From: Dehalococcoidia bacterium
Lineage (GTDB): Bacteria > Chloroflexota > Dehalococcoidia > UBA2979
Direction of reading: 5' to 3'
Assembly (NCBI GenBank): GCA_965204835.1
Contig: OZ242017.1
Span: 451,842 to 515,841 of the forward strand
Length of the DNA: 64,000 bases
In this document: positions 1 to 64,000 of the stretch, one piece after another
How the letters are laid out: each line of letters begins with the position of its first letter
Numbering within the stretch: the stretch's first letter is position 1
Made by a program: the position numbers and the translations under genes
The notes under the pieces: generated by a model
What the model saw: the letters and a program-made list of their open reading frames with translations, nothing else
Database searches by the model: none
What the model was told of the DNA's origin: nothing

Positions 1-1184
1 TCATCGACGCCGACGCCCGCGACCGGCTGGTGCGCGACGCGGAGCTCGCCCGCCGTGAGTGCGACGTGCTCCTCGACCGCTTCGAGGAGCCGGCCGCGGA
101 CGGCGCGTTGTTGCTCGGGCCGCTCGTCGTGGAGCTGCCCGCGGCGCGGGCGCGCGTGGCGCGGACGACGACCGAGGAGCTGTTCGGCCCGATCCTCGCG
201 CTGGTCCCGTTCGCGACTGAGGAGGAGGCGTACACGGTGGTGAACGGGACGGACTACGGCCTCACCGCCGGCATCTTCTCGCGCAGTCCCGCGACCATCG
301 AGCGCGCGGCGCGCGCGATCGAGGCCGGCAACGTCTACGCCAACCGCCCCATCACGGCGGCGCGCGTCGGCGTCGAGCCGTTCGGCGGGATGAAGATGTC
401 CGGCACCGGGCCGAAGGCGGGCGGCGACGACTACCTGTGGGCCTTCGTGCGCCGCACCGATGCTCCCTCGGACGACCCGGCCGTCCATCCGCCCGCCCCG
501 CCGGACGGCACTGCTCCGGCGGTCGACCTGCCGGCCGAGGGCTGGGACGCACCGCTCGACGAGCGCGTCGAGGTGGTCGAGCGCGCCGCCGTGCTCCTCG
601 GCGACGACGGCCGGTACGACGAAGCGGGCGCGCTGCTCGCCGCCGCGCAGGCCGCGAGGCGCGAGCTCGGCCGGCCGCAGCCGACCATCCCCGTCGCCGG
701 GCAGCGCACCGAGCTGCGCTACGACACGCCGCGCGGCGTCGGCCTCCTCCACGCGAGCGGCCCCGACGCGGCATGGTGGCTCGTCGCGCCGCTCCTCGCC
801 GGGAACAGCCTCGCGCTCTTCGACTCGCGCAGCACCTACCCCATCACAGCCGCGCTACGGCGCGCGGGCCTGCCGCCGGGGGTCGCGCAGCCCGACCCAG
901 GCGGCCTCGGCGCCATGCTCGCCGCCGCCCGCAGCCCCGAGGTCGCCTTCGCCGCGTCCGACGGCGGCCCGGCGCTCGCACGCGCGCTGCACCGCGAGCT
1001 GGGGCCGACGGTGCCCGGGCAGCGGTCCCTGAAGGCGCTGCTTTCGCGCCTCGACGGCCCGCAGGCCGGCGAGCCCGGGTTCGTGCGGCGCTTCGCGTGG
1101 CCGAAGGTCGTCGCGGTGCGGACGCTCCGTCACGGCGCGGACCTGGGACTCGATCCGGTTGAAGCGGGCGAGCGGCGTCGGTAG
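1..1184 (+). CDS. aldehyde dehydrogenase family protein, 5'-truncated at the window edge, with a ~250-aa C-terminal extension
   Basis: The frame of ORF 30..1184 is open from position 1. ALDH C-terminal motifs EELFGPIL, VNGTDYGLTAGIFS and GMKMSGTG are present. The extension resembles a degenerate ALDH NAD-binding segment. Confidence 0.75.
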   Translation, partial: IDADARDRLVRDAELARRECDVLLDRFEEPAADGALLLGPLVVELPAARARVARTTTEELFGPILALVPFATEEEAYTVVNGTDYGLTAGIFSRSPATIERAARAIEAGNVYANRPITAARVGVEPFGGMKMSGTGPKAGGDDYLWAFVRRTDAPSDDPAVHPPAPPDGTAPAVDLPAEGWDAPLDERVEVVERAAVLLGDDGRYDEAGALLAAAQAARRELGRPQPTIPVAGQRTELRYDTPRGVGLLHASGPDAAWWLVAPLLAGNSLALFDSRSTYPITAALRRAGLPPGVAQPDPGGLGAMLAAARSPEVAFAASDGGPALARALHRELGPTVPGQRSLKALLSRLDGPQAGEPGFVRRFAWPKVVAVRTLRHGADLGLDPVEAGERRR

Positions 1185-1198
1185 GCTGGAAGTCCTTC

Positions 1199-1275
1199 GG
1201 GCGGTTAGCTCAGTTGGTACGAGCGCTCGCTTCACACGCGAGAGGTCACTGGTTCAAGTCCAGTACCGCCCACCA
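1199..1275 (+). tRNA. tRNA-Val (anticodon CAC)
   Basis: Cloverleaf read by hand: acceptor GGGCGGT/ACCGCCC, anticodon loop TTCACAC, T-loop TTCAAGT, encoded CCA. It lies 15 nt after the ALDH stop. Confidence 0.85.
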
Positions 1276-1430
1276 CCCCCTTCAGCCCTCGACGCACAGC
1301 CCTCGACGCGGTGATTGCACACCTTAGTAGTTGTTATACAACACTGTGGTGCACATCACGCTAATATGTCCGCAATCGGGCTCGCCGCGCGCGCCCGTCG
1401 TTCGTATTCGCTGCGCGAAGGAGGATCCGG

Positions 1431-2165
1431 ATGGCGATGGCTCCAACCAGGCATGCAGGACTCGCGCTCGTCGTGGGTGTCATCCTCGCGATGGTCGGCT
1501 CGATGATCTTCCCCGGGGGGCCGATCGTCGACAGCGTCGACCAGACGGACTTCGAGGCCGCGATCGGAGCGCTGGCCGGGAACCCCGGGCTCGGCCACGT
1601 CACCACGCTCATGGTGATCGTCGGCATGCTCCTCCACGGCTACGGCCTGCTCGCGCTCTTCGGGCTCGCCCGGGGCGGCGATGGGTTCAGCGGTCCCGGG
1701 CTCCGGTTCGGGATCATCCTCAGCCTCTTCGGCTGGGGCCTCTTCGTCCTCGCGATGGCCAAGCGGCTCATGGTGATCCACCTCACGCAGCGCGCCGACA
1801 TCGAGGAGACCGCTGCGTTGCAGGAGTTCTTCGACGCCGCTGCGCTCACCGGCCACATCGAGATGGCGGGTCTCGTCCTCGGGTTCATCGCGATCTACCC
1901 GTTCGGGTCCGCCCTGACCGGGCTCGGTCTCGTCTCACGATTCGAGGGCACGGACCTCCTGAAACTGGCCTGCTACGGCCTCGTCGTGGTCGGCGTCGTG
2001 GGGTTCGTGAACTTCGTCGTGGCGCTGTTCACCCCCACGTCGACCGTCGAGACGCTCCTCATCGTCAACAACATGGCGCTGGCCTTCGGTTCCATCTGCC
2101 TCCTCGTCCTGGGGATCGGCATGTACCAGGGCCGCAGCGAGCTCACGGCGGACGACGGCGCGTAG
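1431..2165 (+). CDS. hypothetical integral membrane protein
   Basis: ORF with several hydrophobic helices. SD-like GAAGGAGGA precedes the ATG. No recognisable catalytic motif. Confidence 0.5.
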   Translation: MAMAPTRHAGLALVVGVILAMVGSMIFPGGPIVDSVDQTDFEAAIGALAGNPGLGHVTTLMVIVGMLLHGYGLLALFGLARGGDGFSGPGLRFGIILSLFGWGLFVLAMAKRLMVIHLTQRADIEETAALQEFFDAAALTGHIEMAGLVLGFIAIYPFGSALTGLGLVSRFEGTDLLKLACYGLVVVGVVGFVNFVVALFTPTSTVETLLIVNNMALAFGSICLLVLGIGMYQGRSELTADDGA

Positions 2166-2280
2166 CGACGCTCCGCGCCGGGCGGCCCACCCGGCAGCCG
2201 CACCCTCCCCCCCGGGTCGACCGCACTGCGGTCGACTCGGGGCGTGGCGTCGCCTTCGTGTCGAGGTCCCCGCGGGGAGG

Positions 2281-4752
2281 TCAGGCCGGTTCGTCGCCGT
2301 GGCGCCGGTGGATGCCCTCGATCGCCTCGTCGAGCTCGTCCCAGGTGCGCTGCACCATCGAGCGCAGCCGCATGTTGCGGTAAGCGCCCCAGACCGTCAT
2401 CGCGGGCGGCACGAGCAGCACCGAGACGATCAGCGAGTACGCGATCGTGATCGCCGCCGTGATCCCGAACTGCTGCGTGGCGGCGAGTGGTGACGCCGCC
2501 AGCACACCGATGCCGAGCGCGGTCGTCATCGCGGAGCCGAGCAGCGCCGAACCGGTGGCGGCGAGCGTCCGGACGGCTGCCTGCTCGGGGTCGCGGACGC
2601 GCGTGAACTCCTCGCGGTAGCGATGGATCATGTGGATCGTGTAGTCGACCCCGATGCCGATCGAGAGCGCCGTGATGATCGACGTCACGATCGTGTAGGG
2701 GATGCCCAGCAGCGCCATCGTGCCCAGCACGGAGACGAGGACGAGCGCGGTCGGCGCCACGGCGATGAAGGCCAGCGCGGGCTGGCGCACGGTCAGCCAG
2801 AAGAAGACCGCGAGCACCCCCAGGGCCACGGCGATCGTCGTGCTGATCGAGTCCGTCTGGCGGTCCCGGATCGCATCCGTCACCGCGAACGAGATGATGG
2901 TCTCCGAGGTGGCCGTGAGGGCTGAGTCGTCGCCCTGCCACAGGCCCTCGATGTCGTCCTGCAGGCTCCTCGACGCCCCCGGGTCGCCCGTGAAGGCGGG
3001 GAACTGGATCAGGATCGCGTCGACGCCGTCCGGGTTGTTGACGAGGCTGCGAGCGAGCGCGGGGTCCTTCGCCCCAAGCCGGTCGAGGAACGCCTGCATG
3101 CGCCCGGGGTCGAGTTCGAGGCCCGTCGACGCCTCCCGGAGCAGCGCCGCGAGTTCCGGGTCGTACCTGTCGCCGGGCTCCCCGCTGTCGTGCGTCCAGT
3201 CGCGGATCAGCAGCTCGTACGAGGTCTGGATCGGGCCTGCCGCCGCGGGCGGGCGGTTCTCTCCGTCCTCGAAGGCCCTGCGGAGGTCTCGCAGGTTGAG
3301 CAGCGTGCGCGTCTCCGTGGCTTCCGCCCGCAGCAGCACGCTCGCCAGCTCCGTCGAGCCGCCGACGGCCGCGTCGAGGGTGTCGAGGTCCGTGAGCACG
3401 CTCCCGCCGCGGGGCAGGAGGTCGCGGATGCTGTACTCCGACTCCAGGTTCGTCGCCGCGAATCCCAGCCCCACCGTCACCGCGACCACCACGACGATGT
3501 AGGGCGCGGGCCTCTGGGTGAGTCGCCTCCCCAGCAGGTTCGCCAGCCGCTCGACGCCGGGCAGCGCGTTCGTGATCAGGCGCGGCGGCGGCAACGTGCC
3601 GCGCGCCTCGCGCCGCCGGTCGATGATGGTCCGGCCGGCGGGGATCAACGTGAGCATCACGATCAGGCTCAGGCCCACGCCCAGTCCCGCGATGACGCCG
3701 AAGTCGCCGACGATCTCGAGCGGTGAGAACAGGCTGACCAGCAGGCTCACGATCGTCGTCACAGCCGCCAGCACGAGCGGGACGGTGACGTTCCGCAGCC
3801 CGGTCCGCACCGCGCCCAGCACGGGCTGACCCTCGGCCCGCTGCTCGCGGTAGTGGGCGACCGTCTGGATCGCGTAGTCCACGGTGAGGCCGATCATGAT
3901 GATCGGCACCATCGCGGTGAGCGCGTTCGGCGGACCGGTCAGGCCCAGCCCGTTCGGCCCCACCCAGCCCTCCGCGCCGATGATCCAGATCAGCGCGACC
4001 ACCAGCCCCGCGAACGCGAGCAGCAGGTCGGAGAAGGAGCGCGTGAAGAGCAGGAGCAGCGCCAGGATCAGCAGCAGCGCCAGCCCGATCAGCGGCGCCA
4101 TGGCCGTCTCCGTGGCCCGGTGGAACTCGTCCTCGATCACCGCGAACGAGACGCTGCTCACGCGCAGCGGACCCTCGTTCCCGGCGGCCATCTCGTCGAT
4201 CGCCCGCTCCGCGTCCGCGACGCGCTCGTCGGACGTGTCGATCAGCCGGATGCCGGCGGTCGCGATGGGCGTGCCGTCGGCGTCGGTCCCGGTCATCGCC
4301 GCGAGCAACTCGCCGATCCCCGGTGCGCCACGGGCCGCGTCGATCTGCGCCTGCGTGACGGACTCGAAGCCGTCCACCTGCAACACGGCCTGGAGGAGCG
4401 ATGCGGGCGAGATGACGGGGTTGTCGGGCACGAGGAGCGCGCCGACTTGCGGGGCGCGCACGACCTCGTCGAGCAGCGAGGCCACCTGGGCGAGCCCGTC
4501 CGGCGTCAGCGCATCGCCCCGGAACAGGAGCGTGACCACCCGCACGTCGCCCGACTCCCCGAACAGCGCATCGATCTCCACGAGCGCCCGGGCGACCGCG
4601 CTGTCGCGGGGAAGTGTCGCCTCGGTGTCCGGCGGGGGCGCACGCCGCGAGCCGCCTGCCGCGAGCAGGACGGTGACGACGAGCAGCACGGCGAGCGTCA
4701 CCCACGGCCGGGCCGTGACCAGGCGGCTCCACCGGCCCAGCGCGTCGTTCAT
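2281..4752 (-). CDS. MMPL family (RND superfamily) membrane transporter
   Basis: 823 aa with two 6-helix bundles and large extracytoplasmic loops typical of MMPL. AGGGG sits 5 nt before the ATG. Confidence 0.85.
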   Translation of the reverse strand: MNDALGRWSRLVTARPWVTLAVLLVVTVLLAAGGSRRAPPPDTEATLPRDSAVARALVEIDALFGESGDVRVVTLLFRGDALTPDGLAQVASLLDEVVRAPQVGALLVPDNPVISPASLLQAVLQVDGFESVTQAQIDAARGAPGIGELLAAMTGTDADGTPIATAGIRLIDTSDERVADAERAIDEMAAGNEGPLRVSSVSFAVIEDEFHRATETAMAPLIGLALLLILALLLLFTRSFSDLLLAFAGLVVALIWIIGAEGWVGPNGLGLTGPPNALTAMVPIIMIGLTVDYAIQTVAHYREQRAEGQPVLGAVRTGLRNVTVPLVLAAVTTIVSLLVSLFSPLEIVGDFGVIAGLGVGLSLIVMLTLIPAGRTIIDRRREARGTLPPPRLITNALPGVERLANLLGRRLTQRPAPYIVVVVAVTVGLGFAATNLESEYSIRDLLPRGGSVLTDLDTLDAAVGGSTELASVLLRAEATETRTLLNLRDLRRAFEDGENRPPAAAGPIQTSYELLIRDWTHDSGEPGDRYDPELAALLREASTGLELDPGRMQAFLDRLGAKDPALARSLVNNPDGVDAILIQFPAFTGDPGASRSLQDDIEGLWQGDDSALTATSETIISFAVTDAIRDRQTDSISTTIAVALGVLAVFFWLTVRQPALAFIAVAPTALVLVSVLGTMALLGIPYTIVTSIITALSIGIGVDYTIHMIHRYREEFTRVRDPEQAAVRTLAATGSALLGSAMTTALGIGVLAASPLAATQQFGITAAITIAYSLIVSVLLVPPAMTVWGAYRNMRLRSMVQRTWDELDEAIEGIHRRHGDEPA

Positions 4753-4796
4753 GGCGGCCCCTGTATATGCGCAATGACACGGTTACGAGTAGCAAT

Positions 4797-4813
4797 GGAC
4801 TGTGTATCACAGT
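4797..4813. promoter_or_regulatory. 17-bp palindrome GACTGTG-TAT-CACAGTC about 45 nt upstream of the MMPL start, a candidate operator
   Basis: Perfect 7-bp inverted arms seen in the sequence, in an intergenic and relatively AT-rich stretch. Confidence 0.3.
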
Positions 4814-4898
4814 CGGGGCTCAGCGTGGTGCGCGTTGACGTACCCCGTCGTCGCGGCGCCGGTGCGGTTCACCGTGCGTGGTAGCCCGGGATGGGACG

Positions 4899-6029
4899 CT
4901 ACTGCGAGAGCGCGTGCGAGCGCTGGATCTCCTCGTCGGTCATGCACTGCCACCGCTCGAGACCGTCCCTCGCGACCTCCGCCAGCTCGTCCCGATCCGC
5001 GGGAAGTTCGTACGAGTGGGGGTCCAGCAGCAGGGTGTAGTGCGGGTGTTCGCGTGCGAACTCCTCGATGCACGCCCGGGTGTCGGGAGTCATCGGGCCG
5101 ATCGTCGCCTCACTGATGCTCACGTAGGCCCGGACATAGGCCTCGTCCGACATGCAGCCCGACACCGCGTCCGAGACGTCGAACGCCTCGCGGACCGTGC
5201 CGGCGAGGAGTGACGCGTACTCTCCACCCGTCAGCGCCTCGCGGATGCACGCGACGTCGGCGTCGGGAATCGCGCCGACCAGGTCGCGCTCGGCGCTGGT
5301 GTGGGTGTCGACCACGTCCTGGGCGTTCAACAGGTGCGCAATCTGCTCGTCGGCGGTCTGGCAGCTGTAGAGCTCGACGATGTAGGGGTGCGCCGCGGAG
5401 CCAGCGGTCGCCGCCGAGCTGGGCGGCAGACCCAGCGCCAGCAGGACCGCGTCGGGGTACTCCAGGCCGACCTGGACCATGCACTCGCGCGTGTCGCGGC
5501 CCCACCCCCCGGCGGCCGCGTCGAGGTAGGCGACGCCGAAGCGCACGATGCTCCCGATCTCGAGGCACCCGAACAGCGGAGCCGCCTGCGCGGGGTCGCT
5601 GCCGGCCGCGAGTATCGGTATGCCCTGCATCGCCGCGTAGACGAAGTCCCCGAACGCCTCCTTGATGCACGCGCGCTCCCCCTCGGAGAGCCGGTCCAGC
5701 AGGTCCTTCCCGGTCGTCTGTGGGGTGAGCACGAAGTCCGCGAGGGTCGGCGCCGAGGCCGGCTCGGGCGTCGGCGTGGTGGTCACGGCAGCCGTGGCGG
5801 TAGCCGTCGCCGTGGGGGTCGTCGTTGCGGTCGGCGTGGGTGTGGGCGTCGGGGTTGGTGTCGAGGGGGCCGGCGTGGCGGCCGTGGGCGCCTGCGTGGC
5901 GGTCGGCGTCGGCTCTGGCTCGTCGTCGTCCGATGTGCATGCCAGGGCGAGCGCGCCGAAGGCGAGCGCAGCGACGACCACGCTCAACCGGCTCACCCGC
6001 ACCCCGAACGTGATCACCGCTGCCAGCAT
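4899..6029 (-). CDS. hypothetical secreted lipoprotein with Thr/Pro-rich linker
   Basis: Signal peptide plus lipobox LALAC followed by TSDDDEPEP and a TP/TA-rich low-complexity segment. The start is taken at the internal Met (ORF 4899..6137). Confidence 0.55.
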   Translation of the reverse strand: MLAAVITFGVRVSRLSVVVAALAFGALALACTSDDDEPEPTPTATQAPTAATPAPSTPTPTPTPTPTATTTPTATATATAAVTTTPTPEPASAPTLADFVLTPQTTGKDLLDRLSEGERACIKEAFGDFVYAAMQGIPILAAGSDPAQAAPLFGCLEIGSIVRFGVAYLDAAAGGWGRDTRECMVQVGLEYPDAVLLALGLPPSSAATAGSAAHPYIVELYSCQTADEQIAHLLNAQDVVDTHTSAERDLVGAIPDADVACIREALTGGEYASLLAGTVREAFDVSDAVSGCMSDEAYVRAYVSISEATIGPMTPDTRACIEEFAREHPHYTLLLDPHSYELPADRDELAEVARDGLERWQCMTDEEIQRSHALSQ

Positions 6030-6144
6030 GTCACGCCCCTCGAAGCAGGTACCGGGTGGTGGATTGGGTCTCAGGGTCGTGCAGTATACTAGCGGGACGT
6101 GGAACGCAGCCGCTTTCCGGCGGCAGGGCAGGGCCACGTACCGT

Positions 6145-6231
6145 GCCGAAGTGGCGGAACGGCAGACGCGCTGCGTTCAGGGCGCAGTGGGGTTTAACCC
6201 CGTGTGAGTTCAAATCTCACCTTCGGCACCA
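6145..6231 (+). tRNA. tRNA-Leu (anticodon CAG), long variable arm
   Basis: Acceptor GCCGAAG/CTTCGGC, anticodon loop TTCAGGG, 87 nt with encoded CCA. Confidence 0.85.
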
Positions 6232-6246
6232 GCCAGTTCCACTCGC

Positions 6247-6322
6247 GCGCCTGTAGCTCAGGGGATAGAGCGCAGCCCTGCGGAGGCTGAGGTCAGAGGT
6301 TCAAATCCTCTCAGGCGCGCCA
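6247..6322 (+). tRNA. tRNA-Arg with apparent anticodon GCG
   Basis: Acceptor GCGCCTG/CAGGCGC, anticodon stem CAGCC/GGCTG, loop CTGCGGA (U33, G37), T-loop TTCAAAT, CCA. It lies 15 nt after tRNA-Leu. Confidence 0.6.
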
Positions 6323-6856
6323 TACCGCACCCCACTCCATCCGTCGCGACCACCCCGGGCGAATGACGCGCATCGCGTGCCTGCCTATCGGCGCGCCCTC
6401 GGCGCTTGCAAAGCCTGATCGGAAGGAGCATGATCAGGATGCAGACACGGGGAATGGAGGCTGATCGTGCAGTCGATCAGGATGTTCCTCGGGAGCGCGC
6501 AGCGCGCCTGAACCGGGAGGAGCGGACCCTTGGACAGAGCAGGCCAGGGCTAGCCGGGCGTCACCCTCCAGCGGTGACAGGCGGCGAAGGCCGCCAACCA
6601 CCGCAGCCAGCCGGAGTTGACGCGGAGACGGCGTCCGGCGAATCCAGGCAAACAACCCGTATCGGGCCCCGTGACACGGGGCCCGATGTGCGTCCGCCGG
6701 CAGTCGCCTCCGCGCCCGGCCCGCCCCGACCGATCGTTTCCACGGCCGGTGCATCCCTCGCCGCGGCCCATCGCGCCAGCTTCCCATTGGGCATACAATG
6801 CCGGTCTACTCGACCCGTCGGACCGTGGGGGCTGCGGCCGCCGAGGAGTGCGCCTC

Positions 6857-7807
6857 TTGACCGAGTACATCATCCGCAGGCTGCTGTCGGCGATCCCTTC
6901 CCTGGTGCTCGTCTCCGTCATCATCTTCTCGCTGGTCCGGCTCGTCCCCGGCGACGTGGTGATGGCGCGGCTCGCCGAGGGCGGGTACGCGGACGAGGAG
7001 CAGCTCGCCGCCATGCGCGCGGACCTGGGCATCGACCGCCCGTTCGTCACGCAGTACATCGACTGGGCCAGCAGCGCCATCCGCGGTGACTTCGGTGAGT
7101 CGTTGTGGGACAGCAAGCCGGTGCTGCCGACCATCGCGCAGCGGATGCGGGTCTCGATCCAGATCGCCATCATGGCCATCGTGATTTCGATTGGTATCGC
7201 CATCCCAATGGGGGTGATATCAGCGGTCAAACAGGACACCGTCCCCGACTATGCGGCGAGGCTCTTCGCGATCATCGGGCTCTCTATGCCCGACTTCTGG
7301 CTCGCGACCATGCTGCTACTGGCGCTCACGTTATGGATCGGCTGGTTACCCGAGTTCGGCTACTTCCCGCTCTGGGAGGATCCGAGCCGCAACCTGCAGG
7401 CGCTGATCTTCCCGGCCCTCATCGTCGGCTACCGCCTCTCGGCCACGGCCTCGCGCATGACGCGCTCCTCCATGCTGGAGGTGCTGCGCGAGGACTACGT
7501 GCGCACGGCGCGTTCCAAGGGGCTCCAGGAGCGCTCGATCATCGTCCGGCACGCGCTCAAGAACGCGCTCATCCCCGTCATCACCATCTTCGGTGGCCTC
7601 CTGAGCTTCATGCTCGGTGGCCTGGTGGTGATCGAGACCATCTTCGCGCTGCCCGGGATGGGGCGGCTCGCGCTCAACGCGGTGCTGCTGCGCGACTACC
7701 CGGTCCTACAGGGCACGGTCATGGTCATGGCGATCATCTTCGTGACCGCCAACCTGATCGTCGACCTCTCGTACGCGGTCATCGACCCACGGATCCGCTA
7801 CCAGTAG
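6857..7807 (+). CDS. ABC transporter permease, DppB/OppB family
   Basis: N-terminus xTEYIIRRLL from a TTG start with GGAG 10 nt upstream. Six TM helices and the EAA-loop region. ORF 6617..7807 is trimmed at the 5' end. Confidence 0.8.
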   Translation: MTEYIIRRLLSAIPSLVLVSVIIFSLVRLVPGDVVMARLAEGGYADEEQLAAMRADLGIDRPFVTQYIDWASSAIRGDFGESLWDSKPVLPTIAQRMRVSIQIAIMAIVISIGIAIPMGVISAVKQDTVPDYAARLFAIIGLSMPDFWLATMLLLALTLWIGWLPEFGYFPLWEDPSRNLQALIFPALIVGYRLSATASRMTRSSMLEVLREDYVRTARSKGLQERSIIVRHALKNALIPVITIFGGLLSFMLGGLVVIETIFALPGMGRLALNAVLLRDYPVLQGTVMVMAIIFVTANLIVDLSYAVIDPRIRYQ

Positions 7808-7835
7808 CGCGCCTGGGACAGACGGAGCGTAGTCC

Positions 7836-8732
7836 ATGAGCTCACTCGCAGATTCCGTGATCGTCACCAGTTCGAACGTGCGCGGCCAGCGGCACTGGCT
7901 GCTGGACGCCTCGATCCGCGTGCTCAAGAAGCCCGTCGGGCTGGCTTCCGCCCTCGTCATCGGCGTGCTCGTGGCCGCCGCCCTGCTGGCGCCGTACGTG
8001 GCGCCGTTCGACCCGATCGCCATCTCCATCGAGACGTTCCAGGCGCCGAACACCACCTACTTCTTCGGCACGGACGACCTCGGACGCGACATGTTCAGCA
8101 GGATCCTGCACGGCTCCCGCATCTCGCTCTACGTCGGCTTCCTCGCCGTGTGCCTGGGCTCGCTGGGTGGGGCGCTGGTCGGCCTCGTGAGCGGGTTCGC
8201 CGGCGGCTGGATCGACATGGTCATCCAGCGCGTCGTCGACGCCGTGCTGGCCTTCCCCGGCATCGTGCTCGCCATGTCCCTCGTGGCGGTGCTGGGCACG
8301 AGCACCACGAACGCGCTGCTCGCGATCGCGATCGTGATCATCCCGTTCCAGTCGCGCGTCGTGCGCGGCGCCGTGCTGTCGGTCAAGCAGAACGTCTACA
8401 TCGAGGCCGCCCAGACCATCGGGGCGACGCCCCAGCGCATCATGTTCCGGCACGTGCTGCCGAACGTGGTCGCGCCCATCCTGATCCTGATCAGCGCGTC
8501 GCTCGGGAACGCGATCCTGATCGAGGCGGGCCTGAGCTTCCTCGGACTCTCGACGCAGCCGCCGGAGCCGTCGTGGGGCCTGATGCTGTCCGGCACGGGC
8601 CGTCGCTACATGGAGGAGGCGCCGTGGCTGGCGATCTTCCCCGGCCTGGCGATCGCGATCACGGTGCTGGCGTTCAACCTGCTGGGCGACGTGATCCGCG
8701 ACGTGCTGGACCCGCGGCTGCGAGGCACCTAG
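7836..8732 (+). CDS. ABC transporter permease, DppC/OppC family
   Basis: 298-aa permease immediately downstream of the DppB-like gene. Confidence 0.85.
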   Translation: MSSLADSVIVTSSNVRGQRHWLLDASIRVLKKPVGLASALVIGVLVAAALLAPYVAPFDPIAISIETFQAPNTTYFFGTDDLGRDMFSRILHGSRISLYVGFLAVCLGSLGGALVGLVSGFAGGWIDMVIQRVVDAVLAFPGIVLAMSLVAVLGTSTTNALLAIAIVIIPFQSRVVRGAVLSVKQNVYIEAAQTIGATPQRIMFRHVLPNVVAPILILISASLGNAILIEAGLSFLGLSTQPPEPSWGLMLSGTGRRYMEEAPWLAIFPGLAIAITVLAFNLLGDVIRDVLDPRLRGT

Positions 8733-8975
8733 CTAGAGCCGGTCCTCCAACCTGGGGAACGCGCGGATCGCTGCGCTGATCGCATCGGCCTCCGGCAGGC
8801 CGTCGAGGTCGAGGCCCGTGCTGACCGCCAGCAGTTCCACGCCCACCGGCTCGCCTGCCTCGTCGTAGTCGACGACGCGACGCCAGTCCCCGGCGTTGCG
8901 CGACCGCAACTGCCCGTCGGGCTCCCGGAGCGAGACGTAGATGGCGTCGGCCTCGGGGTCGTAGCGGACTTGCAT
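8733..8975 (-). CDS. DUF2283 family small protein
   Basis: 80 aa beginning MQVRYDPEADAIYVSLREPDG. A paralog lies at 54427..54672. It sits 23 nt downstream of the HigA-like gene on the same strand. Confidence 0.6.
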   Translation of the reverse strand: MQVRYDPEADAIYVSLREPDGQLRSRNAGDWRRVVDYDEAGEPVGVELLAVSTGLDLDGLPEADAISAAIRAFPRLEDRL

Positions 8976-8998
8976 GGTGCGTCGCGGCTTGCCGCTGG

Positions 8999-9280
8999 CT
9001 ACGCGGGCGCGAAGCGCTCGACGGTGAGCGTGGCTGCGCGGTCGCGTGCCTGCCAGAGGTCGTACGCCATCTGCATCCCGAGCCACGTCTCCGGCGACGA
9101 CCCGAACCCCTTCGAGAGCCGAATGGCCATCTCGACCGAGATGCCGGCGTGCCCGTTGACCACGTCGGAGAGCGCCTGGCGCGTCACGCCCAGCCCCTCG
9201 GCGGCCCGTGTCACGGTCAGTTCGAGGGGCTCGAGACACTCGGCGCGGACGATCTCGCCCGGGTGTGGTGGATCCTGCAT
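8999..9280 (-). CDS. HigA-like antitoxin (XRE-type HTH, VapI/HigA family)
   Basis: 93 aa beginning MQDPPHPGEIVRAECLEPLELTV...LSKGFGSSPETWLGMQ. GGGAGG precedes the ATG. The rest of ORF 8999..9946 is a GC-rich shadow reading frame. Confidence 0.65.
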   Translation of the reverse strand: MQDPPHPGEIVRAECLEPLELTVTRAAEGLGVTRQALSDVVNGHAGISVEMAIRLSKGFGSSPETWLGMQMAYDLWQARDRAATLTVERFAPA

Positions 9281-9363
9281 CGCCACGATGGCGCCTCCCA
9301 GACCAGTCTCAGCAGCCGCGAGGCGAGTGTCCAACGACGATCGGAACGGCGTCGCCCGGCCGC

Positions 9364-10659
9364 TCACCTCGCCTGCGCCGGCGTGCGCGCGAACACCACC
9401 GCCACCGCGCCGATCACCAGCGAGAGGATCGTGGCGAGGAACGCCGCCTCGTACGTCCCGGTCGAGTCCACCGACCAGCCGACGACCGGCGGCAGCCCGC
9501 CATTCACGATGCGCAGGATGAGCTGCTGCGCCCCGAAGATCGTCGCGTACGCCAGCAGGCCGAACGTGTCGGCCACCACCAGCGGCATCAACGCCCCCAC
9601 CGCGCCGAAGCCGATGCCGTAGACCGCGACGAACGGCCAGAGCAGCCACACCTCGGAGGGGCTCCGCAGCAGCAACAGGATCACGATGCCGAAGATCTGC
9701 AGCACGCAGATTGCCGCGAACCCGTAGCGCGACGGGAAGCGCTCCGAGGCGAACCCGAAGATCAGCTTGCCGAGGAACCCGAACGCGCCCAGCAGGCCCA
9801 GCGCCCCACCGGCCGTCGCCGTGCTGATCCCCACGATCTCGAGGTGCTTCCCGAGCTGGTTCAGCACCGCGAAGATCGAGGCGAAGGTGGCGACGAAGGC
9901 GAGCGTGAGCAGCCAGAACGCGGGCATGCGCAGGCTCTCCTGCCACGTCACGCCCTGGCTCCCACTCGGCGGCGGCGTCGCTCCGTCGTCGGAGCGGGAG
10001 CGCGTCGCCACGAGGAGCGCCTGCGCGGTCTGCGCCTCGCGGTCACGGCCGACGCGTCGCGCCTCCGCGATCACGTCCTCGGGCTTGTCGCGCACCCACA
10101 GCCAGATCAGCAGCGAGTTGATGACGATGATCGCGAGGCCGAAGACGAAGACCGTGGTGCGCCACCCGAAGGCGTCGATGAAGATCGCGGACATCGGCGC
10201 CATGATCACGCCGCCCGCGTTGTTTCCGGCCAGCGCGATGCCCATCATTCGCCCGCGGTCCGTGTCGAACCACAGGCCGACGAGCTTGCCCGTGCCGAGG
10301 AACGCGGCGGACTGGCCGGTGATCAGCAGCCCCTGGGCGACCCAGAGGTGCCAGATCTCCGTCATGAACGCCTCGAGGAGGAACGTCCCGCCGATCAGCG
10401 GGACGCCGAGCAGCATCGCCAGCCGCGCGCCGCGCTCGTCGATGAAGCGGCCGAGCAGCGGGCTGGTGAAGGCGAGCGGGAGCCCGATCAGGAACGAGCC
10501 ATTGATGGCGGTGAGGGACCAGCCGAGCGTCGCATCGTCCTGCCAGGCGGTGATGAAGAGGCTGAACGAGTAGAAGCTCACGCCGGTCACGGCGATCTCG
10601 GCGATGAACAGCGCCGCGATCACGTAGTAGCCGAAGTAGACGCGTCTCAGCCGCCCCAT
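9364..10659 (-). CDS. MFS transporter
   Basis: 431 aa with 12 predicted TM helices and typical MFS loop motifs. Confidence 0.8.
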   Translation of the reverse strand: MGRLRRVYFGYYVIAALFIAEIAVTGVSFYSFSLFITAWQDDATLGWSLTAINGSFLIGLPLAFTSPLLGRFIDERGARLAMLLGVPLIGGTFLLEAFMTEIWHLWVAQGLLITGQSAAFLGTGKLVGLWFDTDRGRMMGIALAGNNAGGVIMAPMSAIFIDAFGWRTTVFVFGLAIIVINSLLIWLWVRDKPEDVIAEARRVGRDREAQTAQALLVATRSRSDDGATPPPSGSQGVTWQESLRMPAFWLLTLAFVATFASIFAVLNQLGKHLEIVGISTATAGGALGLLGAFGFLGKLIFGFASERFPSRYGFAAICVLQIFGIVILLLLRSPSEVWLLWPFVAVYGIGFGAVGALMPLVVADTFGLLAYATIFGAQQLILRIVNGGLPPVVGWSVDSTGTYEAAFLATILSLVIGAVAVVFARTPAQAR

Positions 10660-10801
10660 CGCACTCGCTTCCCGGTCAGCGGGACTCGCTCAGCGGGAGC
10701 CGGGAGCCCTTGGGGACCCCGCTACCCGCACGGACACAAGCAGGGAGCCGGCCAGTTGGCCGGCTCCCGTTGTGGTCTCCGGTCCCCCGAAGGGGTTCCG
10801 A

Positions 10802-12670
10802 CTACTTGTCGATCCAGCCGTAGGCGATGATGTCGCCCCAGTCCTGGTAGATGTTCGTCGTGGAGAGCGCCCCGCCGAAGCGGATGCCGCGCAGCCACGG
10901 CTGGTAGACGAAGAAGCCGCCACCGCCGCCGATGACCGGGCGGTAGGCCTTCTCCAGCTCGTAGTTCCAGATCTCCTGGAAGATCGCCTTGCGGGCCTCG
11001 GGGTCGAGCTCCACCTGCTGCGCCTCGGTCAGCTCGTCGAGCTTCGGGTCGTTGAACCGCCAGCGGTTCCCCGGAGCCGTCGAGTGCATCGAGTTGTAGA
11101 AGTAGTTCTCGGCGTCGAAGCCGATGGTGCCCCATCCGGCGGTCGACACGTCCTCGAGCTGGCGGCCGACCCACGTCGAGTTGAACTCGGTGTAGTCGGC
11201 GGCGCCGCCCGTCATGGTGATCCCGACGTCGCGGAACATGTCCGTGAGGATGTCCGGGGTCTGCTCGTAGGCGGACGAGTACGGGAAGAAGATGTTGACC
11301 ATCTCCAGGCCCTCGGCGCCCGCGGCTGCCAGCAGCTTGCGGGACTCGTCCGGGTCGAACCGCGTCCACGGTCCGAGCAGGCCGTTCTCGACCGTCGGCT
11401 GCTCGTCCCAGACGAAGAGCCACGGGATGGCGTGCATGACCTGCCCGAGACCCTGGTAGAGGATCGTCATCAGCAGGTCGCGGTCGATCGCCAGTGAGAT
11501 CGCCTGGCGCACGCGCTCGTCCATGTACTTCGGGTTCTGCAGGTTCATGGCGAACCCGGTCCCGTTGGTGAGCGCGGTCAGGTTGATCTGGGTCTCGGGG
11601 TTGGTCTCCAGCAGGTTCTCGACCTCGCGGAGGTTACCGACGATGCCCTCGCCCGTGGCGACCTGCTCGGCGCGGAACGCCGCGAGGCGCGCGGCGCCGT
11701 CCGGCAGGTGCCGGAACTCGACGCCGTCGACCAGCACGTCGCGCTCCCAGTAGTCCGGGTTCGTGACGTAGGTGACCTTCTCGGCCTGGATGGCCTCGTC
11801 GAGGATCATCGGGCCCGTGCCCACCGCGGTGTTCTCGATCTCGCCGTTGTCCACCAACTCCTTCGGGTGGATCGACTGGTAGCAGCTCGCGAGCGGGCGG
11901 ATGAAGTCCGCGACCGCGCGCGAGAGCGTGATCGTCACGGTCTGGTTGTCCGGCGCCTCGACGCCGGCCGAGTTGAGCCAGTACCCCGTATGCACGCCCT
12001 CGACCGCGTAGCGGTCGTACGCGAACTTCACGTCCGAGGCGATGAACTGGCGCCCGTTCAGCGGGGCCACGTTCTGCCAGTAGACGTCGTCGCGGAGGTT
12101 GAACGTCAGGGACAGGCCGTCCGGCGAGCGCTCCCAGGAGTGCGCCAGCTCCGGCTCGATCTCGATGTTCGCGGGGTGCAGGTTCACGCCGCGGTTAAAC
12201 CCGAGGATCCGGTTGTAGACCATGTTGACGTAGCGGCCCGTGCCGCTCGCCGCCGTCTTCGTCGAGTCGAACGTCGAGATGTCCGTGCTCGCGCTGGAGA
12301 TGATGGTCCCGCCGGCCTTCGGCGTCTTGTCCGGCTCGGGGAAGTTGAACGGGAACGGCAGGTTCGCGTCCTGGATCAACTCGCCCCTGGGGAAGTCCGC
12401 CACCATGGCGTCGCCGTTGTCGTCACCGTCATCGGCGGCCGCCGTGGTCGTCGTCGTGGTGGTGGTCGTCGTGGACGTCGTCGATGTGCCACCGCCGCCC
12501 GAAGTCGAGCCGGCGCTGTCGTCGTCGTCGTCATCGCCGCCACAGCCCACGAGGGCGGCCGCAGCGAGGCCCGCGACTCCGATGGCGCTGCCTCGCAGTA
12601 GCGTGCGCCGGCTGGTGACGTTGCCGAACAACGTCGTCCAGTCGCGACCTTCGTCGCTATATTCCGTCAT
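10802..12670 (-). CDS. ABC transporter substrate-binding lipoprotein, family 5 (DppA/OppA-like), Tat signal
   Basis: N-terminus SRRTLLRG (twin-arginine) plus lipobox LVGC, then a poly-Asp and poly-Thr linker. SBP_bac_5-like body. GAAGGGGG precedes the ATG. Confidence 0.85.
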   Translation of the reverse strand: MTEYSDEGRDWTTLFGNVTSRRTLLRGSAIGVAGLAAAALVGCGGDDDDDDSAGSTSGGGGTSTTSTTTTTTTTTTAAADDGDDNGDAMVADFPRGELIQDANLPFPFNFPEPDKTPKAGGTIISSASTDISTFDSTKTAASGTGRYVNMVYNRILGFNRGVNLHPANIEIEPELAHSWERSPDGLSLTFNLRDDVYWQNVAPLNGRQFIASDVKFAYDRYAVEGVHTGYWLNSAGVEAPDNQTVTITLSRAVADFIRPLASCYQSIHPKELVDNGEIENTAVGTGPMILDEAIQAEKVTYVTNPDYWERDVLVDGVEFRHLPDGAARLAAFRAEQVATGEGIVGNLREVENLLETNPETQINLTALTNGTGFAMNLQNPKYMDERVRQAISLAIDRDLLMTILYQGLGQVMHAIPWLFVWDEQPTVENGLLGPWTRFDPDESRKLLAAAGAEGLEMVNIFFPYSSAYEQTPDILTDMFRDVGITMTGGAADYTEFNSTWVGRQLEDVSTAGWGTIGFDAENYFYNSMHSTAPGNRWRFNDPKLDELTEAQQVELDPEARKAIFQEIWNYELEKAYRPVIGGGGGFFVYQPWLRGIRFGGALSTTNIYQDWGDIIAYGWIDK

Positions 12671-12800
12671 GTAATGCCCCCTTCGGTTGGGTCCAGGTGC
12701 TTCGCATCCGCCTGTGCGACCCTGGGGAGGGCGCGATCGGCCGATGCGTCGTCACTTCGTACTCCCTTGCGCCCCCGAGCGCAAGTGAAACCGCGCACCG

Positions 12801-13892
12801 CTACTCGATTCCCGGCATGTCGATGGGCAGGCTGTAGCGCCGATCGCCGAGGGCGTCGACACGCTCCCAGAACGCGCTCACCGGCGCGTCCTCGAGGTTC
12901 CAGGCTTGCCGCCAGATGTTCCAGTTATCGGGATCCAGTTGCTTCGCCTCCTCGAGGAAGCGGTCGCCCTCCTCGACCTGCCCCCGCTGGCGCAGGTGCT
13001 GGCCGATGCGGAAGTGGGCGTTGGCCAGCGCAGTCTCGTCCGAGGGCAGTCGCAGGTGGGCGCGCGCGTCGGCGTCGTCCCATGCGAACTCGCTCGCCGA
13101 TCCGTTGCGGGCCCAGTCCCGGATCGCGTCCATGTAGACGAGGCGCGCGCGCCGCATCTCCTGGAACGCATCGTCGGACCACGCGCCGGTCTCACGGTCC
13201 TGTCCCCGGAAGGCGTCGTTGGTGCCGGCGTACTCGGCGGGCCGGACGATGCGCCCGTCCCGGTCGATCCACACGGCCATGGGCACGTTCACCATGTTGA
13301 ACAGCTCGGAGATCACATGGTCGCGGTCGATGAGGCTCGGGTGGGCGGGCTCGGCGGCCTCGATCCACTCGCGGGCGGCGTCCGTGCCGCGGCTGTCCAT
13401 GGCCACCGTGATCACGACGAAGTCCTCGTCGGCGAGCTCGCTGTAGAGGCGCTGCCACACGGGCAGGTCAAAGCGGCAGCCTCACCACGACGCCCACGTC
13501 ACCAGCAGCACCCGCTTGCCGCGGTAGTCCGACAGGCGGTGGACGTTGCCGTCGAGGTCGGGCAACGCGAAGTCCGGGGCCTCCAGCGAGAGCATCTCGT
13601 AGGACCGCGCGGCTGCGTCCTGGCCCAGCACCCACACCTCGCTCGCGTCGTCGCGGAGGACGGGCTTGCCCATGTGCCGCCAGAACGCGGCGATGTTCAC
13701 CGAGCCGGGCGCGACGAACTCCTCCTCGCGGCCGTACGGGACGGGGATGCAGACGGGGCCGTAACAGAAGCCCTCGGGCTTCAGCTCCCAGCCGGTCACG
13801 CGCTCGGCCTCGGCGACGTCGAGCCAGAGGGCGTCGCCTTCGGTCCGCGCCTCGATCTCGGCGGGCCCGGATTCGGTGAGCAGGGTCGTCAT
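12801..13892 (-). CDS. TlpA/redoxin-like thioredoxin-fold protein with a C-terminal helical extension, interrupted by one in-frame TGA at 13482..13484 (candidate selenocysteine or point-mutation pseudogene)
   Basis: ORFs 13482..13892 and 12801..13460 are in the same frame and separated only by TGA. The protein reads ...RVLLVTWASW-[TGA]-GCRFDLPVWQRLY.., where the TGA takes the place of the first Cys of the redoxin WCxxC motif. Confidence 0.5.
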
Positions 13893-13983
13893 GCGGTCAC
13901 TCCTCGTGCGAAGCGCGGCCGGGGCAAGCCCGTGGCGCGCGCGTCCCGTAGACTACGCCCCGCTGCGCAGAGAGGAAGCCACG

Positions 13984-14391
13984 ATGTTCAAAGTCAAGTA
14001 CCACACCGTCGCCGTGCACGACCTCGAGGAGGCCGTCGAGAACCACAAGGCGCGCTTCGGCATGGAGCCGATGGGCGAGCCGGCCCACAACGCGATCGGG
14101 AACTTCCGGTTCGTGGTCATGGGCTACAACGGCGAGACCGCGATGCACCTCATTTCCCCCGTGGACGAGAACAGCCCGATCTACCGGCTGATGCAGGACC
14201 GCGTGAACCCCCTCAACCCGCACGGCGAGGGCATCTACCAGCTCGTGTGCGAGGTCGACGACCCGGAGGCGTTCGCGCAGCAGATCGAGGCCGGCGGCGG
14301 CCGCGTCACCCGCGTCCCGAACACCGAGGCGATCTGGGTGCACCCGCTGTCGTCGAACTACGTGCTCATGGAGCTCACGAAGTCCGCGTAA
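13984..14391 (+). CDS. VOC (glyoxalase / methylmalonyl-CoA epimerase-like) family protein
   Basis: 135 aa from the internal Met MFKVKYHTVAVHDLEEAV. VOC-fold signature. Confidence 0.7.
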   Translation: MFKVKYHTVAVHDLEEAVENHKARFGMEPMGEPAHNAIGNFRFVVMGYNGETAMHLISPVDENSPIYRLMQDRVNPLNPHGEGIYQLVCEVDDPEAFAQQIEAGGGRVTRVPNTEAIWVHPLSSNYVLMELTKSA

Positions 14392-14500
14392 CCTCGCCCG
14401 CCCATCGCTGGCGCGAAGCGCCGGAGCGGGCGTAGGGTCGAGAGAGTCTGGAGCAGCCTGCCGCGCGCGGTGCGTCGCGGCGTACGCAAGGAGTCATCGC

Positions 14501-16795
14501 GTGGTTGTTGGTGAACGCCGGGAGTACAAGGTCGTGGGCGGCAGCCCGGTGCGGCCCGACGGAGTGGACAAGGTCAACGGACGAGCGATCTACGGCGCCG
14601 ACATCCGGATGCCGCGGCTGCTCTACGGCCGGGTGCTGCGCAGCCCGCACGCCCACGCCCGCATCGTGTCCATCGACACGTCGAAGGCGGAGGCGCTGCC
14701 CGGCGTGACCGCGGTCATCACCAACGCGGACTTCCCGCGCCAGGACGACACCGAGCTCGTGATGGGCGAGGGCGAGACCGCGGCCGCGCACTGGGTGCTG
14801 GACAACGTCCTCGCCTCCGACAAGGCGCTCTACCGCGGCCACGCCGTGGCCGCCGTCGCCGCGAACGACCCGCACGTCGCCGAGGACGCCATCGGCCTCA
14901 TCGACGTCGAGTACGAGGTGCTCGAAGCGGTGATGGACGTGCAGTACGCGATGGAGGAAGACGCGCCGGTCATCCACGAGAGCATCACGACCGAGCAGGT
15001 CTTCGGCTTCTTCGGCGCCGAGGGCTCCGAGGAGTACGGCAACCGCCCCTCCAACGTCGCCAAGCGCATCGAGTTCGCCCAGGGCGACCTCGACGCCGGC
15101 TTCGCCGAGGCAGACGTGGTGCTGGAGCGCGAGTTCGACACGCCGATGTACCACCAGGGCTACATCGAGCCGCACAACGGCACGGCGCTGTGGAGCGAGG
15201 ACGGCCAGATCAACGTCTGGGTCAGCACCCAGGCGTACTTCGGCGTCCGCGACCAGCTCTCGCAGCTGCTGAGCTACCCGGTCTCCAAGATCCGCGTGAA
15301 CCCCGTCGAGATCGGCGGCGGCTTCGGCGGCAAGACCTCCGTCTACATGGAGCCGCTGGCCGCCATGCTCTCCCGCGAGAGCGGCCACCGTCCGGTGAAG
15401 ATGTACATGGGCCGCGACGAGGTCTTCGAGGGCACCGGCCCCACCTCCGGCACCCACATGCGCGTGCGCATCGGCGCGAAGCGCGACGGCACCATCACGG
15501 CCCTCGACTGGGAAGGCGCGTACGAGTCCGGCGCCTACCCGGGCTCGGCGTTCAGCGCCGGGGCGATGTGCGCCACGGCCCCCTACAACATCGAGACCTA
15601 CCGCGCCGTGGCGTGGGACGTGGTCGTGAACAAGCCACGCGTGCAGGCGTACCGCGCCCCGGCAGCCCCGGCTGCTGAGTGGGCGGTCGAGTCGATGGTG
15701 GATGAGCTCGCGCAGGAGCTGGACATCGACCCGCTTGAGCTGCGCCTCAACAACGCGATGGTCGAGGGTGGACGCCGCGTCGACGGCGTCGCGTTCGGCC
15801 CCATCGGCAACGTCGCCTGCCTCGAGGCGATCCGGGACTCCGAGCACTATCGCTCCGAGCTGAGCGGCGAGAACCGCGGCCGCGGCGTGGCCACGGGCTT
15901 CTGGTTCAACGTCGGCATGGAGTCCTCGGCGTTCGCGGCGGTCAACGCCGACGGGCGGCTGAGCCTGAACATCGGCTCGGCGGACATCGGCGGCAGCCGC
16001 GCCTCGCTGGCGATGCAGTTCGCCGAGGCGATGGGCGTGGCCTACGAGGACGTGGTCCCGCAGACGGTCAACACCGACTCGGTGGGCTACACCCTCCCGA
16101 CCGTCGGCAGCCGCACGACGTTCGCCGGCGGCTGGGCCGTCTACGAAACAGCGATGGAGTTGCGTCGCAAGCTCGAGGAGCGCACGGCCGAGATCTGGGA
16201 GTGCGCGGCGGACGACGTCAGCTACGACGACGACGCCGTGCTGCGCGGCCCCGACGGGCAGGAGATCAGCCTCACCGAGCTCGCCGGCAAGCTGCAGGAG
16301 ACCGGCGGCCTCATCCAGGCCCGCGCCGACGTCTCCCCGGCGACCGCCGGCCCCGCCTTCGCGACGCACGTCGTGGACGTCGAGGTCGACCCGGAGACCG
16401 GCAAGGTCGACGTGCTCCGCTACACAGCGGCGCAGGACGTCGGCACGGCCATCCACCGCGACTACGTCGAGGGGCAGATCCAGGGCGGCGCCGCGCAGGG
16501 CGCGGGCATGGCGCTGACCGAGGAGTACCTCTTCAACGACGACGGCAACATGGTCAACTCGACGCTGCTCGACTACCGCATGCCGACGGCGCTCGACCTG
16601 CCGATGATCGAGGCGCTGATCGTCGAGGTGCCGAACCCCGGCCACCCCTACGGCGTGCGCGGCGTCGGCGAGGTGGGCATCATCCCGCCGCTCGCGGCAG
16701 TCACGAACGCCATCCGTGACGCGATCGGCGTGCGTGCGACCGAGATCCCCGCCTCGCCGCAGCGCATCCTCGAGATGCTGGAGGATGAGGCGTAG
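14501..16795 (+). CDS. xanthine dehydrogenase/aldehyde oxidase family molybdopterin-binding large subunit
   Basis: 764 aa with N-terminal KVNGRAIYGADI and the MoCo-binding domains. AAGGAG is 7 nt before the GTG. No FAD or 2Fe-2S subunit genes are adjacent. Confidence 0.85.
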   Translation: MVVGERREYKVVGGSPVRPDGVDKVNGRAIYGADIRMPRLLYGRVLRSPHAHARIVSIDTSKAEALPGVTAVITNADFPRQDDTELVMGEGETAAAHWVLDNVLASDKALYRGHAVAAVAANDPHVAEDAIGLIDVEYEVLEAVMDVQYAMEEDAPVIHESITTEQVFGFFGAEGSEEYGNRPSNVAKRIEFAQGDLDAGFAEADVVLEREFDTPMYHQGYIEPHNGTALWSEDGQINVWVSTQAYFGVRDQLSQLLSYPVSKIRVNPVEIGGGFGGKTSVYMEPLAAMLSRESGHRPVKMYMGRDEVFEGTGPTSGTHMRVRIGAKRDGTITALDWEGAYESGAYPGSAFSAGAMCATAPYNIETYRAVAWDVVVNKPRVQAYRAPAAPAAEWAVESMVDELAQELDIDPLELRLNNAMVEGGRRVDGVAFGPIGNVACLEAIRDSEHYRSELSGENRGRGVATGFWFNVGMESSAFAAVNADGRLSLNIGSADIGGSRASLAMQFAEAMGVAYEDVVPQTVNTDSVGYTLPTVGSRTTFAGGWAVYETAMELRRKLEERTAEIWECAADDVSYDDDAVLRGPDGQEISLTELAGKLQETGGLIQARADVSPATAGPAFATHVVDVEVDPETGKVDVLRYTAAQDVGTAIHRDYVEGQIQGGAAQGAGMALTEEYLFNDDGNMVNSTLLDYRMPTALDLPMIEALIVEVPNPGHPYGVRGVGEVGIIPPLAAVTNAIRDAIGVRATEIPASPQRILEMLEDEA

Positions 16796-16896
16796 CCTCG
16801 ACGCCCAACGGCACGAAGGCATCGGGCCCGCTCCGTGAGGAGCGGGCCCGGTCTTGTCCCGATGTGGCGAGCCGTTCGCGCAGGCTCCCTCGCCGC

Positions 16897-18711
16897 CTAC
16901 TTGTCGAGCCAGGCGTCCTGGATCTGGGCAGCGATCTCGGTGAACGAGTAGTTGATGCCCAGCGGACCCACGAACCGGACGCCTCGCAGCCATGGCTGGT
17001 AGAGGCTCCAGTACTGGGGAGCCGGCATGTCGATGCGGTACACCCGCTCGTGCATGCGATCCCAGATGTTGCGATGCAACTCCTTGCGCGCCTCCGGGTC
17101 GAGCTCGACCTTCTGCGCCTCCGCCCATGCGTCGATCTGCGGGTCCTCGATGTTGTAGCGGTTGGCCGCGGACTCGGAGTGGACCTGGGCGAAGAAGAAC
17201 GTGTCGGCGTCGAAGCCGTTGGCAGACCAGCCGTAGATCACGTCCTCGTAGGTGACCTGGATCAGCTGCGAGTTGTAGGACGTGTAGTCGAGCTTGGTGA
17301 CCTCGGCGTTGACGCCGACCGCGCCGAACAGCTCCTGCAGGATCTCGGCGAGCTGATCCCATGTCGCCGCGTAGTTGTGGTAGATCATCTCGAACGAGAG
17401 GTTCTCGGCGCCCGCTGCCTGCAGCAGCTTCTTCGCCTCGTCGGGCCGGTAGCCCCACCACTCGCCCAGCAGCCCCGACTCCGGCGTGGGCTCCTCGTCG
17501 AAGAGGAAGAACCACGGCAGGGTCGAGACCTGCGCTCCGTAGCCCTCGTAGGCGAGTTCGATCATGAAGTCGCGGTCCAGCGCCAGCGACAGCGCCCGGC
17601 GCACGCGCTCGTCCTGGTACGTCGAGACGGTCTTCATGTTGAAGGCGATCTGCGTCCCGGAGTTGACCGTCGGGCTCCACGTCCCCTTCACGTCCGGGTT
17701 CGTCTCCAGCAGCGCGTCGAGGTCCGCGACGGTGCTGGTCACGATCATCGCGTGATCGACCTGGTTCACGCGCATCGCCGCGCGCCGGGCTTGCTGGTCC
17801 TGCATCACGAGATGCTCGAGACCGTCCAGGAGCACCTCCTGCTGGAAGTAGTCCGGGTTCTTGGCGTAGAGCACGCGCTCGCCCGGCGACGACTCCTGCA
17901 TGATCATCGGCCCGGTGCCGATGGCGCGTTGCTCGATCGTCCCATCGTCGACGATCTCGCGAGGGTGGATCGTGAGATATCGGCTGGCGATCGGCGTGAG
18001 GAAGTCCGGCTGAGGCGACTTCATGTTCACCACGACCGTCAGGTCGTCCGGCGCCTCGATGCTGCTCACCGCGGTGAAGTACTGCGACTGCGCTCCACCC
18101 GCCGCGTAGCGGTCCCACGCGAACTTCACGTCGGCCGAGGTGAGGTCGCGGCCGTTCGTCGGGTCCACGTTATGGAACTTCACGCCATCGTTGAGGTGGA
18201 ACGTGTAGGACAGCCCGTCCTCCGCCCGTTCCCACGACTCCGCCAGTTCCGGCCGGAACTCGATCTTGAACGGGTCGGCGTCCGGGCCGGACACGAACCC
18301 GATCACCCGGTTGTAGGCCGCGCGACCGGGGGCGATCGTGCCACCCGCGGCCGAGACCGTCGGGTCGATCGGCCCGACGTTCCACGCGACGGCCTGCTTC
18401 AGTACGCCGCCCGGTTTCGGCGTGGCGCCCTCGGGCTCCGGGAACTGCAACGGGATCACGTTGCCGGCGGGTGTGACGAGCCCCTCGGGCTCGTCGGCCG
18501 CGGGCGCCTCGGTGGCCGCCGCGACCTGCGTGGCCGTCTCGGCCGGGGCCGCGGGCGCAACCGCGTCGTCGTCATCGTCGTCATCGCCGCCGCAGCCGAT
18601 CAAGGCCGCCGCAGCCAGACCCACTCCTCCGAGCAGGGCACCTCGCAACAGCGTCCGCCGGCCGTGCGCCGTCGCCCACCACTCGTCTGTGTACCGTGTA
18701 TCGCTGGCCAT
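16897..18711 (-). CDS. ABC transporter substrate-binding lipoprotein, family 5, Tat signal (paralog of 10802..12670)
   Basis: N-terminus GRRTLLRG plus lipobox LIGC, then a poly-Asp linker. GGAAGGAGGG precedes the ATG. Confidence 0.85.
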   Translation of the reverse strand: MASDTRYTDEWWATAHGRRTLLRGALLGGVGLAAAALIGCGGDDDDDDDAVAPAAPAETATQVAAATEAPAADEPEGLVTPAGNVIPLQFPEPEGATPKPGGVLKQAVAWNVGPIDPTVSAAGGTIAPGRAAYNRVIGFVSGPDADPFKIEFRPELAESWERAEDGLSYTFHLNDGVKFHNVDPTNGRDLTSADVKFAWDRYAAGGAQSQYFTAVSSIEAPDDLTVVVNMKSPQPDFLTPIASRYLTIHPREIVDDGTIEQRAIGTGPMIMQESSPGERVLYAKNPDYFQQEVLLDGLEHLVMQDQQARRAAMRVNQVDHAMIVTSTVADLDALLETNPDVKGTWSPTVNSGTQIAFNMKTVSTYQDERVRRALSLALDRDFMIELAYEGYGAQVSTLPWFFLFDEEPTPESGLLGEWWGYRPDEAKKLLQAAGAENLSFEMIYHNYAATWDQLAEILQELFGAVGVNAEVTKLDYTSYNSQLIQVTYEDVIYGWSANGFDADTFFFAQVHSESAANRYNIEDPQIDAWAEAQKVELDPEARKELHRNIWDRMHERVYRIDMPAPQYWSLYQPWLRGVRFVGPLGINYSFTEIAAQIQDAWLDK

Positions 18712-18914
18712 GAAGGCCCTCCTTCCGCGGCGCCGCGGAAGGGCCGCCCGCGCACATGGCCCGGATCAGGCGCAGGCTGCGCCTGTGGGCCGCTCCCGCG
18801 AGCACGGAGTCATCCTACACTTCTCGGAATAACATTTGTTGTTGTTTCTGAACGTAACGGGACAGAACTCGCCAGTTGGAATCCGGGTTCAGGTCCTGTG
18901 CGCGCGGCGGTCCG

Positions 18915-20231
18915 CTACGGGATCGAGGGGTCGTAGTCCATCCCGGCGTGCTCCGTATCGACGAAGTGCTCGTACTCCTCGTCGGAGTAGCCGAGCAACT
19001 CCTTGTAGACGTACTCGTTGTCCTCGCCCAGGCGCGGGGCGGCGTGGCGCAGCCGGTTGGGGGTGCGCTCGGCGCTCCACAGCACGCCGGGGTACTCGTG
19101 GGCGCCCGCCTCGGGGTGCTCGAGGGTCTGGAAGTACTCGCGCTCGCGCAGGTGAGGGTCGGAGTAGGCGTCGGCCTCGTTGAGGATCGCGCCCGCTGCG
19201 ACGCCCGCCGCCTGCAGCTGCTGCATGGCCTCGACCGGGTCCTGGAAGATCGACCAGGTCAGGATCTCCGTGTCGGCCTCGTCGTGGTGGGCGCGACGCG
19301 CCTCGGCGGTTGCGAAGCGCTCATCCGCGGCGAGGTCGTCGCGGCCCATGACGCCGCAGAGCGCGCGCCACTCCTCGTCGGTCCCGATGCTGATCGAGAG
19401 CCAGCGGTCCTCGCCGGCGCAGGGGTAGACGCCCTGCGGCGCGTAGACGAGGTCGCGGTTGCCGCGGTAGCCGCTGAGCCGGCCGTTCATCGAGTAGTCG
19501 AGGATGTACTCGCCGAGGTAGCCGGTGAAGTTCTCGGCGGTCGCGCACTCCAGCTGGACGCCCTCGCCGGTGCGGCGGCGGTGACGCAGCCCGGCCATGA
19601 ACGCCATCGCGCCCGACACCCCGGAGGCGGGGTCGGCGAGCAGGCTCGTGCCGCTCTCGTCGGCGAGCGCGCCGGGGTAGCCGAACACCGAGTAGTGCCC
19701 GGACACCGCCTCCATGTGGCTGCCGAAGGTGCGGTACGCGCGGTACGGCCCGGTCAGGCCGAACGCGGGCAGGCGCACGAGGATGAACCGCGGGTTGATC
19801 TCCGAGATCCGCTCCCACGAGACGCCCGCGCGGTCCATGGTGTTCGGCGCGTTGTTCTCGACGAGGCCGTCGGAGACCTTGAGCAGCCGCTCGAAGACCT
19901 CCTGCCCCTCGGGGCGGGTGAGGTCCATGGTGACGGAGCGCTTGTTGCGCGCGTGGACGTTGAACAGCGCGGCGCGGTTCCATGGCCGGTCGCCCGGCTC
20001 ATGGTCCGGGTAGCCGCCCACGCCCCCCTGGCGCACCAGCTCCGGGCTCGGCCGCGCGAGGCCGCCACGGGTCGTCGAGGGGAAGAACTTCGTCGACTCG
20101 ACGCGGATCACCTCGGCGCCCCACTCGGAGAGCAGCTGGGTCGCGTACGGGCCGGCCCACACGACGGTGAAGTCGAGGATGCGGATGCCTTCGAGGGGGA
20201 GGCGCTTGCCGGAGCCGTTCCCGGTGGTCAT
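18915..20231 (-). CDS. CoA transferase, family III (CaiB/BaiF)
   Basis: 438 aa. Its start overlaps the upstream CoA-transferase stop (ATGA). Homologous to the C-terminal half of the fused gene at 42518..45043. Confidence 0.85.
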   Translation of the reverse strand: MTTGNGSGKRLPLEGIRILDFTVVWAGPYATQLLSEWGAEVIRVESTKFFPSTTRGGLARPSPELVRQGGVGGYPDHEPGDRPWNRAALFNVHARNKRSVTMDLTRPEGQEVFERLLKVSDGLVENNAPNTMDRAGVSWERISEINPRFILVRLPAFGLTGPYRAYRTFGSHMEAVSGHYSVFGYPGALADESGTSLLADPASGVSGAMAFMAGLRHRRRTGEGVQLECATAENFTGYLGEYILDYSMNGRLSGYRGNRDLVYAPQGVYPCAGEDRWLSISIGTDEEWRALCGVMGRDDLAADERFATAEARRAHHDEADTEILTWSIFQDPVEAMQQLQAAGVAAGAILNEADAYSDPHLREREYFQTLEHPEAGAHEYPGVLWSAERTPNRLRHAAPRLGEDNEYVYKELLGYSDEEYEHFVDTEHAGMDYDPSIP

Positions 20232-21451
20232 GACACCGCCCCCGACCCGCGCAGCTCGGCGATCGCGGCGGCGTCGAGGCCGAGCGTCTCGCCGAGGATC
20301 TCGTCGGTGTGCTCGCCCAGCAGCGGGGCTCGCTGCCGTGGTGGGGGCGGCCACTCGTGCGCGCTCGAGCGGTACGTGCGGCCCGCGTAGGTCTGGGGGC
20401 CGGTGGTCGGGTGGTCGATGGTCTGGAAGAAGGCGCGCTCGCTGAAGTGCGGGTCGGTCAGCAGCTCGGAGATGGTGTTCACGGGCCCTCCGTAGACGCC
20501 GGCGTCCTCGACGGCCTGGCGGATCTCGCGCTTCGAGTGGCTCAGCATCCACTCGCCGACAAGCGCCTGGAACTGCGCCATCGGCTCCTCCTGGCCCCGC
20601 CACGCGGGGTCGAGCCAGTTGGGATCCTCGAGGAGCTCGGGGTGGCCGATCATCTCGGCCATCGCGGGCCAGCGCGGGCCGACGACGGTGGTGAAGAAGA
20701 AGCCGTCGTCGCCGGTCGGCCAGATGCCGGAGCCGGGCGTCTGGCCGGCGGGCGGGCGGCCCGACGTCTCGCCGGTGTACTGGTAGTTGAGCAGGCTGGT
20801 CGTGCGACGGTCGATGAGCCCCATGAACGTCTCGAAGAAGTTGACGTCCAGGTGGTCGCCCTCGCCGCTGGCGTCGGCGCCCCAGAGCGCGATGTTCGTC
20901 GCCGCCGCGGCGGTCGCGCCGACCTGGTAGGCGGGGGTGTGGCCCGCCGTCTTGAGCGGCTCGCGGTCCGGGCTGCCCGTGTAGAGCATCGGGCCGCCCA
21001 TGCCCCAGATCGTGAGCTCGGAGCCCTTCCAGTCGCGGTACGGCCCGCTCTGCCCGTAGTTGCTGATCGAGGTCACGACGATCGCCGGGTTCACGGCACT
21101 CAGCGCCTCGTACCCCAGCCCGAGGTCGTCGAGGGTGCCGGGGCTGAAGTTCTCGATCACCACGTCGGCCCACCCGGCGAGCCGCAGCACGGTCTCGCGG
21201 CCGCCCTCGGACGCGAGGTCGATGGCGATCGAGCGCTTGTTGGTGTTGAGGTGCAGGAACAGCGCGGAGCGCTCGATGCCCGGCTCGTCCTCGAAGAACG
21301 GCGGCATGAGGCGCGCGGGGTCGCCCTCGCCGGGGCGCTCGACCTTCACGATGTCCGCGCCGTAGTCGCCGAGCACGCGCGTGCAGTAGGGGCCGGCGAC
21401 GTGCCAGCTCAGGTCGAGCACGCGCACATCCGAAAGCGGGAGGTCCACCAT
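20228..21451 (-). CDS. CoA transferase, family III (CaiB/BaiF)
   Basis: 407 aa. GGAG is 7 nt before the ATG. Homologous to the N-terminal half of the fused gene at 42518..45043. Confidence 0.85.
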   Translation of the reverse strand: MVDLPLSDVRVLDLSWHVAGPYCTRVLGDYGADIVKVERPGEGDPARLMPPFFEDEPGIERSALFLHLNTNKRSIAIDLASEGGRETVLRLAGWADVVIENFSPGTLDDLGLGYEALSAVNPAIVVTSISNYGQSGPYRDWKGSELTIWGMGGPMLYTGSPDREPLKTAGHTPAYQVGATAAAATNIALWGADASGEGDHLDVNFFETFMGLIDRRTTSLLNYQYTGETSGRPPAGQTPGSGIWPTGDDGFFFTTVVGPRWPAMAEMIGHPELLEDPNWLDPAWRGQEEPMAQFQALVGEWMLSHSKREIRQAVEDAGVYGGPVNTISELLTDPHFSERAFFQTIDHPTTGPQTYAGRTYRSSAHEWPPPPRQRAPLLGEHTDEILGETLGLDAAAIAELRGSGAVS

Positions 21452-21568
21452 CACTCACTCCTCGGTCTGCGAGGCGGCGATTATCGCACGCGCGGGCGGC
21501 GCGTCGAACACACGCCGTCGCGTGATGCACGGAGTGCTCGGCGCGATGCTGGGGTGGGGGGTGTCAGT

Positions 21569-21598
21569 TTGACAGCCTGAGCAACGCACGAGGATCAT
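21569..21598 (+). promoter_or_regulatory. candidate promoter (TTGACA-N18-GATCAT) plus SD GGAGG for the DUF433/DUF5615 pair
   Basis: Perfect -35 hexamer and a weak -10, about 25 nt upstream of the ATG at 21623. Confidence 0.3.
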
Positions 21599-21622
21599 GA
21601 CGGCGTCCCGGAGGCGCTGACC

Positions 21623-21850
21623 ATGGACTGGCGCGACTACATCACCGTCGACCCGAACGTCTGCCACGGGCAGGCCTGCCTCACGGGCACTCGCGTTATG
21701 GTCACCGTGATCCTCGACAACCTCGCTGCGGGGTTGACGCCCGCGGAGATCGCAGAGAGCTACCCGTCCATGTCTGTCGATGCGGTCAGGGCGGCCCTCC
21801 AGTACGCGGCCGAGTTGGCTCGCGAGCGGACTGTGCCACTGGGAGCATAG
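21623..21850 (+). CDS. DUF433 domain protein (antitoxin-like)
   Basis: 75 aa with YITVDPNVCHGQACLTGTRV, the DUF433 signature. Confidence 0.7.
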   Translation: MDWRDYITVDPNVCHGQACLTGTRVMVTVILDNLAAGLTPAEIAESYPSMSVDAVRAALQYAAELARERTVPLGA

Positions 21851-21859
21851 CGACGCTCG

Positions 21860-22213
21860 ATGCGGGTCAAGCTCGACGAGAACCTGCCGGTCCAGCTCAA
21901 GGCCCTATTCACTGAGTCCGGCCATGACGCGGCGACGGTCGTCGACGAGGGTTTGGGTGGAGCGCACGACGCGGCGATCGCGTCGGCCTGCATCACCGAA
22001 GAACGCGTGTTGATCACGCTGGACCTGGATTTCGCAGATATACGGACGTACCCGCCGACCGCGCACCCCGGCATCGTCGTGTTCCGGCTCCCGAGGGCGG
22101 ATCGCGACGCTGTCCTGAACGTTGACGCCGTCCTGCTTGAACGGCTGGGAGAGTCATCCCCGGAGGGTCAGCTCTGGATCGTCGAAGACTCACGGATCCG
22201 AATCCGGGAGTGA
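21860..22213 (+). CDS. DUF5615 (PIN-like) domain protein, putative toxin partner of DUF433
   Basis: 117 aa beginning MRVKLDENLP and containing ITLDLDF. Starts 9 nt after the DUF433 stop. Confidence 0.7.
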   Translation: MRVKLDENLPVQLKALFTESGHDAATVVDEGLGGAHDAAIASACITEERVLITLDLDFADIRTYPPTAHPGIVVFRLPRADRDAVLNVDAVLLERLGESSPEGQLWIVEDSRIRIRE

Positions 22214-22283
22214 GCCATGACCACCCTCGAGGGTGGTCGGACCCGGAGAGACACGCGGGGGCCAGACCGACGTCGCCGCGGCG

Positions 22284-23753
22284 TCAGGCCGAGGCGGCCG
22301 TGTCCGCGTGGCCGTCTGACCCGCGCCATGCCGCCTCGGCGCGCTCGGCGATGGCGCGGGTGAGGCCGTCGAAGATGCGGACGTGGATGGGCCACAGCGC
22401 GTACCAGTAGAGCAAGCCCGGCATCCCCGCGGGGTGGAAGTGCGCCTGCGTGGCGATGCTGGCGCCCTCGCCGACCGGGGTGACGACGAACTCCAGCACG
22501 GCCGAGCCCGGCAGCTTCATCTCCGCCAGCAACGTCAACCGCCGCCCCGGCTCCACCGCCTCGACGCGCCACCAGTCGAGCGTGTCGCCGACGCGCAGGT
22601 CGTGCGGGTGGCGTCTGCCGCGCCGCATCCCGACTCCGCCGGCGAGGCGGTCGAGGAGCCCTCGGAGCCACCACAGGCGGTCGGCGTAGTACCAGCCGCG
22701 GTCGCCGCCGATGGACGCGACCTGCGCCCACACCGCCTCGGGCGGCGCGTCGACGCGCGCCTCGGACCGCGAGCGCTTGTCGTAGAACGAGATGTCGTGG
22801 CGCTGCTGGCGGAACCGGAACGCGCCCTCCGTCCAGCGCGCGGGCGGCCCGGCCGTCTCCTTTTCCTCGTCGAGGGCGGCCCGCACGGCCTGCTCGTAGG
22901 TGTGCAGGCGGATCGGGATCGCCTCGCGCAGCGGCCACGGGTTCGTCGACACCAGGTCGTGCGCGAGCCCGTCGATGAGCGGGCGCGCGACGCTCGCGGG
23001 CGCGGCCGTGATGAGGTCGAGCCAGTACGAGGAGAGGCGTGGGCTGAGCACGGGCACCGGCAGGATGAAGAGCGGCCGCTCCGCCACGCGCGCGAACTGC
23101 TGCATCAGCTCCTGGTAGGTGAGCGTCTCCAGCCCGACCGCGTCGTACGTGTGGCCCTCGGTCTCCTCGTGCTCCGGCAGCCGCACGAGGTAGTTGATGA
23201 GGTCGTCGAGGGCGATCGGCTGGCTGCGCGACCGCACCCAGCGCGGCGTGACCATGACCGGCAGGTGGTAGACGAGGTCGCGGATCACCTCGAAGGCGGC
23301 GGAGCCGGGGCCCACGACGATCCCGGCGCGCAGCTCGGTGACGGGCACGGAGCCCGCGCGCAGCAGGTCGCCGGTCTCGCGCCGCGAGCGCAGGTGCGCG
23401 GACGCCTCGCCCTCGGGCTGCAGGCCGCCGAGGTAGATGATGCGCTGCACGCCCGCGCGCTCGGCCGCCTGGCGGAACGTCGTGGCGGCGACGCGGTCGA
23501 TCTCCGCGAAGCGCCGCCCCGCGGCCATCGAGTGGACGAGGTAGTACGCGATCTCGACGCCATCGAGCGCGGCGTCGAGCGACGTGCCGTCGAGCGCGTC
23601 GGCGGCGACGATTTCGACGCCCTCCCACCCGCGCGCCTCGAGCGTGTCGCGTCGCCGCGAGGAGGCGCGGACGCGGTGGCCGCGCGCGGCCAGCTCGGGG
23701 ACGAGGTGCGTCCCCACGTACCCGCTCGCGCCCAGGACCAGGATGTTGGACAT
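22284..23753 (-). CDS. NAD(P)H-binding SDR-like domain fused to a DUF2867/SRPBCC-like domain
   Basis: N-terminus ILVLGASGYVGTHL (Rossmann fold). 489 aa. Confidence 0.7.
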   Translation of the reverse strand: MSNILVLGASGYVGTHLVPELAARGHRVRASSRRRDTLEARGWEGVEIVAADALDGTSLDAALDGVEIAYYLVHSMAAGRRFAEIDRVAATTFRQAAERAGVQRIIYLGGLQPEGEASAHLRSRRETGDLLRAGSVPVTELRAGIVVGPGSAAFEVIRDLVYHLPVMVTPRWVRSRSQPIALDDLINYLVRLPEHEETEGHTYDAVGLETLTYQELMQQFARVAERPLFILPVPVLSPRLSSYWLDLITAAPASVARPLIDGLAHDLVSTNPWPLREAIPIRLHTYEQAVRAALDEEKETAGPPARWTEGAFRFRQQRHDISFYDKRSRSEARVDAPPEAVWAQVASIGGDRGWYYADRLWWLRGLLDRLAGGVGMRRGRRHPHDLRVGDTLDWWRVEAVEPGRRLTLLAEMKLPGSAVLEFVVTPVGEGASIATQAHFHPAGMPGLLYWYALWPIHVRIFDGLTRAIAERAEAAWRGSDGHADTAASA

Positions 23754-23819
23754 GGCTCACCTCGCTGGGAGGCGGGTGGCCGTCCGTCGGGCCGGGCGGC
23801 CGGACCGCCCCCATCCATG

Positions 23820-26800
23820 TTACGGCGAAGCGACCATCGTCGGCTCGTGCTCGGCCTCGGCGGGCGCGCCCGGCGTGACGAGGCGGCTGGTCGCGCCGTT
23901 GCGCACCACCTCGACGCGGTCGGGGAGGCGCTCGGCGACCTCCGGGATGTGCGAGATCACGCCGACGAGCCGCTGTCCGCCCGCCAGCATCTCGAGGCCC
24001 CCGATGGCGGTGTCGAGCGAGTCCTGGTCGAGCGCCCCGAAGCCCTCGTCCAGGAACAGCGACTCGAGCGACATCGCGCCGCCGCGCCCGGCGATCTCCG
24101 GCAGCCGCTCGGACAGCGCGAGGGCGAGCGCGAGGCTCGCGAGGAACGTCTCGCCGCCCGACAGCGTCCTGACCGAACGGCGCTCGTCGCCGTTGAGGCG
24201 GTCGACCACCGAGAACGCCTCGCCCTCCACGACCAGGCGGTAGCGCCCGCTCGACAGCGCGAGCAGGCGCTCGCCGGCGTCGACGGCGAGGAGGTGCATC
24301 GCCTCGCGCTGCACGTAGGCGATGAAGCGGTCGCGGCGCAGTTCGAGGGCGAGCGAGTCGGCGAGCTGTGCGTTGCCGTCGTACGTCTCGGCGTCGCCGC
24401 GCATCTGCTCGGCGCGCTCGGCGTCGGCGCGGGCGGTCTGGAGTCGCTGCGCCGCGAGGTCTCGCTCGCGCTCGGACGCGCCGAGGGCTGCCCGGTGCTC
24501 CTCGATGATGCCGGGCACGCGCCCGGCGTCGGTGACGCCCTCGACGGCGGCGGCCGTCCACGCCTCGTCGAGTCGTTGGCGCGCCTCGACGGCTGCGCCG
24601 CGCGCTGTCTCGGCGTCGCCCGCGCGTCGCTCGACGGCGGACTCGGCACGTGCGAGGGCTTCACGGGCCGCCTCGACGCGCGCATCCGCGCCGGCCAGTT
24701 CCTGCGCGGCGGCGCCGAGTGCGTCTCCGATCTCGCGGTGGCGTGCGGCTTGCTGCTGCGCCGCTGTGAGCGCGGCGCGAGCGGCGTCCGCGTCGACGTC
24801 CGCCGCGCCGAGTGAGGCGAGGTGTTCCCGCGCGCGTGCCAGCTCGGCGTCCGCCCGCGTGCGGCGCTCGTTCGCGCGCGTCACATCCGCTTCCGCTGCG
24901 CGCGATCGCTCGGCTGCGGAGCGGGCCTGCTCGGCGGCAGCCGTCACGTCAGCGCTCGCCCCACGATGGCGCTCGATCGCCGCGTCGAGTGCAGCCCGCA
25001 CCGCGTCAGCCTCGCCCGCCTCGCCATCGCGCCCCTCCACCGCACCAAGCGCGTCGCCAATGGAGGCGTGCGAGATGCGAAGCGCGGCTGCCGCCTCGCC
25101 CGCCTGGGTGCGTGCGGCCTCGGCAGCCTCGGCGCGGTCGCGCGCCTCGCCACCCGCAGCCGATGCCGCGGCGACGGCCGCCGCGAGCGCGTCGGCCTCG
25201 ACGCCAGACTGCGCGGCCTCGTCGCGGAGCGCCGCGAGGTCGGCGGTCGCGCGGTCGGTGGCGGCCGACGCCTGCGCGGCGTTCGCCTCGGCCGCTGCGA
25301 GGCTCGTCGCCGCCACCGCCTGCTCCGCCCGGGCCTCGCGCAGCGCTGCCTCGGCGGCTTCGAGGGCTGCTTTTGCCGCGTCGAGGGCGGGGGCGTCCTG
25401 CAGCTCGATGTGCTCGATGGGCTCACCGCAGACGGGGCAGATGTCCCCGGGCTGGAGGCCACGCTGGAGCGCGAGCGCCGCGTCCTGCTGCTGCGCGTGC
25501 TCGAACGCGTCGGCGCGCGTCTCGCGCTCCGACTCCGCGTCGCTCAGCCGTGTGCCCGCAGCGTCCGAGGCCTGCCCGGCCGCCTCGTGCGCCCCGCGCG
25601 CCTCCTCGTGCTCCCGTCCGGCGGCGACGAGCACGGCCTGCTGCTGCCGCAGCCGCTCGTCGAGCGCGGCGAGGTGGCGTGCCCGCTCGTCGTAGTCCGC
25701 GGCGGCGCGCTCCGCGGCCACGCGCTCGTCGTCGGCGGTGTTCGCGGCCTCGCCGAGCGCCCGCTCCGTCGCGAGCGCCGCGGCAGCCGCCGCCGCGAGG
25801 TCCGCGAGGGCGGCCTGCTGCGTCGCCTCGGCCCGGCCGCGTGTGGCGTCCGCGGCGTCCGACTCGCCCCGGAGGCGCGTCGCCTCATCTGCCGCGCGCT
25901 CGGCATCCTCGATCGCCTCACGCTGCTCGGCCTCTGCGGCGTCGAGGGCACGCCGGGCGGCCTCGCGCTGGTCGAGCATCTGCACCTCGCGTTCGAGGCG
26001 GCGGTGCTCCGGCTCGTCGTAGGCGAGCTCGGTGCGCGCGGCGTCGAGGCGTGCGTGCTCGGCCTGCGCCTGCTCGCGGCCCTGCTCGTCGCGGGCGAGG
26101 GCGTCGCGGGCGGCCTCGGCGTCACGGGTCGCTTCGGCGCTTGCGGCGGCGGCGAGCGCCGACGTGCGTTCGGCCTCGGTGCTCGCCGACGCCTGTTCGG
26201 CGAGCGCGGCGAGCAGCGCTGTGCGACCGTCAAGCGCCTCGGCGCGCGCGGCGAGCGCCGCGTGCTCGCGTTCGAGGTGCGCAATCGTCTCAGGCGTGGC
26301 GATGTCGAGGCGTTCGATCTGCTCGCGCAGCGCATCCCCGGCGCTGCGCGCGCCCGCGGCCCGGTTGCGCGCGGCGCGCCCCGCCTCCTCGTAGCGCCCG
26401 AGGCCAAGCAGGCGCGTCAGGATGTCGCGGCGTTGCGGCTCGTCGCCGCGCAGGAACGTGTCGAACGCGCCCTGCGGCAGCAGCACCGTCTTGGTGAACG
26501 TCGCGAAGTCGAGCCCGAGCAGGTTCTCGATGCGCTGGGTGACCTCGCGCGAGCGGTCCTCGAGCGGCTCGAACGAGCCGTCGACGCGCTGATGCTCCAG
26601 CCGTGCGCCGAGGTTGCCGGGAGCCTGCCGGCTCACGCGGTAGCGGTCGCCGCGCACGCTGAAGTCGAACTGGACGGCCATCGCCTTCGAGCCGTGCGTG
26701 ATGAGCTGGCGCGTCTCGCGCCCCACGCGCGGCACCTGGCCGTAGAGCGCCCACGTCATCGCGTCGAGCAGCGAGGACTTGCCCGCGCCCGTCGGGCCGG

Positions 26801-26891
26801 TGATCGCGAACAGGCGCCGCTCCTCGAAGTCGAGGACGGCGGGCTCCTTGAACGACGTGAAGCCGCGCACTTCCAGGCGGAGCGGCCTCAC
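23820..26891 (-). CDS. sbcC: SbcC/Rad50-type double-strand-break repair ATPase
   Basis: Walker A in FAITGPTGAGKSSLLDA, a long Ala/Glu/Arg coiled-coil, Cys hook PVCGEP, C-terminal signature LSGGE and Walker B FLDEGFGALD. The GTG start overlaps the sbcD stop (GTGA). Confidence 0.8.
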   Translation of the reverse strand: MRPLRLEVRGFTSFKEPAVLDFEERRLFAITGPTGAGKSSLLDAMTWALYGQVPRVGRETRQLITHGSKAMAVQFDFSVRGDRYRVSRQAPGNLGARLEHQRVDGSFEPLEDRSREVTQRIENLLGLDFATFTKTVLLPQGAFDTFLRGDEPQRRDILTRLLGLGRYEEAGRAARNRAAGARSAGDALREQIERLDIATPETIAHLEREHAALAARAEALDGRTALLAALAEQASASTEAERTSALAAAASAEATRDAEAARDALARDEQGREQAQAEHARLDAARTELAYDEPEHRRLEREVQMLDQREAARRALDAAEAEQREAIEDAERAADEATRLRGESDAADATRGRAEATQQAALADLAAAAAAALATERALGEAANTADDERVAAERAAADYDERARHLAALDERLRQQQAVLVAAGREHEEARGAHEAAGQASDAAGTRLSDAESERETRADAFEHAQQQDAALALQRGLQPGDICPVCGEPIEHIELQDAPALDAAKAALEAAEAALREARAEQAVAATSLAAAEANAAQASAATDRATADLAALRDEAAQSGVEADALAAAVAAASAAGGEARDRAEAAEAARTQAGEAAAALRISHASIGDALGAVEGRDGEAGEADAVRAALDAAIERHRGASADVTAAAEQARSAAERSRAAEADVTRANERRTRADAELARAREHLASLGAADVDADAARAALTAAQQQAARHREIGDALGAAAQELAGADARVEAAREALARAESAVERRAGDAETARGAAVEARQRLDEAWTAAAVEGVTDAGRVPGIIEEHRAALGASERERDLAAQRLQTARADAERAEQMRGDAETYDGNAQLADSLALELRRDRFIAYVQREAMHLLAVDAGERLLALSSGRYRLVVEGEAFSVVDRLNGDERRSVRTLSGGETFLASLALALALSERLPEIAGRGGAMSLESLFLDEGFGALDQDSLDTAIGGLEMLAGGQRLVGVISHIPEVAERLPDRVEVVRNGATSRLVTPGAPAEAEHEPTMVASP

Positions 26892-28087
26892 CGGAGCGCC
26901 GCCGCTTCGCCCGCGGCCTCCGCCGCGCGCGCCTCGTCGCCCTCGACGAGCAGCTCCTCGAAGAGCCCGACGAGTTCCGGCGCGGGGTCCGCGCCGTGCT
27001 GCGCCTGGTAGTAGCGCGTGAACAGCTCGGCGTCGCTCAGGTTGGCGATCGCCTCGACCGCCTGGTCGTCCTCGGGCGCGTCGTACTCGAGCTGGACGTC
27101 GACGGCGTTTGGAAGCTCGGCGCGGACGCGCTCGGCGATGCCCGGCTCGGGCCGCTCGACATCGAGGCGGACGCGGAGGTGCGACCCGCGGTGCTCCTCG
27201 GCCTGCGCGAGCACCTCGTCGAGCGTGCCGCGCAGCTCGGCGAGGGGGCGGCCCTTGGTGAGCGGGACGGTCGTCGGCGTCACTGGGCGGTTCGGCTCCG
27301 CGTCGATGATGCGCACGAGCTTCTGCTGGCCGCGTTCGCCGAAGTCGAGCTGCAGCAGCGAGCCGCTGTACGCCGTCGGGATGCTGTGCTCGATCTCCTG
27401 GGGCTCGTGCACATGGCCGAGCGCGATGTACTGGGGCGTCGCGGGCAGGCTGGCGGCGGTCACGCCGTAGGTCTGGCCGATGTGCAGCTTGCGCTCGGAA
27501 CCGTCGACGCGCGCAATACGGGCGTTGTCGACGAAGATGTGCGTCGCGAGGATGTTGACCGTGCTCGTGTCCACGAACGGGTCGCACGACGCGCGCAGGA
27601 TCTCCGCGACGCCGTCCGCGTAGGCGCTGAGCCAGTCCTCCTCCAGCCCCATGATCCCCGCGGCGTCCACGTAGCGGCCCTCGGTGATGAAGGGCACGGC
27701 GGCGATGCGGGCGATGTGATCGCGGCCCTCGATGGTGAGCACGCCGCCCGCGTTCGGGCGTCGCACCTCCCACTGCGTCTGCACGCCGAGCAGCTCGGAG
27801 AGCAGGCCGAGCGCGCGCAGCTTGCGGGGGTTGTCGTGGTTCCCGGCCAGCAGCACCACCTGGATGTCGTGGCCGATGCACTCGCGCAGCGCCTCGAACA
27901 CGAGCCGGTCCGACTCCGCCGAGGGGGCATGATGGTCCCAGATGTCGCCGCACACCAGCATCGCCTCGACCTGCTCCTGGCGGGCGATGTCGATGACCTC
28001 GGCGAGCACGGCCTCGAACTCCGCGACGCGGCTGCGGCCGCGCATGGTGCGGCCGACGTGCCAGTCGGCGGTGTGGAGCAGCCTCAC
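26888..28087 (-). CDS. sbcD: SbcD/Mre11-type nuclease
   Basis: N-terminus VRLLHTADWHVG with calcineurin-like phosphoesterase motifs GDIWDH and GNHD. GTGA overlap with the upstream HerA-like gene. Confidence 0.85.
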   Translation of the reverse strand: MRLLHTADWHVGRTMRGRSRVAEFEAVLAEVIDIARQEQVEAMLVCGDIWDHHAPSAESDRLVFEALRECIGHDIQVVLLAGNHDNPRKLRALGLLSELLGVQTQWEVRRPNAGGVLTIEGRDHIARIAAVPFITEGRYVDAAGIMGLEEDWLSAYADGVAEILRASCDPFVDTSTVNILATHIFVDNARIARVDGSERKLHIGQTYGVTAASLPATPQYIALGHVHEPQEIEHSIPTAYSGSLLQLDFGERGQQKLVRIIDAEPNRPVTPTTVPLTKGRPLAELRGTLDEVLAQAEEHRGSHLRVRLDVERPEPGIAERVRAELPNAVDVQLEYDAPEDDQAVEAIANLSDAELFTRYYQAQHGADPAPELVGLFEELLVEGDEARAAEAAGEAAALR

Positions 28088-29841
28088 TCGAACCTCGCGA
28101 ACGGGTCCGTGGTCTGCGCGACCTCGGAGGGGCGCGTGGCCCACGCGGGGTGGGGGAAGCGCAGCAACAGCGGCACCGGGATCTCCGGCTGCGCGAGGAT
28201 CATCGAGCCCGGCTTGAGCAGCGAGGCGCGGGCGCGCGCGGCGGGCGTCAGGAAGCCGTACTCGCCGCGCTGCGCCTCGGCGGCGTCCAGGCGGCCCGCC
28301 ACGCGGTACGCGCAGTTCGCCACCACGCGCGACTCCACCTCGCTGGCCGTCTGCTGCGCGCCGATCAGCACGACGCCGAGCGAGCGGCCGCGCTCGGCGA
28401 TGTCGAGCAGCACGTCCTTGATCGGGCTGCGGCCCTCGCGCGGGGCGTACTTGTTCAGCTCGTCGAGCACGACGAGCATGAGCGGCCGCGGCGAGCCGCT
28501 GGCCTCCTTGCGCTCGAACTCGCGCTTCAGCATCACGCCCACGACGAAGCGCTGCGCGCGGTCGTGCAGGCGGTGGATGTCGACGACCGTGACCTGCGCG
28601 TGGCCCGTGTCGATGGCGTGCGCGGCGTCGTCCTCGGAGGCCTGCCCGCGCACGAGGTGGCCGACGTACGGCTTGGCGGCGTCGAGGCGGCGCAGGAACG
28701 CCTGCACCGTGCCCGCCGCCGCGCGGCCGGCCCACGTCCCGCCCTCTTCGGGGTCGGTCATCAGCCCGATCGCGTCGACGAGCTGGTCGAAGTCCGTGAC
28801 CACCTCGCCGCCGATCTCCACCGTGGGCGCGTCGAGGGGGAGCGAGATGCGCGCGGCGAGCGCGAGCTGCGCCTCCACCTGCTGCACGACGAGGCCGAGC
28901 TGCGAGCGCTCATCGTCGGCGTCGGCGAACAGGAAGCGCAGGTAGCGCTCGGCGCAGAACTCGCGCAGCGTCCAGTAGAAGCCCGTCACGCCCTCCATGC
29001 GCGAACCGGTCTCCGGCGCGGGCGTGCCGCGCCGCGCGGGTGCGTAGAACGAGACGGAACGGAACGGCTCGGCGGGCAGCCCGAGGCGCGCGTAGTCCTC
29101 GCGGTCATCGTCGGCGAGCTGCGAGTTGGGCTTGTCGAGGAACAGCAGGTCCTCGCCCTTCACATTGAAGATCAGCGAGCGCGTGTTGGCGGCCTCGGGG
29201 CCGAGCGTGCCGCTCTCGAACAGCGCGTGGAGCAGGAACATGGCGTACGAGGTCTTGGTCGCGACGCCGGAGATGCCCGAGATGTTGACGTGCGCGCCGC
29301 GCGTCCCGTTGAGGAACTCGAGGTTGGCGTAGACCCGCTCCCCGTCGCGCGAGAGGCCGAACGGGACGCGCTCGGCCATCTGGTCGAAGAACAGCGCGCG
29401 GTCGCGCGCATCGCCGCGCGCGAGCTGGACCGGCTGGCCCGGCCGCGGCGGCACGAAGATCTCGGGCTCGACGCGCGTGACCGAGACATGTGCGGTCACG
29501 GCGGGCTCGGCCGGGAGCAGCCCCTCGCTGGCGAGCGCCACGTCGGAGTCGAAGCGCACGCCCTCCTGCACCGCGCGCACCTCGTCGACCACGCCGTAGA
29601 AGTCGACGGCCTCGGCAGGGCTGCCGGGCGGCAGCGGCGAGCGTGCGTGGACCACGTCGTCGAGCTGGAGGTAGCGGTCGCGGTCGACGAAGACGGAGAA
29701 GCCGAGCGGTGTCGCCGCCGCGTTCTCCATGCCGAGTACGAGCCCGGCGGGCGTCGAGGGGTCCTGTGCCGCCAGGGCGGGCGCCTCGAGCACCTCGGCC
29801 TGCGCCGGCGCGTTGCCGTCCGTGTCGTGGTTCGTGGTCAT
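28084..29841 (-). CDS. HerA/FtsK-class P-loop ATPase (DUF87-like)
   Basis: 585 aa with P-loop GISGVATKTS and Walker B LMLVVLDELNKY. Its start shares 1 nt with the upstream gene's stop (TGATG). Confidence 0.65.
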   Translation of the reverse strand: MTTNHDTDGNAPAQAEVLEAPALAAQDPSTPAGLVLGMENAAATPLGFSVFVDRDRYLQLDDVVHARSPLPPGSPAEAVDFYGVVDEVRAVQEGVRFDSDVALASEGLLPAEPAVTAHVSVTRVEPEIFVPPRPGQPVQLARGDARDRALFFDQMAERVPFGLSRDGERVYANLEFLNGTRGAHVNISGISGVATKTSYAMFLLHALFESGTLGPEAANTRSLIFNVKGEDLLFLDKPNSQLADDDREDYARLGLPAEPFRSVSFYAPARRGTPAPETGSRMEGVTGFYWTLREFCAERYLRFLFADADDERSQLGLVVQQVEAQLALAARISLPLDAPTVEIGGEVVTDFDQLVDAIGLMTDPEEGGTWAGRAAAGTVQAFLRRLDAAKPYVGHLVRGQASEDDAAHAIDTGHAQVTVVDIHRLHDRAQRFVVGVMLKREFERKEASGSPRPLMLVVLDELNKYAPREGRSPIKDVLLDIAERGRSLGVVLIGAQQTASEVESRVVANCAYRVAGRLDAAEAQRGEYGFLTPAARARASLLKPGSMILAQPEIPVPLLLRFPHPAWATRPSEVAQTTDPFARFE

Positions 29842-30842
29842 CAGGAGGCCTCGGCAATCGTGGCGAAGGTGGCGCCGGCCGGATCGAGCGCCGCGGCGAT
29901 GCGGCGGCGGATCCACAGCCGGTCGCCGAGCCGGCGGGTCAGGAGCTGCTCGAGCGCCCCGACGGGCGTCAGGTTCTGGGGCGCGCGCGGGTCACGGATC
30001 GGCGACGACGCGAGTCGAGGCACCACCCGCGCGGTCTGGTCGGCCAGCGCCGCCGCGTCGACCCGCGGCACCGCGCCCGGCGTCTCGAGCCGCACGACGC
30101 CGGCGAGGTGGTGGTACTGCGTGCCCATGTCGGCGATGCGCAGGTACCACGCGAGCCGGTCGCGTTGCCCGCTCTCCTCGGCGATGCGGAATAGCGGCGT
30201 GCGCTCACCCACCGCGAGCTCGCCGAGCAGGGCGAGCCGGTCGGCGCCGAGGTACCAGCGGTGCGTGCGCTTGATGTAGCCCACGACCCGCGGGCCCGGC
30301 GCGCGCAGGCGCAGCGGACCGTCGACGATCGTGAGCGTCGAGGCGTCCTCGGACAGCTCCTCGGCGAGCCGCGCCTCCTCGTCCAGCATCAGCCGGTTGA
30401 GCACGGCGACGAGGTCGGCCGGGGCGCGCGCCCCGGCGGGTGTCTCCGCGCGGAAGTGCAGCGTGGCGGCACCGACCGCGACCGTCCGACCAGCCCCGCC
30501 GTCGCCGGCCTGCAGGTAGCGTCGACGCACGCGCAGCACCCGCTCGTCATCGAGGATCCGCGCGCTCGTGCCCTCGCAGCGCACGGCCCCGACGGCGTAC
30601 GAGCCGAAGAGCCCGAAAGCGATCGCTCCATCCGCGCGGTCGTCGATGGCGTGCGCCTCGACACGCCGCACGCCGTCGACGATCTGCACCGCGGGGAGGG
30701 GCGCAGCATCCGGGCGGATGGCGCGCCAGGCTCCCTCGACATCGGCGTCGACGAGGGACGCGCCGTCGGCGGCGGCAGCGTCGGTCTCGGCCTCGATGCC
30801 GCTGCCGTACTCGGGGGACCAGGGGACGAGGCGAAGCGGCAT
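29841..30842 (-). CDS. NurA-like nuclease candidate; assignment tentative
   Basis: First gene of the coupled four-gene operon. Contains IVDG and TIVDGPL segments reminiscent of NurA DGS motifs. Start taken at Met 64 of ORF 29841..31031. Confidence 0.4.
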   Translation of the reverse strand: MPLRLVPWSPEYGSGIEAETDAAAADGASLVDADVEGAWRAIRPDAAPLPAVQIVDGVRRVEAHAIDDRADGAIAFGLFGSYAVGAVRCEGTSARILDDERVLRVRRRYLQAGDGGAGRTVAVGAATLHFRAETPAGARAPADLVAVLNRLMLDEEARLAEELSEDASTLTIVDGPLRLRAPGPRVVGYIKRTHRWYLGADRLALLGELAVGERTPLFRIAEESGQRDRLAWYLRIADMGTQYHHLAGVVRLETPGAVPRVDAAALADQTARVVPRLASSPIRDPRAPQNLTPVGALEQLLTRRLGDRLWIRRRIAAALDPAGATFATIAEAS

Positions 30843-31211
30843 CGCTGTGGCGGTGGCTCCGGCGGGGAGTGCCTTCCGGCGCAGCGCAGTATACGTCAGT
30901 ACATCCGTACTACGCACGCGATTGAACCCGCTGATGAGCCCGAAGCTCGACCGAGTGGCACCGGAACCGGTAGCGTGGATCCATGGACTCGAGCACAACG
31001 CCCCGGTGCGCACCACAGGACCGTCGCCCACGCGACGCCTCCGGCAACCGCAGCCCCCGTTACCGCCTCGCCGACCTCAGCGTGGGCATGGCGGAGGACG
31101 AGGATCCGCTGGAAGCGTACTCGTGGGAGGACCTCCGCGAGATCATCTACGAGTCACGCGGCGGCTGACGCCCGTACTGCCGCTAGCGCCCCCGCGCCGT
31201 AGGCTCGACCC

Positions 31212-31973
31212 GTGAGCGGCACACCACCATCCGAGCGGCGCGAGGCGCCCGCGGACGTCGAGCGGCTATACGACGCCTCGGCGGACCGGGCCGGGTACGT
31301 GCGGCGCATCTTCGGCGAGATCGCCGGGCGCTACGACCTCATGAACACCATCATGACCGGCGGGCGTCACCACGCGTGGCGCACCGCGACCGCGCGCGCC
31401 CTCGTGCGCCCCGGCGACCGCGTCATCGACGTGGGGTGCGGGACCGGGGACCTCTCGCTGGCGTGCGCCCGCGCCGGCGCGGGCTCGGTGCTCGGCGTCG
31501 ACTTCGCCGCACCGATGCTCCCCATCGCGCGCCGCAAGGCGGGACGCCGAGGAGCGACCGGGGTGGAGTTCGTGCAGGGCGACGGGCTGCGGCTGCCGCT
31601 CGAGGACGGCGCCGCCGACGCATGGTGCGCGGCGTTCGTGATGCGCAACGTGCCGGACGTCGACGGCCTGCTCGCCGAGGCGCACCGTGTGCTGCGGCCG
31701 GGCGGGCGGCTGGCGGTGCTCGACATCCCGCGCATCGAGGGCGGCCTGCTGGCGCCGTTCAAGCGCTTCCACCTCGCCCGCGTGGTGCCGCTGATGGGCC
31801 GGCTGTTCGGCGGCCACAGCGACGCGTATAGCTACCTGCCGGTCTCCGCCGAGCACTTCATGTCGGTCGATGAGCTCTCGGCGCGCCTCGCCCGCTCGGG
31901 GTTCGAGGTCGAACGCGTGCGTACGTTCGGCGTCGGGACCGTAGCGCTGCACCTGGCAGTGCGGTCGGGCTAA
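31212..31973 (+). CDS. ubiE: UbiE/MenG family demethylmenaquinone/ubiquinone C-methyltransferase (class I SAM methyltransferase)
   Basis: YDLMNTIMTGGRHHAWR, SAM motif VIDVGCGTGD and RVLRPGGRLAVLD. Divergent from the nurA-like operon. Confidence 0.75.
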   Translation: MSGTPPSERREAPADVERLYDASADRAGYVRRIFGEIAGRYDLMNTIMTGGRHHAWRTATARALVRPGDRVIDVGCGTGDLSLACARAGAGSVLGVDFAAPMLPIARRKAGRRGATGVEFVQGDGLRLPLEDGAADAWCAAFVMRNVPDVDGLLAEAHRVLRPGGRLAVLDIPRIEGGLLAPFKRFHLARVVPLMGRLFGGHSDAYSYLPVSAEHFMSVDELSARLARSGFEVERVRTFGVGTVALHLAVRSG

Positions 31974-32069
31974 GACCGGGAACGACAGCCAACCGGGAAC
32001 GGGCAAGCAGAAGCCCCCTCGCGAGGAGGGGGCTTCCGTTATGCCCTGGTTTCCGAGCGTAGGCGAGGC

Positions 32070-33383
32070 CTAGTCGGGGGTGGCGCTCCAGATGGTGAAG
32101 TCGCCGCCCTGAGGCATCGGACCACCGGAGATGCCGACGTCGGCCGGAACCCGGATCTGGCGGTCACCCGCGCGGCCCTGGATCTGCTGGATCGTGTCCG
32201 TGTGCATCCAGATGCGCGTGCGGCCACCACCCTGGTTGCCGCCACTGGGCGACACGGGCTTGTCCGACGTGATGCTGATGTCACCCGCGTAGAGGTCGAG
32301 TGCCTCGCCGCGACCGATCCCCGCGAAGCCCAGACCCTCGATGAAGTAGTTGTGGAAGGTCGTGAAACCCTCGTACATGTTCTCGAAGGAGAGGTCGTCG
32401 GCGGTGATGCCGGCGCCGTCGAGCATCTTGCGGCCGGTGGAGTCGGTGGACGCCTCGGCGTTGTCCAGGCCCTGGGTCAGACCGAACTTCGGGCGCGTGG
32501 TCCCGTGGTTCATGATGTAGACCGGCTTCTGGGCCATGTCCTGAGCGCGCTCGGACGTCGTGAAGACGTAGGCCACCGCGACGTGGATGGGCATGTCGTG
32601 GTCGAAGAGGTTCATCGGCTCGACGATCCAGCGAGCGTTGACGTAGTCCTCAACGGTCACCTCGTCGGGGCGGTGCTGTGCGAAGAAGCCCTCAGGGAAC
32701 ATGAGGCCGTTCTTCTTCTCTTCGACGATGAACGGCGCCATCATGTCGTGGGTCTTGCCGTACTTCGCCATGTACTCCTGGAAGGTCCAGCCGTCGCCGG
32801 TGGCGGCGCTGACGCCCCAGGGGTTCCGCCACACGGCCGCGCCCTCAACCAGCGGACGCGCGTTGGCGCCGCCCTGGTAGTAGCGGCCGGGGAAGTTGTG
32901 CCACGCCTTGAGCAGCACGACCGTGTTCGCGAGCCCGCGGCCGATGGCCTCGGCTGCGACACAGATGACGTTCGACATGCAGCCGGGGCCGTACATCGTG
33001 AAGGACACGTTGTCCAGCTCGGGCATGTTGTTGAGGATCCACTCGGAGCTGAGCGCGGCGATGCCGTCGAACGGCTCGACACCGGGCTGGAACTGCGAGA
33101 TCACGTCCTCGGGGAGCGGGTCGCCCTCGGGCCACCACGCGCCGGTCGTGGTCGAGCGGTCGAGGACGAGTCCGTCCACGTCGCTCGGGCTGATGCCGGC
33201 GTCCTCGATGGCGTTGCGGATCGCGACCATGGCCCACGCGCCGATGCTCGTGCTGGCCTGGCCGTCCCAGCGCCGTGCGGTGGGGGAGTGGCCGATGCCG
33301 ACCGCCGCCACCTTGCCGCGGTGCTCCCAGAGACCCGGGTTTTCCTGCGTCCGGTAGAAGTCCGCAGGTGCGTTTTCAGTCAC
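32070..33383 (-). CDS. thiolase-like (SCP-x/Ltp-type) protein
   Basis: 437 aa with the thiolase fold. GTG start with AGGAAGGG 8 nt upstream. Adjacent to a DUF35 OB-fold partner. Confidence 0.8.
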   Translation of the reverse strand: MTENAPADFYRTQENPGLWEHRGKVAAVGIGHSPTARRWDGQASTSIGAWAMVAIRNAIEDAGISPSDVDGLVLDRSTTTGAWWPEGDPLPEDVISQFQPGVEPFDGIAALSSEWILNNMPELDNVSFTMYGPGCMSNVICVAAEAIGRGLANTVVLLKAWHNFPGRYYQGGANARPLVEGAAVWRNPWGVSAATGDGWTFQEYMAKYGKTHDMMAPFIVEEKKNGLMFPEGFFAQHRPDEVTVEDYVNARWIVEPMNLFDHDMPIHVAVAYVFTTSERAQDMAQKPVYIMNHGTTRPKFGLTQGLDNAEASTDSTGRKMLDGAGITADDLSFENMYEGFTTFHNYFIEGLGFAGIGRGEALDLYAGDISITSDKPVSPSGGNQGGGRTRIWMHTDTIQQIQGRAGDRQIRVPADVGISGGPMPQGGDFTIWSATPD

Positions 33384-33438
33384 TTGCTTTGCCCTTCCTG
33401 GGCGTTACGCCCTGGTGTGCTACCTGTCGATCGGGGAG

Positions 33439-33873
33439 CTAGTCCCCGACGACCTCCCACTCGGCGACCTTCTGGCCGTTGGCCGGAGTCTCCTCGAAGA
33501 CGACCCGAACCTCGGCGCCCATGGGGACCTCGCGGACCGGGGTGCCGGGGAGGTGGGACAGGAACAGCGCGTTCTTGTCTTCCCACAGCTCGATCACGGC
33601 GATGTTGAACGGCTGGTCCTCCTGCAGCGAAGCCACAGGCGTGTCGTACATGGTGACGTACGACTGGATGCGGCCGCGGCCGCTGACCTCGTGCCACTCA
33701 AGGGTTCCGTTCGGGCCGCAGCGGCGGCACTCCTCCGCGGGAGGGTGCTGCAGCATGAGCAGGCCGTCGCGCTCGGTGCACTCGTTGCACCGCTGCACCA
33801 CCAGCCGGCCTTCGTTACATGCGTCGAAGAAGGGCTTGGTCAACTCGTCAGGTACTGGGGATTGCTTCGGCAC
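33439..33873 (-). CDS. Zn-ribbon/OB-fold DUF35 family protein (thiolase-like partner)
   Basis: CNECTERDGLLMLQHPPAEECRRC (Zn ribbon) plus the OB fold. The GTG start follows GGAGGA and lies after tRNA-Arg. The 5' part of ORF 33439..34293 overlaps the tRNA and was rejected. Confidence 0.75.
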   Translation of the reverse strand: MPKQSPVPDELTKPFFDACNEGRLVVQRCNECTERDGLLMLQHPPAEECRRCGPNGTLEWHEVSGRGRIQSYVTMYDTPVASLQEDQPFNIAVIELWEDKNALFLSHLPGTPVREVPMGAEVRVVFEETPANGQKVAEWEVVGD

Positions 33874-34082
33874 GTCTCCTCCATTCCTCCAGCGCCACAC
33901 TCTGGCGCCGGCGATCGCTGCTCGCGTAAGCGGAAGCGACGCGACCGCCCCGCCTGCATGTGTGTTTCTACTCCGTTCCGGCGCAGTTGCCAACACCCCG
34001 CCCACGACCAGCGCCCGGCCCCGGCGCCCCGCTGGGCGTCGGCGCTGTGCGGTGTCAGAGGTTTCGATAGATGTGGGGTGAG

Positions 34083-34159
34083 TGGCGCGCCGGGAAGGAT
34101 TCGAACCCTCGACCGTCAGATCCGAAGTCTGATGCTCTGTCCCCTGAGCTACCGGCGCG
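34083..34159 (-). tRNA. tRNA-Arg (anticodon TCG)
   Basis: Reverse-complement cloverleaf: acceptor GCGCCGG/CCGGCGC, anticodon loop CTTCGGA, T-loop TTCGAAT, CCA. Confidence 0.85.
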
Positions 34160-34341
34160 TTCCGGCTTCCAGATTCCCGCCCCCGGGGCCGCGGTGTCAA
34201 CGCAGGCCGGGCCGGCTGCCCGCGCGGCCCAGGCGGGCAGCGCAGACACGACGAAACGCCGCGCGTACGAGACGCGCGACGCCGTTTCGCCATGATCCGG
34301 TTTGAGCGGAGAGCGCCCGGGCGGGTGTGCTCCTCGGAGGC

Positions 34342-34785
34342 CTAGTAGCGGTCGCGGCCTCCGCCGCCGTAGCCACCACGGCCACCGCCACCGCCGCCGC
34401 CGTAGTCGCCACGACCACCGCCGCCGCCGTAGCCACCTCGGCCACCGCCGCCGCCGTAGTCGCCGCGGCCACCGCCGCCGCCGTAGCCACCACCACCGCC
34501 GCCGCGGTAGCCGCCACCGCCGCCGCCGCCGCGACGGTCCTCGCGGGGGCGCGCCTCGTTGACGCGCAGCTGCCGGCCGCCGAAGGTCTGGCCGTCCAGC
34601 CCCTCGATTGCCTTGCGTCCGTCCTCGTCCGACATCTCGACGAAGCCGAAGCCGCGCGGGCGGCCGGTCTCGCGGTCGGTGGGCAGTGCGCACGACACGA
34701 CTTCGCCGTACTGCGCGAACAGCTCACGCACCTCGTCCTCGGTCGACGAGTAAGGGAGATTTCCTACGTAGATCCTCTGAGCCAA
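34342..34785 (-). CDS. RRM-type RNA-binding protein with Gly/Arg/Tyr-rich C-terminal repeats
   Basis: RNP1-like RGFGFVEM and RNP2-like IYVGNL. C-terminal (GGGGGRG[DG]Y) repeats. TTG start 9 nt after AGGAAG. Confidence 0.7.
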   Translation of the reverse strand: MAQRIYVGNLPYSSTEDEVRELFAQYGEVVSCALPTDRETGRPRGFGFVEMSDEDGRKAIEGLDGQTFGGRQLRVNEARPREDRRGGGGGGGYRGGGGGGYGGGGGRGDYGGGGGRGGYGGGGGRGDYGGGGGGGRGGYGGGGRDRY

Positions 34786-35041
34786 CGTCCACAACTTCCT
34801 GGTCCCGGCACGTCCGGGACTGCTACGCCGGCCTGCTGGCCGGCACTTCCTCGATCGCTCTGACTCCGCGTGGGACGTGTTCTCAGGACGCCTTTGGCGT
34901 GATTCGAGCGCACGGAGGATAGCACGGCTCCGGCTTTGCGTATCCCTCCCGGTGGCACAACTTCGCGCTGATCCTTGACAGCCCGCACGCCGATCGCTAG
35001 TGATGGCCCACGGCCCGGCCTTGCAGCGGGAGGGGGCACAC

Positions 35042-35629
35042 ATGAGCGACACCGACTGGGCGCACGCCGAGGACTGGCAGCAGGCCTGGCAACCGCTCAT
35101 CGACGCCATCGGCACGGACTTCAGCCCGGCGGGCAGGAGCGCCATCGACGAGATCGAGCGGGGCGCCATCCGCAAGTACGTCGAACCGCTCGAGATGGAC
35201 TGCCCGATCTTCGTGGACGAGGCCGTGGCGCGTGAGCACGGCTACGAGCGCATCCCCGCTCCCACCAGCGGCATCTCGCAGACATGGATCGAGACCGGCG
35301 TCTGGACCGCGGACCGCGATCGCGCCTGGCCGACGAACGACCGCGACGCGCCGCCCCCACGGGCGCCCGGGCCCGAGGACGCCATCGAGGTCCCCGCGCC
35401 GCCGACGACCGCGGCCTTCGCGACGGACATCGAGATCGAGTACCACAGGGACGCCTACGTCGGTGACCGGCTCACGAACTCCGGCAACCGGCTCATCTCG
35501 TGCCTGCCGAAGCAGACCTCAGTCGGCCGGGGCGCGTTCCAGATCTTCGAGTCGTACGTACACAACCAGGATGGCGAGCTGATCGCCACCGTGCGCCGCG
35601 GCCTCTACTCGTACGTCCCGTTCGAGTAG
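35042..35629 (+). CDS. MaoC-like hotdog protein (N-terminal-type hydratase subunit)
   Basis: 195 aa. GGGAGGGGG precedes the ATG. It pairs with the downstream MaoC dehydratase. Confidence 0.7.
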   Translation: MSDTDWAHAEDWQQAWQPLIDAIGTDFSPAGRSAIDEIERGAIRKYVEPLEMDCPIFVDEAVAREHGYERIPAPTSGISQTWIETGVWTADRDRAWPTNDRDAPPPRAPGPEDAIEVPAPPTTAAFATDIEIEYHRDAYVGDRLTNSGNRLISCLPKQTSVGRGAFQIFESYVHNQDGELIATVRRGLYSYVPFE

Positions 35630-35678
35630 GGCGCGGTACGGCACACACCCAGCAAGCGGACCAGCGCAGGAGGAACCA

Positions 35679-36119
35679 ATGGCGGACTGGACCAGGCAGC
35701 GGACGTGGGACGAGGTCAACGAGGGCGACGAGCTCGACCCCGTCGAGATCCCGATCACGGTGCATCGACTCGTCGTGGAGGCGGGCGCGAACCGCGACTT
35801 CGCGCAGATCCACCACAACACGGAGGTGGCGCAGGCGCAGGGCGCACCGGAGATGTACGCCAACAACGTCTTCATCCAGGGCTGGTGGGAGCGCTGCACG
35901 CGCGAGTTCATCGGCCTCGACGGGCGGATCAGGAAGGTCGGCCCGTTCCGCATGAAGATCTTCAACGTCGTCGGCGAGACCTCGACGACGAAGGGCCGCG
36001 TCACCCGCAAGTGGGAGGACGACGGCGACCACCTGGTCGAGATCGAGATGTGGACGGAGACGCCGAAGGGCGTCTCAGTCGGCCCGGGCCCGGTGGTGGT
36101 CTCACTCCCGAAGGCGTAG
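35679..36119 (+). CDS. MaoC family (R-specific enoyl-CoA) dehydratase
   Basis: 146 aa hotdog-fold protein. GGAGGA is 4 nt before the ATG. Confidence 0.8.
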   Translation: MADWTRQRTWDEVNEGDELDPVEIPITVHRLVVEAGANRDFAQIHHNTEVAQAQGAPEMYANNVFIQGWWERCTREFIGLDGRIRKVGPFRMKIFNVVGETSTTKGRVTRKWEDDGDHLVEIEMWTETPKGVSVGPGPVVVSLPKA

Positions 36120-36193
36120 CACCACGACCACGGTCGAACGCAGCGAGGGGGCCACACGGCCCCCTCGTCGCGTGGTTGCGCCGTCCCTCCGGC

Positions 36194-36553
36194 TCAAGCC
36201 CGGAGGGCGCCGAGCTTCTCGACAAGCGTGGCCACCCGCGAGAGGTTCCGCTCGACGGTCTCGTGGGGAAGCCATCCCTCGTGGAAGTTCGTGTCGAGAA
36301 CGCTCGCGGACCCCATCAGGCTGACCAACTCCCGGTCACCTGTCTCCCGGGCGATGCGCTCAATCGCAACAAAGAGATCGCGATGGGTGCGATGAGGCCA
36401 ACCGCTGGACTCCGCGAAGGCGATCAGCGTACGTGCCGCGGCATCCCACGCGCGGCCTGAGGCCTGTTGCAGATCACCTGACACGAGACAGTCGCGGGCC
36501 TGAGGTAGCAACGCGTCCGTGTCATCGTCGGGACTGCCCGTGAGAATCCGCAT
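36194..36553 (-). CDS. PaREP1/HEPN-like small helical protein (paralog A)
   Basis: 119 aa with DLQQASGRAWDAAARTL...GWPHRTHRDL. Tandem paralog of 36564..36947. Confidence 0.45.
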   Translation of the reverse strand: MRILTGSPDDDTDALLPQARDCLVSGDLQQASGRAWDAAARTLIAFAESSGWPHRTHRDLFVAIERIARETGDRELVSLMGSASVLDTNFHEGWLPHETVERNLSRVATLVEKLGALRA

Positions 36554-36563
36554 CGAGCGGCGC

Positions 36564-36947
36564 CTACTCCGTAAGAGCGTCCAGCTTCTCGACGAGTTCG
36601 GCCACCTGGGTGAGGTACCGGTCCACGGTTTCGGGCGAGAGCCAGCCCTCATAGAAGTTGATGTGCAGCTGACCCGCCGAACCGAACGCCAGCCCGATGT
36701 CGTTATCGCCCGTCTCCTCGACCAGCCCATCGATCGCCGCGTAGAGGTCTCGGTGGCTCTGGTGGCGCCAGCCGCGCGCGTGCGCGACGGCCTTCACCAT
36801 CTGCGCGGCGGCGCCCCACCCCTTCTCGGAGGCCTGCAGCAGGTCCTCCTCGTCGAGGTACGTGCGGGCGCGCTCGAGGAACTCGTGGCCCGTGGCGTGG
36901 TAGCGCGGCGCGTCCGTCGTCATGGGAGGAGTGTACTCGCGCGGCAC
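36564..36947 (-). CDS. PaREP1/HEPN-like small helical protein (paralog B)
   Basis: 127 aa with LLQASEKGWGAAAQMVKAVAHARGWRHQSHRDL. Start uncertain (GTG at 36947 or an internal ATG). Confidence 0.45.
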   Translation of the reverse strand: MPREYTPPMTTDAPRYHATGHEFLERARTYLDEEDLLQASEKGWGAAAQMVKAVAHARGWRHQSHRDLYAAIDGLVEETGDNDIGLAFGSAGQLHINFYEGWLSPETVDRYLTQVAELVEKLDALTE

Positions 36948-37033
36948 TAGTTGTGCACGCCATCACAAGCAGAGGGAGGGGGCCGCGCAGGCCCCCTCCT
37001 CGTGTGCGCTCGCCCGCGCCCGTGGCGCGAGGG

Positions 37034-38257
37034 TTAGCCGCGCGGAAGGCCGAGCCCGCGCGTGGCGATGATGTTGCGCTGGATCTCCGAGCTGCCCCCG
37101 CCGATGGTGCCGGGGATCGTCGTGATGTAGCGCTGGGTGAACGCGGTCTTCGCCGGCGCGTACTTGTCGTCCTCGTCCCACAGGTTGGCGTACAGCCCGA
37201 AGGTCTTCATCCCGGTCCGCGCCAGCTTCTGGCGCGACTCGGAGATGAACATCTTCGCCGTCGAGGCTTCGTAGTTCGGGATCACCCCCGCGTTCTGCAT
37301 CGAGATGATGCGGAACGAGAAGTTCGCGCCGACGTCGGCCTCCAGGTAGCGGTCGGTGATCTCCCCCCGCACCGAGGGCAGCATCCGCACCTTGTCGGCG
37401 TCCCGGCCGTGCGAGAACTCGATGAGCTGCCCGATCTGGCGGCGCAGCGTCACCGCGCCGCTGATGTTCGAGCGCTCGTAGTCGAGCAGCGTCATGCCGA
37501 CGTACCAGCCGCGGTCGACCTCGCCCAGCACGTTGTCGGCCGGCGTGCGGACGTCCTCGAAGAACGTCTCGTTGAAGCCGTGCTGCCACGCCATGTTGAT
37601 GAGCGGCCGCAGGTTCAGGCCCGGCGTGTGGATGTCGTCGATGAGCAGGAACGAGATGCCGCGGTGCTTGGGCGCGTCCGGGTTGGTGCGGACCAGCGCG
37701 AAGATGGCGTCGGAGTAGTGCGCGTTCGACGTCCAGATCTTCTGGCCGTTGATCACGTACTCGTCGCCGTCGCGGATCGCGCGCGTCTGCAGCGAACCGA
37801 GGTCGGACCCCGCGCCGGGCTCGGAGTAGCCCTGCGCCCACACGGTCTCGCCGGAGAGGATCTTCGGGAGGTACTTGTCCTTCTGCTCCTCGGTGCCGTG
37901 CACGATCATCGTCGGTCCGAGGAGGCTGACGCCGGAGCCGCCGACGATCGGCGCGCCCGCCTCGGCCATCTCCTGGTTGTAGATGAACTGCTCCATGGGA
38001 CTGAGGCCCGCGCCGCCGTACTCCTCCGGCCAGTGCGGGGCGAACCAGCCGCGGTCCGATACCGCGTCGGTCCAGTCCTCGGCGGCGTCCTTGCGTTCGG
38101 CGTCGTCGGAGGCGCGGTCGGCGATCCAGCCGCCCTCGTAGCCTTCCTCGGTGCCCTCGTCGCGCATGCGGCGATAGAGGGCAGGGAGGTGCTCGTCGAT
38201 CAGGGCCTGCACTTCCTGCCGGAATGCGGCCTGCTCAGGTGTGTCGCTCCAGTCCAT
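37034..38257 (-). CDS. acyl-CoA dehydrogenase family protein
   Basis: 407 aa from MDWSDTPEQAAFRQEV. ACAD N, middle and C domains (GGSSEIQRNIIA). AAGGAGGTGA precedes the ATG. Confidence 0.85.
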   Translation of the reverse strand: MDWSDTPEQAAFRQEVQALIDEHLPALYRRMRDEGTEEGYEGGWIADRASDDAERKDAAEDWTDAVSDRGWFAPHWPEEYGGAGLSPMEQFIYNQEMAEAGAPIVGGSGVSLLGPTMIVHGTEEQKDKYLPKILSGETVWAQGYSEPGAGSDLGSLQTRAIRDGDEYVINGQKIWTSNAHYSDAIFALVRTNPDAPKHRGISFLLIDDIHTPGLNLRPLINMAWQHGFNETFFEDVRTPADNVLGEVDRGWYVGMTLLDYERSNISGAVTLRRQIGQLIEFSHGRDADKVRMLPSVRGEITDRYLEADVGANFSFRIISMQNAGVIPNYEASTAKMFISESRQKLARTGMKTFGLYANLWDEDDKYAPAKTAFTQRYITTIPGTIGGGSSEIQRNIIATRGLGLPRG

Positions 38258-38326
38258 GCCTCTCACCTCCTTGCGGTGATGCGAGGAACATAGCACGCGT
38301 TATAGGCGCGGTAGGGACGTGGATCG

Positions 38327-39985
38327 TTACCCGCCGAACGCGGCCGCGCCCCAGCCGACGGCGGCGGCGACCGCGCCCGCGAAGGCGGCCTGCTGCACGA
38401 CGAGCCTGCCCGCGAACCGCAGCCCGAGCTCGCGCCCAATGGTGATCGCGGTGACCAGGCATGGCAGCACCGTCCCGGCGAGGAACGTGGCCACCAGCAG
38501 CTGGCTCGCGCTCAACGAGGCCACGGTGCCCTCCTCGGCCAGGAGCAGGATGCCGTCCTTGCGGACGGCGGCGAGCACGGTCGGCAATGCCGCTTCCACC
38601 GGCAGTGCGAACGCGGCCATCGCCGGGCCGAGCAGGCCCCCCGCAGCGTCGAGCACGCCCGACCAGTCGAGGAGCGAGGCAACCATGGCGATCGCGAAGA
38701 AGGTCGGGAGCGCCGTGCGGAAGAACGCCCAGACCGTCCCTCGCGTCTCCGCACCGATTGCCGCGACCGACGGCCGGGTGAGGAACGTGCGCGGTTCGAT
38801 GAGCAGCGCGTTCAGCGTCGACCGCGCTTCGCGCTGGCTGATGAGGCGCGTGTAGAGCAGCGTCGTCGCGACGAGCAGCACCAGGTACGGCACGACGAGA
38901 CCGCCTCTGCCAGCGGCGGCGAAGACCGCGAGCGTCGCGCCCATCTGGTACGAGCAGGCGGACCCGAAGGAGATCGCCCCGACGGTCGTCGGGCGGGTGC
39001 AGGCAGAGCATGAGCGTGTGGAGACGATCGCCGGGACGTTGCAGCCGAAGCCCATCAGCACGCGTGTCACGTCGCGCCCGTGCAGCCCGACCGGCCGCAA
39101 CAGCGGGTGGAGCGCCGTGCCGATGCGGTCCGCGAGGCCGCTCGCCTTGTAGGCGCTGATCAGCACCGAGTAGACCAGCACCGTGGGGACCGCCCACACG
39201 AACAGCAGCGGCCCCATCGTGAGCAGCCCGTAGTCGCCGGCGAGCACGGCTCCGAGCGGTCCCGGCCAGCCCAGCACCTGCCCGGCCAGGGGCGTCGTGG
39301 CCGCCGCGGCCAGCGGATCGAGCCACGCCGCGACCTGGTTCGCGGCGAGCACGGCGATCACCGCCGGCACGATGAGGAGGATGATCGCGATCGCCGGCCC
39401 CGCGACCCTGTGGTCGAGGAGTCCGGGCCGCGGCTCGATCCGCCAACCCGCCCGCACCGGCGTCCGCTCATGGCGGACGTCGCCGGGCGCCGCGACGGCG
39501 GCCTGCAGCTCCTCGATCGCCGCGGCATCGGGGCTGCGCGCGTCGAGCACCACGAACGGCAGTCCGGTCGCCAGCGACATGCGCGCGATCGCCTCGCGAG
39601 CGGGGGCATGGTCGGCGACGAGGTCCCAGCGTGTCACGGCAATGCTCGCCCGCCTCCCCTGCACGAGCGGCAGCAGCAGGTCCAGGTCCTCGTCGAGTTG
39701 CGTCGCGGAGGCGACGAGCAGCACCTCGTCGGCGTCGGCGAGCGCCTCCAGCGTGCGACGCACGGTGTCGGCATCGGAGGCGCGGTGCAGCCCCGGCGTG
39801 TCCACGAACACCCGGCCGGGGGTCGTGTACTCGCTGCAGGGTACGGCGGTGCCGCGGAAGTTAACGTTCCGCCCGGGCTCGTCCGTCAGGGCATGGATCA
39901 GCGCGGACTTGCCGACGCTCGCACGTCCGAGGAGCAGCGTGGTGGGAGGCGCCGCAACGTCGGTGTCACTGTGTCTAGCACGCAC
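38327..39985 (-). CDS. feoB: ferrous iron transporter FeoB (GTPase plus membrane domain)
   Basis: G1 motif LLLGRASVGKSALIHALTD, G3 VDTPGLH and the polytopic membrane domain. Start uncertain (GTG at V21 of ORF 38327..40045). No feoA seen. Confidence 0.7.
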   Translation of the reverse strand: MRARHSDTDVAAPPTTLLLGRASVGKSALIHALTDEPGRNVNFRGTAVPCSEYTTPGRVFVDTPGLHRASDADTVRRTLEALADADEVLLVASATQLDEDLDLLLPLVQGRRASIAVTRWDLVADHAPAREAIARMSLATGLPFVVLDARSPDAAAIEELQAAVAAPGDVRHERTPVRAGWRIEPRPGLLDHRVAGPAIAIILLIVPAVIAVLAANQVAAWLDPLAAAATTPLAGQVLGWPGPLGAVLAGDYGLLTMGPLLFVWAVPTVLVYSVLISAYKASGLADRIGTALHPLLRPVGLHGRDVTRVLMGFGCNVPAIVSTRSCSACTRPTTVGAISFGSACSYQMGATLAVFAAAGRGGLVVPYLVLLVATTLLYTRLISQREARSTLNALLIEPRTFLTRPSVAAIGAETRGTVWAFFRTALPTFFAIAMVASLLDWSGVLDAAGGLLGPAMAAFALPVEAALPTVLAAVRKDGILLLAEEGTVASLSASQLLVATFLAGTVLPCLVTAITIGRELGLRFAGRLVVQQAAFAGAVAAAVGWGAAAFGG

Positions 39986-41132
39986 AGGATTCCACGCAGC
40001 ACGAGAGGTCGTCGAGGTACATCCCCGCCTCCCGGCGGGCCTCAACGGCCTCCGTGGTGTCCAGTCCGAAGCGCTGTGCGATCGCGTCGGCGACGACCGC
40101 GAAGCGCTGGCGGAACTTGTAGATGAAGCAGAAGTTCACGCCCCGGTGCTGGACCATCGGGCCGGCGATGAAGAGGCCGGGCACGAGCGTGGATTCGTCG
40201 GCCTCTTCCGTGACGACGACTTCGCCGTCCTCGTCGTATTCGAGCATGCCGTCGAGTTGGCTGAGCGATCCCTTGAAGCCAGTGGCGAGGATCGGGCGCG
40301 TCTCGCTCGCCCACTCGCGGCCGTCCGAGGCCCGGACGACCCAGGCGTTACCGTTCTCGTGCACCGACGTGACGTCGACATCCCCGACGAGCTCGACGGA
40401 GCCCGTGGTGTGCGCCCATGCGAGGCGCTCGCGGGTGTACGGGGAGAGGGAGATGCTCGGGTCCGGGTCGTCGCTCATCCACGATGGCGTCCGCGCCAGC
40501 ACGGTCACGTTCTTCTGCAGCTGCACGAGCGAGACGGCCGCGTCGGCGGCGCTCTCGTAGCCGCCGATCACCGTGAAGCGGTCGCCCTCGAGTTCCCGCC
40601 ATGTGCCCACGTCGGCGGAGTGGCAGCAGCAGTCGGAGCCCGAGAACGTGTGGCGCTCCGGGTACTGGAACTCCCCGGCCGCCCAGATGACATGTTGCGC
40701 GCGCACCGGTTCGTCGGCCGTCGCGAGGGTGAACGTTCCGTCGTCCTCGGTCGTGAGGGAGCAGACATCGACGCCGGACTTCACTTCGAGCTCGTAGTAC
40801 TGAACAACGGCCTCGAGGTACTGCGCGTAGGCGCTTCCGCTGGGGTGTTCGCGGTCGAGCGAGAAGGCCGGGGACGTGCCGGGCGCGACCGCGTTGAGGT
40901 CGAGCAGCCCGAACGCGTTCGAGGTGAACGACGGGGTGATGAAGCGCATCTCGCGCGGCCATCGCCGGAACGAGGCGCCCACCTCGTGGCGGTCGAGGAT
41001 GGCGACGTCTTCGACGCCAAACTCCTTGAGGGCGGCCGCACATCCGATCCCGGCCGCACCGGCGCCCACGATCGCGACCTGGTGGAGGCCCGTGGCCTGG
41101 TCCCGCTGCTGTAGTGTGCCAGTCGCGCGCAT
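39975..41132 (-). CDS. FAD/NAD(P)-binding oxidoreductase (flavin monooxygenase / pyridine nucleotide-disulfide oxidoreductase-like)
   Basis: VAIVGAGAAGIGCAAAL dinucleotide-binding motif. GGGAGGA is 7 nt before the ATG. It overlaps the feoB start by about 11 nt. Confidence 0.7.
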   Translation of the reverse strand: MRATGTLQQRDQATGLHQVAIVGAGAAGIGCAAALKEFGVEDVAILDRHEVGASFRRWPREMRFITPSFTSNAFGLLDLNAVAPGTSPAFSLDREHPSGSAYAQYLEAVVQYYELEVKSGVDVCSLTTEDDGTFTLATADEPVRAQHVIWAAGEFQYPERHTFSGSDCCCHSADVGTWRELEGDRFTVIGGYESAADAAVSLVQLQKNVTVLARTPSWMSDDPDPSISLSPYTRERLAWAHTTGSVELVGDVDVTSVHENGNAWVVRASDGREWASETRPILATGFKGSLSQLDGMLEYDEDGEVVVTEEADESTLVPGLFIAGPMVQHRGVNFCFIYKFRQRFAVVADAIAQRFGLDTTEAVEARREAGMYLDDLSCCVESCAC

Positions 41133-41183
41133 GCGCCGTTCCTCCCGAGGTCGTACTTGTGATTCCCGGTCTCACAGAGCAAG

Positions 41184-41203
41184 TAATGATATGTCGTATC
41201 ACT
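41184..41203. promoter_or_regulatory. AT-rich imperfect palindrome AATGATATgtcgTATCACT about 50 nt upstream of the oxidoreductase-feoB pair, a candidate Fur-family operator
   Basis: Inverted TGATA/TATCA arms seen in the sequence. The position is promoter-proximal to an iron-transport gene. Confidence 0.3.
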
Positions 41204-41462
41204 TCGCGAGTCCACTGCAAGCCCCTGGCGTTCTGTGTCGTCGGTGGCCCGGTCGGTGGTCCAGCCACCCGCATAGCCGGGCCGCGTAGACGTCCTCGAA
41301 CCGTCGTCGCGCAGGCGCCGGATACGGGTCCGGGAGATGCGCATCGGTGAGCGCCCGCACTCCTGTCGAAGCGCGGCCTGCTCGGGAGCGGCCTTCCAGT
41401 GCATGCTCCTCGCGGCGGTGCGCGAGCACAGCATGCGCTCGAGGTGTTGGGGCGCCTCCGCG

Positions 41463-42356
41463 CTACGCGGGCACGCGCAAGTGGCTGACGAGGAACGCGC
41501 CGGCCTCGTCGTAGAGCGCGGCCGGCACGTCGCCGTGATCACCGTCGTACCAGCGCAGCGTCTTCGGCTCGCCGAAGGCCTCCTGCAGCCGCTCGCCCGC
41601 ACCCTCACCCACGACCGTGTCGCGGGTGCCGTTGATCACGATCACCTCGCGGCCCGCGGACATCGGCGCGAACACGATCGGGTCGGTGAGGTCGAAGATC
41701 ATGCGCTCCTCGGCGGCGAGGTCGGCGAACTCGGTGCCCGCCACCTCGAAGCCCGAATACGGCCCGGAGCCGCCGATGAAGAACGCGCCGGTGCGCACGC
41801 GCTCGTCGAGCCCGAAGAACGGCGCGCCGACCCTCGTGCCCATCGAGACGCCGCAGAAGCCGATGGCGTCGTCGAGTACGTCGTCACGCGAGCACAGGTA
41901 GTCCACGGTGCGCATCAGGTCCTGCACGTTCTGGATGCGCTGGTCGCGCGTGCGGAACATCAGGTCCGGGCGGTCGCGCATGAGCCGCCCGCGGTTGTCC
42001 GCCTGCTCGCGCGCGCCGAACCCCGGCGCGTCGACGGCAACGCACATCACGCCGTGCGCCAGCGCCCACTCGACGTCGACGGGCCGGCTCGCCCACATGT
42101 GGCGGCCCATGGCCGTCGAACCGTGCTGGAGGATGATCGCCGGGAACGGGCCGCCCTCGGCGGGGTAGGTGAGCGTCGCCGTCACGCGGTCGTCGTGCGT
42201 CGTGCCGAAGGTGACGCGCTCGCGGGCGAGGCTGTCGACCGGTTCGAAGTTGCCGTCGCGCACCACCATGACGGCGTCGCGCTCGCTCGTCGGGAGCAGC
42301 GGCAGGGTGCGGTCGTAGCGGTAGAGATGCCGGATTACGTTGGTGTCGACGCCCAT
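41463..42356 (-). CDS. alpha/beta hydrolase (dienelactone hydrolase-like)
   Basis: 297 aa from MGVDTNVI with nucleophile elbow GVSMG. GGAGGA is 4 nt before the ATG. Divergent from the fused CoA-transferase gene. Confidence 0.7.
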   Translation of the reverse strand: MGVDTNVIRHLYRYDRTLPLLPTSERDAVMVVRDGNFEPVDSLARERVTFGTTHDDRVTATLTYPAEGGPFPAIILQHGSTAMGRHMWASRPVDVEWALAHGVMCVAVDAPGFGAREQADNRGRLMRDRPDLMFRTRDQRIQNVQDLMRTVDYLCSRDDVLDDAIGFCGVSMGTRVGAPFFGLDERVRTGAFFIGGSGPYSGFEVAGTEFADLAAEERMIFDLTDPIVFAPMSAGREVIVINGTRDTVVGEGAGERLQEAFGEPKTLRWYDGDHGDVPAALYDEAGAFLVSHLRVPA

Positions 42357-42517
42357 CGCGTCCTCCGATCGTGTGGTCGCGGGAGTGGCCGCCACGATAC
42401 AGCGCCCGATGAGCCCTCGGCGCACCCGACGGGTCGGAGGCCCTCGGACGGCGCGAGGCCGCTCCCGCGCGTGTATGCTCCGCGCCAGCGAGGGCTCCTC
42501 GCCGCCGGGGGACTCCC

Positions 42518-45043
42518 ATGACCGACACCATGCCGCTCGACGACGTGCGCGTGCTGGATCTGACGCGCCACGCCGCCGGACCCTTCGCCACACGCCTGCT
42601 CGCCGACTACGGCGCCGACGTGATCAAGATCGAGCCGCCCGAGGGCGACCCCGCCCGACGCCTCCCGCCGTTCATGGGCGACGACCCGGGCCCCGACCGC
42701 AGCGGCATGTTCCTGTTCCTCAACACCAACAAGCGCAGCGTCGTGCTCGACCTCAAGACCGACGAGGGCCGCGACCGCTTCCTCGAACTCGCCCGGGGCG
42801 CCGACGTGGTGGTCGAGAACTTCATGCCGGGCACGCTCGACCGGCTGGGGATCGGCTACGAGACGCTGCGCGAGGCGAACCCGCGGCTCGTGCTCACCTC
42901 GATCTCCAACTTCGGGCAGGACGGGCCGTACCGCGACTGGGCGGGGACGGACCTCACGCTGTACGCGATGGGCGGGCCGATGCTCGCCTCCGGCGAGGCC
43001 AGCTATGAGCCGGTGAAGACCGCCGGGCGCATGACCAGCTACCACACGGGGCTCGTCGGCGCGCTCGCCACCGCCGTGGCCATCCGCGGCGCGGAGCTGC
43101 GCGGCGAGGGCGAGCACGTCGACGTCAACCTCTACGAGACCGCGCTGCACTCGATCGACATCCGGCTCGCGCGGCTGATGATGTACCAGTACACCGGCCA
43201 GTACGTGACGCGGCCGACGCTCGCGGCGGGTGTCGGCAGCGGCGTGTACCCGTGCGCCGACGGCTTCTTCCTGATGTCGAACGGCCCGCAGCGCATCCAC
43301 ACCGCGCTGCGCATGATGGGCTACGAGGACCTCCTCGAGACGCCCGAGTGGTCCACCGTCGAGGCGTGCTCGCATGTCGACCGCATCGACGAGTTCAACG
43401 CGCTGGCCTTCCCGTGGCTGCTCTCGCACACGCGCGCCGAGATCCGCAAGGCGTGCGAGGTACACGGCGTGATGGCCGGACCGATCAACAGCGTCGCCGA
43501 CCTCTTCGAGGACGAGAACTTCCGGTACCGCGAGTTCTTCCAGACCATCGACCACCCGGAGACGGGGCCCCTCGAGTACCCCGGCTACCACTTCCGGCTA
43601 CACCGCCCCGAGGGCGCGATGCCGGAGCGCCGCCGCGCGCCGCTGCTCGGTGAGCACACCGACGAGGTGCTCGCCGAACTGCCGCGCGGACGTCCTACCC
43701 CGGCCGCCACGCCGGGCCGGGGCGCCGGGTGGACCTCGGGCGACCTCCCGCTGAAGGGCGTGCGCATCGTCGACTTCACGGTCGTCCTCGCCGGCCCCTA
43801 CGGCGCGATGCAGCTCGCCGACTGGGGCGCCGAGGTCATCCGCGTCGAGTCGACGCAGCACTTCGCCTCGGCGACGCGGGGACTGCTGGCGCGTCCGCCG
43901 CAGGAGTTCGTCGACGCGATGGCGCAGGCCGGGGCGGGCATCGGCTACCCCGACAACACCGCTGGCGAGCGCCCGTGGAACCGCGGCTCCGTCTTCAACA
44001 GCCACGCCCGCAACAAGCTCTCGATGACCGTCGACCTGACCCGGCCCGAGGGCCAGGAGGTGCTCCACCGGCTGGTCGAGATCTCCGACGGGCTGATGGA
44101 GAACAACCTGCCGCCGAACATCGAGCGGCAGGGGGTGAGCTGGGACGCGCTGTCGGCGGTCAACCCGAACCTCGTGATGGTGCGCATCCCGGCGTTCGGC
44201 ATCGACGGGCCGTACCGCGCCTACCGCACGTACGGGAACCACATGGAGGCGATCGCCGGGCACCCGGCGATCCGCAGCTACCCCGGTCTCAGCCTGGAGT
44301 ACGCGCCGCTCGGGGTGCCCTCGGACGCGGCGTCGGGGATGGGCAACGCGTACGCGTTCATGATGGGGCTGCGCCAGCGCGAGCGGACCGGCAAGGGGCT
44401 GCTCGTCGAGGTCGCGACGGCGGAGAACTTCGTCCCGCTGATCGGCGAGTTCATCATGGACTACTCGATGAACGGCCGGCTGTGGGAGCAGATGGGCAAC
44501 GACCACTGGTGGCTCGCGCCGCACAACGTCTACCGCTGCCGCGGCGACGACGCGTGGGTCACCATCGCCGTCACCAACGAGGCGCAGTGGCCGCTGCTCT
44601 GCGAGGCGATCCGCCGCGAGGACCTCGCCGACGACCCGCGCTTCGCCGACATGGCCGCGCGCTACCAGCACCGCCGTGAGCTCGACGCCATCATCGGCGA
44701 GTGGACCGCGGAGCGGGACGCTCGCTGGGTGGCGCAGCGCCTCCAGTTCGACGGCATCCCCGCGGGCGCCGTGATGTCGGAGGTCGATGCGTACGAGGAC
44801 CGCCACCTCCACGAGCGCGGCTTCTTCCAGGAGATCACGCACCCCGAGGCGGGCACACATCAGCACGTCGGTCCCGCGTGGACGGCGAGCGGCACGCCCC
44901 ACCCGCCGCCGCGCCATGCGCCGCTGCTGGGCCAGGACAACGAGTACGTCTACAAGGAGCTGCTCGGCTTCTCGGACGCCGACTACCGGCGGTTCGAGGA
45001 GATGGGGCACATCGGCGACGAGTTCATCCCCTCGATCCCGTAA
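42518..45043 (+). CDS. tandem-domain (fused) family III CoA transferase (two CaiB/BaiF domains in one 841-aa protein)
   Basis: The N domain starts LDDVRVLDLTRHAAGP. After a linker, the second domain starts LKGVRIVDFTVVLAGPYG. The two halves are paralogous to the separate genes 20228..21451 and 18915..20231. Confidence 0.85.
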   Translation: MTDTMPLDDVRVLDLTRHAAGPFATRLLADYGADVIKIEPPEGDPARRLPPFMGDDPGPDRSGMFLFLNTNKRSVVLDLKTDEGRDRFLELARGADVVVENFMPGTLDRLGIGYETLREANPRLVLTSISNFGQDGPYRDWAGTDLTLYAMGGPMLASGEASYEPVKTAGRMTSYHTGLVGALATAVAIRGAELRGEGEHVDVNLYETALHSIDIRLARLMMYQYTGQYVTRPTLAAGVGSGVYPCADGFFLMSNGPQRIHTALRMMGYEDLLETPEWSTVEACSHVDRIDEFNALAFPWLLSHTRAEIRKACEVHGVMAGPINSVADLFEDENFRYREFFQTIDHPETGPLEYPGYHFRLHRPEGAMPERRRAPLLGEHTDEVLAELPRGRPTPAATPGRGAGWTSGDLPLKGVRIVDFTVVLAGPYGAMQLADWGAEVIRVESTQHFASATRGLLARPPQEFVDAMAQAGAGIGYPDNTAGERPWNRGSVFNSHARNKLSMTVDLTRPEGQEVLHRLVEISDGLMENNLPPNIERQGVSWDALSAVNPNLVMVRIPAFGIDGPYRAYRTYGNHMEAIAGHPAIRSYPGLSLEYAPLGVPSDAASGMGNAYAFMMGLRQRERTGKGLLVEVATAENFVPLIGEFIMDYSMNGRLWEQMGNDHWWLAPHNVYRCRGDDAWVTIAVTNEAQWPLLCEAIRREDLADDPRFADMAARYQHRRELDAIIGEWTAERDARWVAQRLQFDGIPAGAVMSEVDAYEDRHLHERGFFQEITHPEAGTHQHVGPAWTASGTPHPPPRHAPLLGQDNEYVYKELLGFSDADYRRFEEMGHIGDEFIPSIP

Positions 45044-45072
45044 CGGGCGAGGCGCCGCGGCGGCTGTGAGCG

Positions 45073-45312
45073 GTGATGACCATGAGGACGTTTGACAGGA
45101 TCACCGTCGCCCCCGAGGTCATGGGCGGTAAGGCCTGCATCCGCGGGCTGCGCGTCACGGTGGCGACCATCGTTGGGTTGCTGGCGGCAGGCCACTCGCC
45201 TGCGGAGATCCTCAGCGCCTATCCCTACCTCGAACGGCAGGACATCGACCAGGCACTCGCCTACGCGGCCTGGAGACTCGAGGAACGCGAGGTTCCCCTC
45301 TCGACGCCGTGA
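45073..45312 (+). CDS. DUF433 domain protein (orphan; no DUF5615 partner)
   Basis: FDRITVAPEVMGGKACIRGLRVTV, a paralog of 21623..21850. Confidence 0.65.
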   Translation: MMTMRTFDRITVAPEVMGGKACIRGLRVTVATIVGLLAAGHSPAEILSAYPYLERQDIDQALAYAAWRLEEREVPLSTP

Positions 45313-45459
45313 GGCCGAAGCTCCTCTCCGGGCCGCGGTCGCAGCCGCTCTGGTTCAGCACGAGGAAGACCTGTCGGTAGGCGCTCTCGTCGTAGTCGAC
45401 CAAGGCCGGAGCAGGGTCCGGGTTTGCCGATCTGAGGGCGCGCCCCGGTGTCGCGCGGA

Positions 45460-45535
45460 TGGCGCCCCCGGGAGGATTCGAACCTCCGGCCTTCGGATTA
45501 GAAGTCCGTTGCTCTGTCCACTGAGCTACAGGGGC
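45460..45535 (-). tRNA. tRNA-Arg (anticodon TCT)
   Basis: Reverse-complement cloverleaf: acceptor GCCCCTG/CGGGGGC (one G-U pair), anticodon loop CTTCTAA, T-loop TTCGAAT, CCA. Confidence 0.85.
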
Positions 45536-45638
45536 GATGTGCGAGGCGACAGTGGCCGAACCATCGTACCGCGCCCGCATGCCCGGTGGCGCCCGGGCGC
45601 GGCCGATTTCACGAATGTAATTCCAATCACTTATATAG

Positions 45639-45666
45639 TTGCTTCTTCTAACACAGTGGTTATAAT
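45639..45666 (+). promoter_or_regulatory. near-consensus sigma70-type promoter TTGCTT-N16-TATAAT in an AT-rich island, about 15 nt upstream of the surface-protein ATG
   Basis: Seen directly. The surrounding ~70 nt are strikingly AT-rich for this genome. The leader is very short and has no SD. Confidence 0.5.
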
Positions 45667-45680
45667 GAGCCCCCATCACC

Positions 45681-48600
45681 ATGGCCGGGGCCGCCCGGTG
45701 GCCCGTCGCTGCCCGCCTGACGGCGGCCGAGTCGGAGTGCGGCGTGATCGCATGGCGCAGCACGGCAGCACGCGGGTCGTTCGCCGACCTCGCGTGCGTC
45801 GGCATCCTGCTCCTCGTGGCAGCGCTCGCGACCGCCTCGCCCGCCAGGTCCGCGGAGTCCGAGAACCTGCTCCCGGACGGGGGCTTCGAGGACGGCGGCG
45901 CCGGGTGGTCGCCGTGGGCCACGAACGCCACGGTCACCGTTGACGGATCGGAGCCCGTCCATGCCGGGGCGGCGGCCGCGCACCTCGTCGCGGACGGGCC
46001 GGGGACCGTCGCGCTCGACTCGCAGTACTGGTGGACGCCGATCGATGAGCTCAAGCCGCTGAGCATGACCATCTGGGTCTACGCCGATGACGCGGGTATC
46101 AGCAACGTCTCCGCGCGCATCGATGCGCTGGACGAGGACGGCGTGGTGCTCGACAGCGCGAGAGGCCTGCCCGGCGTGGGCAGCGGGTGGGTGGAGATCA
46201 CCGCCGGGCCGTTGCAGGCCCCCGCCGGGAGCGCGTACGTGGGCCTCGTGGTGAGCGCCACGGCTGCGACGGCCGGCGCAACACTCCACATCGACTCCGC
46301 GTCCGTCACGGTCGTCAGCGAGGAACCGACGGCGGAGGCGGAGGCGACGGCCACGGCCACGGCGACGGCGACCGCCACGGCGACGGCCACGGCGACGGCC
46401 ACAGCGACCGCCATGCCGACGGCGACCGCCATGCCGACGGCGACCGCCATGCCGACGGCGACCGCCATGCCGACGGCGACCGCCATGCCGACGGCGACCG
46501 CAACGCCAACACCAACCCCCACCCCCACTCCGACTGCAACTGCAACGCCTACCGCGACCGCAACACCCACGGCGACCGCGACCGACGTGCCGGGCCCCAC
46601 GCCCCCGGAGACGGAGACCGCGACCGACGTGCCGGGCCCCACGCCTACGGAGACGGAGACCGCGACCGACGCGCCGGCACCCACGCCCCCGGAGACGGAG
46701 ACCGCGACCGCCGTGCCTGCCCCCGCGCCCCCGGACATGCTCACTCCCGGGCACCTCCTCCCGAACGCCGGCTTCGATCAGGGCACCTCCGGCTGGTCAC
46801 CCGACACAGACGACGTCGTGTTCACCGTCGACGAGAGCGCGCCCGATCGGGAGGGGAACGCCGTCGGTCGCATGACCGCCACCAGGCCCGGGACGACCAA
46901 CGTGGCTTCGCAGTTCTGGCTCACCGAGACGAGCGAGCTCGCCTCGCACACCATGCGGGTCTGGGTGTACGTGGTGGACTCCTCCATGAGCAGGGTGATC
47001 GTGGCGCTCGAGGTGCTCGACGCGGACGGGATCGTGCTCGCAACCGCGATCGCCCCGACAACGATGAGCGCTCGCTGGCAGGAGCTCAGCGTGGGATCGC
47101 TGCACCCGATGGTGGGGGCTCAGCACGTTCGCGCCGTGGTGAGCGGGACGGCTGCATCCGCCGGGGCAACGCTGTACGTCGACGCCGTCGAGGTCATCGC
47201 CACGACGCCGCCCCCGCCGGAGGAGCCACCACCCGAGCCCATCGTGACCGAGCCGCCCGACGCGACCCCGCCGGAGGAGCCACCGCCCCCTCCCACCGTG
47301 GCCGAGCCGCCCGACGAGACCCCGCCGCCCGAGCCACCACCCCCTCCCACCGTGACCGAGCCGCCCGACGAGACCCCGCCCGAGGAGCCACCACCCCCTC
47401 CCACCGTGGCCGAGCCGCCCGACGAGACCCCGCCGGAGCCGCCGCCCGCGCCCACTGCGGCCGCCCCGACCCCGACCCCGACGCCGACGCCCGAGCCACC
47501 ACCCACCACGGTGACGGCCGCGCGTGTGGTCGAACCGGTCACGCCGTCAGTGGCTGGGCCGCCCCCCGTGCAGACCTCGACGCCAACGGCCACGCCAACC
47601 GTGGTCGGCGACCCGGACGGGGCCGGCAACCTGCTCCGCAACGCCGACTTCGAGGCGGCGGGCAGCCTGGCAGCGTGGGGTAGCCGTGGCGGCTCGGCCC
47701 GCGTCGCGACGGACGGTGACGGCTCGCGCACGGCGCAACTGGCGTCCCGTACTTCCGCGACGAAGTGGCTCTACCAGGTTGTCCCCGTGACGCCGGGCGG
47801 GTGGTACGAGGCGGGCGCGCGGCTCGAGGCCCGCGACGAGGCCGAGGCCGCGTTGGTGCGCGTCGCCTGGTACGCGTCGGACGACGCGAGCGGGAGGCAA
47901 CTCTCCACGGTCGACTCGCCTCCCGTGCAGGGAGGAGCCGCGCGCGCGGCTGAGGTCGCGACCGGCGCGGTGCAGGCGCCGCAGTCGGCGCACAGCGCGC
48001 AACTGCGGCTGATGCTCCGCCCGCGAGGCAGCGCGCTCGCAACGCTCGTCGCCGACGACGCCTACCTCGGACCCATCACCGCGCCGCCACCGCCCGCGCC
48101 GACCTCGACGCCCACGCCCACACCCACGGCATCGCCATCGCCGAGCCCGACGCCCACCCCGTCCGCGACGCCCACCCCGACTGCAACCCCGGCGCCGGCG
48201 CCACCGACCCCGACACCCACGCCCGCCCCCACCGCGTCGCCGGAACCCACGCCCACGCCAACGCCGGCGCCGCGGACCGTGCAAGCCTCGACGCCCCCGG
48301 CCGGGAAGGGCGTGACGGTCGCGGAGCCGACGGCCAGTCCTCCCACCGTGGCCGCGGTGGCTCCGCCACCCACCACGGCCTTCGAGATCCCGCTGCGCAT
48401 CACCGCGCTGCTGCCCGACCCCGTGGAGCAGGGCCCCGACGCCCGCTTCGAGTGGGTCGAGCTGACGAACGTCGGCCGCTCGCCGCTACGCATCGGCGGG
48501 TTCGAGCTCCGCGACAACACGGCGACGCTCACGTTGCCGGACATCGAGTTGCCCGCGCGCAGCTCGGTCGTCGTCGCCGGTGCGGAGGCCGAGGTGGGCG

Positions 48601-49130
48601 AGGTCATCACCATCCGGCTCGACTCGGGGCTGTTCAACGGGCTCGCCAACGCCGGCGACCGGCTCGTGCTGCTCACGCGCGAGGGCGCCGTCGTCGACTC
48701 GCTGTCGTGGGGCGACGACACCAGCCGCTACGGCCCGCCCCTCGTGGCGCCGGGCGCAGGGGAGCTGCTCCGGCGGCGCTTCGCCCAGAACGGGGCGCTG
48801 GTCGCGGTGGTCGTCGCCGCTGACGACGCGGCCCCCGTGGACGGCGCCACAGAGGACGACACCACGGTCGCGGCGGCAGCAGCGCCCACCGAGGCAGCGC
48901 CGACCGCGTCGCCCCCCGCACTGGCCGTCGAGGTGGTGACGCGCACGCCGACGCCGTCCGATGCCAGCGCCGCGACGGCAACAGCCACCGAGCCGGCCCC
49001 GGACGAGCGGATGGCCAGCAACGGCGGCAACGGAGTGAACCGCGCCGCGTGGATCGCGCTCGCCTCGATCGCGCTTGGTGCGCTCTCGGGCGTCGGGGCG
49101 TTTCGGCTGCGGGAGCTGCTGAGCGCGTAG
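45681..49130 (+). CDS. large secreted/cell-surface protein: signal peptide, three carbohydrate-binding-module-like (CBM_4_9-like) domains separated by TA/TP/PE-rich linkers, a lamin-tail domain (LTD) and a C-terminal TM anchor
   Basis: Each domain begins NLL(P/R)N(A/G)(G/D)FE..G..GW. LTD signature ARFEWVELTNVG...LANAGDRLVLL...VVDSLSWG. C-terminal AAWIALASIALGALSGVGAFRLRELLSA. Confidence 0.75.
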   Translation: MAGAARWPVAARLTAAESECGVIAWRSTAARGSFADLACVGILLLVAALATASPARSAESENLLPDGGFEDGGAGWSPWATNATVTVDGSEPVHAGAAAAHLVADGPGTVALDSQYWWTPIDELKPLSMTIWVYADDAGISNVSARIDALDEDGVVLDSARGLPGVGSGWVEITAGPLQAPAGSAYVGLVVSATAATAGATLHIDSASVTVVSEEPTAEAEATATATATATATATATATATATAMPTATAMPTATAMPTATAMPTATAMPTATATPTPTPTPTPTATATPTATATPTATATDVPGPTPPETETATDVPGPTPTETETATDAPAPTPPETETATAVPAPAPPDMLTPGHLLPNAGFDQGTSGWSPDTDDVVFTVDESAPDREGNAVGRMTATRPGTTNVASQFWLTETSELASHTMRVWVYVVDSSMSRVIVALEVLDADGIVLATAIAPTTMSARWQELSVGSLHPMVGAQHVRAVVSGTAASAGATLYVDAVEVIATTPPPPEEPPPEPIVTEPPDATPPEEPPPPPTVAEPPDETPPPEPPPPPTVTEPPDETPPEEPPPPPTVAEPPDETPPEPPPAPTAAAPTPTPTPTPEPPPTTVTAARVVEPVTPSVAGPPPVQTSTPTATPTVVGDPDGAGNLLRNADFEAAGSLAAWGSRGGSARVATDGDGSRTAQLASRTSATKWLYQVVPVTPGGWYEAGARLEARDEAEAALVRVAWYASDDASGRQLSTVDSPPVQGGAARAAEVATGAVQAPQSAHSAQLRLMLRPRGSALATLVADDAYLGPITAPPPPAPTSTPTPTPTASPSPSPTPTPSATPTPTATPAPAPPTPTPTPAPTASPEPTPTPTPAPRTVQASTPPAGKGVTVAEPTASPPTVAAVAPPPTTAFEIPLRITALLPDPVEQGPDARFEWVELTNVGRSPLRIGGFELRDNTATLTLPDIELPARSSVVVAGAEAEVGEVITIRLDSGLFNGLANAGDRLVLLTREGAVVDSLSWGDDTSRYGPPLVAPGAGELLRRRFAQNGALVAVVVAADDAAPVDGATEDDTTVAAAAAPTEAAPTASPPALAVEVVTRTPTPSDASAATATATEPAPDERMASNGGNGVNRAAWIALASIALGALSGVGAFRLRELLSA
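46327..46560 (+). repeat. tandem hexamer/18-nt coding repeats (ACGGCG/ACGGCC; 5 x atgccgacggcgaccgcc = MPTATA x5 at 46413..46502)
   Basis: Seen directly inside the surface-protein gene. Confidence 0.8.
46584..46736 (+). repeat. about 3.6 copies of a 42-nt tandem repeat (DVPGPTPPETETAT units)
   Basis: Seen directly. Near-identical units. Confidence 0.8.
47209..47460 (+). repeat. about 4.5 copies of a 54-nt tandem repeat encoding PPEEPPPPPTVAEPPDET units
   Basis: Seen directly. Confidence 0.75.
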
Positions 49131-49136
49131 CCGCGG

Positions 49137-50378
49137 CTACCCCGCCCCGGACTGCTCGCCACGAGGCAGCGCGACCTCGACCGCGAGCCCGCCGCCGGGC
49201 AGCGCCCGCGCCGTCACCGTGCCGCGATGCGCCCGCACGATGGCGCGCACGATCGAGAGGCCGAGGCCGTACCCGCCCCGCCCGCGCGTGCGTGCGCGCT
49301 CCAGCCGCGCGAAGCGCGCGAACAGCCTCGGCGCATCCTCGGCGTCGATGAGCGGGCCGCCGTTGGCGCAACGCAGCGTCGCGGCGTCGCCCTCCCGTGC
49401 CACGGTGACCTCGATCCAGCCGTCCGCCTCGTTGTGGTCGACCGCGTTGTCGACGAGATTGCCGGCGAGGCGGTCGAGCAGCATCGGGTCGCCCGCGACC
49501 GAGGCCTCGCCGAGGTCGAGCGTGACGCGCAGGCCCTGCTCCTCGATGTCGGCGGCCCGCGCGTCCAGCGCGCGCCGCACTGCGTCCGCGAGGTCCACTG
49601 CGTCGCCGCGCTCCAGCGGCCCCTCGGCGCGAGCGAGCACGAGCAGCCGGTCGATCAGGCCCTCGGTGCGCTCGATGGCGCGGCGCACGACCTCGGCGGT
49701 CGCCTCGAGTTGCTCGCGTCCCGCGTCCGGGTCGTCGAGGGTGACGTCGATCTCGGTGCGGATCACGGTGAGCGGCGTGCGCAGCTCGTGCGATGCGTTC
49801 GCGACGAACTCGCGCTGCGCCTCGAACGCGGTCTGCAGCCGGTCCAGCATCGCGTCGAACTGGTCGGCGAGGTCCTTGAGCTCGTCGGGCGGCCCGCCGA
49901 GGTCGATGCGCTCCTCGAGGCGCTCGTCGCTGATGCGCCGGGCGGTGTCGGCGATCTCATGGACCGGCCGCAGCATGCGTCCCGCCACGAACCAGCCGAG
50001 GCCGACCGAGACGACCGCCATCAGCCCCAGCGCGAACGCCCCGCGCGACAGGAGCTCGCGCAGCGTGTCGTCGCGCACCTGCGAGACGAGGTTGTTGAAC
50101 AGCGACGTGGCCGGCACCGCGCGGACGACGTCCGGTCTGCCGCGCGTGGGGCGCTGCACCAGGAACGTGAACTCGCCGCGCAGCTCGCCCGCCTCGAGGT
50201 CGAGCCGCTCCTCGAGGTCCTCGCGCAGGTCCTCGCCACCCCCGGGGAAGTTGCGCGCGACGAGCGCGAAGTTGAGCGCGAGCAGCACCGCCCCGGCCAG
50301 CAGGAACAGCGCCCCGTACCACAGCGTGAGGCGCAGCCGGATCGACGGCCGCCCGGCCGCGCCGGGGAGCCGGCGCAT
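49137..50378 (-). CDS. sensor histidine kinase (TM-HAMP-HisKA-HATPase)
   Basis: H-box ASHELRTPL and G-boxes GGYGLGLSIV. The ATG shares a base with the response-regulator stop (TGATG). Confidence 0.85.
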   Translation of the reverse strand: MRRLPGAAGRPSIRLRLTLWYGALFLLAGAVLLALNFALVARNFPGGGEDLREDLEERLDLEAGELRGEFTFLVQRPTRGRPDVVRAVPATSLFNNLVSQVRDDTLRELLSRGAFALGLMAVVSVGLGWFVAGRMLRPVHEIADTARRISDERLEERIDLGGPPDELKDLADQFDAMLDRLQTAFEAQREFVANASHELRTPLTVIRTEIDVTLDDPDAGREQLEATAEVVRRAIERTEGLIDRLLVLARAEGPLERGDAVDLADAVRRALDARAADIEEQGLRVTLDLGEASVAGDPMLLDRLAGNLVDNAVDHNEADGWIEVTVAREGDAATLRCANGGPLIDAEDAPRLFARFARLERARTRGRGGYGLGLSIVRAIVRAHRGTVTARALPGGGLAVEVALPRGEQSGAG

Positions 50379-51034
50379 CACGGAATGCGGTAGCCGACGC
50401 CGCGCACGGTCTCGATCAGCGGCGGGTCACCCAGGCTCTTGCGCAGCTTCATGATCGTGACGCGCACGACGTTGGTGAACGGGTCGGTGTGCTCGTCCCA
50501 CGCCCGGTCCAGCAGCTCCTCGGGGCTCACGACCGCGCCCTCGGCTTCGAGGAGCACCTGGAGGACGGCGAACTCCTTGCGGGTCAGGTCCAGCGTCCGC
50601 CCCTCGCGGCTCGCGCTGCGACGGGCTGTATCGAGCCCCACGCCGCCCCGCTCCAGCACCGGCTGGACGGCCGGCCGCGCGCGCCGGCCGAGCGCGCGCA
50701 GGCGCGCTCGCAGCTCGCCGAAGTCGAAGGGCTTGGCCAGGTAGTCGTCGGCGCCCAGGTCGAGGCCGTCGATGCGGTCGTGGACGGCGGCTGCCGCCGT
50801 GAGCATGAGGATGCGGCACTCGCCCTCCCCCGCGACGAGCTCGCGGCACACGTCGTCGCCGTGGACGGCGGGCAGGTCGCGGTCGAGCACGACGACGTCG
50901 TAGGGGTGGACGGCGGCCTTCTCCAGCGCCTCGGCCCCGTCGAACGCGACATCGACGGCGAGGCCGTCGCGACGCAGCCCGCGCGCGATCGCGTTCGCGA
51001 GGTCTCGTTCGTCCTCGACCAGCAGCACGCGCAT
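50378..51034 (-). CDS. OmpR-family response regulator
   Basis: MRVLLVEDE receiver domain plus a winged-helix C-terminus (VGYRI). GAGGAG is 7 nt before the ATG. Confidence 0.85.
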   Translation of the reverse strand: MRVLLVEDERDLANAIARGLRRDGLAVDVAFDGAEALEKAAVHPYDVVVLDRDLPAVHGDDVCRELVAGEGECRILMLTAAAAVHDRIDGLDLGADDYLAKPFDFGELRARLRALGRRARPAVQPVLERGGVGLDTARRSASREGRTLDLTRKEFAVLQVLLEAEGAVVSPEELLDRAWDEHTDPFTNVVRVTIMKLRKSLGDPPLIETVRGVGYRIP

Positions 51035-51211
51035 CGCGATCTCCTCGCTCCGGCCGCACGCGATCCAGCGTAGCGGGCCGGAGCTAACCGGAACGTAACG
51101 CCGCGCCGCCAGACGCACACGCGGAGGAGACCGGGAGCTTACGAGGAGCTTACGCGCGGCGCTCTAGCTTGCGGCCATCAACATCTCCCACCGCAGCGAA
51201 GGATGGCATGG

Positions 51212-51916
51212 ATGACACGGACGAAAGCGATGGTTGCGGTGGCCCTCGGCGGGCTCGCGGCGCTGCTGCTCGTCGGCAGCGCGCTGGCGCACCCGCGCGG
51301 GCTCGTCGACAGGGTCGACGTGCTCGCCCGCGCACTCGGCATCACCGCCGAGGAGGTCGAGCAGGCGAAGGAGGACGGCACGCTCAAGGACCTCCTCGCC
51401 GACGTCTCCCGCGACGACCTGCGGACGGCGTACCAGGACGAGGCGACCGAGGCCATCGACAACGCCTCCGAGGCCGGCGCGATCACCTCGACGCAGGCGG
51501 ACAGCCTCCGGGCGGTCGTCACCGCCGAGCGCGGCGAACTCACCGAGAGCGATGTCGAGACGCTGAAGGGCCTGCGCGGCACGGTCACCGTCGATGTGAC
51601 GGCCGTCTACGCCTCGGTGCTCGGCATCACGAGCGCGGAGGTCGAGGCCGCGAAGGAGGGCGGCACGCTGCGCGACCGGCTCGCCGGCGTGAACCGCGTT
51701 GCCCTCGTCGCAGCCCTCGTGGACGCGCGCGACGCCGCCATCGACGCCGCCGAGGAGGCGGGCGACATCACGGCCGAGCAGGCCGCGCTGCTCCGCGACG
51801 CGGGCAAGGGCCGCGGCCACCACGGGCGCTGGGGCGGCTACCACCGGCACGGCTCCCGCGACGGCGGCTGGTCGGGCGGCAAGAAGGCCGCCGCCGCCGT
51901 GGGCGACCCGGCGTAA
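51212..51916 (+). CDS. secreted protein with internal ~70-aa duplication, function unknown
   Basis: Signal peptide MTRTKAMVAVALGGLAALLLVGSALAHP. Two repeats of the pattern LGIT(A/S)EEVE.AKE.GTL.D.LA...R....DEA..AID.A.EAG.IT..QA. Divergent from the two-component system. Confidence 0.55.
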   Translation: MTRTKAMVAVALGGLAALLLVGSALAHPRGLVDRVDVLARALGITAEEVEQAKEDGTLKDLLADVSRDDLRTAYQDEATEAIDNASEAGAITSTQADSLRAVVTAERGELTESDVETLKGLRGTVTVDVTAVYASVLGITSAEVEAAKEGGTLRDRLAGVNRVALVAALVDARDAAIDAAEEAGDITAEQAALLRDAGKGRGHHGRWGGYHRHGSRDGGWSGGKKAAAAVGDPA

Positions 51917-52001
51917 ACCCCTGCGTCGGATGCTTCGGTCACGCGAAGGGGCGCCGTGAGGCGCCCCTTCTGCCTGTCTTGCGTCGTCACGCAGTCCGGC
52001 G

Positions 52002-52412
52002 CTACGTCTCCGCCTCGTTCCAGAGCTGGATGCCGAGCGGCACAAAGATGAGGGGCAGGACCACGTCGATGAACACCCACACCTGGCCGTCCGGCCGCTG
52101 ATCGCCTGCCGCCCAGTCGACCTGGACCCAGTTCCAGAAGAACAGCAGCAGCAGCGTCGTCGCGCCGTAGAAGCGCAGCGTCGACGTGATGTAGTCGCGC
52201 AGATCCGCGCCGGCATCCACCCGCCGCTTCGCATCGAACGTCACGATCACCGCCAGTGGGAGGCTCACCGCGCGCGCCCAGTCGAAGACGTGCCAGAGGA
52301 CGGGCTGGTCGCCCTCCCAGTCGTACAGCACCGGGTCCAGCACGAAGTGGACCGCGAGCCCCGCACCGACGAGGACGAAGAGCACGGCCAGCAGCCGCTT
52401 CAGCATCGGCAC
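52002..52412 (-). CDS. small polytopic membrane protein (tandem paralog 1)
   Basis: 136 aa. GGGGAGG is 7 nt before the GTG. About 45% identical to the neighbouring gene. Confidence 0.55.
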   Translation of the reverse strand: MPMLKRLLAVLFVLVGAGLAVHFVLDPVLYDWEGDQPVLWHVFDWARAVSLPLAVIVTFDAKRRVDAGADLRDYITSTLRFYGATTLLLLFFWNWVQVDWAAGDQRPDGQVWVFIDVVLPLIFVPLGIQLWNEAET

Positions 52413-52449
52413 AACGCGGCCTCCCCTCGTGCTGGTCGCAGTGAGTGAG

Positions 52450-52863
52450 CTACATCTCCTCGGCGTTCAGCAGGTCGAAGCCCACGGTGACGAACAGCAT
52501 GGGCAGCACCACGTCGATGAACACCCACACCTGCGAGTCCGGCGTCTGGTCGCCCGCCGACCACTCGATCTGGAAGGCGTTCCACAGGAAAAGTAGCGTC
52601 ACCGCCACGGCCACGAAGAACTTCGTGTTGGCCACGAGGTACGCGCGCAGGTCCGACTCCCCGTCCGCAGCCCGCTTCGCCATGAACGTCACGTACAGCG
52701 CGATAGGCAGGCCGGCGGCCATCAGCCAGTCGAGCACGATCCAGGGGGTCGGGACGCCCTCGCCGGCCTCCCACTCGTAGAGCAGGGGGTCGAGCACGAA
52801 GTGGACGGCCACGGCCGCTCCCACGACGGCGAGGTATACCCCGGCCAGACGCTTCACCATCAT
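52450..52863 (-). CDS. small polytopic membrane protein (tandem paralog 2)
   Basis: 137 aa from MMVKRL. GGAGGG is 9 nt before the ATG. Shared motifs HFVLDP, SAGDQ.PD.QVWVFIDVVLP. Confidence 0.55.
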   Translation of the reverse strand: MMVKRLAGVYLAVVGAAVAVHFVLDPLLYEWEAGEGVPTPWIVLDWLMAAGLPIALYVTFMAKRAADGESDLRAYLVANTKFFVAVAVTLLFLWNAFQIEWSAGDQTPDSQVWVFIDVVLPMLFVTVGFDLLNAEEM

Positions 52864-52989
52864 CGTGATTAGCCCTCCATCCAACTGCGACTGCGCATCA
52901 TGTGTGCGCGCAGTCTAGCGAGTTTCTTGCTGGCTGATTACAGGCGTACCGCTCAGATTTGCGAGTTCCGCCATGCACCTCGTCGCCCA

Positions 52990-53170
<181 letters not shown>

Positions 53171-53280
53171 TGCAAGCGGCGTCCGCGACGCCACCCACCT
53201 GCGGCATCGTCCACTGCCTGCCCCCTCGCACGACCGGGGGCGCGGCGAAGCGCGTCCCCGCATGTGCTGGGAGGCGCGCC

Positions 53281-54327
53281 ATGACCCACCGATTCCCGAT
53301 CCCGCTGCTGCGACCACTGCTGGTCGTGCTGGCGCTGCTCGCGGCGTCCGCCGTCCTCGCCTGCACCGGCGACGATGACGACGAGGCGGCCTCGACGCCG
53401 CCCGCGCCCACCGCGACGCCGGCCCCGGCGACCGCGACCCCCACCGCGACTGCGACCGCCACCGCGACCGCCACGGCCACGCCGGAGCCCACGCCCACCG
53501 CGCCGCCCGCGTTCCCCGTCACCATCGAGGACTCCGACGGCGTCGAAGTCACCCTCGACGGGCCGCCGCAGCGCATCATCTCCTACTCGCCGGGCGCGAC
53601 CGAGATCGTGTTCGCCGTCGGCGCCGGTGACCGCGTCATCGCGGCCGACGAGTTCTCGTACTACCCGCCCGAGACGGCGGACCTGCCGAAGCTCGCCTAC
53701 TCCAGCCCCGACCCGGAGCCCGCGCTGGCCCTCAATCCGGACCTCGTCATCATGGCCAGCCGCCAGCGCGAGCAGGTCGAGCAGTTCCGCGGCCTCGGCA
53801 TGACGGTGCTCTTCATCGACTCCGGCAACTCGCTCGACGAGGTCTTCGCGACCATCGAGCAGTTCGGCCGCATCACGGGCAACCGCGAGCAGGCCGCCGA
53901 GCTCGTCGCGTCGATGCGCGCGCGCATCGACGCGGTCACGGACGCGATCGCGAGCGTCGAGGAGGGCCCGCGCACGTTCTTCGAGCTGACGGCGGACCTC
54001 TACACCGTCGGGCCGGAGACGTTCGTCGGGAACGTGCTGACGCTGGCGAAGGCGCAGAACGTCGCGACCGGGGCGAGCTCGCCGTTCCCGCAGCTCACCG
54101 CCGAGGCGGTCATCGCCGCCGACCCGGAGGTCGTGCTGCTGGCCGACGGCGATTGGGGCGAGAGCCTGGAGACCGTGTGCGCGCGGCCCGGCTGGGACGC
54201 CACCTCGGCGTGCATCAACGAGCGCGTGCACCCCGTCGACGGCGACCTCACCAGCCGCCCCGGCCCCCGCGTCGTCGAGGGCCTCGAGGAGATCGCCCGC
54301 CTGCTCTACCCCGACCTCTTCCCGTAG
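53281..54327 (+). CDS. periplasmic-binding-protein family lipoprotein (BtuF/FecB-like cobalamin/siderophore SBP)
   Basis: Signal plus lipobox AVLAC, then TGDDDDE and a TA/TP linker. PBP type 2 fold (RIISYSPGATEIVFAVGAGDRVIA). GGGAGG is 6 nt before the ATG. Confidence 0.8.
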   Translation: MTHRFPIPLLRPLLVVLALLAASAVLACTGDDDDEAASTPPAPTATPAPATATPTATATATATATATPEPTPTAPPAFPVTIEDSDGVEVTLDGPPQRIISYSPGATEIVFAVGAGDRVIAADEFSYYPPETADLPKLAYSSPDPEPALALNPDLVIMASRQREQVEQFRGLGMTVLFIDSGNSLDEVFATIEQFGRITGNREQAAELVASMRARIDAVTDAIASVEEGPRTFFELTADLYTVGPETFVGNVLTLAKAQNVATGASSPFPQLTAEAVIAADPEVVLLADGDWGESLETVCARPGWDATSACINERVHPVDGDLTSRPGPRVVEGLEEIARLLYPDLFP

Positions 54328-54426
54328 TCCGACCATTCCTGCGCGCGGCCGCTCTCGCCGATATGCTGGCGACGGGCGGCCGCCCGCGGTCTGCTCCAGC
54401 AGACGACACGGGTAGGATGGGCAGGC

Positions 54427-54672
54427 ATGAGGGTCCGGTACGACTCCGACGCCGACGTGGTGTTTGTCGTGCTGCGCGAGCCCGAGGGCGGCGAGAGCGG
54501 GGGCGAGCGCATTGACGAGCGCCGCTACGCCCACTTCGACCGGGCCGACCGCGTCTTCGCGTACGAGTTCCTGTCGGTCAGCGCGGGGGTGGCGCTGGAC
54601 GGCATCGAGCCGGGGGACGCCACGCTGATCCGGGAGGCCATCGACTCGGTCGCGCGGCTCGCGGTCGCCTGA
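54427..54672 (+). CDS. DUF2283 family small protein (paralog of 8733..8975)
   Basis: MRVRYDSDADVVFVVLREPEGGESG aligns with MQVRYDPEADAIYVSLREPDG. Confidence 0.6.
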   Translation: MRVRYDSDADVVFVVLREPEGGESGGERIDERRYAHFDRADRVFAYEFLSVSAGVALDGIEPGDATLIREAIDSVARLAVA

Positions 54673-54774
54673 ACGACCCGACGACGCAGCCCGTCCGGCG
54701 AAGCGCGCCGGCGGCGTGCCCGCGGCCGGGGCAGCCTGGAGTGCGGGGACACCCCGCCGGGAGGGGACACGCCG

Positions 54775-55635
54775 ATGGACCAACTCGAAGGCCGCGTGGC
54801 CGTGATCACCGGTGGCGGGAGCGGCATCGGCGAAGGGCTGGCCCACGCCTGCCACGCGGCCGGCATGCGCGTCGTCCTCGGCGACGTCGAGGAGGACGAG
54901 GCCGCACGCGTCGCCAACGACGTGCGCGAGCTCGGCGGCGACGCCATCGCCGTCCGCGCCGACGTCTCCTCGCGCGAGTCGCTCGAGGAACTCGCCGCCC
55001 GCGCCTACGAGGCGTTCGACGCGGTGCACCTGCTGTGCAACAACGCGGGAGTGCTCAGCGTCGCGCCGCTCGTCGAGACGCCGGAGACGGACTGGGAGTG
55101 GACGCTCGGCGTGAACCTGATGGGTCCCATCCACGGCGTGCGCGCGTTCGTGCCGAGGATGCGCGAGCAGCCCGGCGACGAGGCGCACATCGTGAACACG
55201 GGCTCGGTGGCCGGCACGTTCCCCATCCGCGGGATGCCGATCGGCGTCTACACCGCCTCGAAGTACGCGGTCGTCGGCTACTCGGAGATGCTGCGCATGG
55301 AGCTCGAGCCCGACGGCATCGGCGTCTCGGTGTTGTGTCCCGGCGGGGTCGCGACGCGCATCCAGGAGGCCGGGCGCAACCGCCCGGACGCCCTCGGCGG
55401 CCCCATCGAGCAGGCGCCCGACGTGGCCGACCGGCGCCGGGAGCGAGCCACCACCGGGGTATCCCCGGATCAAGGAAGGCGGCGGCCTCCGCCGATGGAG
55501 CCGCGCGAGGTGGGCGAGCGCGTCCTCGACGGCGTGCGGGCGAACCGGCTCTACATCTTCACCCACGCCGACCAGCGCGGCCCGGTCGAGGAGCGCTACC
55601 ACGAGATGATGGCCGCCTACGACGCCATCGACTGA
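54775..55635 (+). CDS. SDR family short-chain dehydrogenase/reductase
   Basis: TGGGSGIG, NNAG and the YxxxK triad (YTASKYAV). Confidence 0.85.
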   Translation: MDQLEGRVAVITGGGSGIGEGLAHACHAAGMRVVLGDVEEDEAARVANDVRELGGDAIAVRADVSSRESLEELAARAYEAFDAVHLLCNNAGVLSVAPLVETPETDWEWTLGVNLMGPIHGVRAFVPRMREQPGDEAHIVNTGSVAGTFPIRGMPIGVYTASKYAVVGYSEMLRMELEPDGIGVSVLCPGGVATRIQEAGRNRPDALGGPIEQAPDVADRRRERATTGVSPDQGRRRPPPMEPREVGERVLDGVRANRLYIFTHADQRGPVEERYHEMMAAYDAID

Positions 55636-55645
55636 TGGACGCAGC

Positions 55646-56173
55646 GTGACCCCTCCCACGATCGAGCAGCCCTCGATCCAGCCACGCGCCGGGGAGGCCA
55701 CCGCCGAGCAGCGCGCCGCGCTGCGCGAGGCGATGCGACTGCACGCGCGCGACGAGGTCGATGCCGCGATCGCGGCGGCCGAGACGCTGGTGGAGAGCGT
55801 GCCCGACTTCTGCGAGGCCCACGCCTACCTCGGCAACACGCTGGTCACGCGCAGGCGCCGCTTCTCCGACGGCCTCGCCGCGCTTGAGCGCGCGGCCGCC
55901 CTCTGCCCGCGTGACGCGGCCATCCTCTACACGCTCGGCTGGTGCCGCGAGTTCGTCGCGAACGCGCTGGAGAAGCCGCGCGCGCCGCACCAGCCTGTCG
56001 AGCAGGACGCCGCCACGCTCTACGCCCTCACCACCGAGGTCATGCTGCGCGCGCTGGACTGCGACCCCGAGCCCGGCCTGCGTGGGGACATCGAGGACAT
56101 CCTCGACGTGGTCGCGAAGGCGACGGGCGTCCCGTGGGACGAAGGTGACGACACCGCCGGGGGCGGCGCCTGA
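55646..56173 (+). CDS. hypothetical helical (TPR-like) protein
   Basis: 175-aa ORF with a GTG start. Its stop shares a base with the downstream hydrolase ATG. Confidence 0.45.
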   Translation: MTPPTIEQPSIQPRAGEATAEQRAALREAMRLHARDEVDAAIAAAETLVESVPDFCEAHAYLGNTLVTRRRRFSDGLAALERAAALCPRDAAILYTLGWCREFVANALEKPRAPHQPVEQDAATLYALTTEVMLRALDCDPEPGLRGDIEDILDVVAKATGVPWDEGDDTAGGGA

Positions 56174-56970
56174 TGCCGCTCCTCGACCTCGACGACGGCT
56201 TCCGGCTGTACTACGAGCGCCACGGCGAGGGGCCGCCCGTGGTCTTCGCGCACGGCGCGGGCGGCAACGCCATGTCGTGGTGGCGGCAGGTCCCCGTCTT
56301 CGCCGAGCGCTACACCGTCGTCACCTTCGACCACCGCGCCTTCGGCCGCTCACCAGACGTCGAGGACGGCCCGGGGCGGAACGCGTTCGGCGCCGACGTG
56401 CTCGCGCTCCTCGACGCGCTCGGCCTGGGGCAGGTGCACTTCGTGGCCCACTCGATGGGGGCGCGCACGGCCATCGGCCTGATGCGCCTCGACCCGGAGC
56501 GATTCCGCTCGCTCACCGTCTCCGGCTCGAACGCCGGGTGCGTCGACGACCGCCTGCGGGAGCGCAAGGCCGAGCGCGCCGCCTCGGGCGTGACGGCGGG
56601 CACGCTGCTTCAGCGCGCGTTGCCCGAGGACTTCCGGGAGCGCGAGCCGGAGCTGTGGCACCTCTACCGCCAGATCCGCTCGATCAACCCGCCGCGCCCG
56701 CCGGACTTCCTCGCCCCCTCGCCCGCGCTGCGCAACTTCCGGGGCTCGTCGGCGACGAGGCTCATCGAGTCGGGCGTGCCGCTGCTGTGGATCGTCGGCG
56801 CGCTCGACCGCGTCATCCCGGCCGAGCTGGTGCGGATGTCGCACGAGCTCACGCCCGGCTCGCGCTACGCCGAGGTCGCCGACGCGGGCCACTCCGCCTA
56901 CTTCGAGCGCCCCGAGCCGTGGAACGCCGCGGTGCTGGCGTTCATCGACGAGGTGGAGGGGCGGACGTAG
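56173..56970 (+). CDS. alpha/beta hydrolase
   Basis: Nucleophile elbow HSMGA, HGAGGN and a C-terminal catalytic His (AGHSAYFE). Confidence 0.8.
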   Translation: MPLLDLDDGFRLYYERHGEGPPVVFAHGAGGNAMSWWRQVPVFAERYTVVTFDHRAFGRSPDVEDGPGRNAFGADVLALLDALGLGQVHFVAHSMGARTAIGLMRLDPERFRSLTVSGSNAGCVDDRLRERKAERAASGVTAGTLLQRALPEDFREREPELWHLYRQIRSINPPRPPDFLAPSPALRNFRGSSATRLIESGVPLLWIVGALDRVIPAELVRMSHELTPGSRYAEVADAGHSAYFERPEPWNAAVLAFIDEVEGRT

Positions 56971-57017
56971 CCGACCGTGATCGGCGCGTCGGTGAGCCCT
57001 CGGGCAGTGGGCTCTGG

Positions 57018-57305
57018 CTACCCGATACGCTCGTTGATCTCCGCGGCGAGGCGCATGTCGTAGTCGCTGATGCCGCCCACGTCGTGGGTGCTGAGCGCGA
57101 TGTGGACGCGGTTCCAGGTGTTGGTGAGGGTGGGGTGGTGGTTCATGCGCTCGGCGAGGATGCCGACCTGCGTGATCAGCCCCATGGCCGCGACGAAGTC
57201 CGCGAGTTGCACCTCGCGCACGATCTCATCCCCCTCGCGACTCCACCCCTCGAGGCCGGCGAGCGCCTCCTCGATCTCGGCATCGTTGAGCTTGTTCGCC
57301 GGCAT
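57018..57305 (-). CDS. 4a-hydroxytetrahydrobiopterin (pterin-4a-carbinolamine) dehydratase
   Basis: 95 aa from MPANKLNDAEIEEALAGLEGW with HHPTLTNTWNRV, the PCD signature. Confidence 0.8.
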   Translation of the reverse strand: MPANKLNDAEIEEALAGLEGWSREGDEIVREVQLADFVAAMGLITQVGILAERMNHHPTLTNTWNRVHIALSTHDVGGISDYDMRLAAEINERIG

Positions 57306-57440
57306 GTGGCACCTCGTTCCGCGTCGTGTGCGGGGAGCGTAGGAGTGTGGGGGCGAGGGGTGCAAGGGGCTGCGAAGGCGCGCCTGAGGCGACCGTCCGG
57401 CATGCTACGATCGCACCTCGAGAACTGACGGGAAGCGAAC

Positions 57441-57737
57441 GTGGTCGACACGACGCAGAGAACGTTCAACGGAGACACGCCCGACGGCGAGCGCTGGAGG
57501 CTCGTCAAGGCCGATCGTGATGCGGCCTGGGCGTACCTCAACGCTCGCCGAGCCGAACTACTCGAGCACTACCCCGGCGAGGAGATCGCGCTGCACAGGG
57601 ACCGCGTCGTCGTGCACGCTGATGACGCCGACGACTTCGAGCGCCTCCTCGAGCAATACGTAGCCGAATCGGGTACGGATCGGAACAGGCTCCACTTTGA
57701 GTACCTCGACCCCGACCCGCCGCTGTTCGCAGGCTAG
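57441..57737 (+). CDS. small protein (DUF5678-like), upstream partner of the aspartyl protease gene
   Basis: 98 aa with a GTG start. 9 nt separate it from the downstream gene. Confidence 0.45.
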   Translation: MVDTTQRTFNGDTPDGERWRLVKADRDAAWAYLNARRAELLEHYPGEEIALHRDRVVVHADDADDFERLLEQYVAESGTDRNRLHFEYLDPDPPLFAG

Positions 57738-57746
57738 ACGCAGGCT

Positions 57747-58163
57747 GTGCCGACAATCCATGGGTTCCGCGACACGGTCGGGCGTCCGCGCGTGAGTACG
57801 GCAGTGCGACTCCCCGGCTTGCGTGAGGAGTTGGTCATCGACTTCCTCCTCGACACGGGAGCGGATCGGACACTCATCCACGGACGCGATCTCCTGAGGT
57901 TTGAAGGAGGGTCCCCGGGCGCAGGCTCGGGGCTCACGCCAGGTGCCCGCGTGCTGGGCATCGGCGGTCAAACGCTCGACTATGCAGAGGAAGAGGCGGA
58001 GTACGTCTTCGCGGAGGACGATGGTGCCCTCTGGTCTCTCGAGGCACGTGCACACATCGCACTCGATCCCATCGCTCAAGGAGTTCCATCGCTCCTGGGC
58101 CGCGATGTACTCGACCTCATGCTGTTATGCATCTCCGAGCGCGAGATCACCCTCGACTGGTAG
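57747..58163 (+). CDS. retropepsin-like (clan AA) aspartic protease
   Basis: FLLDTGADRTLI contains the DTGA catalytic motif. 138 aa, single-domain size typical of bacterial retropepsin-like proteins. Confidence 0.7.
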   Translation: MPTIHGFRDTVGRPRVSTAVRLPGLREELVIDFLLDTGADRTLIHGRDLLRFEGGSPGAGSGLTPGARVLGIGGQTLDYAEEEAEYVFAEDDGALWSLEARAHIALDPIAQGVPSLLGRDVLDLMLLCISEREITLDW

Positions 58164-58190
58164 GAAACTGCAAGTAGGGAGACGGCCAAC

Positions 58191-59540
58191 GTGACCACCA
58201 TCCTGCAGGCCTTCGAGGCGCTCCACCCCACCTCCCGCACCCTCCACGAACGCGCGCGTGGCGTGTTCCCCTCCGGCGTCACCCACGACATCCGCGCCTT
58301 CTGGCCCTGGCCCGTCTACGTCGAGCGCGCCGAGGGGGCCCGCAAGTGGGACGTCGACGGGAACGAGTACGTGGACTACATCGGCGGGCACGGGGCGCTG
58401 CTGCTCGGGCACAACCGCCCCGAGGTGATCGAGGCCGTGCGCGGCGTGCTGGAGCGTGGGACGCACTTCGGCTCCTCCCATGACCTCGAGGTCGAGTGGG
58501 GCGAGCAGGTGCTGCGCATGGTGCCGTGCGGCGAACGCGTGCGCTTCACCTCCTCGGGCACCGAGGCGACGATGATCGCGCTGCGGCTGGCGCGCGCCTT
58601 CACCGGCCGCAACCGCGTCGTGAAGCTCGTCGAGCACTTCCACGGCTGGCACGACCTCGCCGTCGGCCACGTCGGCGTCGACGAGGCGCGCCCGGAGTCG
58701 GTCGGCGTCCCGCCGGGGTTCTACGAGGACCTGACGATCGTCCCGGCCGGCGACGTCGACGCGCTCGAGGAGGCGCTGGCGCCGCGTGACGTGGCGGCGG
58801 TGATCTTCGAGCCGACCGGCGCGCACTGGGGCACGCACCCGCTCGACCCCTCGTACCTGCGCGCGGCGCGCGAGGCGACGAGCGCGACGGGCGCCGCGCT
58901 GGTCTTCGACGAGGTGATCACGGGCTTCCGCATGGCGGCGGGCGGCGCCTCGGAGCGCTACGGCGTGGTGCCGGACCTCTCGACGCACGCCAAGATCCTC
59001 GCGGGCGGCCTGCCGGGGGGCTGCGTGACCGGGCGCGCCGAGTTCATCGAGATGATCGAGATGCGCGAGGACGACGCGGCGTGGAACACGCGGCGTCGCG
59101 TCTCGCACCAGGGCACGTACAACGCGCAGCCGCCCGCCGCGGCCGCCGGCATCGCCGCGCTCCGCCTCATCGAGGCGGGCGGCGAGGTCGAACGCGCCGA
59201 CGCTGCCGCGGCGAACCTCGTGCGCGGGCTCAACGAGCTCTTCGAGGAGCACTCGGTGCCGGGCTCCGCGTGGGCGGTCTCGTCGATGTGGCACCTCAAT
59301 CTCGGCTACGACGCGCCGCAGCCGTCGGACGTGGAGTGGGACGCCGCCGAGGAGCCGCGCGGCGTGGACGCCGCGCTGGTGCAGCCGCTCAAGCAGGCCC
59401 TGCTCAATCGCGGCGTTGACCTGATGGGGACCGGCGGCATGGTCTCCTCGGCGCACGGCGAGGCGGAGATCGCCGACACGGTCGAGGCGTTCGCGGGGGC
59501 GATCGAGGACCTCCGCGCCGAGGGACTGCTGGAGGCGTAG
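58191..59540 (+). CDS. class III (PLP-dependent) aminotransferase, glutamate-1-semialdehyde aminomutase-like
   Basis: 449 aa with FDEVITGFR and the lysine in LSTHAKILAGG. GGGAG is 8 nt before the GTG. Confidence 0.8.
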   Translation: MTTILQAFEALHPTSRTLHERARGVFPSGVTHDIRAFWPWPVYVERAEGARKWDVDGNEYVDYIGGHGALLLGHNRPEVIEAVRGVLERGTHFGSSHDLEVEWGEQVLRMVPCGERVRFTSSGTEATMIALRLARAFTGRNRVVKLVEHFHGWHDLAVGHVGVDEARPESVGVPPGFYEDLTIVPAGDVDALEEALAPRDVAAVIFEPTGAHWGTHPLDPSYLRAAREATSATGAALVFDEVITGFRMAAGGASERYGVVPDLSTHAKILAGGLPGGCVTGRAEFIEMIEMREDDAAWNTRRRVSHQGTYNAQPPAAAAGIAALRLIEAGGEVERADAAAANLVRGLNELFEEHSVPGSAWAVSSMWHLNLGYDAPQPSDVEWDAAEEPRGVDAALVQPLKQALLNRGVDLMGTGGMVSSAHGEAEIADTVEAFAGAIEDLRAEGLLEA

Positions 59541-59715
59541 TCGCCCGCTCGGTGCTCGGACGGTTCGCTGCTGCCGCCGGTTCGATTCCACACGTTATCC
59601 ACAAGATATAGACACTAAGCACGCCGGGGCGTAGATTTCCCGACCTTGCGCGTCTGGCGGGGTGCGCGCCGGAAGGAGTGGCTGCGCGCCGCCGACACGC
59701 GCCGCCTTCTGACGC

Positions 59716-60561
59716 ATGGTTGCTCCCCAGGTGTTGAGGCCGGGCCACCCCGGTCAACTCGTGGTCGCCTTCGCGGCCTTGCTCGTCGCTGTGGCCGCCG
59801 TCTGGCACGGCACGATGTCGCCGGTTCAGCCGTCTGCCGTCACGCGCTCTGACGCGAGCGGCGCGGAGAACTCGCTCGAGGCCGTGCGATCGCTGGTCGC
59901 ACATACGCCCGGGAACGGCGTGCTTCCAGGCGCGTCGCGGTCCGCCCGCGCGGGCGTCTCGCGTGGTTCGGTCGCCACCAGCCCCGCCGCCGCACCCGAT
60001 GCCGTCGCGCCGCACGAGGTCGTCGTACTGCCCGCTCCAGCCACCGCGCCGGGTGCGTCCTCGGCGCATGCGTCCGCGTCGCCGGGCGACGGTGACCGGG
60101 TGGAGAGACTGACGGTCGCTCCCTCGCAGCCGGTCGCACCGCCGACCTTCGAGGCCCGCTCGGCGGGTGGCCTGGCGGCCGTGTCGCAGGGCCGCGAGAG
60201 CCTGGCGTCGGTGGTCCACGCGACATCGACGCCGGATCTGGCGCCGGGTGACCGCGTGGTGGCGACGGTGAGCTTCTACTACTGCGCGGCGGGCTCCGGC
60301 CACCCGGGCGACGGCGGGGCGTGGTGCGGCGCGATGCGTGACGGCACGGTCGTCTACCCCGGCGCCGCCGCCTGCGACTACACGTACCTCGGCCAGCAGT
60401 TCCGCATCGAAGGCGACCCGACGGGGCGCGTCTACACGTGCAACGACACGGGGGGCGCCGTACACGGACTGCACCGTGATATCTGGTTCCGCACGAACAC
60501 CGAGGGGTGGAGCTGGCAGCGCGAGGTCGGCAGGAGCGTTGTCATCCAGATCGTGAACTAG
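59716..60561 (+). CDS. secreted 3D-domain (MltA/RlpA-like double-psi beta-barrel) protein
   Basis: N-terminal signal/TM segment. C-terminal FYYCAAG...DGTVVYPG...EGDPTGRVYTCNDTGGAV..RDIWF with the conserved Asp residues. Confidence 0.7.
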   Translation: MVAPQVLRPGHPGQLVVAFAALLVAVAAVWHGTMSPVQPSAVTRSDASGAENSLEAVRSLVAHTPGNGVLPGASRSARAGVSRGSVATSPAAAPDAVAPHEVVVLPAPATAPGASSAHASASPGDGDRVERLTVAPSQPVAPPTFEARSAGGLAAVSQGRESLASVVHATSTPDLAPGDRVVATVSFYYCAAGSGHPGDGGAWCGAMRDGTVVYPGAAACDYTYLGQQFRIEGDPTGRVYTCNDTGGAVHGLHRDIWFRTNTEGWSWQREVGRSVVIQIVN

Positions 60562-60646
60562 GTCCCTGCCAGGTGCTTGTGCTTGTGCGCACAGGGCCAA
60601 CCTCGATAATCTGTTCCCATCGCAAGCCCACCGGCGCGTGTCCCCC

Positions 60647-60672
60647 GACAGGGACACGCGTGTCGCCGCTCC
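60647..60672. promoter_or_regulatory. perfect 10-bp inverted repeat CGCGTGTCCC-ccgaca-GGGACACGCG, plus a 10-bp palindrome TGTGCGCACA at about 60580, between the 3D gene and the XRE regulator
   Basis: Seen directly. Candidate terminator or operator. Confidence 0.3.
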
Positions 60673-60699
60673 CACAGCGACGAAAGGGCGGCTCTGGCG

Positions 60700-61425
60700 A
60701 TGCGGGACGATCCGCGAGCGCGAGCCCGACGCGTTGAGGTCGGGATACGGCTGCGTGCGCTTCGGCGAGACCGCGGCCTGACCCAGGCCGACCTCGCGCG
60801 GGCAGCCAGGATGGGACAGGCCACCCTCTCGAACTACGAGAAGGGGAGCCGCGACATACCCGCCGTGCTCTTGGTGAGCGTGGCAGGCGCCCTGGAGTTG
60901 TCGATCGGCGAAGTGCTGGATGTGGACCACATCCTGATCGTGCGCGACCCGCGGATGCGCGAGGCAGTGCGCATCCTGGTGCGGTCACCGGAGGTGCTCG
61001 ACTCGATCGTGGGGCCGCGGCCCCCGCCACCACCCCGGCCGCGGAGAGCGAAGCCGCGCGAGCAGGACGCCGACGACGCCGAGAGCGCTGACGCCGAGGG
61101 CGGGGCCACCAAAGCGGAGGACCAGAGCGCCGAGGGCGACCCCGCGCAGGACGCCGGCGACGGCGACAGTGCCGAGGGCGACCCCGCGCAGGACGTCGGC
61201 GACGGCGACAGTGCCGATGAGGAGAGTGCCGCCGCCGACAGTGAGGCCAGCGGCGCCGAGGACGAGAGCGTCGAGGGCGACCCAGCGCAGGACGCCGAGG
61301 AAGGCGAGACTGCCGACGGCAAGGACGAGCGCGCCAAGGGCGAGAGTGCCGACGCGGAAGACGAGCGTGCCGACGCTGACGATCCCGGAGGTGTGGCCCA
61401 GCAGGACACTGGTACTCAAGCGTAG
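60700..61425 (+). CDS. XRE-family HTH transcriptional regulator with a long acidic, disordered C-terminal tail
   Basis: HTH LTQADLARAARMGQATLSNYEKG, then a tail rich in D, E, A and G residues. Confidence 0.7.
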   Translation: MRDDPRARARRVEVGIRLRALRRDRGLTQADLARAARMGQATLSNYEKGSRDIPAVLLVSVAGALELSIGEVLDVDHILIVRDPRMREAVRILVRSPEVLDSIVGPRPPPPPRPRRAKPREQDADDAESADAEGGATKAEDQSAEGDPAQDAGDGDSAEGDPAQDVGDGDSADEESAAADSEASGAEDESVEGDPAQDAEEGETADGKDERAKGESADAEDERADADDPGGVAQQDTGTQA

Positions 61426-61480
61426 ATTCGGGCGATGATCACTGCGGTGTGGCACGACCACTGGAAGGGCACACAGCACT

Positions 61481-61834
61481 ATGAGGGACTCTCCGACGAT
61501 GAGCCGCCGGATCGAGGTCGGGCGGCGATTACGGGAGGCGCGCAGCAGGCGCGGCCTCTCGCAGTCCGAGGTCTCGCAGTCTGCCGGTATCACCCAGGCA
61601 TCCCTCTCGAACTACGAGACCGGGAAGCGCGAGTTGCCCCTCTCCACCATCCTGAACCTCGCTGCCGCGCTCGACGTCTCGCTCGGTGACCTCATGGAGA
61701 CGCCCGAGATCATCGTGCTCCGCGACTCCAGGATCGCCAACGCGGTGCGTGCGCTCATGGACTCGCCGGAGCTGTTGGAGTCCGTGATCAACGGCGAGGA
61801 AATCGACAGCGAGGCTGTCGAGGTAGCGCGGTAA
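61481..61834 (+). CDS. XRE-family HTH transcriptional regulator (tandem paralog)
   Basis: HTH LSQSEVSQSAGITQASLSNYETG plus a shared C-terminal motif I(V/L)(L/V)RD.R...AVR.L..SPE.L.S. Confidence 0.7.
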   Translation: MRDSPTMSRRIEVGRRLREARSRRGLSQSEVSQSAGITQASLSNYETGKRELPLSTILNLAAALDVSLGDLMETPEIIVLRDSRIANAVRALMDSPELLESVINGEEIDSEAVEVAR

Positions 61835-62043
61835 CGTCGTCGACGGCCAGGACCAGCGAGCGGCTGCGGCGAGCCGCGCCCGCGCCGCGCGCCGAACCAC
61901 GTGCGCCGCGCACCCGTATACTAGTTGCGCCCCGGTGGGTCCCCCGGTGGATCGATCGCTGCCGCGGCTGATGCCCCCGGCAGGCTGGAGCCGCAGCGCG
62001 ACTTCCCCGCCGTGGCCGTCGCACGCGAAGCAAGGAGGCGGCA

Positions 62044-63444
62044 TTGGCTAGCGATCACCCGACCACCCTCGGAGCGTTGCGCCAGTCCGGCTACCGTGTC
62101 CGGCCCGTCCGCGAGGAGATGCGCGCGAACCTCATCGAGGCGCTGCGCAACGGCGTCGACCTGTTCCCCCACATCCAGGGCTACAGCGACACCGTCATCC
62201 CGCACCTCGAGAACGCGATCCTCTCCGGTCACGACATCATCCTGCTCGGCGAACGCGGCCAGGCGAAGTCGCGGCTGATCCGCAGCCTCATCGCGCTGCT
62301 CGACGAGTGGGTGCCCGCCATCGCCGGCGCCGAGATCCCCGAGGACCCGTTCGCGCCGATCAGCGAGCAGGCCCGCCAGATCGTCGACGAGCAGGGCGAC
62401 GACACCCCCATCGAGTGGGTGCATCGCGACGACCGCTACGGCGAGAAGCTCGCCACCCCCGACATCACGATCGCCGACCTCATCGGCGAGGTGGACCCGA
62501 TCAAGGTCGCCGAGGGCCGCTACCTCAGCGACCAGCTCACCATCCACTACGGCCTGATCCCGCGCACCAACCGCGGCATCTTCGCCATCAACGAGCTCCC
62601 GGACCTCGCCGAGCGCATCCAGGTCGGCCTCCTCAACGTCATGGAGGAGCGCGACGTCCAGATCCGCGGCCACAAGATCCGGCTCGACCTCGACGTCTTC
62701 ATCCTCGCCACCGCGAACCCCGAGGACTACACGAACCGCGGGCGCATCATCACCCCGCTCAAGGACCGCTACGGCTCCCAGATCCGCACCCACTACCCGC
62801 GCAGCATCGACGACGAGCTCGAGATCGTGCAGCAGGAGCGGGCGCACCTGGACATGGCCGGCAAGAACGAGGTCGTGCCGCGCTACATGGAAGAGATCAT
62901 CGCGGAGATCACACGCCTCGCGCGCCGCTCCCCGGACGTCAACCAGCGCTCCGGCGTCTCCGTCCGCGCCTCGATCTCCAACTACGAGGCGATGCTGGCG
63001 AACGCGCTGCGCCGCGCCATCCGGCTCGACGAGCCCGACGCCGTGCCGCGCATCTCCGACCTCGGCTTCCTGCGCGCCTCGCTCGAGGGCAAGGTCGAGC
63101 TGGAGACCGTCGACGAGGGGCGCGAGGACCAGATCATCGACCGCCTGATCCAGGGCGCGGTCGTCGCGGTCTTCAACCGCTACTGCTCGATCACGGACAT
63201 GGAGCCGCTGATCGAGGAGTTCAAGACCGGCACCACGGCCGAGGTCGGTGAGGATGTCGGCGCCGACACGTACGCCGAGATCGTCGGGCGCATCGCACCG
63301 CTCGCCGACGCCATCGCGGACATCCGCACCAACGGCTCCGAGGGCGAGCAGGCGGCGGCGGTCGAGTTCGTGCTGGAAGGGCTGCACCTCAACAAGCGGC
63401 TCAACAAGGACGCCGTCGGCGGAGGCGCACACTACCGGGGGTAG
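62044..63444 (+). CDS. AAA+ ATPase of the MoxR/ChlI (Mg-chelatase-like) class
   Basis: Walker A ILLGERGQAKSRL and Walker B-like segment IFAINELPD. Followed by a VWA-type gene. Confidence 0.65.
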   Translation: MASDHPTTLGALRQSGYRVRPVREEMRANLIEALRNGVDLFPHIQGYSDTVIPHLENAILSGHDIILLGERGQAKSRLIRSLIALLDEWVPAIAGAEIPEDPFAPISEQARQIVDEQGDDTPIEWVHRDDRYGEKLATPDITIADLIGEVDPIKVAEGRYLSDQLTIHYGLIPRTNRGIFAINELPDLAERIQVGLLNVMEERDVQIRGHKIRLDLDVFILATANPEDYTNRGRIITPLKDRYGSQIRTHYPRSIDDELEIVQQERAHLDMAGKNEVVPRYMEEIIAEITRLARRSPDVNQRSGVSVRASISNYEAMLANALRRAIRLDEPDAVPRISDLGFLRASLEGKVELETVDEGREDQIIDRLIQGAVVAVFNRYCSITDMEPLIEEFKTGTTAEVGEDVGADTYAEIVGRIAPLADAIADIRTNGSEGEQAAAVEFVLEGLHLNKRLNKDAVGGGAHYRG

Positions 63445-63447
63445 CAC

Positions 63448-64000
63448 ATGCCATTCACCGTTCGCTACTCCGCCTGGGACGGCACCCAGGAGATCGGCGA
63501 CCTCGAGGCCGGCGACATCCTCGAAGCCCTGTCCGACGACCTGATGAACTTCGGCGACCTGCAGCACGCGCTGCGCAACCTCATGCAGCGCGGCATGCGC
63601 GGCCCGCAGGGCATGCGCACGCCCGGCCTGCGTGACCTCCTTCACCAGCTCCGCCAGCAGCGCCGCGAGCGCCTGGACCAGTTCGACCTCGGCGGCGTGA
63701 TGGAGGACATCGCGCGGCAGCTCGAGGAGATCCTGGACCTCGAACGCTCCACGCTCGACGAGCGCATGGAGCAGGCGGGCGGTCCACGCGAGCCGGAGCC
63801 ACAGGCCGAGGGCCAGCCCGGCGCCGAGGGCGCCGAGGAGGGCGCCGACGGCGACGAGGCCTCGGGCCTCGCGGGCGGCGGCGAGCAGGACGGCGAGGGC
63901 GAGCAGGACGGCGAGATGGCCGCCCAGCAGGCCCCGGGTGGCGCGTCGGGCGGGCAGGACGGCTCGCCGGCGGGCCAGCAGGGCGGCGGCCAGCAGGGCG
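63448..64000 (+). CDS. VWA-domain partner of the MoxR-like ATPase, 3'-truncated at the window end
   Basis: ATG at 63448, 4 nt after the ATPase stop. The reading frame is open to the end of the window and ends in an acidic/Gly/Gln-rich region. Confidence 0.55.
   Translation, partial: MPFTVRYSAWDGTQEIGDLEAGDILEALSDDLMNFGDLQHALRNLMQRGMRGPQGMRTPGLRDLLHQLRQQRRERLDQFDLGGVMEDIARQLEEILDLERSTLDERMEQAGGPREPEPQAEGQPGAEGAEEGADGDEASGLAGGGEQDGEGEQDGEMAAQQAPGGASGGQDGSPAGQQGGGQQG

Follow-up and report, generated by a model that had tools for sequence, protein, structure and literature searches.

A family of selenoproteins whose published hallmark is a U-G-C motif has been catalogued since 2008, with 46 Sec sequences and 855 Cys homologs (PMC2398784 Table 2), and its selenoprotein status is also given in PMC9312934 and PMC13188914. 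Its members are also published as 'UGC-containing Prx-like' and 'UGC-containing TlpA-family' proteins, and the corresponding NCBIfam model, NF041054 (WAxxUGC_long), is named 'ResA-like WAxxUGC motif-containing protein'. We found no paper under the name 'WAxxUGC', the family being published under other names, and no biochemically characterised member in the papers on the family that we read. The closest described structures are ResA of B. subtilis (1st9/1su9) and TlpA of Bradyrhizobium (1jfu/4txo), extracytoplasmic thiol-disulfide oxidoreductases with a thioredoxin core, a TlpA-type insertion and a W-C-x-x-C active site. Bacterial SECIS elements (bSECIS), of which E. coli fdhF is the prototype, are hairpins within the coding sequence directly 3' of the UGA, and the constraints described for them are a loop of 3-9 nt, a stem of 4-16 bp, a G in the first two loop positions and 16-37 nt between UGA and loop (PMC13188914).

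The window, by which we mean the whole 64-kb stretch of DNA analysed here (GC 71%), carries a gene that we read, with a probability of about 0.9 on the sequence evidence, as a genuine selenoprotein gene of this known WAxxUGC family, its in-frame TGA being almost certainly a true selenocysteine codon. The features of the locus are as follows.

12801..13892, minus strand: putative complete selenoprotein CDS with the TGA read through, 363 codons plus TAG stop (translation)
13900..13905, minus strand: Shine-Dalgarno-like GAGGAG, 7 nt 5' of the ATG at 13892 (sequence inspection)
13593..13892, minus strand: N-terminal beta-rich domain of ~100 residues with the invariant Cys43-x4-Cys48
13766..13764 and 13751..13749, minus strand: codons of Cys43 and Cys48, an invariant pair
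13239..13583, minus strand: TlpA/ResA-like thioredoxin-fold domain, residues ~104-218, which holds the U-G-C (Pfam, PDB matches, Foldseek)
13482..13484, minus strand: UGA codon 137, the presumed Sec codon, in the place of the nucleophilic first Cys in the active site of the thioredoxin fold
13476..13478, minus strand: Cys139 (TGC), the invariant Cys of U-G-C, presumed to act as resolving cysteine
13452..13466, minus strand: candidate bacterial SECIS hairpin, CUGCC / loop CGUGU / GGCAG (RNAalifold consensus, covariation)
13451..13480, minus strand: alternative hairpin GCUGCC...GGCAGC, with arms 13480..13473 and 13458..13451
12843..13190, minus strand: C-terminal all-helical TPR-like domain, residues ~235-350 (TPR_2 match, AF2 helices)

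Two minus-strand ORFs, 13892..13482 (136 aa, ending ...VLLVTWASW-TGA) and 13460..12801, lie in a common frame, and between the ATG at 13892 and the TAG at 12803..12801 the sole break is the TGA at 13484..13482. Read through, they yield a 363-aa product (...VLLVTWASW-U-GCRFDLPVWQ...) with the active-site motif W133-A-S-W-U137-G-C139. GC3 in the 50 codons on either side of the TGA is 0.98, with a GC2 of 0.46-0.48. A six-frame scan of the 64 kb revealed no other TGA with coding-like sequence on both flanks, which excludes a chance juxtaposition of coding sequence.

When searched with C in place of U, the read-through protein scores 323.8 bits against the NF041054 profile (E 1.5e-96, profile positions 8-323 of 354), the curated equivalog cut-off being 300. 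RefSeq gives Cys-form homologs the same name (for example P0060). Other traits shared with the family are an AhpC-TSA/cd02966-type thioredoxin fold and a chain of about 360 aa. The window gene is an ordinary NF041054 member, and we found no difference that would set it apart. The W-A-x-x-[U/C]-G-C motif is present in 80 of 80 homologous genomic loci (GTDB species), where the aligned codon 137 is TGA in 20 and TGC or TGT in 60, a distribution that answers the original prediction's proposal to align orthologs at this codon and favours a selenoprotein. The TGA loci come from Chloroflexota, Alpha-, Gamma- and Deltaproteobacteria, Rokubacteria, Binatia and Acidobacteria, spanning at least six phyla, and in a neighbour-joining tree the Sec forms are scattered among Cys forms. 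Metagenomes contributed at least 120 contigs matching the pattern W-A-S-W-TGA-G-C, among which at least ~98 distinct family-member sequences were left after a family filter. Alignments A2 and A3 show C43, C48, U/C137, G138 and C139 as invariant, and Cys139 is likewise invariant in all 80 loci. The four orthologs with 88-94% identity to the window protein have equal length, an identical TGA and no further stop.

A single AhpC-TSA/Redoxin domain (residues 104-216) spans the TGA, with Pfam AhpC-TSA as the best family (6e-17, 62 bits) and Redoxin at 2.3e-13. Searching PDB with phmmer gave matches to 3kcm, 1jfu, 4nmu and 1st9, and in these TlpA/ResA-like structures the TGA codon falls on the first Cys of WCxxC, and the alignment has a gap of one residue ahead of the second Cys. 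For structure comparison a 57%-identical Cys form served as stand-in for the window protein, and Foldseek of its AF2 model (pLDDT 93.8) returned ResA and TlpA-like proteins as the best PDB matches (E ~1e-11, TM ~0.79 on target). The original prediction was thus sound in describing two same-frame ORFs parted only by TGA, a TlpA/ResA-like thioredoxin domain as their read-through product, a TGA at the nucleophilic first Cys of WCxxC and a U-G-C one residue shorter than CxxC. The U-G-C motif whose spacing it called unusual is not new, being the published hallmark of a known family (PMC2398784, PMC9312934, PMC13188914).

ResA and TlpA, the best sequence and structure matches, share with the window protein the thioredoxin core with the TlpA-type insertion and an active-site residue at the equal position behind a conserved Trp. 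In contrast to their W-C-x-x-C, the window protein has U-G-C, shorter by one residue in every aligned structure, and it adds an N-terminal domain (CxxxxC) and a C-terminal helical domain, together ~240 residues without counterpart in ResA or TlpA. We found no characterised structural relative of the N-terminal domain. The C-terminal domain, conserved across the family, shows a sub-threshold Pfam TPR_2 match at residues 290-323, and the Cys-form homolog has helices at 240-350 in its AF2 model. The NCBIfam cut-offs for ResA and TlpA lie far above the scores of the window protein (66 versus 170 bits and 53 versus 230 bits, respectively). Whereas ResA and TlpA are extracytoplasmic, no transmembrane segment or signal peptide is apparent in the window protein: the N-terminus is acidic and polar, and the maximum 19-residue Kyte-Doolittle hydropathy is 1.02, located at the beta-strand ahead of the active site. 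We read the protein as soluble and probably cytoplasmic.

Glutathione peroxidases (GPx) likewise place Sec or Cys at the first active-site position of the thioredoxin fold, with Gly after it and Ala-Ser-x before it; their motif (N)VAS-x-U-G compares with WAS-W-U-G in the window protein. However, they lack a Cys at Sec+2, where the window protein has Cys139. Membership of the GPx family was rejected, as PF00255 gives 23.6 bits over residues 108-163 versus a cut-off of 27 and inspection of alignment A2 showed no match to the GPx Gln/Trp/Asn catalytic positions. Peroxiredoxins (AhpC/TSA, PF00578) are the best Pfam family of the window protein, but PF00578 takes in TlpA-like proteins, so the AhpC-TSA match is no sign of peroxidase chemistry. 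Their PxxxTxxC motif is missing from the sequence RVLLVTWASWUGC, where positions -7/-3 are L/A counted from U137 and T/W counted from C139, and membership of the peroxiredoxins was rejected as well. JGI labels homologs 'peroxiredoxin'.

Downstream of the UGA, a hairpin at 13466..13452 would be the bacterial SECIS of the family. Counting nucleotides from the U of UGA, it covers nt 18/19-33/34; its stem begins 15 nt and its apical loop 20 nt after the UGA, and it spans the codons Leu-Pro-Val-Trp-Gln. At least 5 bp are present in all 21 Sec forms (20 loci and the window) versus 15 of 60 Cys forms. Among 24 Cys forms encoding the identical LPxWQ peptide only 13 keep the hairpin, which is lost in the others because of synonymous CUC, CUU, CUA or CAA codons. 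Across 115 distinct Sec forms, 97.7% of the cells pair and 41 cells are compensatory, values reached in none of 500 shuffles. Because the peptide L-P-x-W-Q also fixes most stem positions, the covariation information lies in two pairs only, 19-33 (CG 93, UA 11, UG 8) and 18-34 (CG 69, UA 25, GC 4, UG 4, AU 1). All 115 Sec forms, versus 20 of 60 Cys forms, have GGN or GUN as loop codon. With the putative SECIS lying on the L-P-[V/G]-W-Q codons, Val and Gly are the only residues allowed at the loop codon, a restriction confined to Sec forms.

This candidate resembles the bSECIS consensus in lying within the CDS directly 3' of the UGA and in its apical loop of 3-5 nt starting with G and then G or U, 20 nt from the UGA, atop an upper stem that, like the G[G/U]N loop, recurs across the Sec forms of the family (5-7 bp). 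It differs in being very short and mostly made of conserved-peptide codons (L-P-V/G-W-Q). Loop size, G position, stem length and spacing fall within the published constraints, and the energy of the bare hairpin, -6.7 kcal/mol, is borderline versus a bSECIS criterion of MFE <= -7.5 kcal/mol. The hairpin of the window's clade is the weakest of the family, with 5 bp and a C-C mismatch at pair 18-34; the window hairpin reaches -12.6 kcal/mol only together with a lower stem that by inspection seems unconserved in other Sec forms. No Rfam SECIS family matched the window at its gathering score.

The original prediction had proposed a different fold as SECIS, namely the GCUGCC...GGCAGC hairpin that pairs nt 5-12 with nt 27-34. 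This hairpin can form: it shares its 3' arm with the candidate SECIS, so that the two compete, and it is predicted to dominate the folding of the free RNA (P 0.85 versus 0.15 for the candidate). As a SECIS it fared poorly. Over the 115 Sec forms 74.3% of the cells pair, a value equalled by 204 of 500 shuffles, covariation is absent, and its spacing, loop size and loop G are at odds with the bSECIS constraints. It is probably not the functional element.

Genes for the Sec machinery were sought in 1.94 Mb comprising the window and 200 homologous loci, a part of the full-genome search that the original prediction had suggested. ARAGORN and Rfam found no tRNA-Sec in the 64-kb window, ARAGORN found none in the homologous loci, and tblastn with SelA, SelB and SelD of E. 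coli MG1655 gave no selA, selB or selD match in the window or the flanks of these loci. The sole SelB-like match, at homologous locus L068, is a BipA/TypA-type GTPase. The Sec trait is present in some Chloroflexi (PMC1794560 Table 2; PMC5389517), and the presence of the gene predicts that tRNA-Sec, SelA, SelB and SelD are encoded elsewhere in the genome of this Dehalococcoidia-like Chloroflexota.

The original prediction had left two readings of the TGA side by side, a selenoprotein and a pseudogene. According to the latter, a TGC-to-TGA mutation killed a CGC-motif redoxin and left the downstream ORF as a decaying remnant, which would fit the 60 of 80 homologs that have Cys at codon 137, one mutation away, the lack of Sec machinery among the genes found in the window, and public gene calls that split the gene into 136 aa and 219 aa. 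This reading is contradicted by the selection analysis. ORF portions on both sides of the TGA are under purifying selection, with dN/dS values versus the four orthologs of 0.15-0.33 5' of the TGA and 0.12-0.17 3' of it, and the 226 codons 3' of the TGA stay open, at equal length, in five genomes that retain the TGA while lying up to 0.36 synonymous substitutions per site apart (pS). The undiminished GC3 of the downstream codons also argues against decay, as do the recurrence of the TGA across phyla and metagenomes and a covarying hairpin that goes with TGA forms and is missing from most Cys forms. We consider a pseudogene very improbable, and the Sec/Cys alternation, the selection and the NF041054 match all support the selenoprotein.

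Slightly less probable still is a true split into two polypeptides, a 136-aa N-terminal one and a 219-aa C-terminal one starting at GTG 13460. Both pieces are open and have possible start codons, and public collections hold them as separate proteins, but such a division would sever strand beta-1 of the thioredoxin fold from the active-site helix, with loss of the U-G-C motif and the six residues behind it. Moreover, no Shine-Dalgarno-like element precedes GTG 13460, where the downstream ORF nominally starts, and the eight codons from the TGA to this GTG (GCRFDLPV) are conserved as coding sequence. The original prediction held that orthologs encoded as two separate genes would point to such a split; the Cys-form homologs are each one chain of ~360 aa. 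Equally remote is an assembly or sequencing error, or a reassignment of UGA to Trp or Gly in the organism, to which one might relate the W at position 137 of database homolog P0083, suggestive of Trp translation by some pipelines, and the rank of TGA as merely the second commonest stop in the window. Yet the identical TGA recurs in independent assemblies from many projects, the residue aligned with it in those of the 80 loci that lack the TGA is always Cys and never Trp or Gly, and the window holds no second TGA with coding-like sequence on both sides. TGA ends 9 of the 38 confident ORFs in the window, and as an ordinary stop there it cannot have been globally reassigned.

Under the selenoprotein reading, a single intact gene would encode a three-domain WAxxUGC selenoprotein with UGA 137 decoded as selenocysteine. 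Sec insertion in the source organism presumably involves an interaction between SelB and the hairpin: with the UGA in the ribosomal A site, the hairpin at 13466..13452, 15 nt downstream, would bring SelB with Sec-tRNA(Sec); the G[G/U]N apical loop of this hairpin agrees with the bSECIS consensus of the literature. In the protein, Sec137 would lie at the N-terminus of helix alpha-1 of the TlpA/ResA-like fold, the usual site of the attacking CxxC Cys. We tentatively suggest, at somewhat less than even odds, that Sec137 attacks an oxidised substrate (a disulfide, possibly a peroxide) and that Cys139 resolves the intermediate through an Se-S bond spanning the U-G-C turn. The N-terminal Cys43-x4-Cys48 may take part in the redox chemistry as a second centre, plausibly in exchange with that of U-G-C. 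A bolder proposal, which we hold to be rather unlikely as it stands, is that the members of the family are cytoplasmic enzymes with an undescribed redox mechanism based on four conserved residues: the Cys-x4-Cys of the N-terminal domain would pass electrons to or from a strained U-G-C Se-S bond, and the substrate would differ from those of both TlpA/ResA and peroxiredoxins.

The contribution to the field is small, as the catalogued record already covers the family, the UGC motif and the Sec/Cys alternation. Two by-products are a SECIS candidate for the family, defined with covariation and 15 nt from the UGA, unlike the thermodynamically favoured fold, and an N-terminal CxxxxC domain of the family without a characterised structural relative. 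In annotation, the 136-aa and 219-aa fragments should become one selenoprotein CDS. The public protein collection searched contains the gene only as these two fragments, the 219-aa one unnamed, and for a related Chloroflexi MAG it has a fragment named "redoxin domain-containing protein". An all-against-all BLAST of ORFs within 8 kb at 81 loci identified no conserved operon partner and clade-specific synteny only; the neighbours in the window encode ABC-transporter components, an MFS transporter, a glyoxalase-like protein, a molybdopterin hydroxylase subunit and a CoA-transferase.

The gene under study reads in one frame from an ATG to a TAG with a single interruption, and its features are listed here with the domains of its protein, taken from the AlphaFold model (pLDDT 93.8) of a 57%-identical homologue with Cys at codon 137.

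13892, minus strand: start codon ATG, with GAGGAG 7 nt upstream
13482..13892, minus strand: upstream half-ORF, 136 aa (ORF list)
13484..13482, minus strand: TGA (codon 137), the sole interruption of the frame
13466..13452, minus strand: conserved hairpin (putative SECIS), from the consensus fold of TGA-carrying homologues
12801..13460, minus strand: downstream half-ORF, 219 aa counted from GTG (ORF list)
12803..12801, minus strand: stop codon TAG, end of the frame opened by ATG 13892
Residues about 1-100: beta-rich N-terminal domain
Residues about 105-225: thioredoxin fold
Residues about 240-350: helical C-terminal domain

As originally predicted, the TGA is all that parts the two same-frame ORFs, and the 363-aa read-through translation reproduces the predicted motif exactly (...VLLVTWASW-U-GCRFDLPVWQ...). 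The window has a GC content of 71%, and on either side of the TGA the adjoining 50 codons have a GC3 of 0.98. A 1153-codon open frame at 45669..49130 (+), with a GC3 of 0.90 in a stretch of 75% GC, was missed by the gene filter.

For Pfam and NCBIfam searches the U of the protein was replaced by C. The one domain that Pfam returned, AhpC-TSA/Redoxin at residues 104-216 with E 6e-17, spans the TGA position; a TPR match at residues 290-323 stayed below threshold. The match to NCBIfam NF041054, "ResA-like WAxxUGC motif-containing protein" (323.8 bits, E 1.5e-96; an equivalog model with a curated cut-off of 300 bits), a family with selenocysteine written into its own name as U, is the decisive result for the identity of the protein. 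The literature carries this family under three names; Global Ocean Sampling data yielded 46 selenoprotein sequences and 855 Cys homologs under the name "Prx-like (UGC-containing)", assigned to pfam00578 and to the motif UGC (PMC2398784, Table 2), and the family appears elsewhere as "UGC-containing Prx-like protein" (PMC9312934) and as "UGC-containing TlpA-family" protein. Our literature search returned no match to the exact string "WAxxUGC" and no experiments on the family. Within this catalogued selenoprotein family, the window gene is an unexceptional member. Membership of the peroxiredoxins or glutathione peroxidases is not supported, as the window protein lacks the PxxxTxxC motif of the former and scores 23.6 against a cut-off of 27 for GSHPx.

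A homologue scan with one genome per GTDB species yielded 190 relatives, and in every one of the 80 loci kept the motif is [W/Y]ASW-[U/C]-GC. The aligned codon is TGA in 20 loci (Sec forms) and TGC or TGT in 60 (Cys forms). The TGA loci span Dehalococcoidia/Chloroflexota, Alpha-, Gamma- and Deltaproteobacteria, Rokubacteria, Binatia and Acidobacteria, and the two forms are intermixed on a neighbour-joining tree, a pattern typical of repeated Sec/Cys exchange. Four Dehalococcoidia/Chloroflexota TGA orthologs share 88-94% identity with the window protein, and comparison with these revealed five genes of 1092 nt that keep the TGA and have zero further internal stops, with synonymous divergence up to 0.36, substitutions concentrated in third codon positions and dN/dS of 0.15-0.33 before the TGA and 0.12-0.17 after it. 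The codon counts, the downstream dN/dS and the NF041054 score above its cut-off bear out the selenoprotein alternative of the original prediction, and we put our confidence that this is a selenoprotein gene at about 0.9.

The other alternative first offered, a pseudogene in which the TGA is an inactivating mutation and the downstream part an untranslated remnant, is unlikely and is contradicted by the five-gene comparison, since such a remnant would not show this dN/dS and third-position pattern in an intact frame of equal length. Both halves of the gene are deposited as separate proteins in a public collection, and gene callers break up Sec forms, which came back as 219-aa fragments in our protein search; a true split into two proteins is nevertheless implausible, as the cut would fall at the active site of the thioredoxin fold, GTG 13460 has no preceding ribosome-binding site, and every Cys form is one chain of about 360 aa. 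Sequencing error at this recurrent codon is unlikely, and so is recoding of UGA; TGA serves as an ordinary stop in the window (TAG 23, TGA 9 and TAA 6 in 38 confident ORFs), where a six-frame scan found no second TGA with coding-like sequence on both flanks. High-GC bacteria usually favour TGA as stop, and the TAG-dominated usage of these ORFs across 1..64000 is unusual for 71% GC. Separately, a JGI homolog (P0083) reads WASW-W-GC at the U137 column of the protein alignment; its Sec codon seems to have been read as Trp, probably under a TGA=Trp code at its source, a third route of mis-annotation for the family alongside truncation and splitting.

In the consensus structure computed for the Sec forms, with numbering from the U of UGA, nt 19-23 pair with nt 29-33 (CUGCC, loop CGUGU, GGCAG), and a sixth pair, 18-34, lengthens the stem in most sequences. 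A stem of at least 5 bp is present in 21/21 Sec forms (20 loci and the window) versus 15/60 Cys forms; among Cys forms encoding the peptide LPxWQ it is kept in 13/24, the remainder carrying synonymous CUC, CUU, CUA or CAA, as do 0/21 Sec forms. A metagenome scan with a pattern covering W-A-S-W-TGA-G-C only, hairpin excluded, returned at least 120 contigs, and 115 distinct Sec-form 48-mers were left after non-family matches and one frameshifted contig were dropped. In these, 97.7% of cells of the hairpin (18-23/29-34) form a standard pair and 41 carry compensatory changes, neither value being reached in any of 500 shuffles, and the best register-shifted control is 68% paired; all 115 have GGN or GUN as loop codon (Gly 58, Val 57) versus 20/60 Cys forms, contrasts that are not readable as probabilities given the shared ancestry of the sequences. 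Covariation is confined to pairs 19-33 (CG 93, UA 11, UG 8), where UA arises from CUG/CAG by two synonymous changes, giving UUG/CAA, and 18-34 (CG 69, UA 25, GC 4, UG 4, AU 1). In loop, stem and spacing the hairpin falls within published bacterial SECIS constraints (loop 3-9 nt, starting G then G/U; stem 4-16 bp; UGA-to-loop 16-37 nt; PMC13188914), with 20 nt from UGA to loop. At 5 bp, and with a C-C mismatch at 18-34, the window clade has the family's shortest hairpin. Its energy is borderline against the -7.5 kcal/mol limit: -6.7 kcal/mol for the bare hairpin, and -12.6 only with a lower stem that does not appear conserved in the other Sec forms. No Rfam family reaches its gathering score at this locus. 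In one metagenome Sec-form contig (L090, around 6742..6800) the frame shifts by one base directly behind U-G-C (GCRSRSARLA...), and its UCUGCCAGGCUGGCAGA hairpin is still intact, one base out of register; this is either a pseudogene of recent origin or an indel from sequencing.

The hairpin originally proposed as SECIS (GCUGCC...GGCAGC, nt 5-12 with nt 27-34; 13480..13473 with 13458..13451) is indeed the favoured fold of free RNA in the window clade (pair probability 0.85), but as a SECIS it was rejected: across the 115 Sec forms 74.3% of its cells are paired, as good in 204/500 shuffles, its 7 compensatory cells are reached in 422/500, the best register-shifted control is 60% paired, and it violates the same constraints on spacing (9 nt), on the length of the loop (14 nt) and on the loop G. 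On this comparative evidence the putative SECIS assignment should move to the +19..+33 hairpin. The two hairpins compete for one 3' arm. While UGA occupies the ribosomal A site, roughly the first twelve nt downstream of it lie within the mRNA channel, so the originally proposed hairpin would lose its 5' arm and the 3' arm common to both could pair in the conserved one.

Alignments to solved TlpA/ResA-like structures place U137 where WCxxC has its attacking Cys and show a one-residue deletion ahead of the second Cys, in agreement with the predicted nucleophilic position and shortened U/C-G-C spacing. Invariant residues in the protein alignments include C43, C48, W133, S135, U/C137, G138 and C139, C43 and C48 forming a C-x4-C pair within the N-terminal domain. 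From these alignments and residues we propose that Sec137 would act as nucleophile, that Cys139 would resolve the intermediate via an Se-S bond across the U-G-C turn, and that the C-x4-C pair may serve as a second redox centre. Neither a signal peptide nor a membrane segment was found in the window protein, which is therefore probably cytoplasmic, unlike ResA and TlpA.

Searches with E. coli MG1655 SelA, SelB and SelD (tblastn) and for tRNA-Sec (ARAGORN, and Rfam for the window) returned none of these in the window and 200 homologous loci (1.94 Mb in total); the lone SelB-like match in the homologous loci is a BipA/TypA GTPase. Sec users exist among Chloroflexi (PMC1794560, Table 2; PMC5389517). 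The window holds tRNA-Leu(CAG) and tRNA-Arg(GCG), 15 nt apart at 6145..6322 (+), and three more tRNA genes, tRNA-Sec not among them. No neighbouring gene conserved across phyla was found among ORFs within 8 kb at 81 loci. Just downstream of the selenoprotein gene, 10802..12670 (-) encodes a family-5 solute-binding protein whose N-terminus (RRTLLRGSAIGVAGLAAAALVGCGG) resembles a twin-arginine signal and a lipobox; a long low-complexity linker rich in Asp, Ser and Thr comes next and includes a run of about ten Thr. Another binding protein of family 5 is encoded at 16897..18711. At 53033..53125 (+) the window matches the cobalamin riboswitch aptamer of Rfam (RF00174) with 34.3 bits, where the gathering score is 31.5, over only model positions 46-168 of 189; the ORF at 53167..54327 follows closely downstream.

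Follow-up and report, generated by a model that had tools for sequence, protein, structure and literature searches.

The genes nurA, herA, sbcD and sbcC stand together on one strand of a 64,000-nucleotide stretch of chromosome from a Dehalococcoidia bacterium (hereafter, the window), and probably form a DNA-damage-inducible operon for the processing of double-strand DNA ends, in which SbcCD is combined with HerA-NurA. The arrangement is more than chance, being preserved in 44 of 47 informative related loci, and both the breadth of the unit among bacteria and its regulation look under-appreciated.

Four overlapping genes and their products

The four genes (Table 1) are chained by short overlaps of stop and start codons. 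At the nurA/herA junction (CTCCTGATGACC), a TGATG overlap is observed in which the herA ATG and the nurA TGA have one base in common, and a GTGA overlap is found at both the herA/sbcD (TTCGAGTGAGGCTG) and the sbcD/sbcC (CTCCGGTGAGGCCG) junctions. This chain of TGATG, GTGA and GTGA had been described in an earlier note made from the letters of the window, and it was confirmed base for base. GC at the third codon position is 0.91-0.97 in the four gene frames, a coding signature given that the genome is 71% GC. The N-termini of NurA (MPLRL(L/V)PWSPEYGSG) and of SbcD (phosphoesterase motif I at residue 8) agree with those of homologues. Long plus-strand open reading frames across the same DNA were rejected as high-GC artefacts.

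Table 1. Coordinates of the four genes and of the putative promoter elements in the window
Feature	Position	Strand	Description
nurA	29841-30842	minus	ATG start; 333 aa + stop; predicted bacterial-type NurA nuclease, RNase H-like fold
herA	28084-29841	minus	ATG start; 585 aa; predicted bacterial-type HerA hexameric dsDNA translocase/ATPase
sbcD	26888-28087	minus	GTG start; 399 aa; Mre11-family nuclease
sbcC	23820-26891	minus	GTG start; 1023 aa; Rad50-family SMC-like ATPase with zinc hook
Putative LexA (SOS) operator, AGTACGGATGTACT	30898..30911	minus	perfect palindrome; spans 69 to 56 nt before the nurA ATG
Putative -10 hexamer, TATACT	30888..30893	minus	follows the palindrome at 4 nt and precedes the nurA ATG by ~45 nt

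Judged by sequence, gene 1 is a clear orthologue of Deinococcus radiodurans NurA. Its product matches Pfam NurA (PF09376) over residues 110-291 with 33 bits (gathering score 21), the same family is found in the precomputed annotation of most of its homologues, and the solved D. radiodurans protein (PDB 7f6d_H) is matched with an E-value of 2e-35. The AlphaFold2 model (pLDDT 84.7, pTM 0.83) has an RNase H-like fold superposable on solved NurA: the best Foldseek match is the NurA chain 7f6d_G (E 9e-21, TM 0.71), followed by TM1739 (E 1e-13). Residues D56, E156, D174 and a C-terminal block, D284/R286/N290/E298, are at least 96% conserved among 49 orthologues; the acidic residues, candidate metal ligands, align with the VDG and DGP motifs of D. 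radiodurans NurA. The C-terminal RAPQNL block of the D. radiodurans protein is conserved as well. The NurA-like character first proposed for gene 1 thus holds in sequence and in predicted fold, and by family membership the product is predicted to be a Mn-dependent 5'-3' exo/endonuclease.

Gene 2 is, on its matches, just as clearly an orthologue of D. radiodurans HerA. The alignment to PDB 7f6d_B (E 5e-141) runs from residue 29 to 575 of the query and 12 to 602 of the chain, and the family profile score is 2e-200. Walker A GISGVATKT (K196/T197), KGED with the catalytic Glu (E230) and Walker B VLDELNKYAPREG (D460/E461) carry residues that are invariant among orthologues, and the motifs are identical to those of D. 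radiodurans HerA, for which K175/T176, a catalytic residue printed as D220, and D487/E488 are named (PMC9960219). The assignment to the HerA class of ATPases is thereby upheld. The Pfam search suggested for the first two proteins gave a split outcome, with NurA matched as above and no match for gene 2 at E < 0.1. On the archaeal HerA equivalog NF040819, whose cut-off is 970 bits, gene 2 reaches 11.8, and neither phmmer nor a profile search detected similarity to any archaeal HerA chain in the PDB. We therefore place gene 2, predicted to be HerA-like in its working, as an orthologue of bacterial HerA outside the archaeal HerA equivalog.

Genes 3 and 4 are SbcD and SbcC, as proposed, with every motif present. 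SbcD matches Metallophos (PF00149, 46.9 bits), SbcD_C (PF12320, 44 bits) and TIGR00619 sbcd (155.7 bits, cut-off 77.65), and its five phosphoesterase motifs (D8/H10, D48, N83/H84, H183 and H225/H227) are conserved. SbcC matches AAA_23 (79 bits) and SMC_N (44.6 bits), both above their gathering scores, and has the bacterial sbcc models as its best NCBIfam matches. It scores 255.7 bits on the curated TIGR00618 sbcc model, below the cut-off of 478.5, and is a divergent member in this respect, probably because of its coiled coil, which is rich in Ala, Arg and Glu. Walker A K38, Q140, the CPVC zinc hook (C485-P-V-C488), signature S911GGE, Walker B D948/E949 and H981 are all conserved. On bacterial Mre11/Rad50 models both proteins reach 3-4 times the score that they have on the archaeal models. 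Family, catalytic motifs and the overlapping codons of sbcD followed by sbcC are as in Escherichia coli and Bacillus subtilis, where, however, canonical sbcDC stands without the herA and nurA that the window adds. Catalytic motifs are intact in all four proteins.

A conserved unit in at least eight phyla

Related genome loci were counted as informative (n = 47) when they offered at least 6.5 kb downstream and at least 1.2 kb upstream of herA. The 44 loci mentioned above have all four genes on one strand, commonly with 1- or 4-nt overlaps, and so do the four closer relatives L081-L084. The NurA fold of gene 1, the HerA orthology of gene 2 and the retention of the cluster as a unit, the points on which the earlier note had staked its reading, were thus all found. 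Within the unit, herA-sbcD-sbcC forms a fixed core, with nurA either first, as in the window, or last; in both orders no other feature of the cluster is as constant as the herA-sbcD junction, where the codons often overlap. SbcCD linkage is absent at three informative loci (L010, L037 and L051), and in some Acidimicrobiia opposite-strand genes are inserted between herA and sbcD, indicating that co-transcription is not obligatory.

Seven phyla are represented among the fetched carriers (Chloroflexota, Acidobacteriota, Actinomycetota, Gemmatimonadota, Dormibacterota, Myxococcota and Bacteroidota), to which Cyanobacteriota are added by a plasmid-borne copy. With at least eight bacterial phyla among its carriers, the unit is far more widespread than is assumed in the repair literature consulted, and the view that it is unusual for bacteria had to be given up. 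Between phyla, HerA sequences share 55-73% identity. Correlation of the pairwise distances among the four proteins (r 0.81-0.91, Mantel p 0.001) fits their being inherited together, although plain vertical descent of unlinked genes would give the same result.

The only earlier mention of such a bacterial arrangement that we found in the literature concerns Oceanithermus profundus, where the nurA-hepA(herA) pair is described as followed by sbcD and sbcC (Blesa et al. 2017, PMC5448004). That report gives it one sentence, read as secondary recruitment of sbcDC, without survey, regulation analysis or experiments. The cluster described here is a further case of this arrangement, in a phylum other than Deinococcota. 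In D. radiodurans nurA lies directly upstream of herA as an operon, like in the window, and a dsDNA translocase there drives a Mn-dependent nuclease, as is predicted for the window; in Deinococcus and Thermus, however, sbcD and sbcC are unlinked to nurA-herA, whereas all four genes overlap in the window. The distribution surveyed here points to linkage as the common state, with Thermus and Deinococcus as exceptions to it.

The archaeal cluster (Sulfolobus, Pyrococcus, Thermococcus) unites the same four activities, with the same core order of ATPase, Mre11 and Rad50. Its full order is also that of the herA-first bacterial variant, with nurA last. The earlier note had given the archaeal order as nurA-herA-mre11-rad50; the genes are listed instead as herA, mre11, rad50, nurA (PMC4351679), and the archaeal order thus does not match the nurA-first order of the window, whose proteins are moreover of bacterial type. 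Co-transcription of the archaeal genes and an interaction of Mre11 with HerA are on record (PMC2288612), each of the four is essential in S. islandicus (PMC4351679), and the cluster is described as UV-induced (PMC5448004). With the four genes side by side on one strand and kept together in relatives, the cluster of the window is a bacterial counterpart of the archaeal one, as had been proposed.

Candidate damage-response promoters

Upstream of nurA, the palindrome AGTACGGATGTACT is the sole perfect AGTAC-N4-GTACT in the 64 kb, and we regard it as a putative LexA-type operator. It fits the LexA consensus RGTACnnnDGTWCB (PMC2248561), which is matched twice in the window against 0.12 expected, this consensus being cyanobacterial and possibly not that of the host; the background rate is 0.035 per kb. 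Sequence conservation footprints the palindrome in L081-L083, and at its position L084, L003, L004 and L006 carry a box of the classical form GAAC-N4-GTTC. The operator of the window itself is of the GTAC type, not the GAAC-N4-GTTC type. The TATACT box recurs unchanged and at the same place in L081, L082, L083, L084, L001, L002 and L003, in surroundings that diverge. A simple sigma-70 scan returned no full promoter and no consensus -35. Regulation of the window's unit differs from that of D. radiodurans in being LexA-type in appearance.

In 16 herA-first Actinomycetota loci, a different element lies near the predicted herA start, the 22-nt motif TGTC-N12-TA-N3-T, which corresponds to the PafBC motif tGTCgg(N10)tA(N3)T (PMC8635444). 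It begins 28-30 nt upstream of that start in 12 of the 16, against a background rate of 0.019 per kb per strand. These candidate motifs point to damage regulation of the four-gene unit by two independent regulator types, LexA-type and PafBC, and the presence of damage-regulon motifs upstream of the bacterial unit recalls the UV induction of the archaeal cluster. New here are the LexA-type palindrome beside the TATACT box, GAAC-N4-GTTC in other relatives and the candidate PafBC promoter in the Actinomycetota versions.

Proposed role and rival readings

Experiments elsewhere have established what D. radiodurans HerA-NurA, SbcCD and the archaeal set of four proteins do. For the bacterial operon, we propose that in undamaged cells LexA would occupy AGTAC-N4-GTACT, between the -35 region and the TATACT -10 box, and hold transcription low. 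RecA-ssDNA would stimulate LexA self-cleavage, de-repressing one polycistronic mRNA, from which the four proteins would be made jointly through translational coupling at the 1- and 4-nt stop/start overlaps. SbcCD would recognise and tether broken, blocked or hairpin ends and would open or clean them by endonuclease and 3'-5' exonuclease action. A HerA hexamer would then load on the duplex and pump DNA into a NurA dimer, which would degrade the 5' strand, so that RecA could load on the single-stranded 3' tail that is left. Resection of DNA ends in vitro is reported for D. radiodurans HerA-NurA (PMC9960219). LexA binding is inferred here, as are co-transcription of the four genes and functional or physical cooperation of bacterial SbcCD with HerA-NurA, the last two from the overlapping codons, from the one promoter/operator upstream and from the archaeal case (PMC2288612).

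SbcCD and HerA-NurA might instead be co-regulated yet functionally independent, behind a shared damage-inducible promoter and with no sequential action on one substrate: SbcCD would cleave hairpins and blocked ends, and HerA-NurA would have another role, such as modulation of RecJ, as in Deinococcus, or fork processing. DrHerA indeed interacts with RecJ (PMC4663267), the two modules are unlinked in Deinococcus and Thermus, and linkage is lost or interrupted at the loci noted above. We consider this unlikely in view of the constancy of the herA-sbcD junction in both orders, the 44 intact loci, and the archaeal system, where the core order is listed as the same and Mre11 binds HerA (PMC2288612, PMC4351679). 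DNA pumping apart from break repair, in segregation, division or DNA transfer, with HerA acting like its relative FtsK and the nucleases as accessories, is very unlikely: the genes kept in tight linkage encode two nucleases and an end-tethering ATPase of the Rad50 type, downstream of candidate damage-response promoters, and no division or transfer genes were seen near the unit.

An anti-phage or anti-plasmid role, which the earlier note had offered as its alternative, is suggested by analogy, since the combination of HerA ATPase, nuclease and SMC-like ATPase recalls Sir2-HerA, DUF4297-HerA, Lamassu and Wadjet. LmuB from PADLOC matches SbcC at E 6e-24, TdpAB appears as a distant NurA-like match in the fold search, an AbiEii gene lies near the cluster in L081, and the cluster is at times carried on large plasmids; on one from Streptomyces it adjoins TIGR02678/TIGR02680/DUF2397 genes, which we take to resemble Wadjet components. 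We nevertheless judge this role very improbable. PADLOC-DB holds no model that spans any of the four proteins in full, and its HerA models match no better than E 2e-6, within the C-terminal 110 residues only. Sir2-HerA and DUF4297-HerA (PDB 8xau, 8wiv, 9c1m) and TdpAB (8wfd) do combine a hexameric HerA-type ATPase with an effector nuclease, but their similarity to the window's HerA is weak and C-terminal (E 1e-5 to 0.4), their partner proteins differ, and they lack SbcCD. The unit's neighbours in the window are metabolic and transport genes and tRNAs, with ubiE and DUF2867 synteny common to the window and relatives, and no mobile or defence genes were seen in these flanks; the suggested co-occurrence with phage-defence islands thus finds no support. 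No relative of the cluster was found in viral contigs, and matches were obtained in 2 of 50,697 phage records (both at 27-31% identity) and 6 of 72,556 plasmid records. The identity of HerA between phyla is also unlike that of fast-evolving defence genes, and the promoters carry motifs of DNA-damage regulons.

End processing by SbcCD with HerA-NurA remains our preferred reading. We give an even chance to the broader proposal that SbcCD-HerA-NurA is a third bacterial pathway of double-strand break end resection beside RecBCD/AddAB and RecQ-RecJ, that it represents the normal state of HerA-NurA, and that it has been wired independently into the LexA and PafBC regulons. If so, the Deinococcus and Thermus systems would be atypical, unlinked derivatives, and the partnership of Mre11-Rad50 with HerA-NurA would be common to both prokaryotic domains rather than an archaeal speciality.

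The four-gene operon and its products

The nurA-herA-sbcD-sbcC operon was examined at the level of its frames, junctions and products. All four minus-strand ORFs proposed in the earlier note proved to be genes, being supported by exact coordinates, a third-position GC of 0.91-0.97 and homology, and they are chained by the very junctions it had read, TGATG, GTGA and GTGA. Because the window is ~71% GC, long ORFs crowd every frame; a plus-strand ORF placed by a crude GC3 gene caller over the alanine-rich coiled-coil region of sbcC was overruled by homology and by the GC3 of the true frame. The NmrA/DUF2867 gene on the same strand, 66 nt after sbcC, was considered as a fifth member. It also follows sbcC in L082 and L083, two of the four closer relatives (L081-L084), and is missing from L081, L084 and distant loci; it therefore lies outside the four-gene unit. 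A simple promoter and terminator scan was uninformative: no sigma-70 promoter of consensus type came up, and the hairpins resembling terminators fall within coding sequence.

Coordinates of the operon and of other features of the window
Feature	Position	Strand	Remark
nurA (gene 1)	29841-30842	minus	ORF of the earlier note, real
herA (gene 2)	28084-29841	minus	ORF of the earlier note, real
sbcD (gene 3)	26888-28087	minus	ORF of the earlier note, real
sbcC (gene 4)	23820-26891	minus	ORF of the earlier note, real
NmrA/DUF2867 gene	22284-23753	minus	rejected as fifth member
Palindrome AGTACGGATGTACT	30898-30911		putative LexA-type site
Second consensus match GGTACGATGGTTCG	45557-45570	minus	probably chance
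tRNA-Arg(tct)	45460-45535	minus	
1149-aa ORF	region 45600-49130, ORF at 45681	plus	CBM_4_9 carbohydrate-binding and lamin-tail domains
Family III CoA-transferase gene	42413-45043	plus	
Family III CoA-transferase gene	20228-21454	minus	
SBP_bac_5 solute-binding protein	10802-12751		
SBP_bac_5 solute-binding protein	16897-18765		

The product of gene 1, described from its motifs as NurA-like, scores above the Pfam NurA gathering threshold, and its sequence matches NurA of D. radiodurans, a solved structure (E 2e-35), and TM1739 of T. maritima (8e-5). The same two proteins are the top structural matches of its AlphaFold2 model (pLDDT 84.7; E 9e-21 and TM 0.71 against 7f6d_G, the NurA chain of the D. 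radiodurans NurA-HerA complex). Assignment of gene 2 to the HerA/FtsK class holds by a different route from the Pfam HerA search that had been proposed for it: no Pfam family is hit at all, and the NCBIfam and PADLOC HerA matches are sub-threshold and confined to the last ~110 residues; the protein's match to D. radiodurans HerA runs from end to end (7f6d_B, E 5e-141). The two proteins do not differ in Walker A (GISGVATKT), KGED and Walker B (VLDELNKYAPREG), the segments that hold K175/T176, the catalytic residue printed as D220, and D487/E488 of DrHerA (PMC9960219). Genes 3 and 4 are the canonical pair that had been claimed, SbcD with Metallophos and SbcD_C domains and TIGR00619 above cut-off, and SbcC/Rad50 with a central CPVC zinc hook. 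In alignments of 49 orthologous sets, conservation of the expected catalytic residues is at least 96% in each of the four.

For SbcD and SbcC, bacterial Mre11/Rad50 models score several-fold above archaeal ones, and a HerA family profile recovered no archaeal HerA from the PDB. These are therefore bacterial-type proteins and no recent archaeal import; the link of bacterial to archaeal HerA rests on published structures. The close relatives are Chloroflexota MAGs in which NCBI labels HerA “ATP-binding protein”. In the records examined, bacterial HerA carries that label, or “hypothetical protein” in one GenBank plasmid record, its partner NurA is a “hypothetical protein”, and such labelling persists even in a RefSeq Streptomyces plasmid record. 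An annotation gap is thus exposed, as bacterial-type HerA, in the window and in relatives, has neither a Pfam match nor an NCBIfam model reaching cut-off.

Conservation and gene order across bacteria

A scan of genome collections returned 80 loci with HerA identities of 55-73%, the best representative-genome match being a Thermoflexus hugenholtzii MAG (73%). All four genes lie on one strand in 44 of the 47 loci having enough flanking DNA, and the operon is kept in the four closer relatives (NurA identity 69-83%), with ubiE and DUF2867 still flanking it in two of them. Conservation as a unit, on which the earlier note had staked its reading, is thus borne out. The three exceptions are L010 (Blastocatellia), with nurA-herA only, and L037 and L051, with herA alone and none of sbcD, sbcC and nurA within 10 kb; lacking SbcCD linkage, they resemble the Deinococcus/Thermus state. 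Many junctions among the loci measure -4 or -1 nt. Outside the Deinococcus-Thermus models, HerA-NurA and SbcCD are almost always in one putative, translationally coupled operon, and the unit spans at least eight phyla.

Forty-eight loci hold four full-length genes, in two orders. The window’s order, nurA-herA-sbcD-sbcC, occurs in 17 (Chloroflexota, Acidobacteriota, Solirubrobacterales, Dormibacterota and Kofleriaceae), with an SbcC of ~1000 aa; herA-sbcD-sbcC-nurA occurs in 31 (Acidimicrobiia, Nitriliruptoria, Micromonosporaceae, Gemmatimonadota and Saprospiraceae), with an SbcC of ~780-930 aa. Since both share herA-sbcD-sbcC, this is a fixed core and nurA alone is mobile. Between the four proteins, matrices of pairwise distance correlate strongly (r 0.81-0.91; 0.61-0.89 within each order). 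In archaea the order is also herA, mre11, rad50, nurA, so the herA-first bacterial type is a closer mirror than the window’s nurA-first type. The proposed archaeal mirror therefore stands as a conserved four-gene unit and falls in its claimed order nurA-herA-mre11-rad50, since archaeal papers list herA, mre11, rad50, nurA (PMC4351679); likewise, the arrangement that the note calls archaeal also occurs in those bacterial phyla.

Some Acidimicrobiia have opposite-strand genes separating herA from sbcD; considered as extra components, these proved to be unrelated metabolic genes, hence insertions. In L082, a PIN-toxin/antitoxin pair (7271-7965) is inserted between ubiE and nurA, displacing the promoter region with the putative operator and TATACT retained. 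Tandem PaREP1-family genes lie nearby in L082 (635-1466) and L083 (1019-2090).

Putative damage-response promoters

Upstream of nurA is a perfect palindrome, AGTACGGATGTACT, whose start and end lie 69 and 56 nt before the ATG, with TATACT 4 nt further on. It fits RGTACnnnDGTWCB, the experimentally derived LexA consensus of cyanobacteria (PMC2248561), which may not be the host’s; the window has two matches against 0.12 expected. The site persists, each time before TATACT, in relatives whose upstream DNA is otherwise diverged (L081 AGCACGGATGTACT, L082 AGTACGGATGTGCT, L083 AGTACGAATGTGCT), and four further loci (L084, L003, L004 and L006) have GAAC-N4-GTTC, a classical Gram-positive-type box, at the equivalent position; the background for this palindrome class is 0.035 per kb. 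The only other match to the consensus in the window, GGTACGATGGTTCG, was rejected as an operator: it lies beside a tRNA gene, ~20 nt upstream of tRNA-Arg(tct) and ~110 nt upstream of the 1149-aa ORF, and is probably due to chance. That ORF is preceded by an 80-nt leader (…TTATATAGTTGCTTCTTCTAACACAGTGGTTATAATG…) strikingly AT-rich for a genome of 71% GC.

Among herA-first loci, a PafBC-type motif, TGTC-N12-TA-N3-T, was found close to the predicted herA start in 16 (L016, L020, L025, L031, L038, L045, L053, L054, L060, L067, L069, L071-L073, L077 and L079; Actinomycetota by record titles), against a background of 0.019 per kb per strand. Closeness to the start implies short or absent leaders for these putative promoters; in 12 of the 16 the motif begins 28-30 nt before it. 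L079 keeps the motif, with sbcD, sbcC and nurA absent from the 3 kb available downstream. The Gemmatimonadota loci L011, L024 and L042 have a common block ~60 nt upstream of herA (…TGCCGGTCCGGGGCCG..GCTTAT.TTG…), which suggests another lineage-specific promoter or operator. For the plasmid copies of Streptomyces and Sphaerospermopsis, an upstream search gave neither PafBC nor LexA motifs. In our view, putative promoters of LexA and PafBC type on one operon are the strongest argument for a job in DNA repair, because two unrelated damage-response regulators would converge on it.

Defence or repair, and what the operon may do

The alternative offered by the earlier note, an uncharacterised defence module, was not borne out. 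PADLOC, viral-contig and phage and plasmid tblastn searches gave only generic SMC/HerA similarity and rare large plasmids: no relative on viral contigs, 2 of 50,697 phage records, both at 27-31% identity, and 6 of 72,556 plasmid records matching at all. The cluster is also carried by plasmids, a linear one of 451 kb in Streptomyces and a conjugative one of 255 kb in Sphaerospermopsis. Among the ~30 ORFs scanned in the window there are no defence, phage or transposon genes; its remainder holds ABC-transporter parts, CoA-transferases, an acyl-CoA dehydrogenase, a UbiE methyltransferase, FeoB, a histidine kinase and five tRNAs. One of the two family III CoA-transferase genes encodes an 876-aa tandem double-domain fusion, and the two SBP_bac_5 proteins are paralogous.

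The plasmid copy of Streptomyces sp. BB1-1-1 (L085; NZ_CP134205.1, 1-6400) reads herA-sbcD-SMC-nurA, is divergent from an ImmA/IrrE-family metallopeptidase gene and adjoins a TIGR02680/TIGR02678/DUF2397 gene set, which we take to be Wadjet-like. The radiation response of Deinococcus is controlled by proteases of the IrrE type, so regulation here might have been solved in a third way, or the plasmid cluster could simply sit in a defence neighbourhood.

For the operon as a repair system, the most likely scheme takes its enzymology from two sources: HerA-NurA of D. radiodurans (PMC9960219) and the archaeal system, with its co-transcribed genes and its binding of HerA by Mre11 (PMC2288612). Damage would lead to LexA cleavage and de-repression, so that the four proteins are synthesised together; SbcCD would recognise, tether, and open or clean DNA ends; a HerA hexamer would then feed duplex DNA into the NurA dimer for 5’-strand resection, leaving a 3’ tail to be used by RecA. 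Cooperation of SbcCD with HerA-NurA in bacteria is here inferred from linkage, and the mild phenotypes of Deinococcus nurA/herA mutants are a caveat (PMC4663267).

Together, these results confirm the earlier note’s observation and support its overall interpretation, with corrections. The window’s locus belongs to a known, thinly documented arrangement, since the four-gene cluster of Oceanithermus profundus has been mentioned, as a secondary recruitment of sbcDC (PMC5448004). We found no other bacterial mention in the literature; Iyer et al. 2004 and Constantinesco et al. 2004 might hold one. HerA-NurA of Deinococcus-Thermus is well studied, and reviews and primary papers up to 2026 place bacterial herA-nurA only there and leave its relation to SbcCD open: in one of 2015 the sbcCD-HerA-NurA connection “remained to be uncovered” (PMC4663267), and one of 2026 still confines the pair to that group (PMC12977600). 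The breadth of the four-gene arrangement, its invariant core, its putative LexA/PafBC promoters and the missing annotation model for bacterial HerA appear under-appreciated rather than categorically new. With a putative coupled operon behind putative damage-response promoters of two unrelated kinds, the question whether bacterial HerA-NurA works with Mre11-Rad50 becomes testable in cultured carriers such as Longispora, Catellatospora, Oceanithermus, Thermoflexus and Streptomyces sp. BB1-1-1.

Follow-up and report, generated by a model that had tools for sequence, protein, structure and literature searches.

Two family III CoA-transferase loci in one window

Family III (CaiB/BaiF/Frc-type) CoA-transferase domains occur at only two places in the window, by which we mean the whole 64-kb stretch of DNA analysed here: in a single gene that encodes two of them in tandem, and in a pair of adjacent genes, about 22 kb away, that encode one each (Table 1). 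The fused gene begins with ATG, and inspection of its frame on the forward strand revealed zero internal stops. Its product aligns with the Pfam family PF02515 (CoA_transf_3) over two full-length stretches, scoring 638 bits (E 4.6e-192) against a cut-off of 23.3. This bears out the original prediction of one 841-aa ORF with two complete domains; a stop codon between the domains was looked for, and the frame is open throughout. The two proteins of the split pair each gave one full-length match to the same family (320 bits for split A and 304 bits for split B), and all three proteins passed its gathering score. When we tried seven NCBIfam equivalog models (formyl-CoA transferase, CaiB, succinate-glutarate, succinyl-CoA:mesaconate and oxalate CoA-transferases, and mesaconyl-CoA isomerase), all three proteins fell far below the cut-offs, with a best score of 399 bits against 750.

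Table 1. Positions in the window of the fused gene, the split gene pair, an adjacent transport gene and the residues discussed in the text.
Feature	Position	Strand	Remarks
Family 5 solute-binding protein gene	16897..18711	-	Pfam SBP_bac_5, E 5e-72; directly downstream of split B, same strand
Split B-type subunit gene (split B)	18915..20231	-	438 aa; one full-length PF02515 match; Asp200 the predicted nucleophile
ATGA stop/start overlap, split A / split B	20228..20231	-	4 nt; reads GTGTCATGACC on the minus strand
Split A-type subunit gene (split A)	20228..21451	-	407 aa from ATG; GTG one codon upstream (to 21454) would give 408 aa
Fused two-domain family III CoA-transferase gene	42518..45043	+	841 aa plus stop; two PF02515 matches
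N-terminal A-type domain (residues 1-385)	42518..43672	+	Predicted nucleophile-less half; 51% identity to split A
Codon for Asp145	42950..42952	+	Frc Glu140 / CaiB Asn141 column; not the predicted nucleophile
Codon for Ser174	43037..43039	+	Predicted degenerate site; CaiB/Frc catalytic Asp column in the MAFFT alignment
Inter-domain linker (residues ~386-409)	43673..43744	+	AELPRGRPTPAATPGRGAGWTSGD; Pro/Gly/Ala rich
C-terminal B-type domain (residues 410-841)	43745..45040	+	Predicted catalytic half; 53% identity to split B
Codon for Gly573	44234..44236	+	Frc Glu140 column; Gly or Ala in B-type domains
Codon for Asp603	44324..44326	+	Predicted nucleophile; column of CaiB D169, Frc D169 and 9fn0_B 178

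Each half of the fused protein pairs with one gene of the split pair. By BLASTP, the N half and split A share 51.4% identity over 389 aa (E 1e-139), the C half and split B share 53.2% over 432 aa (E 1e-166), and the N and C halves of the fused protein share 27.7% with one another. The claim that each half matches its split counterpart therefore holds on proper alignment, and both peptides cited for it earlier are found in the proteins. The split genes had also been described as paralogous to the fused gene, which this pairing bears out, and as translationally coupled; the stop of one gene does overlap the start of the other in an ATGA.

The two domains of the fused protein are joined by a segment that, as expected from the Pro/Gly linker described earlier, is rich in Pro, Gly and Ala. 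Its confidence in the structural model drops below a pLDDT of 50 at residues 396-403. Linker length varies in the fused family from 18 to 51 residues, with a median of 24, and the segment is gap-rich and of low complexity, with A, P, R, G and S prevailing. Compared to genuine split relatives, it takes the place of the C-terminal helix tail, the stop codon, the spacer and the N-terminal leader.

Two close relatives at 58-64% identity (L001 and L005) are genuinely split, so a fusion seen in one genome alone would raise the suspicion of an artefact in which a frameshift or an assembly error had joined adjacent genes. However, an identical 841-aa protein heads a cluster of 62 Chloroflexota MAG proteins that go by the name 'CoA transferase', and within this cluster it comes from several independent contigs. 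The two-domain architecture is shared by at least 109 clusters, defined at 90% identity, with lengths of 820-891 aa, so that a search for the fusion in related genomes, proposed along with the original prediction, did find it. The linker, moreover, replaces the A-type C-terminal helix, with no read-through of that helix. Together, these observations effectively refute an artefact. The A-then-B order occurs commonly in both fused and split form, in Chloroflexota as in other phyla, and the two forms are interleaved on a tree. Plasmid matches found by tblastn include fused genes in Variovorax and Rhodococcus, which carry only the generic name 'CoA transferase'.

The immediate neighbours of the fused gene are an alpha/beta hydrolase-like ORF and a tRNA, and those of the split pair are a DUF5615 gene and the SBP_bac_5 gene. 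Judging from gene context, the latter is a possible operon partner of the split pair, and SBP_bac_5 and ABC permease genes also adjoin fused homologues in two other genomes. Genes for acyl-CoA dehydrogenase, MaoC-like and thiolase-like proteins lie 5-10 kb off and share no operon with the CoA-transferase genes. A bbs-type beta-oxidation operon is absent from the neighbours scanned around both window loci. Gene context varies between the loci compared, and among the genes around two fused homologues and around two split relatives, no conserved partner would name a substrate. Scanning for promoters and terminators around the fused gene gave nothing meaningful.

Position of the catalytic aspartate

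We set the column of the nucleophile with a MAFFT alignment in which D169 of E. coli CaiB and D169 of Frc served as anchors. For benzylsuccinate CoA-transferase BbsEF, the title of PDB entry 9fol names a 'D178-CoA adduct', and we placed D178 on chain B by residue count in the SEQRES alignment. The column shared by CaiB D169 and Frc D169 also contains residue 178 of 9fn0_B (Asp), D603 of the fused protein and D200 of split B; it holds no Asp in the N half of the fused protein (Ser), in split A (Ala174) or in 9fn0_A (Tyr). On the strength of the adduct title, the residue counting and the anchored alignment, we place the predicted nucleophile at D603. The same three lines overturned an assignment with the opposite polarity, in which the catalytic Asp was read from a 'GYD'-type motif (D145 and G573 in the fused protein) and the C half appeared degenerate.

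Conservation follows the same pattern. D603 is invariant (109/109 fused homologues), while among these homologues position 174 is Q in 39, G in 22, S in 20, L in 9, E in 7 and T in 6, a variability that marks the column as unconstrained. At 80 genome loci, every A-then-B pair has Asp in its second domain or gene, and the first usually goes without it. In the AlphaFold model, D603 is at the N-terminus of a helix (residues 601-624). These comparisons support a nucleophile predicted in the C-terminal, B-type half only and a degenerate N-terminal half. The original prediction had suggested an asymmetric dimer with one degenerate active site, to be checked by looking for the catalytic Asp in both halves. 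It is supported: D603 is present in the C half, Ser174 stands in its stead in the N half, and the Asp169 column holds Asp only in the C half and in split B. The split pair is the same enzyme type in two-gene form and has the same polarity, its A-type subunit lacking the Asp and its B-type subunit carrying it.

Other positions also separate the two domain types. Position 145, which aligns with Frc E140, is always acidic in A-type domains (D in 59 and E in 50 of the 109 fused homologues; Glu145 in split A). The corresponding B-type position, 573, is G in 108 and A in 1, and it is Gly in 9fn0_B and in split B (Gly170) too. Of 79 B-type domains, 75 retain the canonical GN motif (Frc N244), which A-type domains have lost. 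Glu577 of the B-type domain is invariant in the fused family and is Asn in 9fn0_B. Rossmann-type CoA-binding columns (E39, R47, K72 and D96) are kept in the N half and conserved in both domain types, and the two halves are equally conserved overall, with mean column identities of 0.63 and 0.62 in the fused family. A racemase-like (MCR) reading is out, as neither half has the His-Asp pair of MCR in the relevant columns.

Predicted fold and function

AlphaFold2 modelled the whole 841-aa chain with a pLDDT of 94.9 and a pTM of 0.95, with low confidence in the linker only. When the halves were compared by Foldseek with chains of BbsEF, SUGCT, YfdW, Frc and CaiB, target-normalised TM scores were 0.76-0.94, and the ranking was led by BbsEF chain A for the N half (TM 0.84) and chain B for the C half (TM 0.93). 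In the model, each half is thus predicted to have the fold of a solved family III monomer, with a Rossmann-type large domain and a small domain. By sequence, the N half matches 9fn0_A with E 3e-48 (ranked third among solved chains) and the C half matches 9fn0_B with E 4e-48 (ranked best), and the best PDB match of split A is 9fn0_A (E 9e-53). Each half is nearer to its corresponding BbsEF chain than to the other: the N half scores 167 bits against 9fn0_A and 132 bits against 9fn0_B, the C half 177 bits against 9fn0_B and 67 bits against 9fn0_A, and the PDB rankings agree. From the confident model and the homology, we infer that the fold is interlocked within the single chain.

Taking together the observed domain content, paralogy, residue pattern, fold similarity and distribution, we consider it likely (probability about 0.8) that the product of the fused gene is a single-chain counterpart of heteromeric family III CoA-transferases such as BbsE/BbsF, with one catalytic site. 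Its halves would be diverged paralogues, most likely folded around each other like the two chains of an interlocked dimer, and the outcome of such intra-chain folding would be a monomeric pseudo-heterodimer. This would have two composite active sites, only one of which is presumed to be catalytic. There, Asp603 would form an acyl-aspartyl anhydride and an Asp-CoA thioester as intermediates. The N half lacks the nucleophile and the GN-loop motif but equals the catalytic half in conservation; it therefore probably supplies the small-domain lid and a structural partner. As to the substrate, the gene context might point to an imported organic acid that is activated from succinyl-CoA or a similar donor.

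It is tempting to ask whether the N half does more than this. In a bifunctional enzyme, the C half would act as the CoA-transferase and the N half would have been repurposed through its CoA motifs and Asp/Glu145, be it for a second chemistry (for example a DddD-type lyase step or sulfur transfer) or for binding CoA in a regulatory or non-catalytic role. The equal conservation of the halves, the Rossmann CoA-binding columns in both domain types and the strict D or E at position 145 are all consistent with such a role, and the characterised two-domain enzymes DddD and PtmU4 both exceed plain CoA transfer (PMC6006322; PMC5395668). However, A-type domains have lost the GN motif and are under no constraint in the nucleophile column, the same A-type pattern is present in BbsEF, for which plain CoA-transferase activity is described (PMC10818641), and an interlocked partner must stay conserved on structural grounds alone. 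We therefore regard a bifunctional enzyme as quite unlikely. Still, the CoA-binding motifs and the acidic residue 145 of the N half would seem to exceed the needs of a purely structural partner. A related proposal, which we put forward as an unlikely one, is that they form a second ligand site, at which the CoA ester would go through another catalytic step or the CoA donor would bind in an allosteric or holding mode, in a lineage that has repeatedly switched between two chains and one. If true, the family would lend itself naturally to testing how threaded dimers fold.

The single-chain, BbsEF-like reading would make clear the layout of a large group of 'CoA transferase' genes that is unnamed and has expanded in Chloroflexota, SAR202-type and sponge-associated lineages among them: each pseudo-heterodimer would have a single active site, and its second domain or gene would carry the nucleophile. 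A gene pair would then be annotated as a single enzyme, and the fused gene as a single catalytic unit instead of two; the predicted assignment to D603 also singles out a residue for mutation. For protein evolution and folding, it is of modest interest that an interlocked dimer so often switches between a split and a fused form.

Comparison with known systems

The homodimeric enzymes Frc/YfdW, CaiB, YfdE, SUGCT and Rv3272 resemble each half in fold (TM 0.76-0.92), belong to the same Pfam family and have the Asp169-type nucleophile column that corresponds to D603. Unlike the fused protein, they consist of two identical chains with two equivalent sites. The original prediction took family III enzymes to be obligate homodimers, which is too strong, as heteromeric members are known in BbsEF (solved as 9fn0/9fol) and PhtSa/PhtSb. 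Similar to the enzyme in the window, BbsEF has two diverged subunit types and carries the nucleophile on the B type only: its A-type chain has Tyr in the nucleophile column, and its B-type chain has Asp178, the residue of the CoA adduct in 9fol, along with Gly in the Frc E140 column. It differs from the fused protein in being made of two polypeptides, reported as a tetramer, and its identity to the halves of the window protein is only 30-33%. By description, the split pair can also be likened to o-phthalate CoA-transferase (PhtSa/PhtSb) and to SmtA/SmtB of Chloroflexus, which have adjacent subunit genes and are described as BbsEF homologues; both two-subunit enzymes appear in the supplement of PMC6006322.

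In the fused form, one parallel by description is DddD of Marinomonas and Endozoicomonas, which has two tandem CaiB-like domains of similar size. Alcolombri et al. 2014 reportedly placed the essential Asp of DddD in its C-terminal domain. The enzyme is one polypeptide with CaiB-like domains of ~410-430 aa each, at residues 1-416 and 439-821 (PMC7174347). This common architecture raises the prospect that the fused gene is an orthologue of DddD, the DMSP CoA-transferase/lyase that makes dimethyl sulfide. DddD is also the top Swiss-Prot match for a subset of CaiB paralogues of SAR202 (Chloroflexota) (PMC5395668), a match to be expected because DddD was the only curated two-domain protein, and the split relatives L001 and L005 lie near genes for a TauE-type exporter and enoyl-CoA hydratase. 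Orthology is nevertheless very improbable. The ddd operon that encodes DddD also encodes a BCCT transporter and dehydrogenases, and none of the ddd genes (the BCCT transporter dddT, dddB- and dddC-type dehydrogenases, and the LysR regulator dddR) were found among the neighbours scanned at either window locus. In addition, the nearest solved relatives of the window protein are the BbsEF chains, and DddD branches outside the other two-domain enzymes, being reported as their outgroup (PMC6006322).

The two-domain class as a whole is defined by tandem CoA-transferase domains with a poorly conserved linker, and 2,401 such sequences were counted in 2018 (PMC6006322). One of its members, PtmU4, is a monomer in solution and needs the conserved Asp430 of its C-terminal domain (PMC6006322). 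It resembles the fused protein in its tandem domains, its linker and its catalytic Asp in the C-terminal domain (Asp430, compared with the predicted D603). However, at ~600 aa PtmU4 has a much reduced N-terminal domain, whereas the window protein has two complete domains, and PtmU4 acts in thioacid formation with sulfur-carrier proteins in a natural-product cluster, a context that the window protein lacks. The fused CoA-transferase opens no new class of system: the tandem two-domain architecture is real but already known elsewhere, and the fused protein is an uncharacterised member of it.

Fused gene and split counterpart

The original prediction placed two family III CoA-transferase domains in one ORF. 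We examined the frame for a stop between the domains and found no internal stop; its product gives two end-to-end matches to PF02515 (CoA_transf_3; Pfam, E 4.6e-192). About 22 kb away, two single-domain genes, split A and split B, share an ATGA overlap at the stop of the former and the start of the latter. By BLASTP, the N-terminal (A-type) half of the fused protein is 51.4% identical to split A (E 1e-139) and the C-terminal (B-type) half 53.2% identical to split B (E 1e-166), while the two halves are just 27.7% identical to each other. No further family III domains were found across the window. The peptides cited in the original prediction occur in the sequences, and the observation of a fusion alongside a split paralogous pair is confirmed in full.

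Positions of features in the window
Feature	Position	Strand	Remarks
Fused family III CoA-transferase gene	42518..45043	+	ATG start, 841 codons
Split A	20228..21451	-	single-domain, 407 aa counted from ATG
Split B	18915..20231	-	single-domain, 438 aa
DUF5615 (PIN-like toxin-type) ORF	21860..22213	+	adjoins split pair directly
Thiolase-like ORF	32070..33383	-	CoA-ester group
tRNA-Arg	34083..34158		interspersed in CoA-ester group
MaoC/hot-dog dehydratase-like ORF	35000..35629	+	CoA-ester group
MaoC/hot-dog dehydratase-like ORF, second	35679..36119	+	CoA-ester group
PaREP1-family ORF	36564..36947	-	interspersed in CoA-ester group
Acyl-CoA dehydrogenase	37034..38296	-	CoA-ester group
1149-aa ORF	45681..49130	+	probable surface protein
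Cobalamin riboswitch	53033..53125	+	directly upstream of ORF 53167..54327
Split AhpC/TSA (peroxiredoxin) domain	12801..13892	-	two consecutive ORFs

The genes around the fused gene, the split pair and their relatives gave no pointer to a substrate, and every NCBIfam equivalog score fell far under its cut-off. A divergent hydrolase-like ORF and a tRNA-Arg flank the fused gene. Downstream of the split pair, on the same strand, lies a family 5 solute-binding protein gene, and SBP_bac_5 and ABC permease genes recur close to fused homologues. At most, the fused protein can be called a CoA-transferase acting on an organic acid that is probably imported.

Several other features were seen in passing. 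The fused gene is preceded, at a distance of 5-10 kb, by a CoA-ester metabolism group (32070..38296). At one related locus (L083), toxin-antitoxin genes flank the fused homologue and an LTD-domain gene is close by. The 1149-aa ORF has a hydrophobic N-terminus, a C-terminal membrane anchor, three carbohydrate-binding-like modules of ~150 aa starting 'NLLPNAGFE/NLLRNADFE', long low-complexity spacers (Thr/Ala, Pro/Glu, Pro/Thr) and a lamin-tail-like segment; the GC skew of its DNA alternates strongly. The riboswitch scores 34.3 bits against an Rfam gathering score of 31.5. The AhpC/TSA profile starts at the end of 13482..13892 and continues at the start of 12801..13460, followed by TPR; the arrangement suggests a frameshift in this gene or a sequencing error.

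Predicted catalytic aspartate and structure model

We aligned all domains with E. coli caiB and frc as anchors, taking Asp169 as catalytic from the titles of PDB mutant entries. A single column holds D169 of CaiB and of Frc, D178 of chain B of the benzylsuccinate CoA-transferase BbsEF (9fn0_B), D603 of the fused protein and D200 of split B; the A-type domains carry Ser174 (fused N half), Ala174 (split A) and Tyr (9fn0_A). D603 is invariant across 109 fused homologues, in which position 174 is Q/G/S/L/E/T. The GN motif (Frc N244) is retained in the C half, with N661 invariant, and gone from the N half. Together, the nucleophile column and the GN motif point to the C-terminal B-type half as the catalytic one and to the N-terminal A-type half as degenerate, in agreement with the earlier suggestion of one degenerate site.

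Another candidate for the catalytic position, a conserved 'G-x-D' motif (N-half D145, C-half G573), would imply a dead C half. It was rejected: PDB 9fol is titled 'BbsEF, D178-CoA adduct', at residue 178 counted in HMMER alignments BbsEF chain B has Asp where chain A has Ala, and in the D169-anchored alignment D145 and G573 share a column with Frc Glu140 / CaiB Asn141, separate from the nucleophile column.

Four residues past Gly573, Glu577 (44246..44248) is invariant in 109/109 fused homologues; in its column Glu is commonest among B-type domains (44/79), whereas BbsEF chain B has Asn there and the E. coli enzymes Frc, CaiB and YfdE have Gln. Both halves of some fused relatives (L020, L023, L025; Deltaproteobacteria, Spirochaetaceae and an unclassified bacterium MAG) carry Asp in the nucleophile column. 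At L057 (Novosphingobium), L059 (Mycobacterium), L065, L076 and L077 neither partner has the acidic residue at the Frc E140 position, and the fused protein of L062 (1316..3706) has another residue combination. Judging from these residues, such relatives may be functionally distinct subgroups.

An AlphaFold2 model of the fused protein, built from the 109-sequence alignment, has a mean pLDDT of 94.9 and a pTM of 0.95, with pLDDT <50 at residues 396-403 only. D603 lies at the N-terminus of a long helix (601-624) and Ser174 at the equivalent spot on helix 172-195. From the model and from homology we infer that the two halves probably interlock within the chain; the sole functional site would then combine the large domain of the C half (D603) with the small domain of the N half.

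Fused and split forms among relatives

The exact fused protein sits in a 62-member cluster of proteins from Chloroflexota MAGs, labelled just 'CoA transferase'. A protein search gave at least 109 clusters of matching architecture (820-891 aa), whose named members are Dehalococcoidia, Chloroflexota or SAR202; fused forms elsewhere come from Actinomycetota, Deltaproteobacteria, Cupriavidus, Mycobacterium, Variovorax and Rhodococcus. Among species-representative genomes we found 80 loci, roughly a third with a single fused ORF and the remainder with adjacent, frequently overlapping A-then-B genes. Every A-then-B pair has the Asp on the second domain or gene, and the first is usually without it.

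Fused and split forms interleave when 74 concatenated A+B pairs are placed on a neighbour-joining tree, and Fitch parsimony requires at least 9 changes from a 'split' root. Because the tree carries no support values, several independent events are what we infer from it; this interlocked dimer has apparently undergone repeated fusion and fission. The window fused protein is 59-64% identical to genuinely split pairs at two loci, L005 and L001, where a stop, a spacer and a new ATG separate the genes, and just 43-46% identical to the fused protein of L003. Both L001 and L005 hold counterparts of the window split pair and fused gene in tandem (A-B-A'-B'), which makes the window's two loci old tandem duplicates, one of which was later fused. 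Upon fusion, a linker rich in Ala/Pro/Arg/Gly/Ser (18-51 residues, median 24) took the place of the A-type C-terminal helix tail. Conservation is equal between the halves (0.63 versus 0.62).

Tandem split sets (L001 5307..10640, L005 5260..10606; likewise L019 and L037) adjoin enoyl-CoA hydratase, SDR and TauE/SafE-type exporter genes at L001 and L005, and additionally a carbonic anhydrase gene at L005.

Relation to known two-subunit and two-domain enzymes

The original inference is correct, and the phenomenon itself is already known: the fused protein is an uncharacterised member of an established kind. Modest added interest lies in the strong conservation of a nucleophile-less N half that still has its CoA-binding motifs, and in the apparently repeated fusion and fission.

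Dong et al. (2018) described a two-domain class with tandem domains and a poorly conserved linker, counting 2,401; before PtmU4, a monomer that requires the Asp of its C-terminal domain, DddD was by their account the sole characterised member (PMC6006322). With tandem domains and a C-terminal Asp, the window protein fits this class in architecture and polarity. DddD has CaiB domains at 1-416 and 439-821 (PMC7174347) and is the best match of certain SAR202 CaiB paralogues (Landry et al., 2017; PMC5395668). The window protein is not demonstrably a DddD orthologue: the ddd gene context is absent around it.

BbsEF is an established heteromeric family III enzyme (PMC10818641), with structures released in the PDB in December 2025; PhtSa/PhtSb, the expected subunits of o-phthalate CoA-transferase, are predicted to form a BbsEF-like tetramer. 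In a Foldseek search of the PDB, BbsEF leads the ranking of both halves: the C half matches chain B/D at TM 0.93-0.94, the N half chain A/C at TM 0.84. SUGCT, YfdW, Frc, YfdE, Rv3272 and CaiB follow. No PDB match by sequence or Foldseek exceeds 456 residues, so a two-domain member appears not to have been solved. Matches by sequence largely bear out the fold ranking: 9fn0_B is the best PDB match of the C half and 9fn0_A that of split A, with 9fn0_A third for the fused N half after 4ed9 and 10uh; BLAST scores between halves and BbsEF chains are reciprocal. Given these sequence and fold matches, the window protein fits the BbsEF type.
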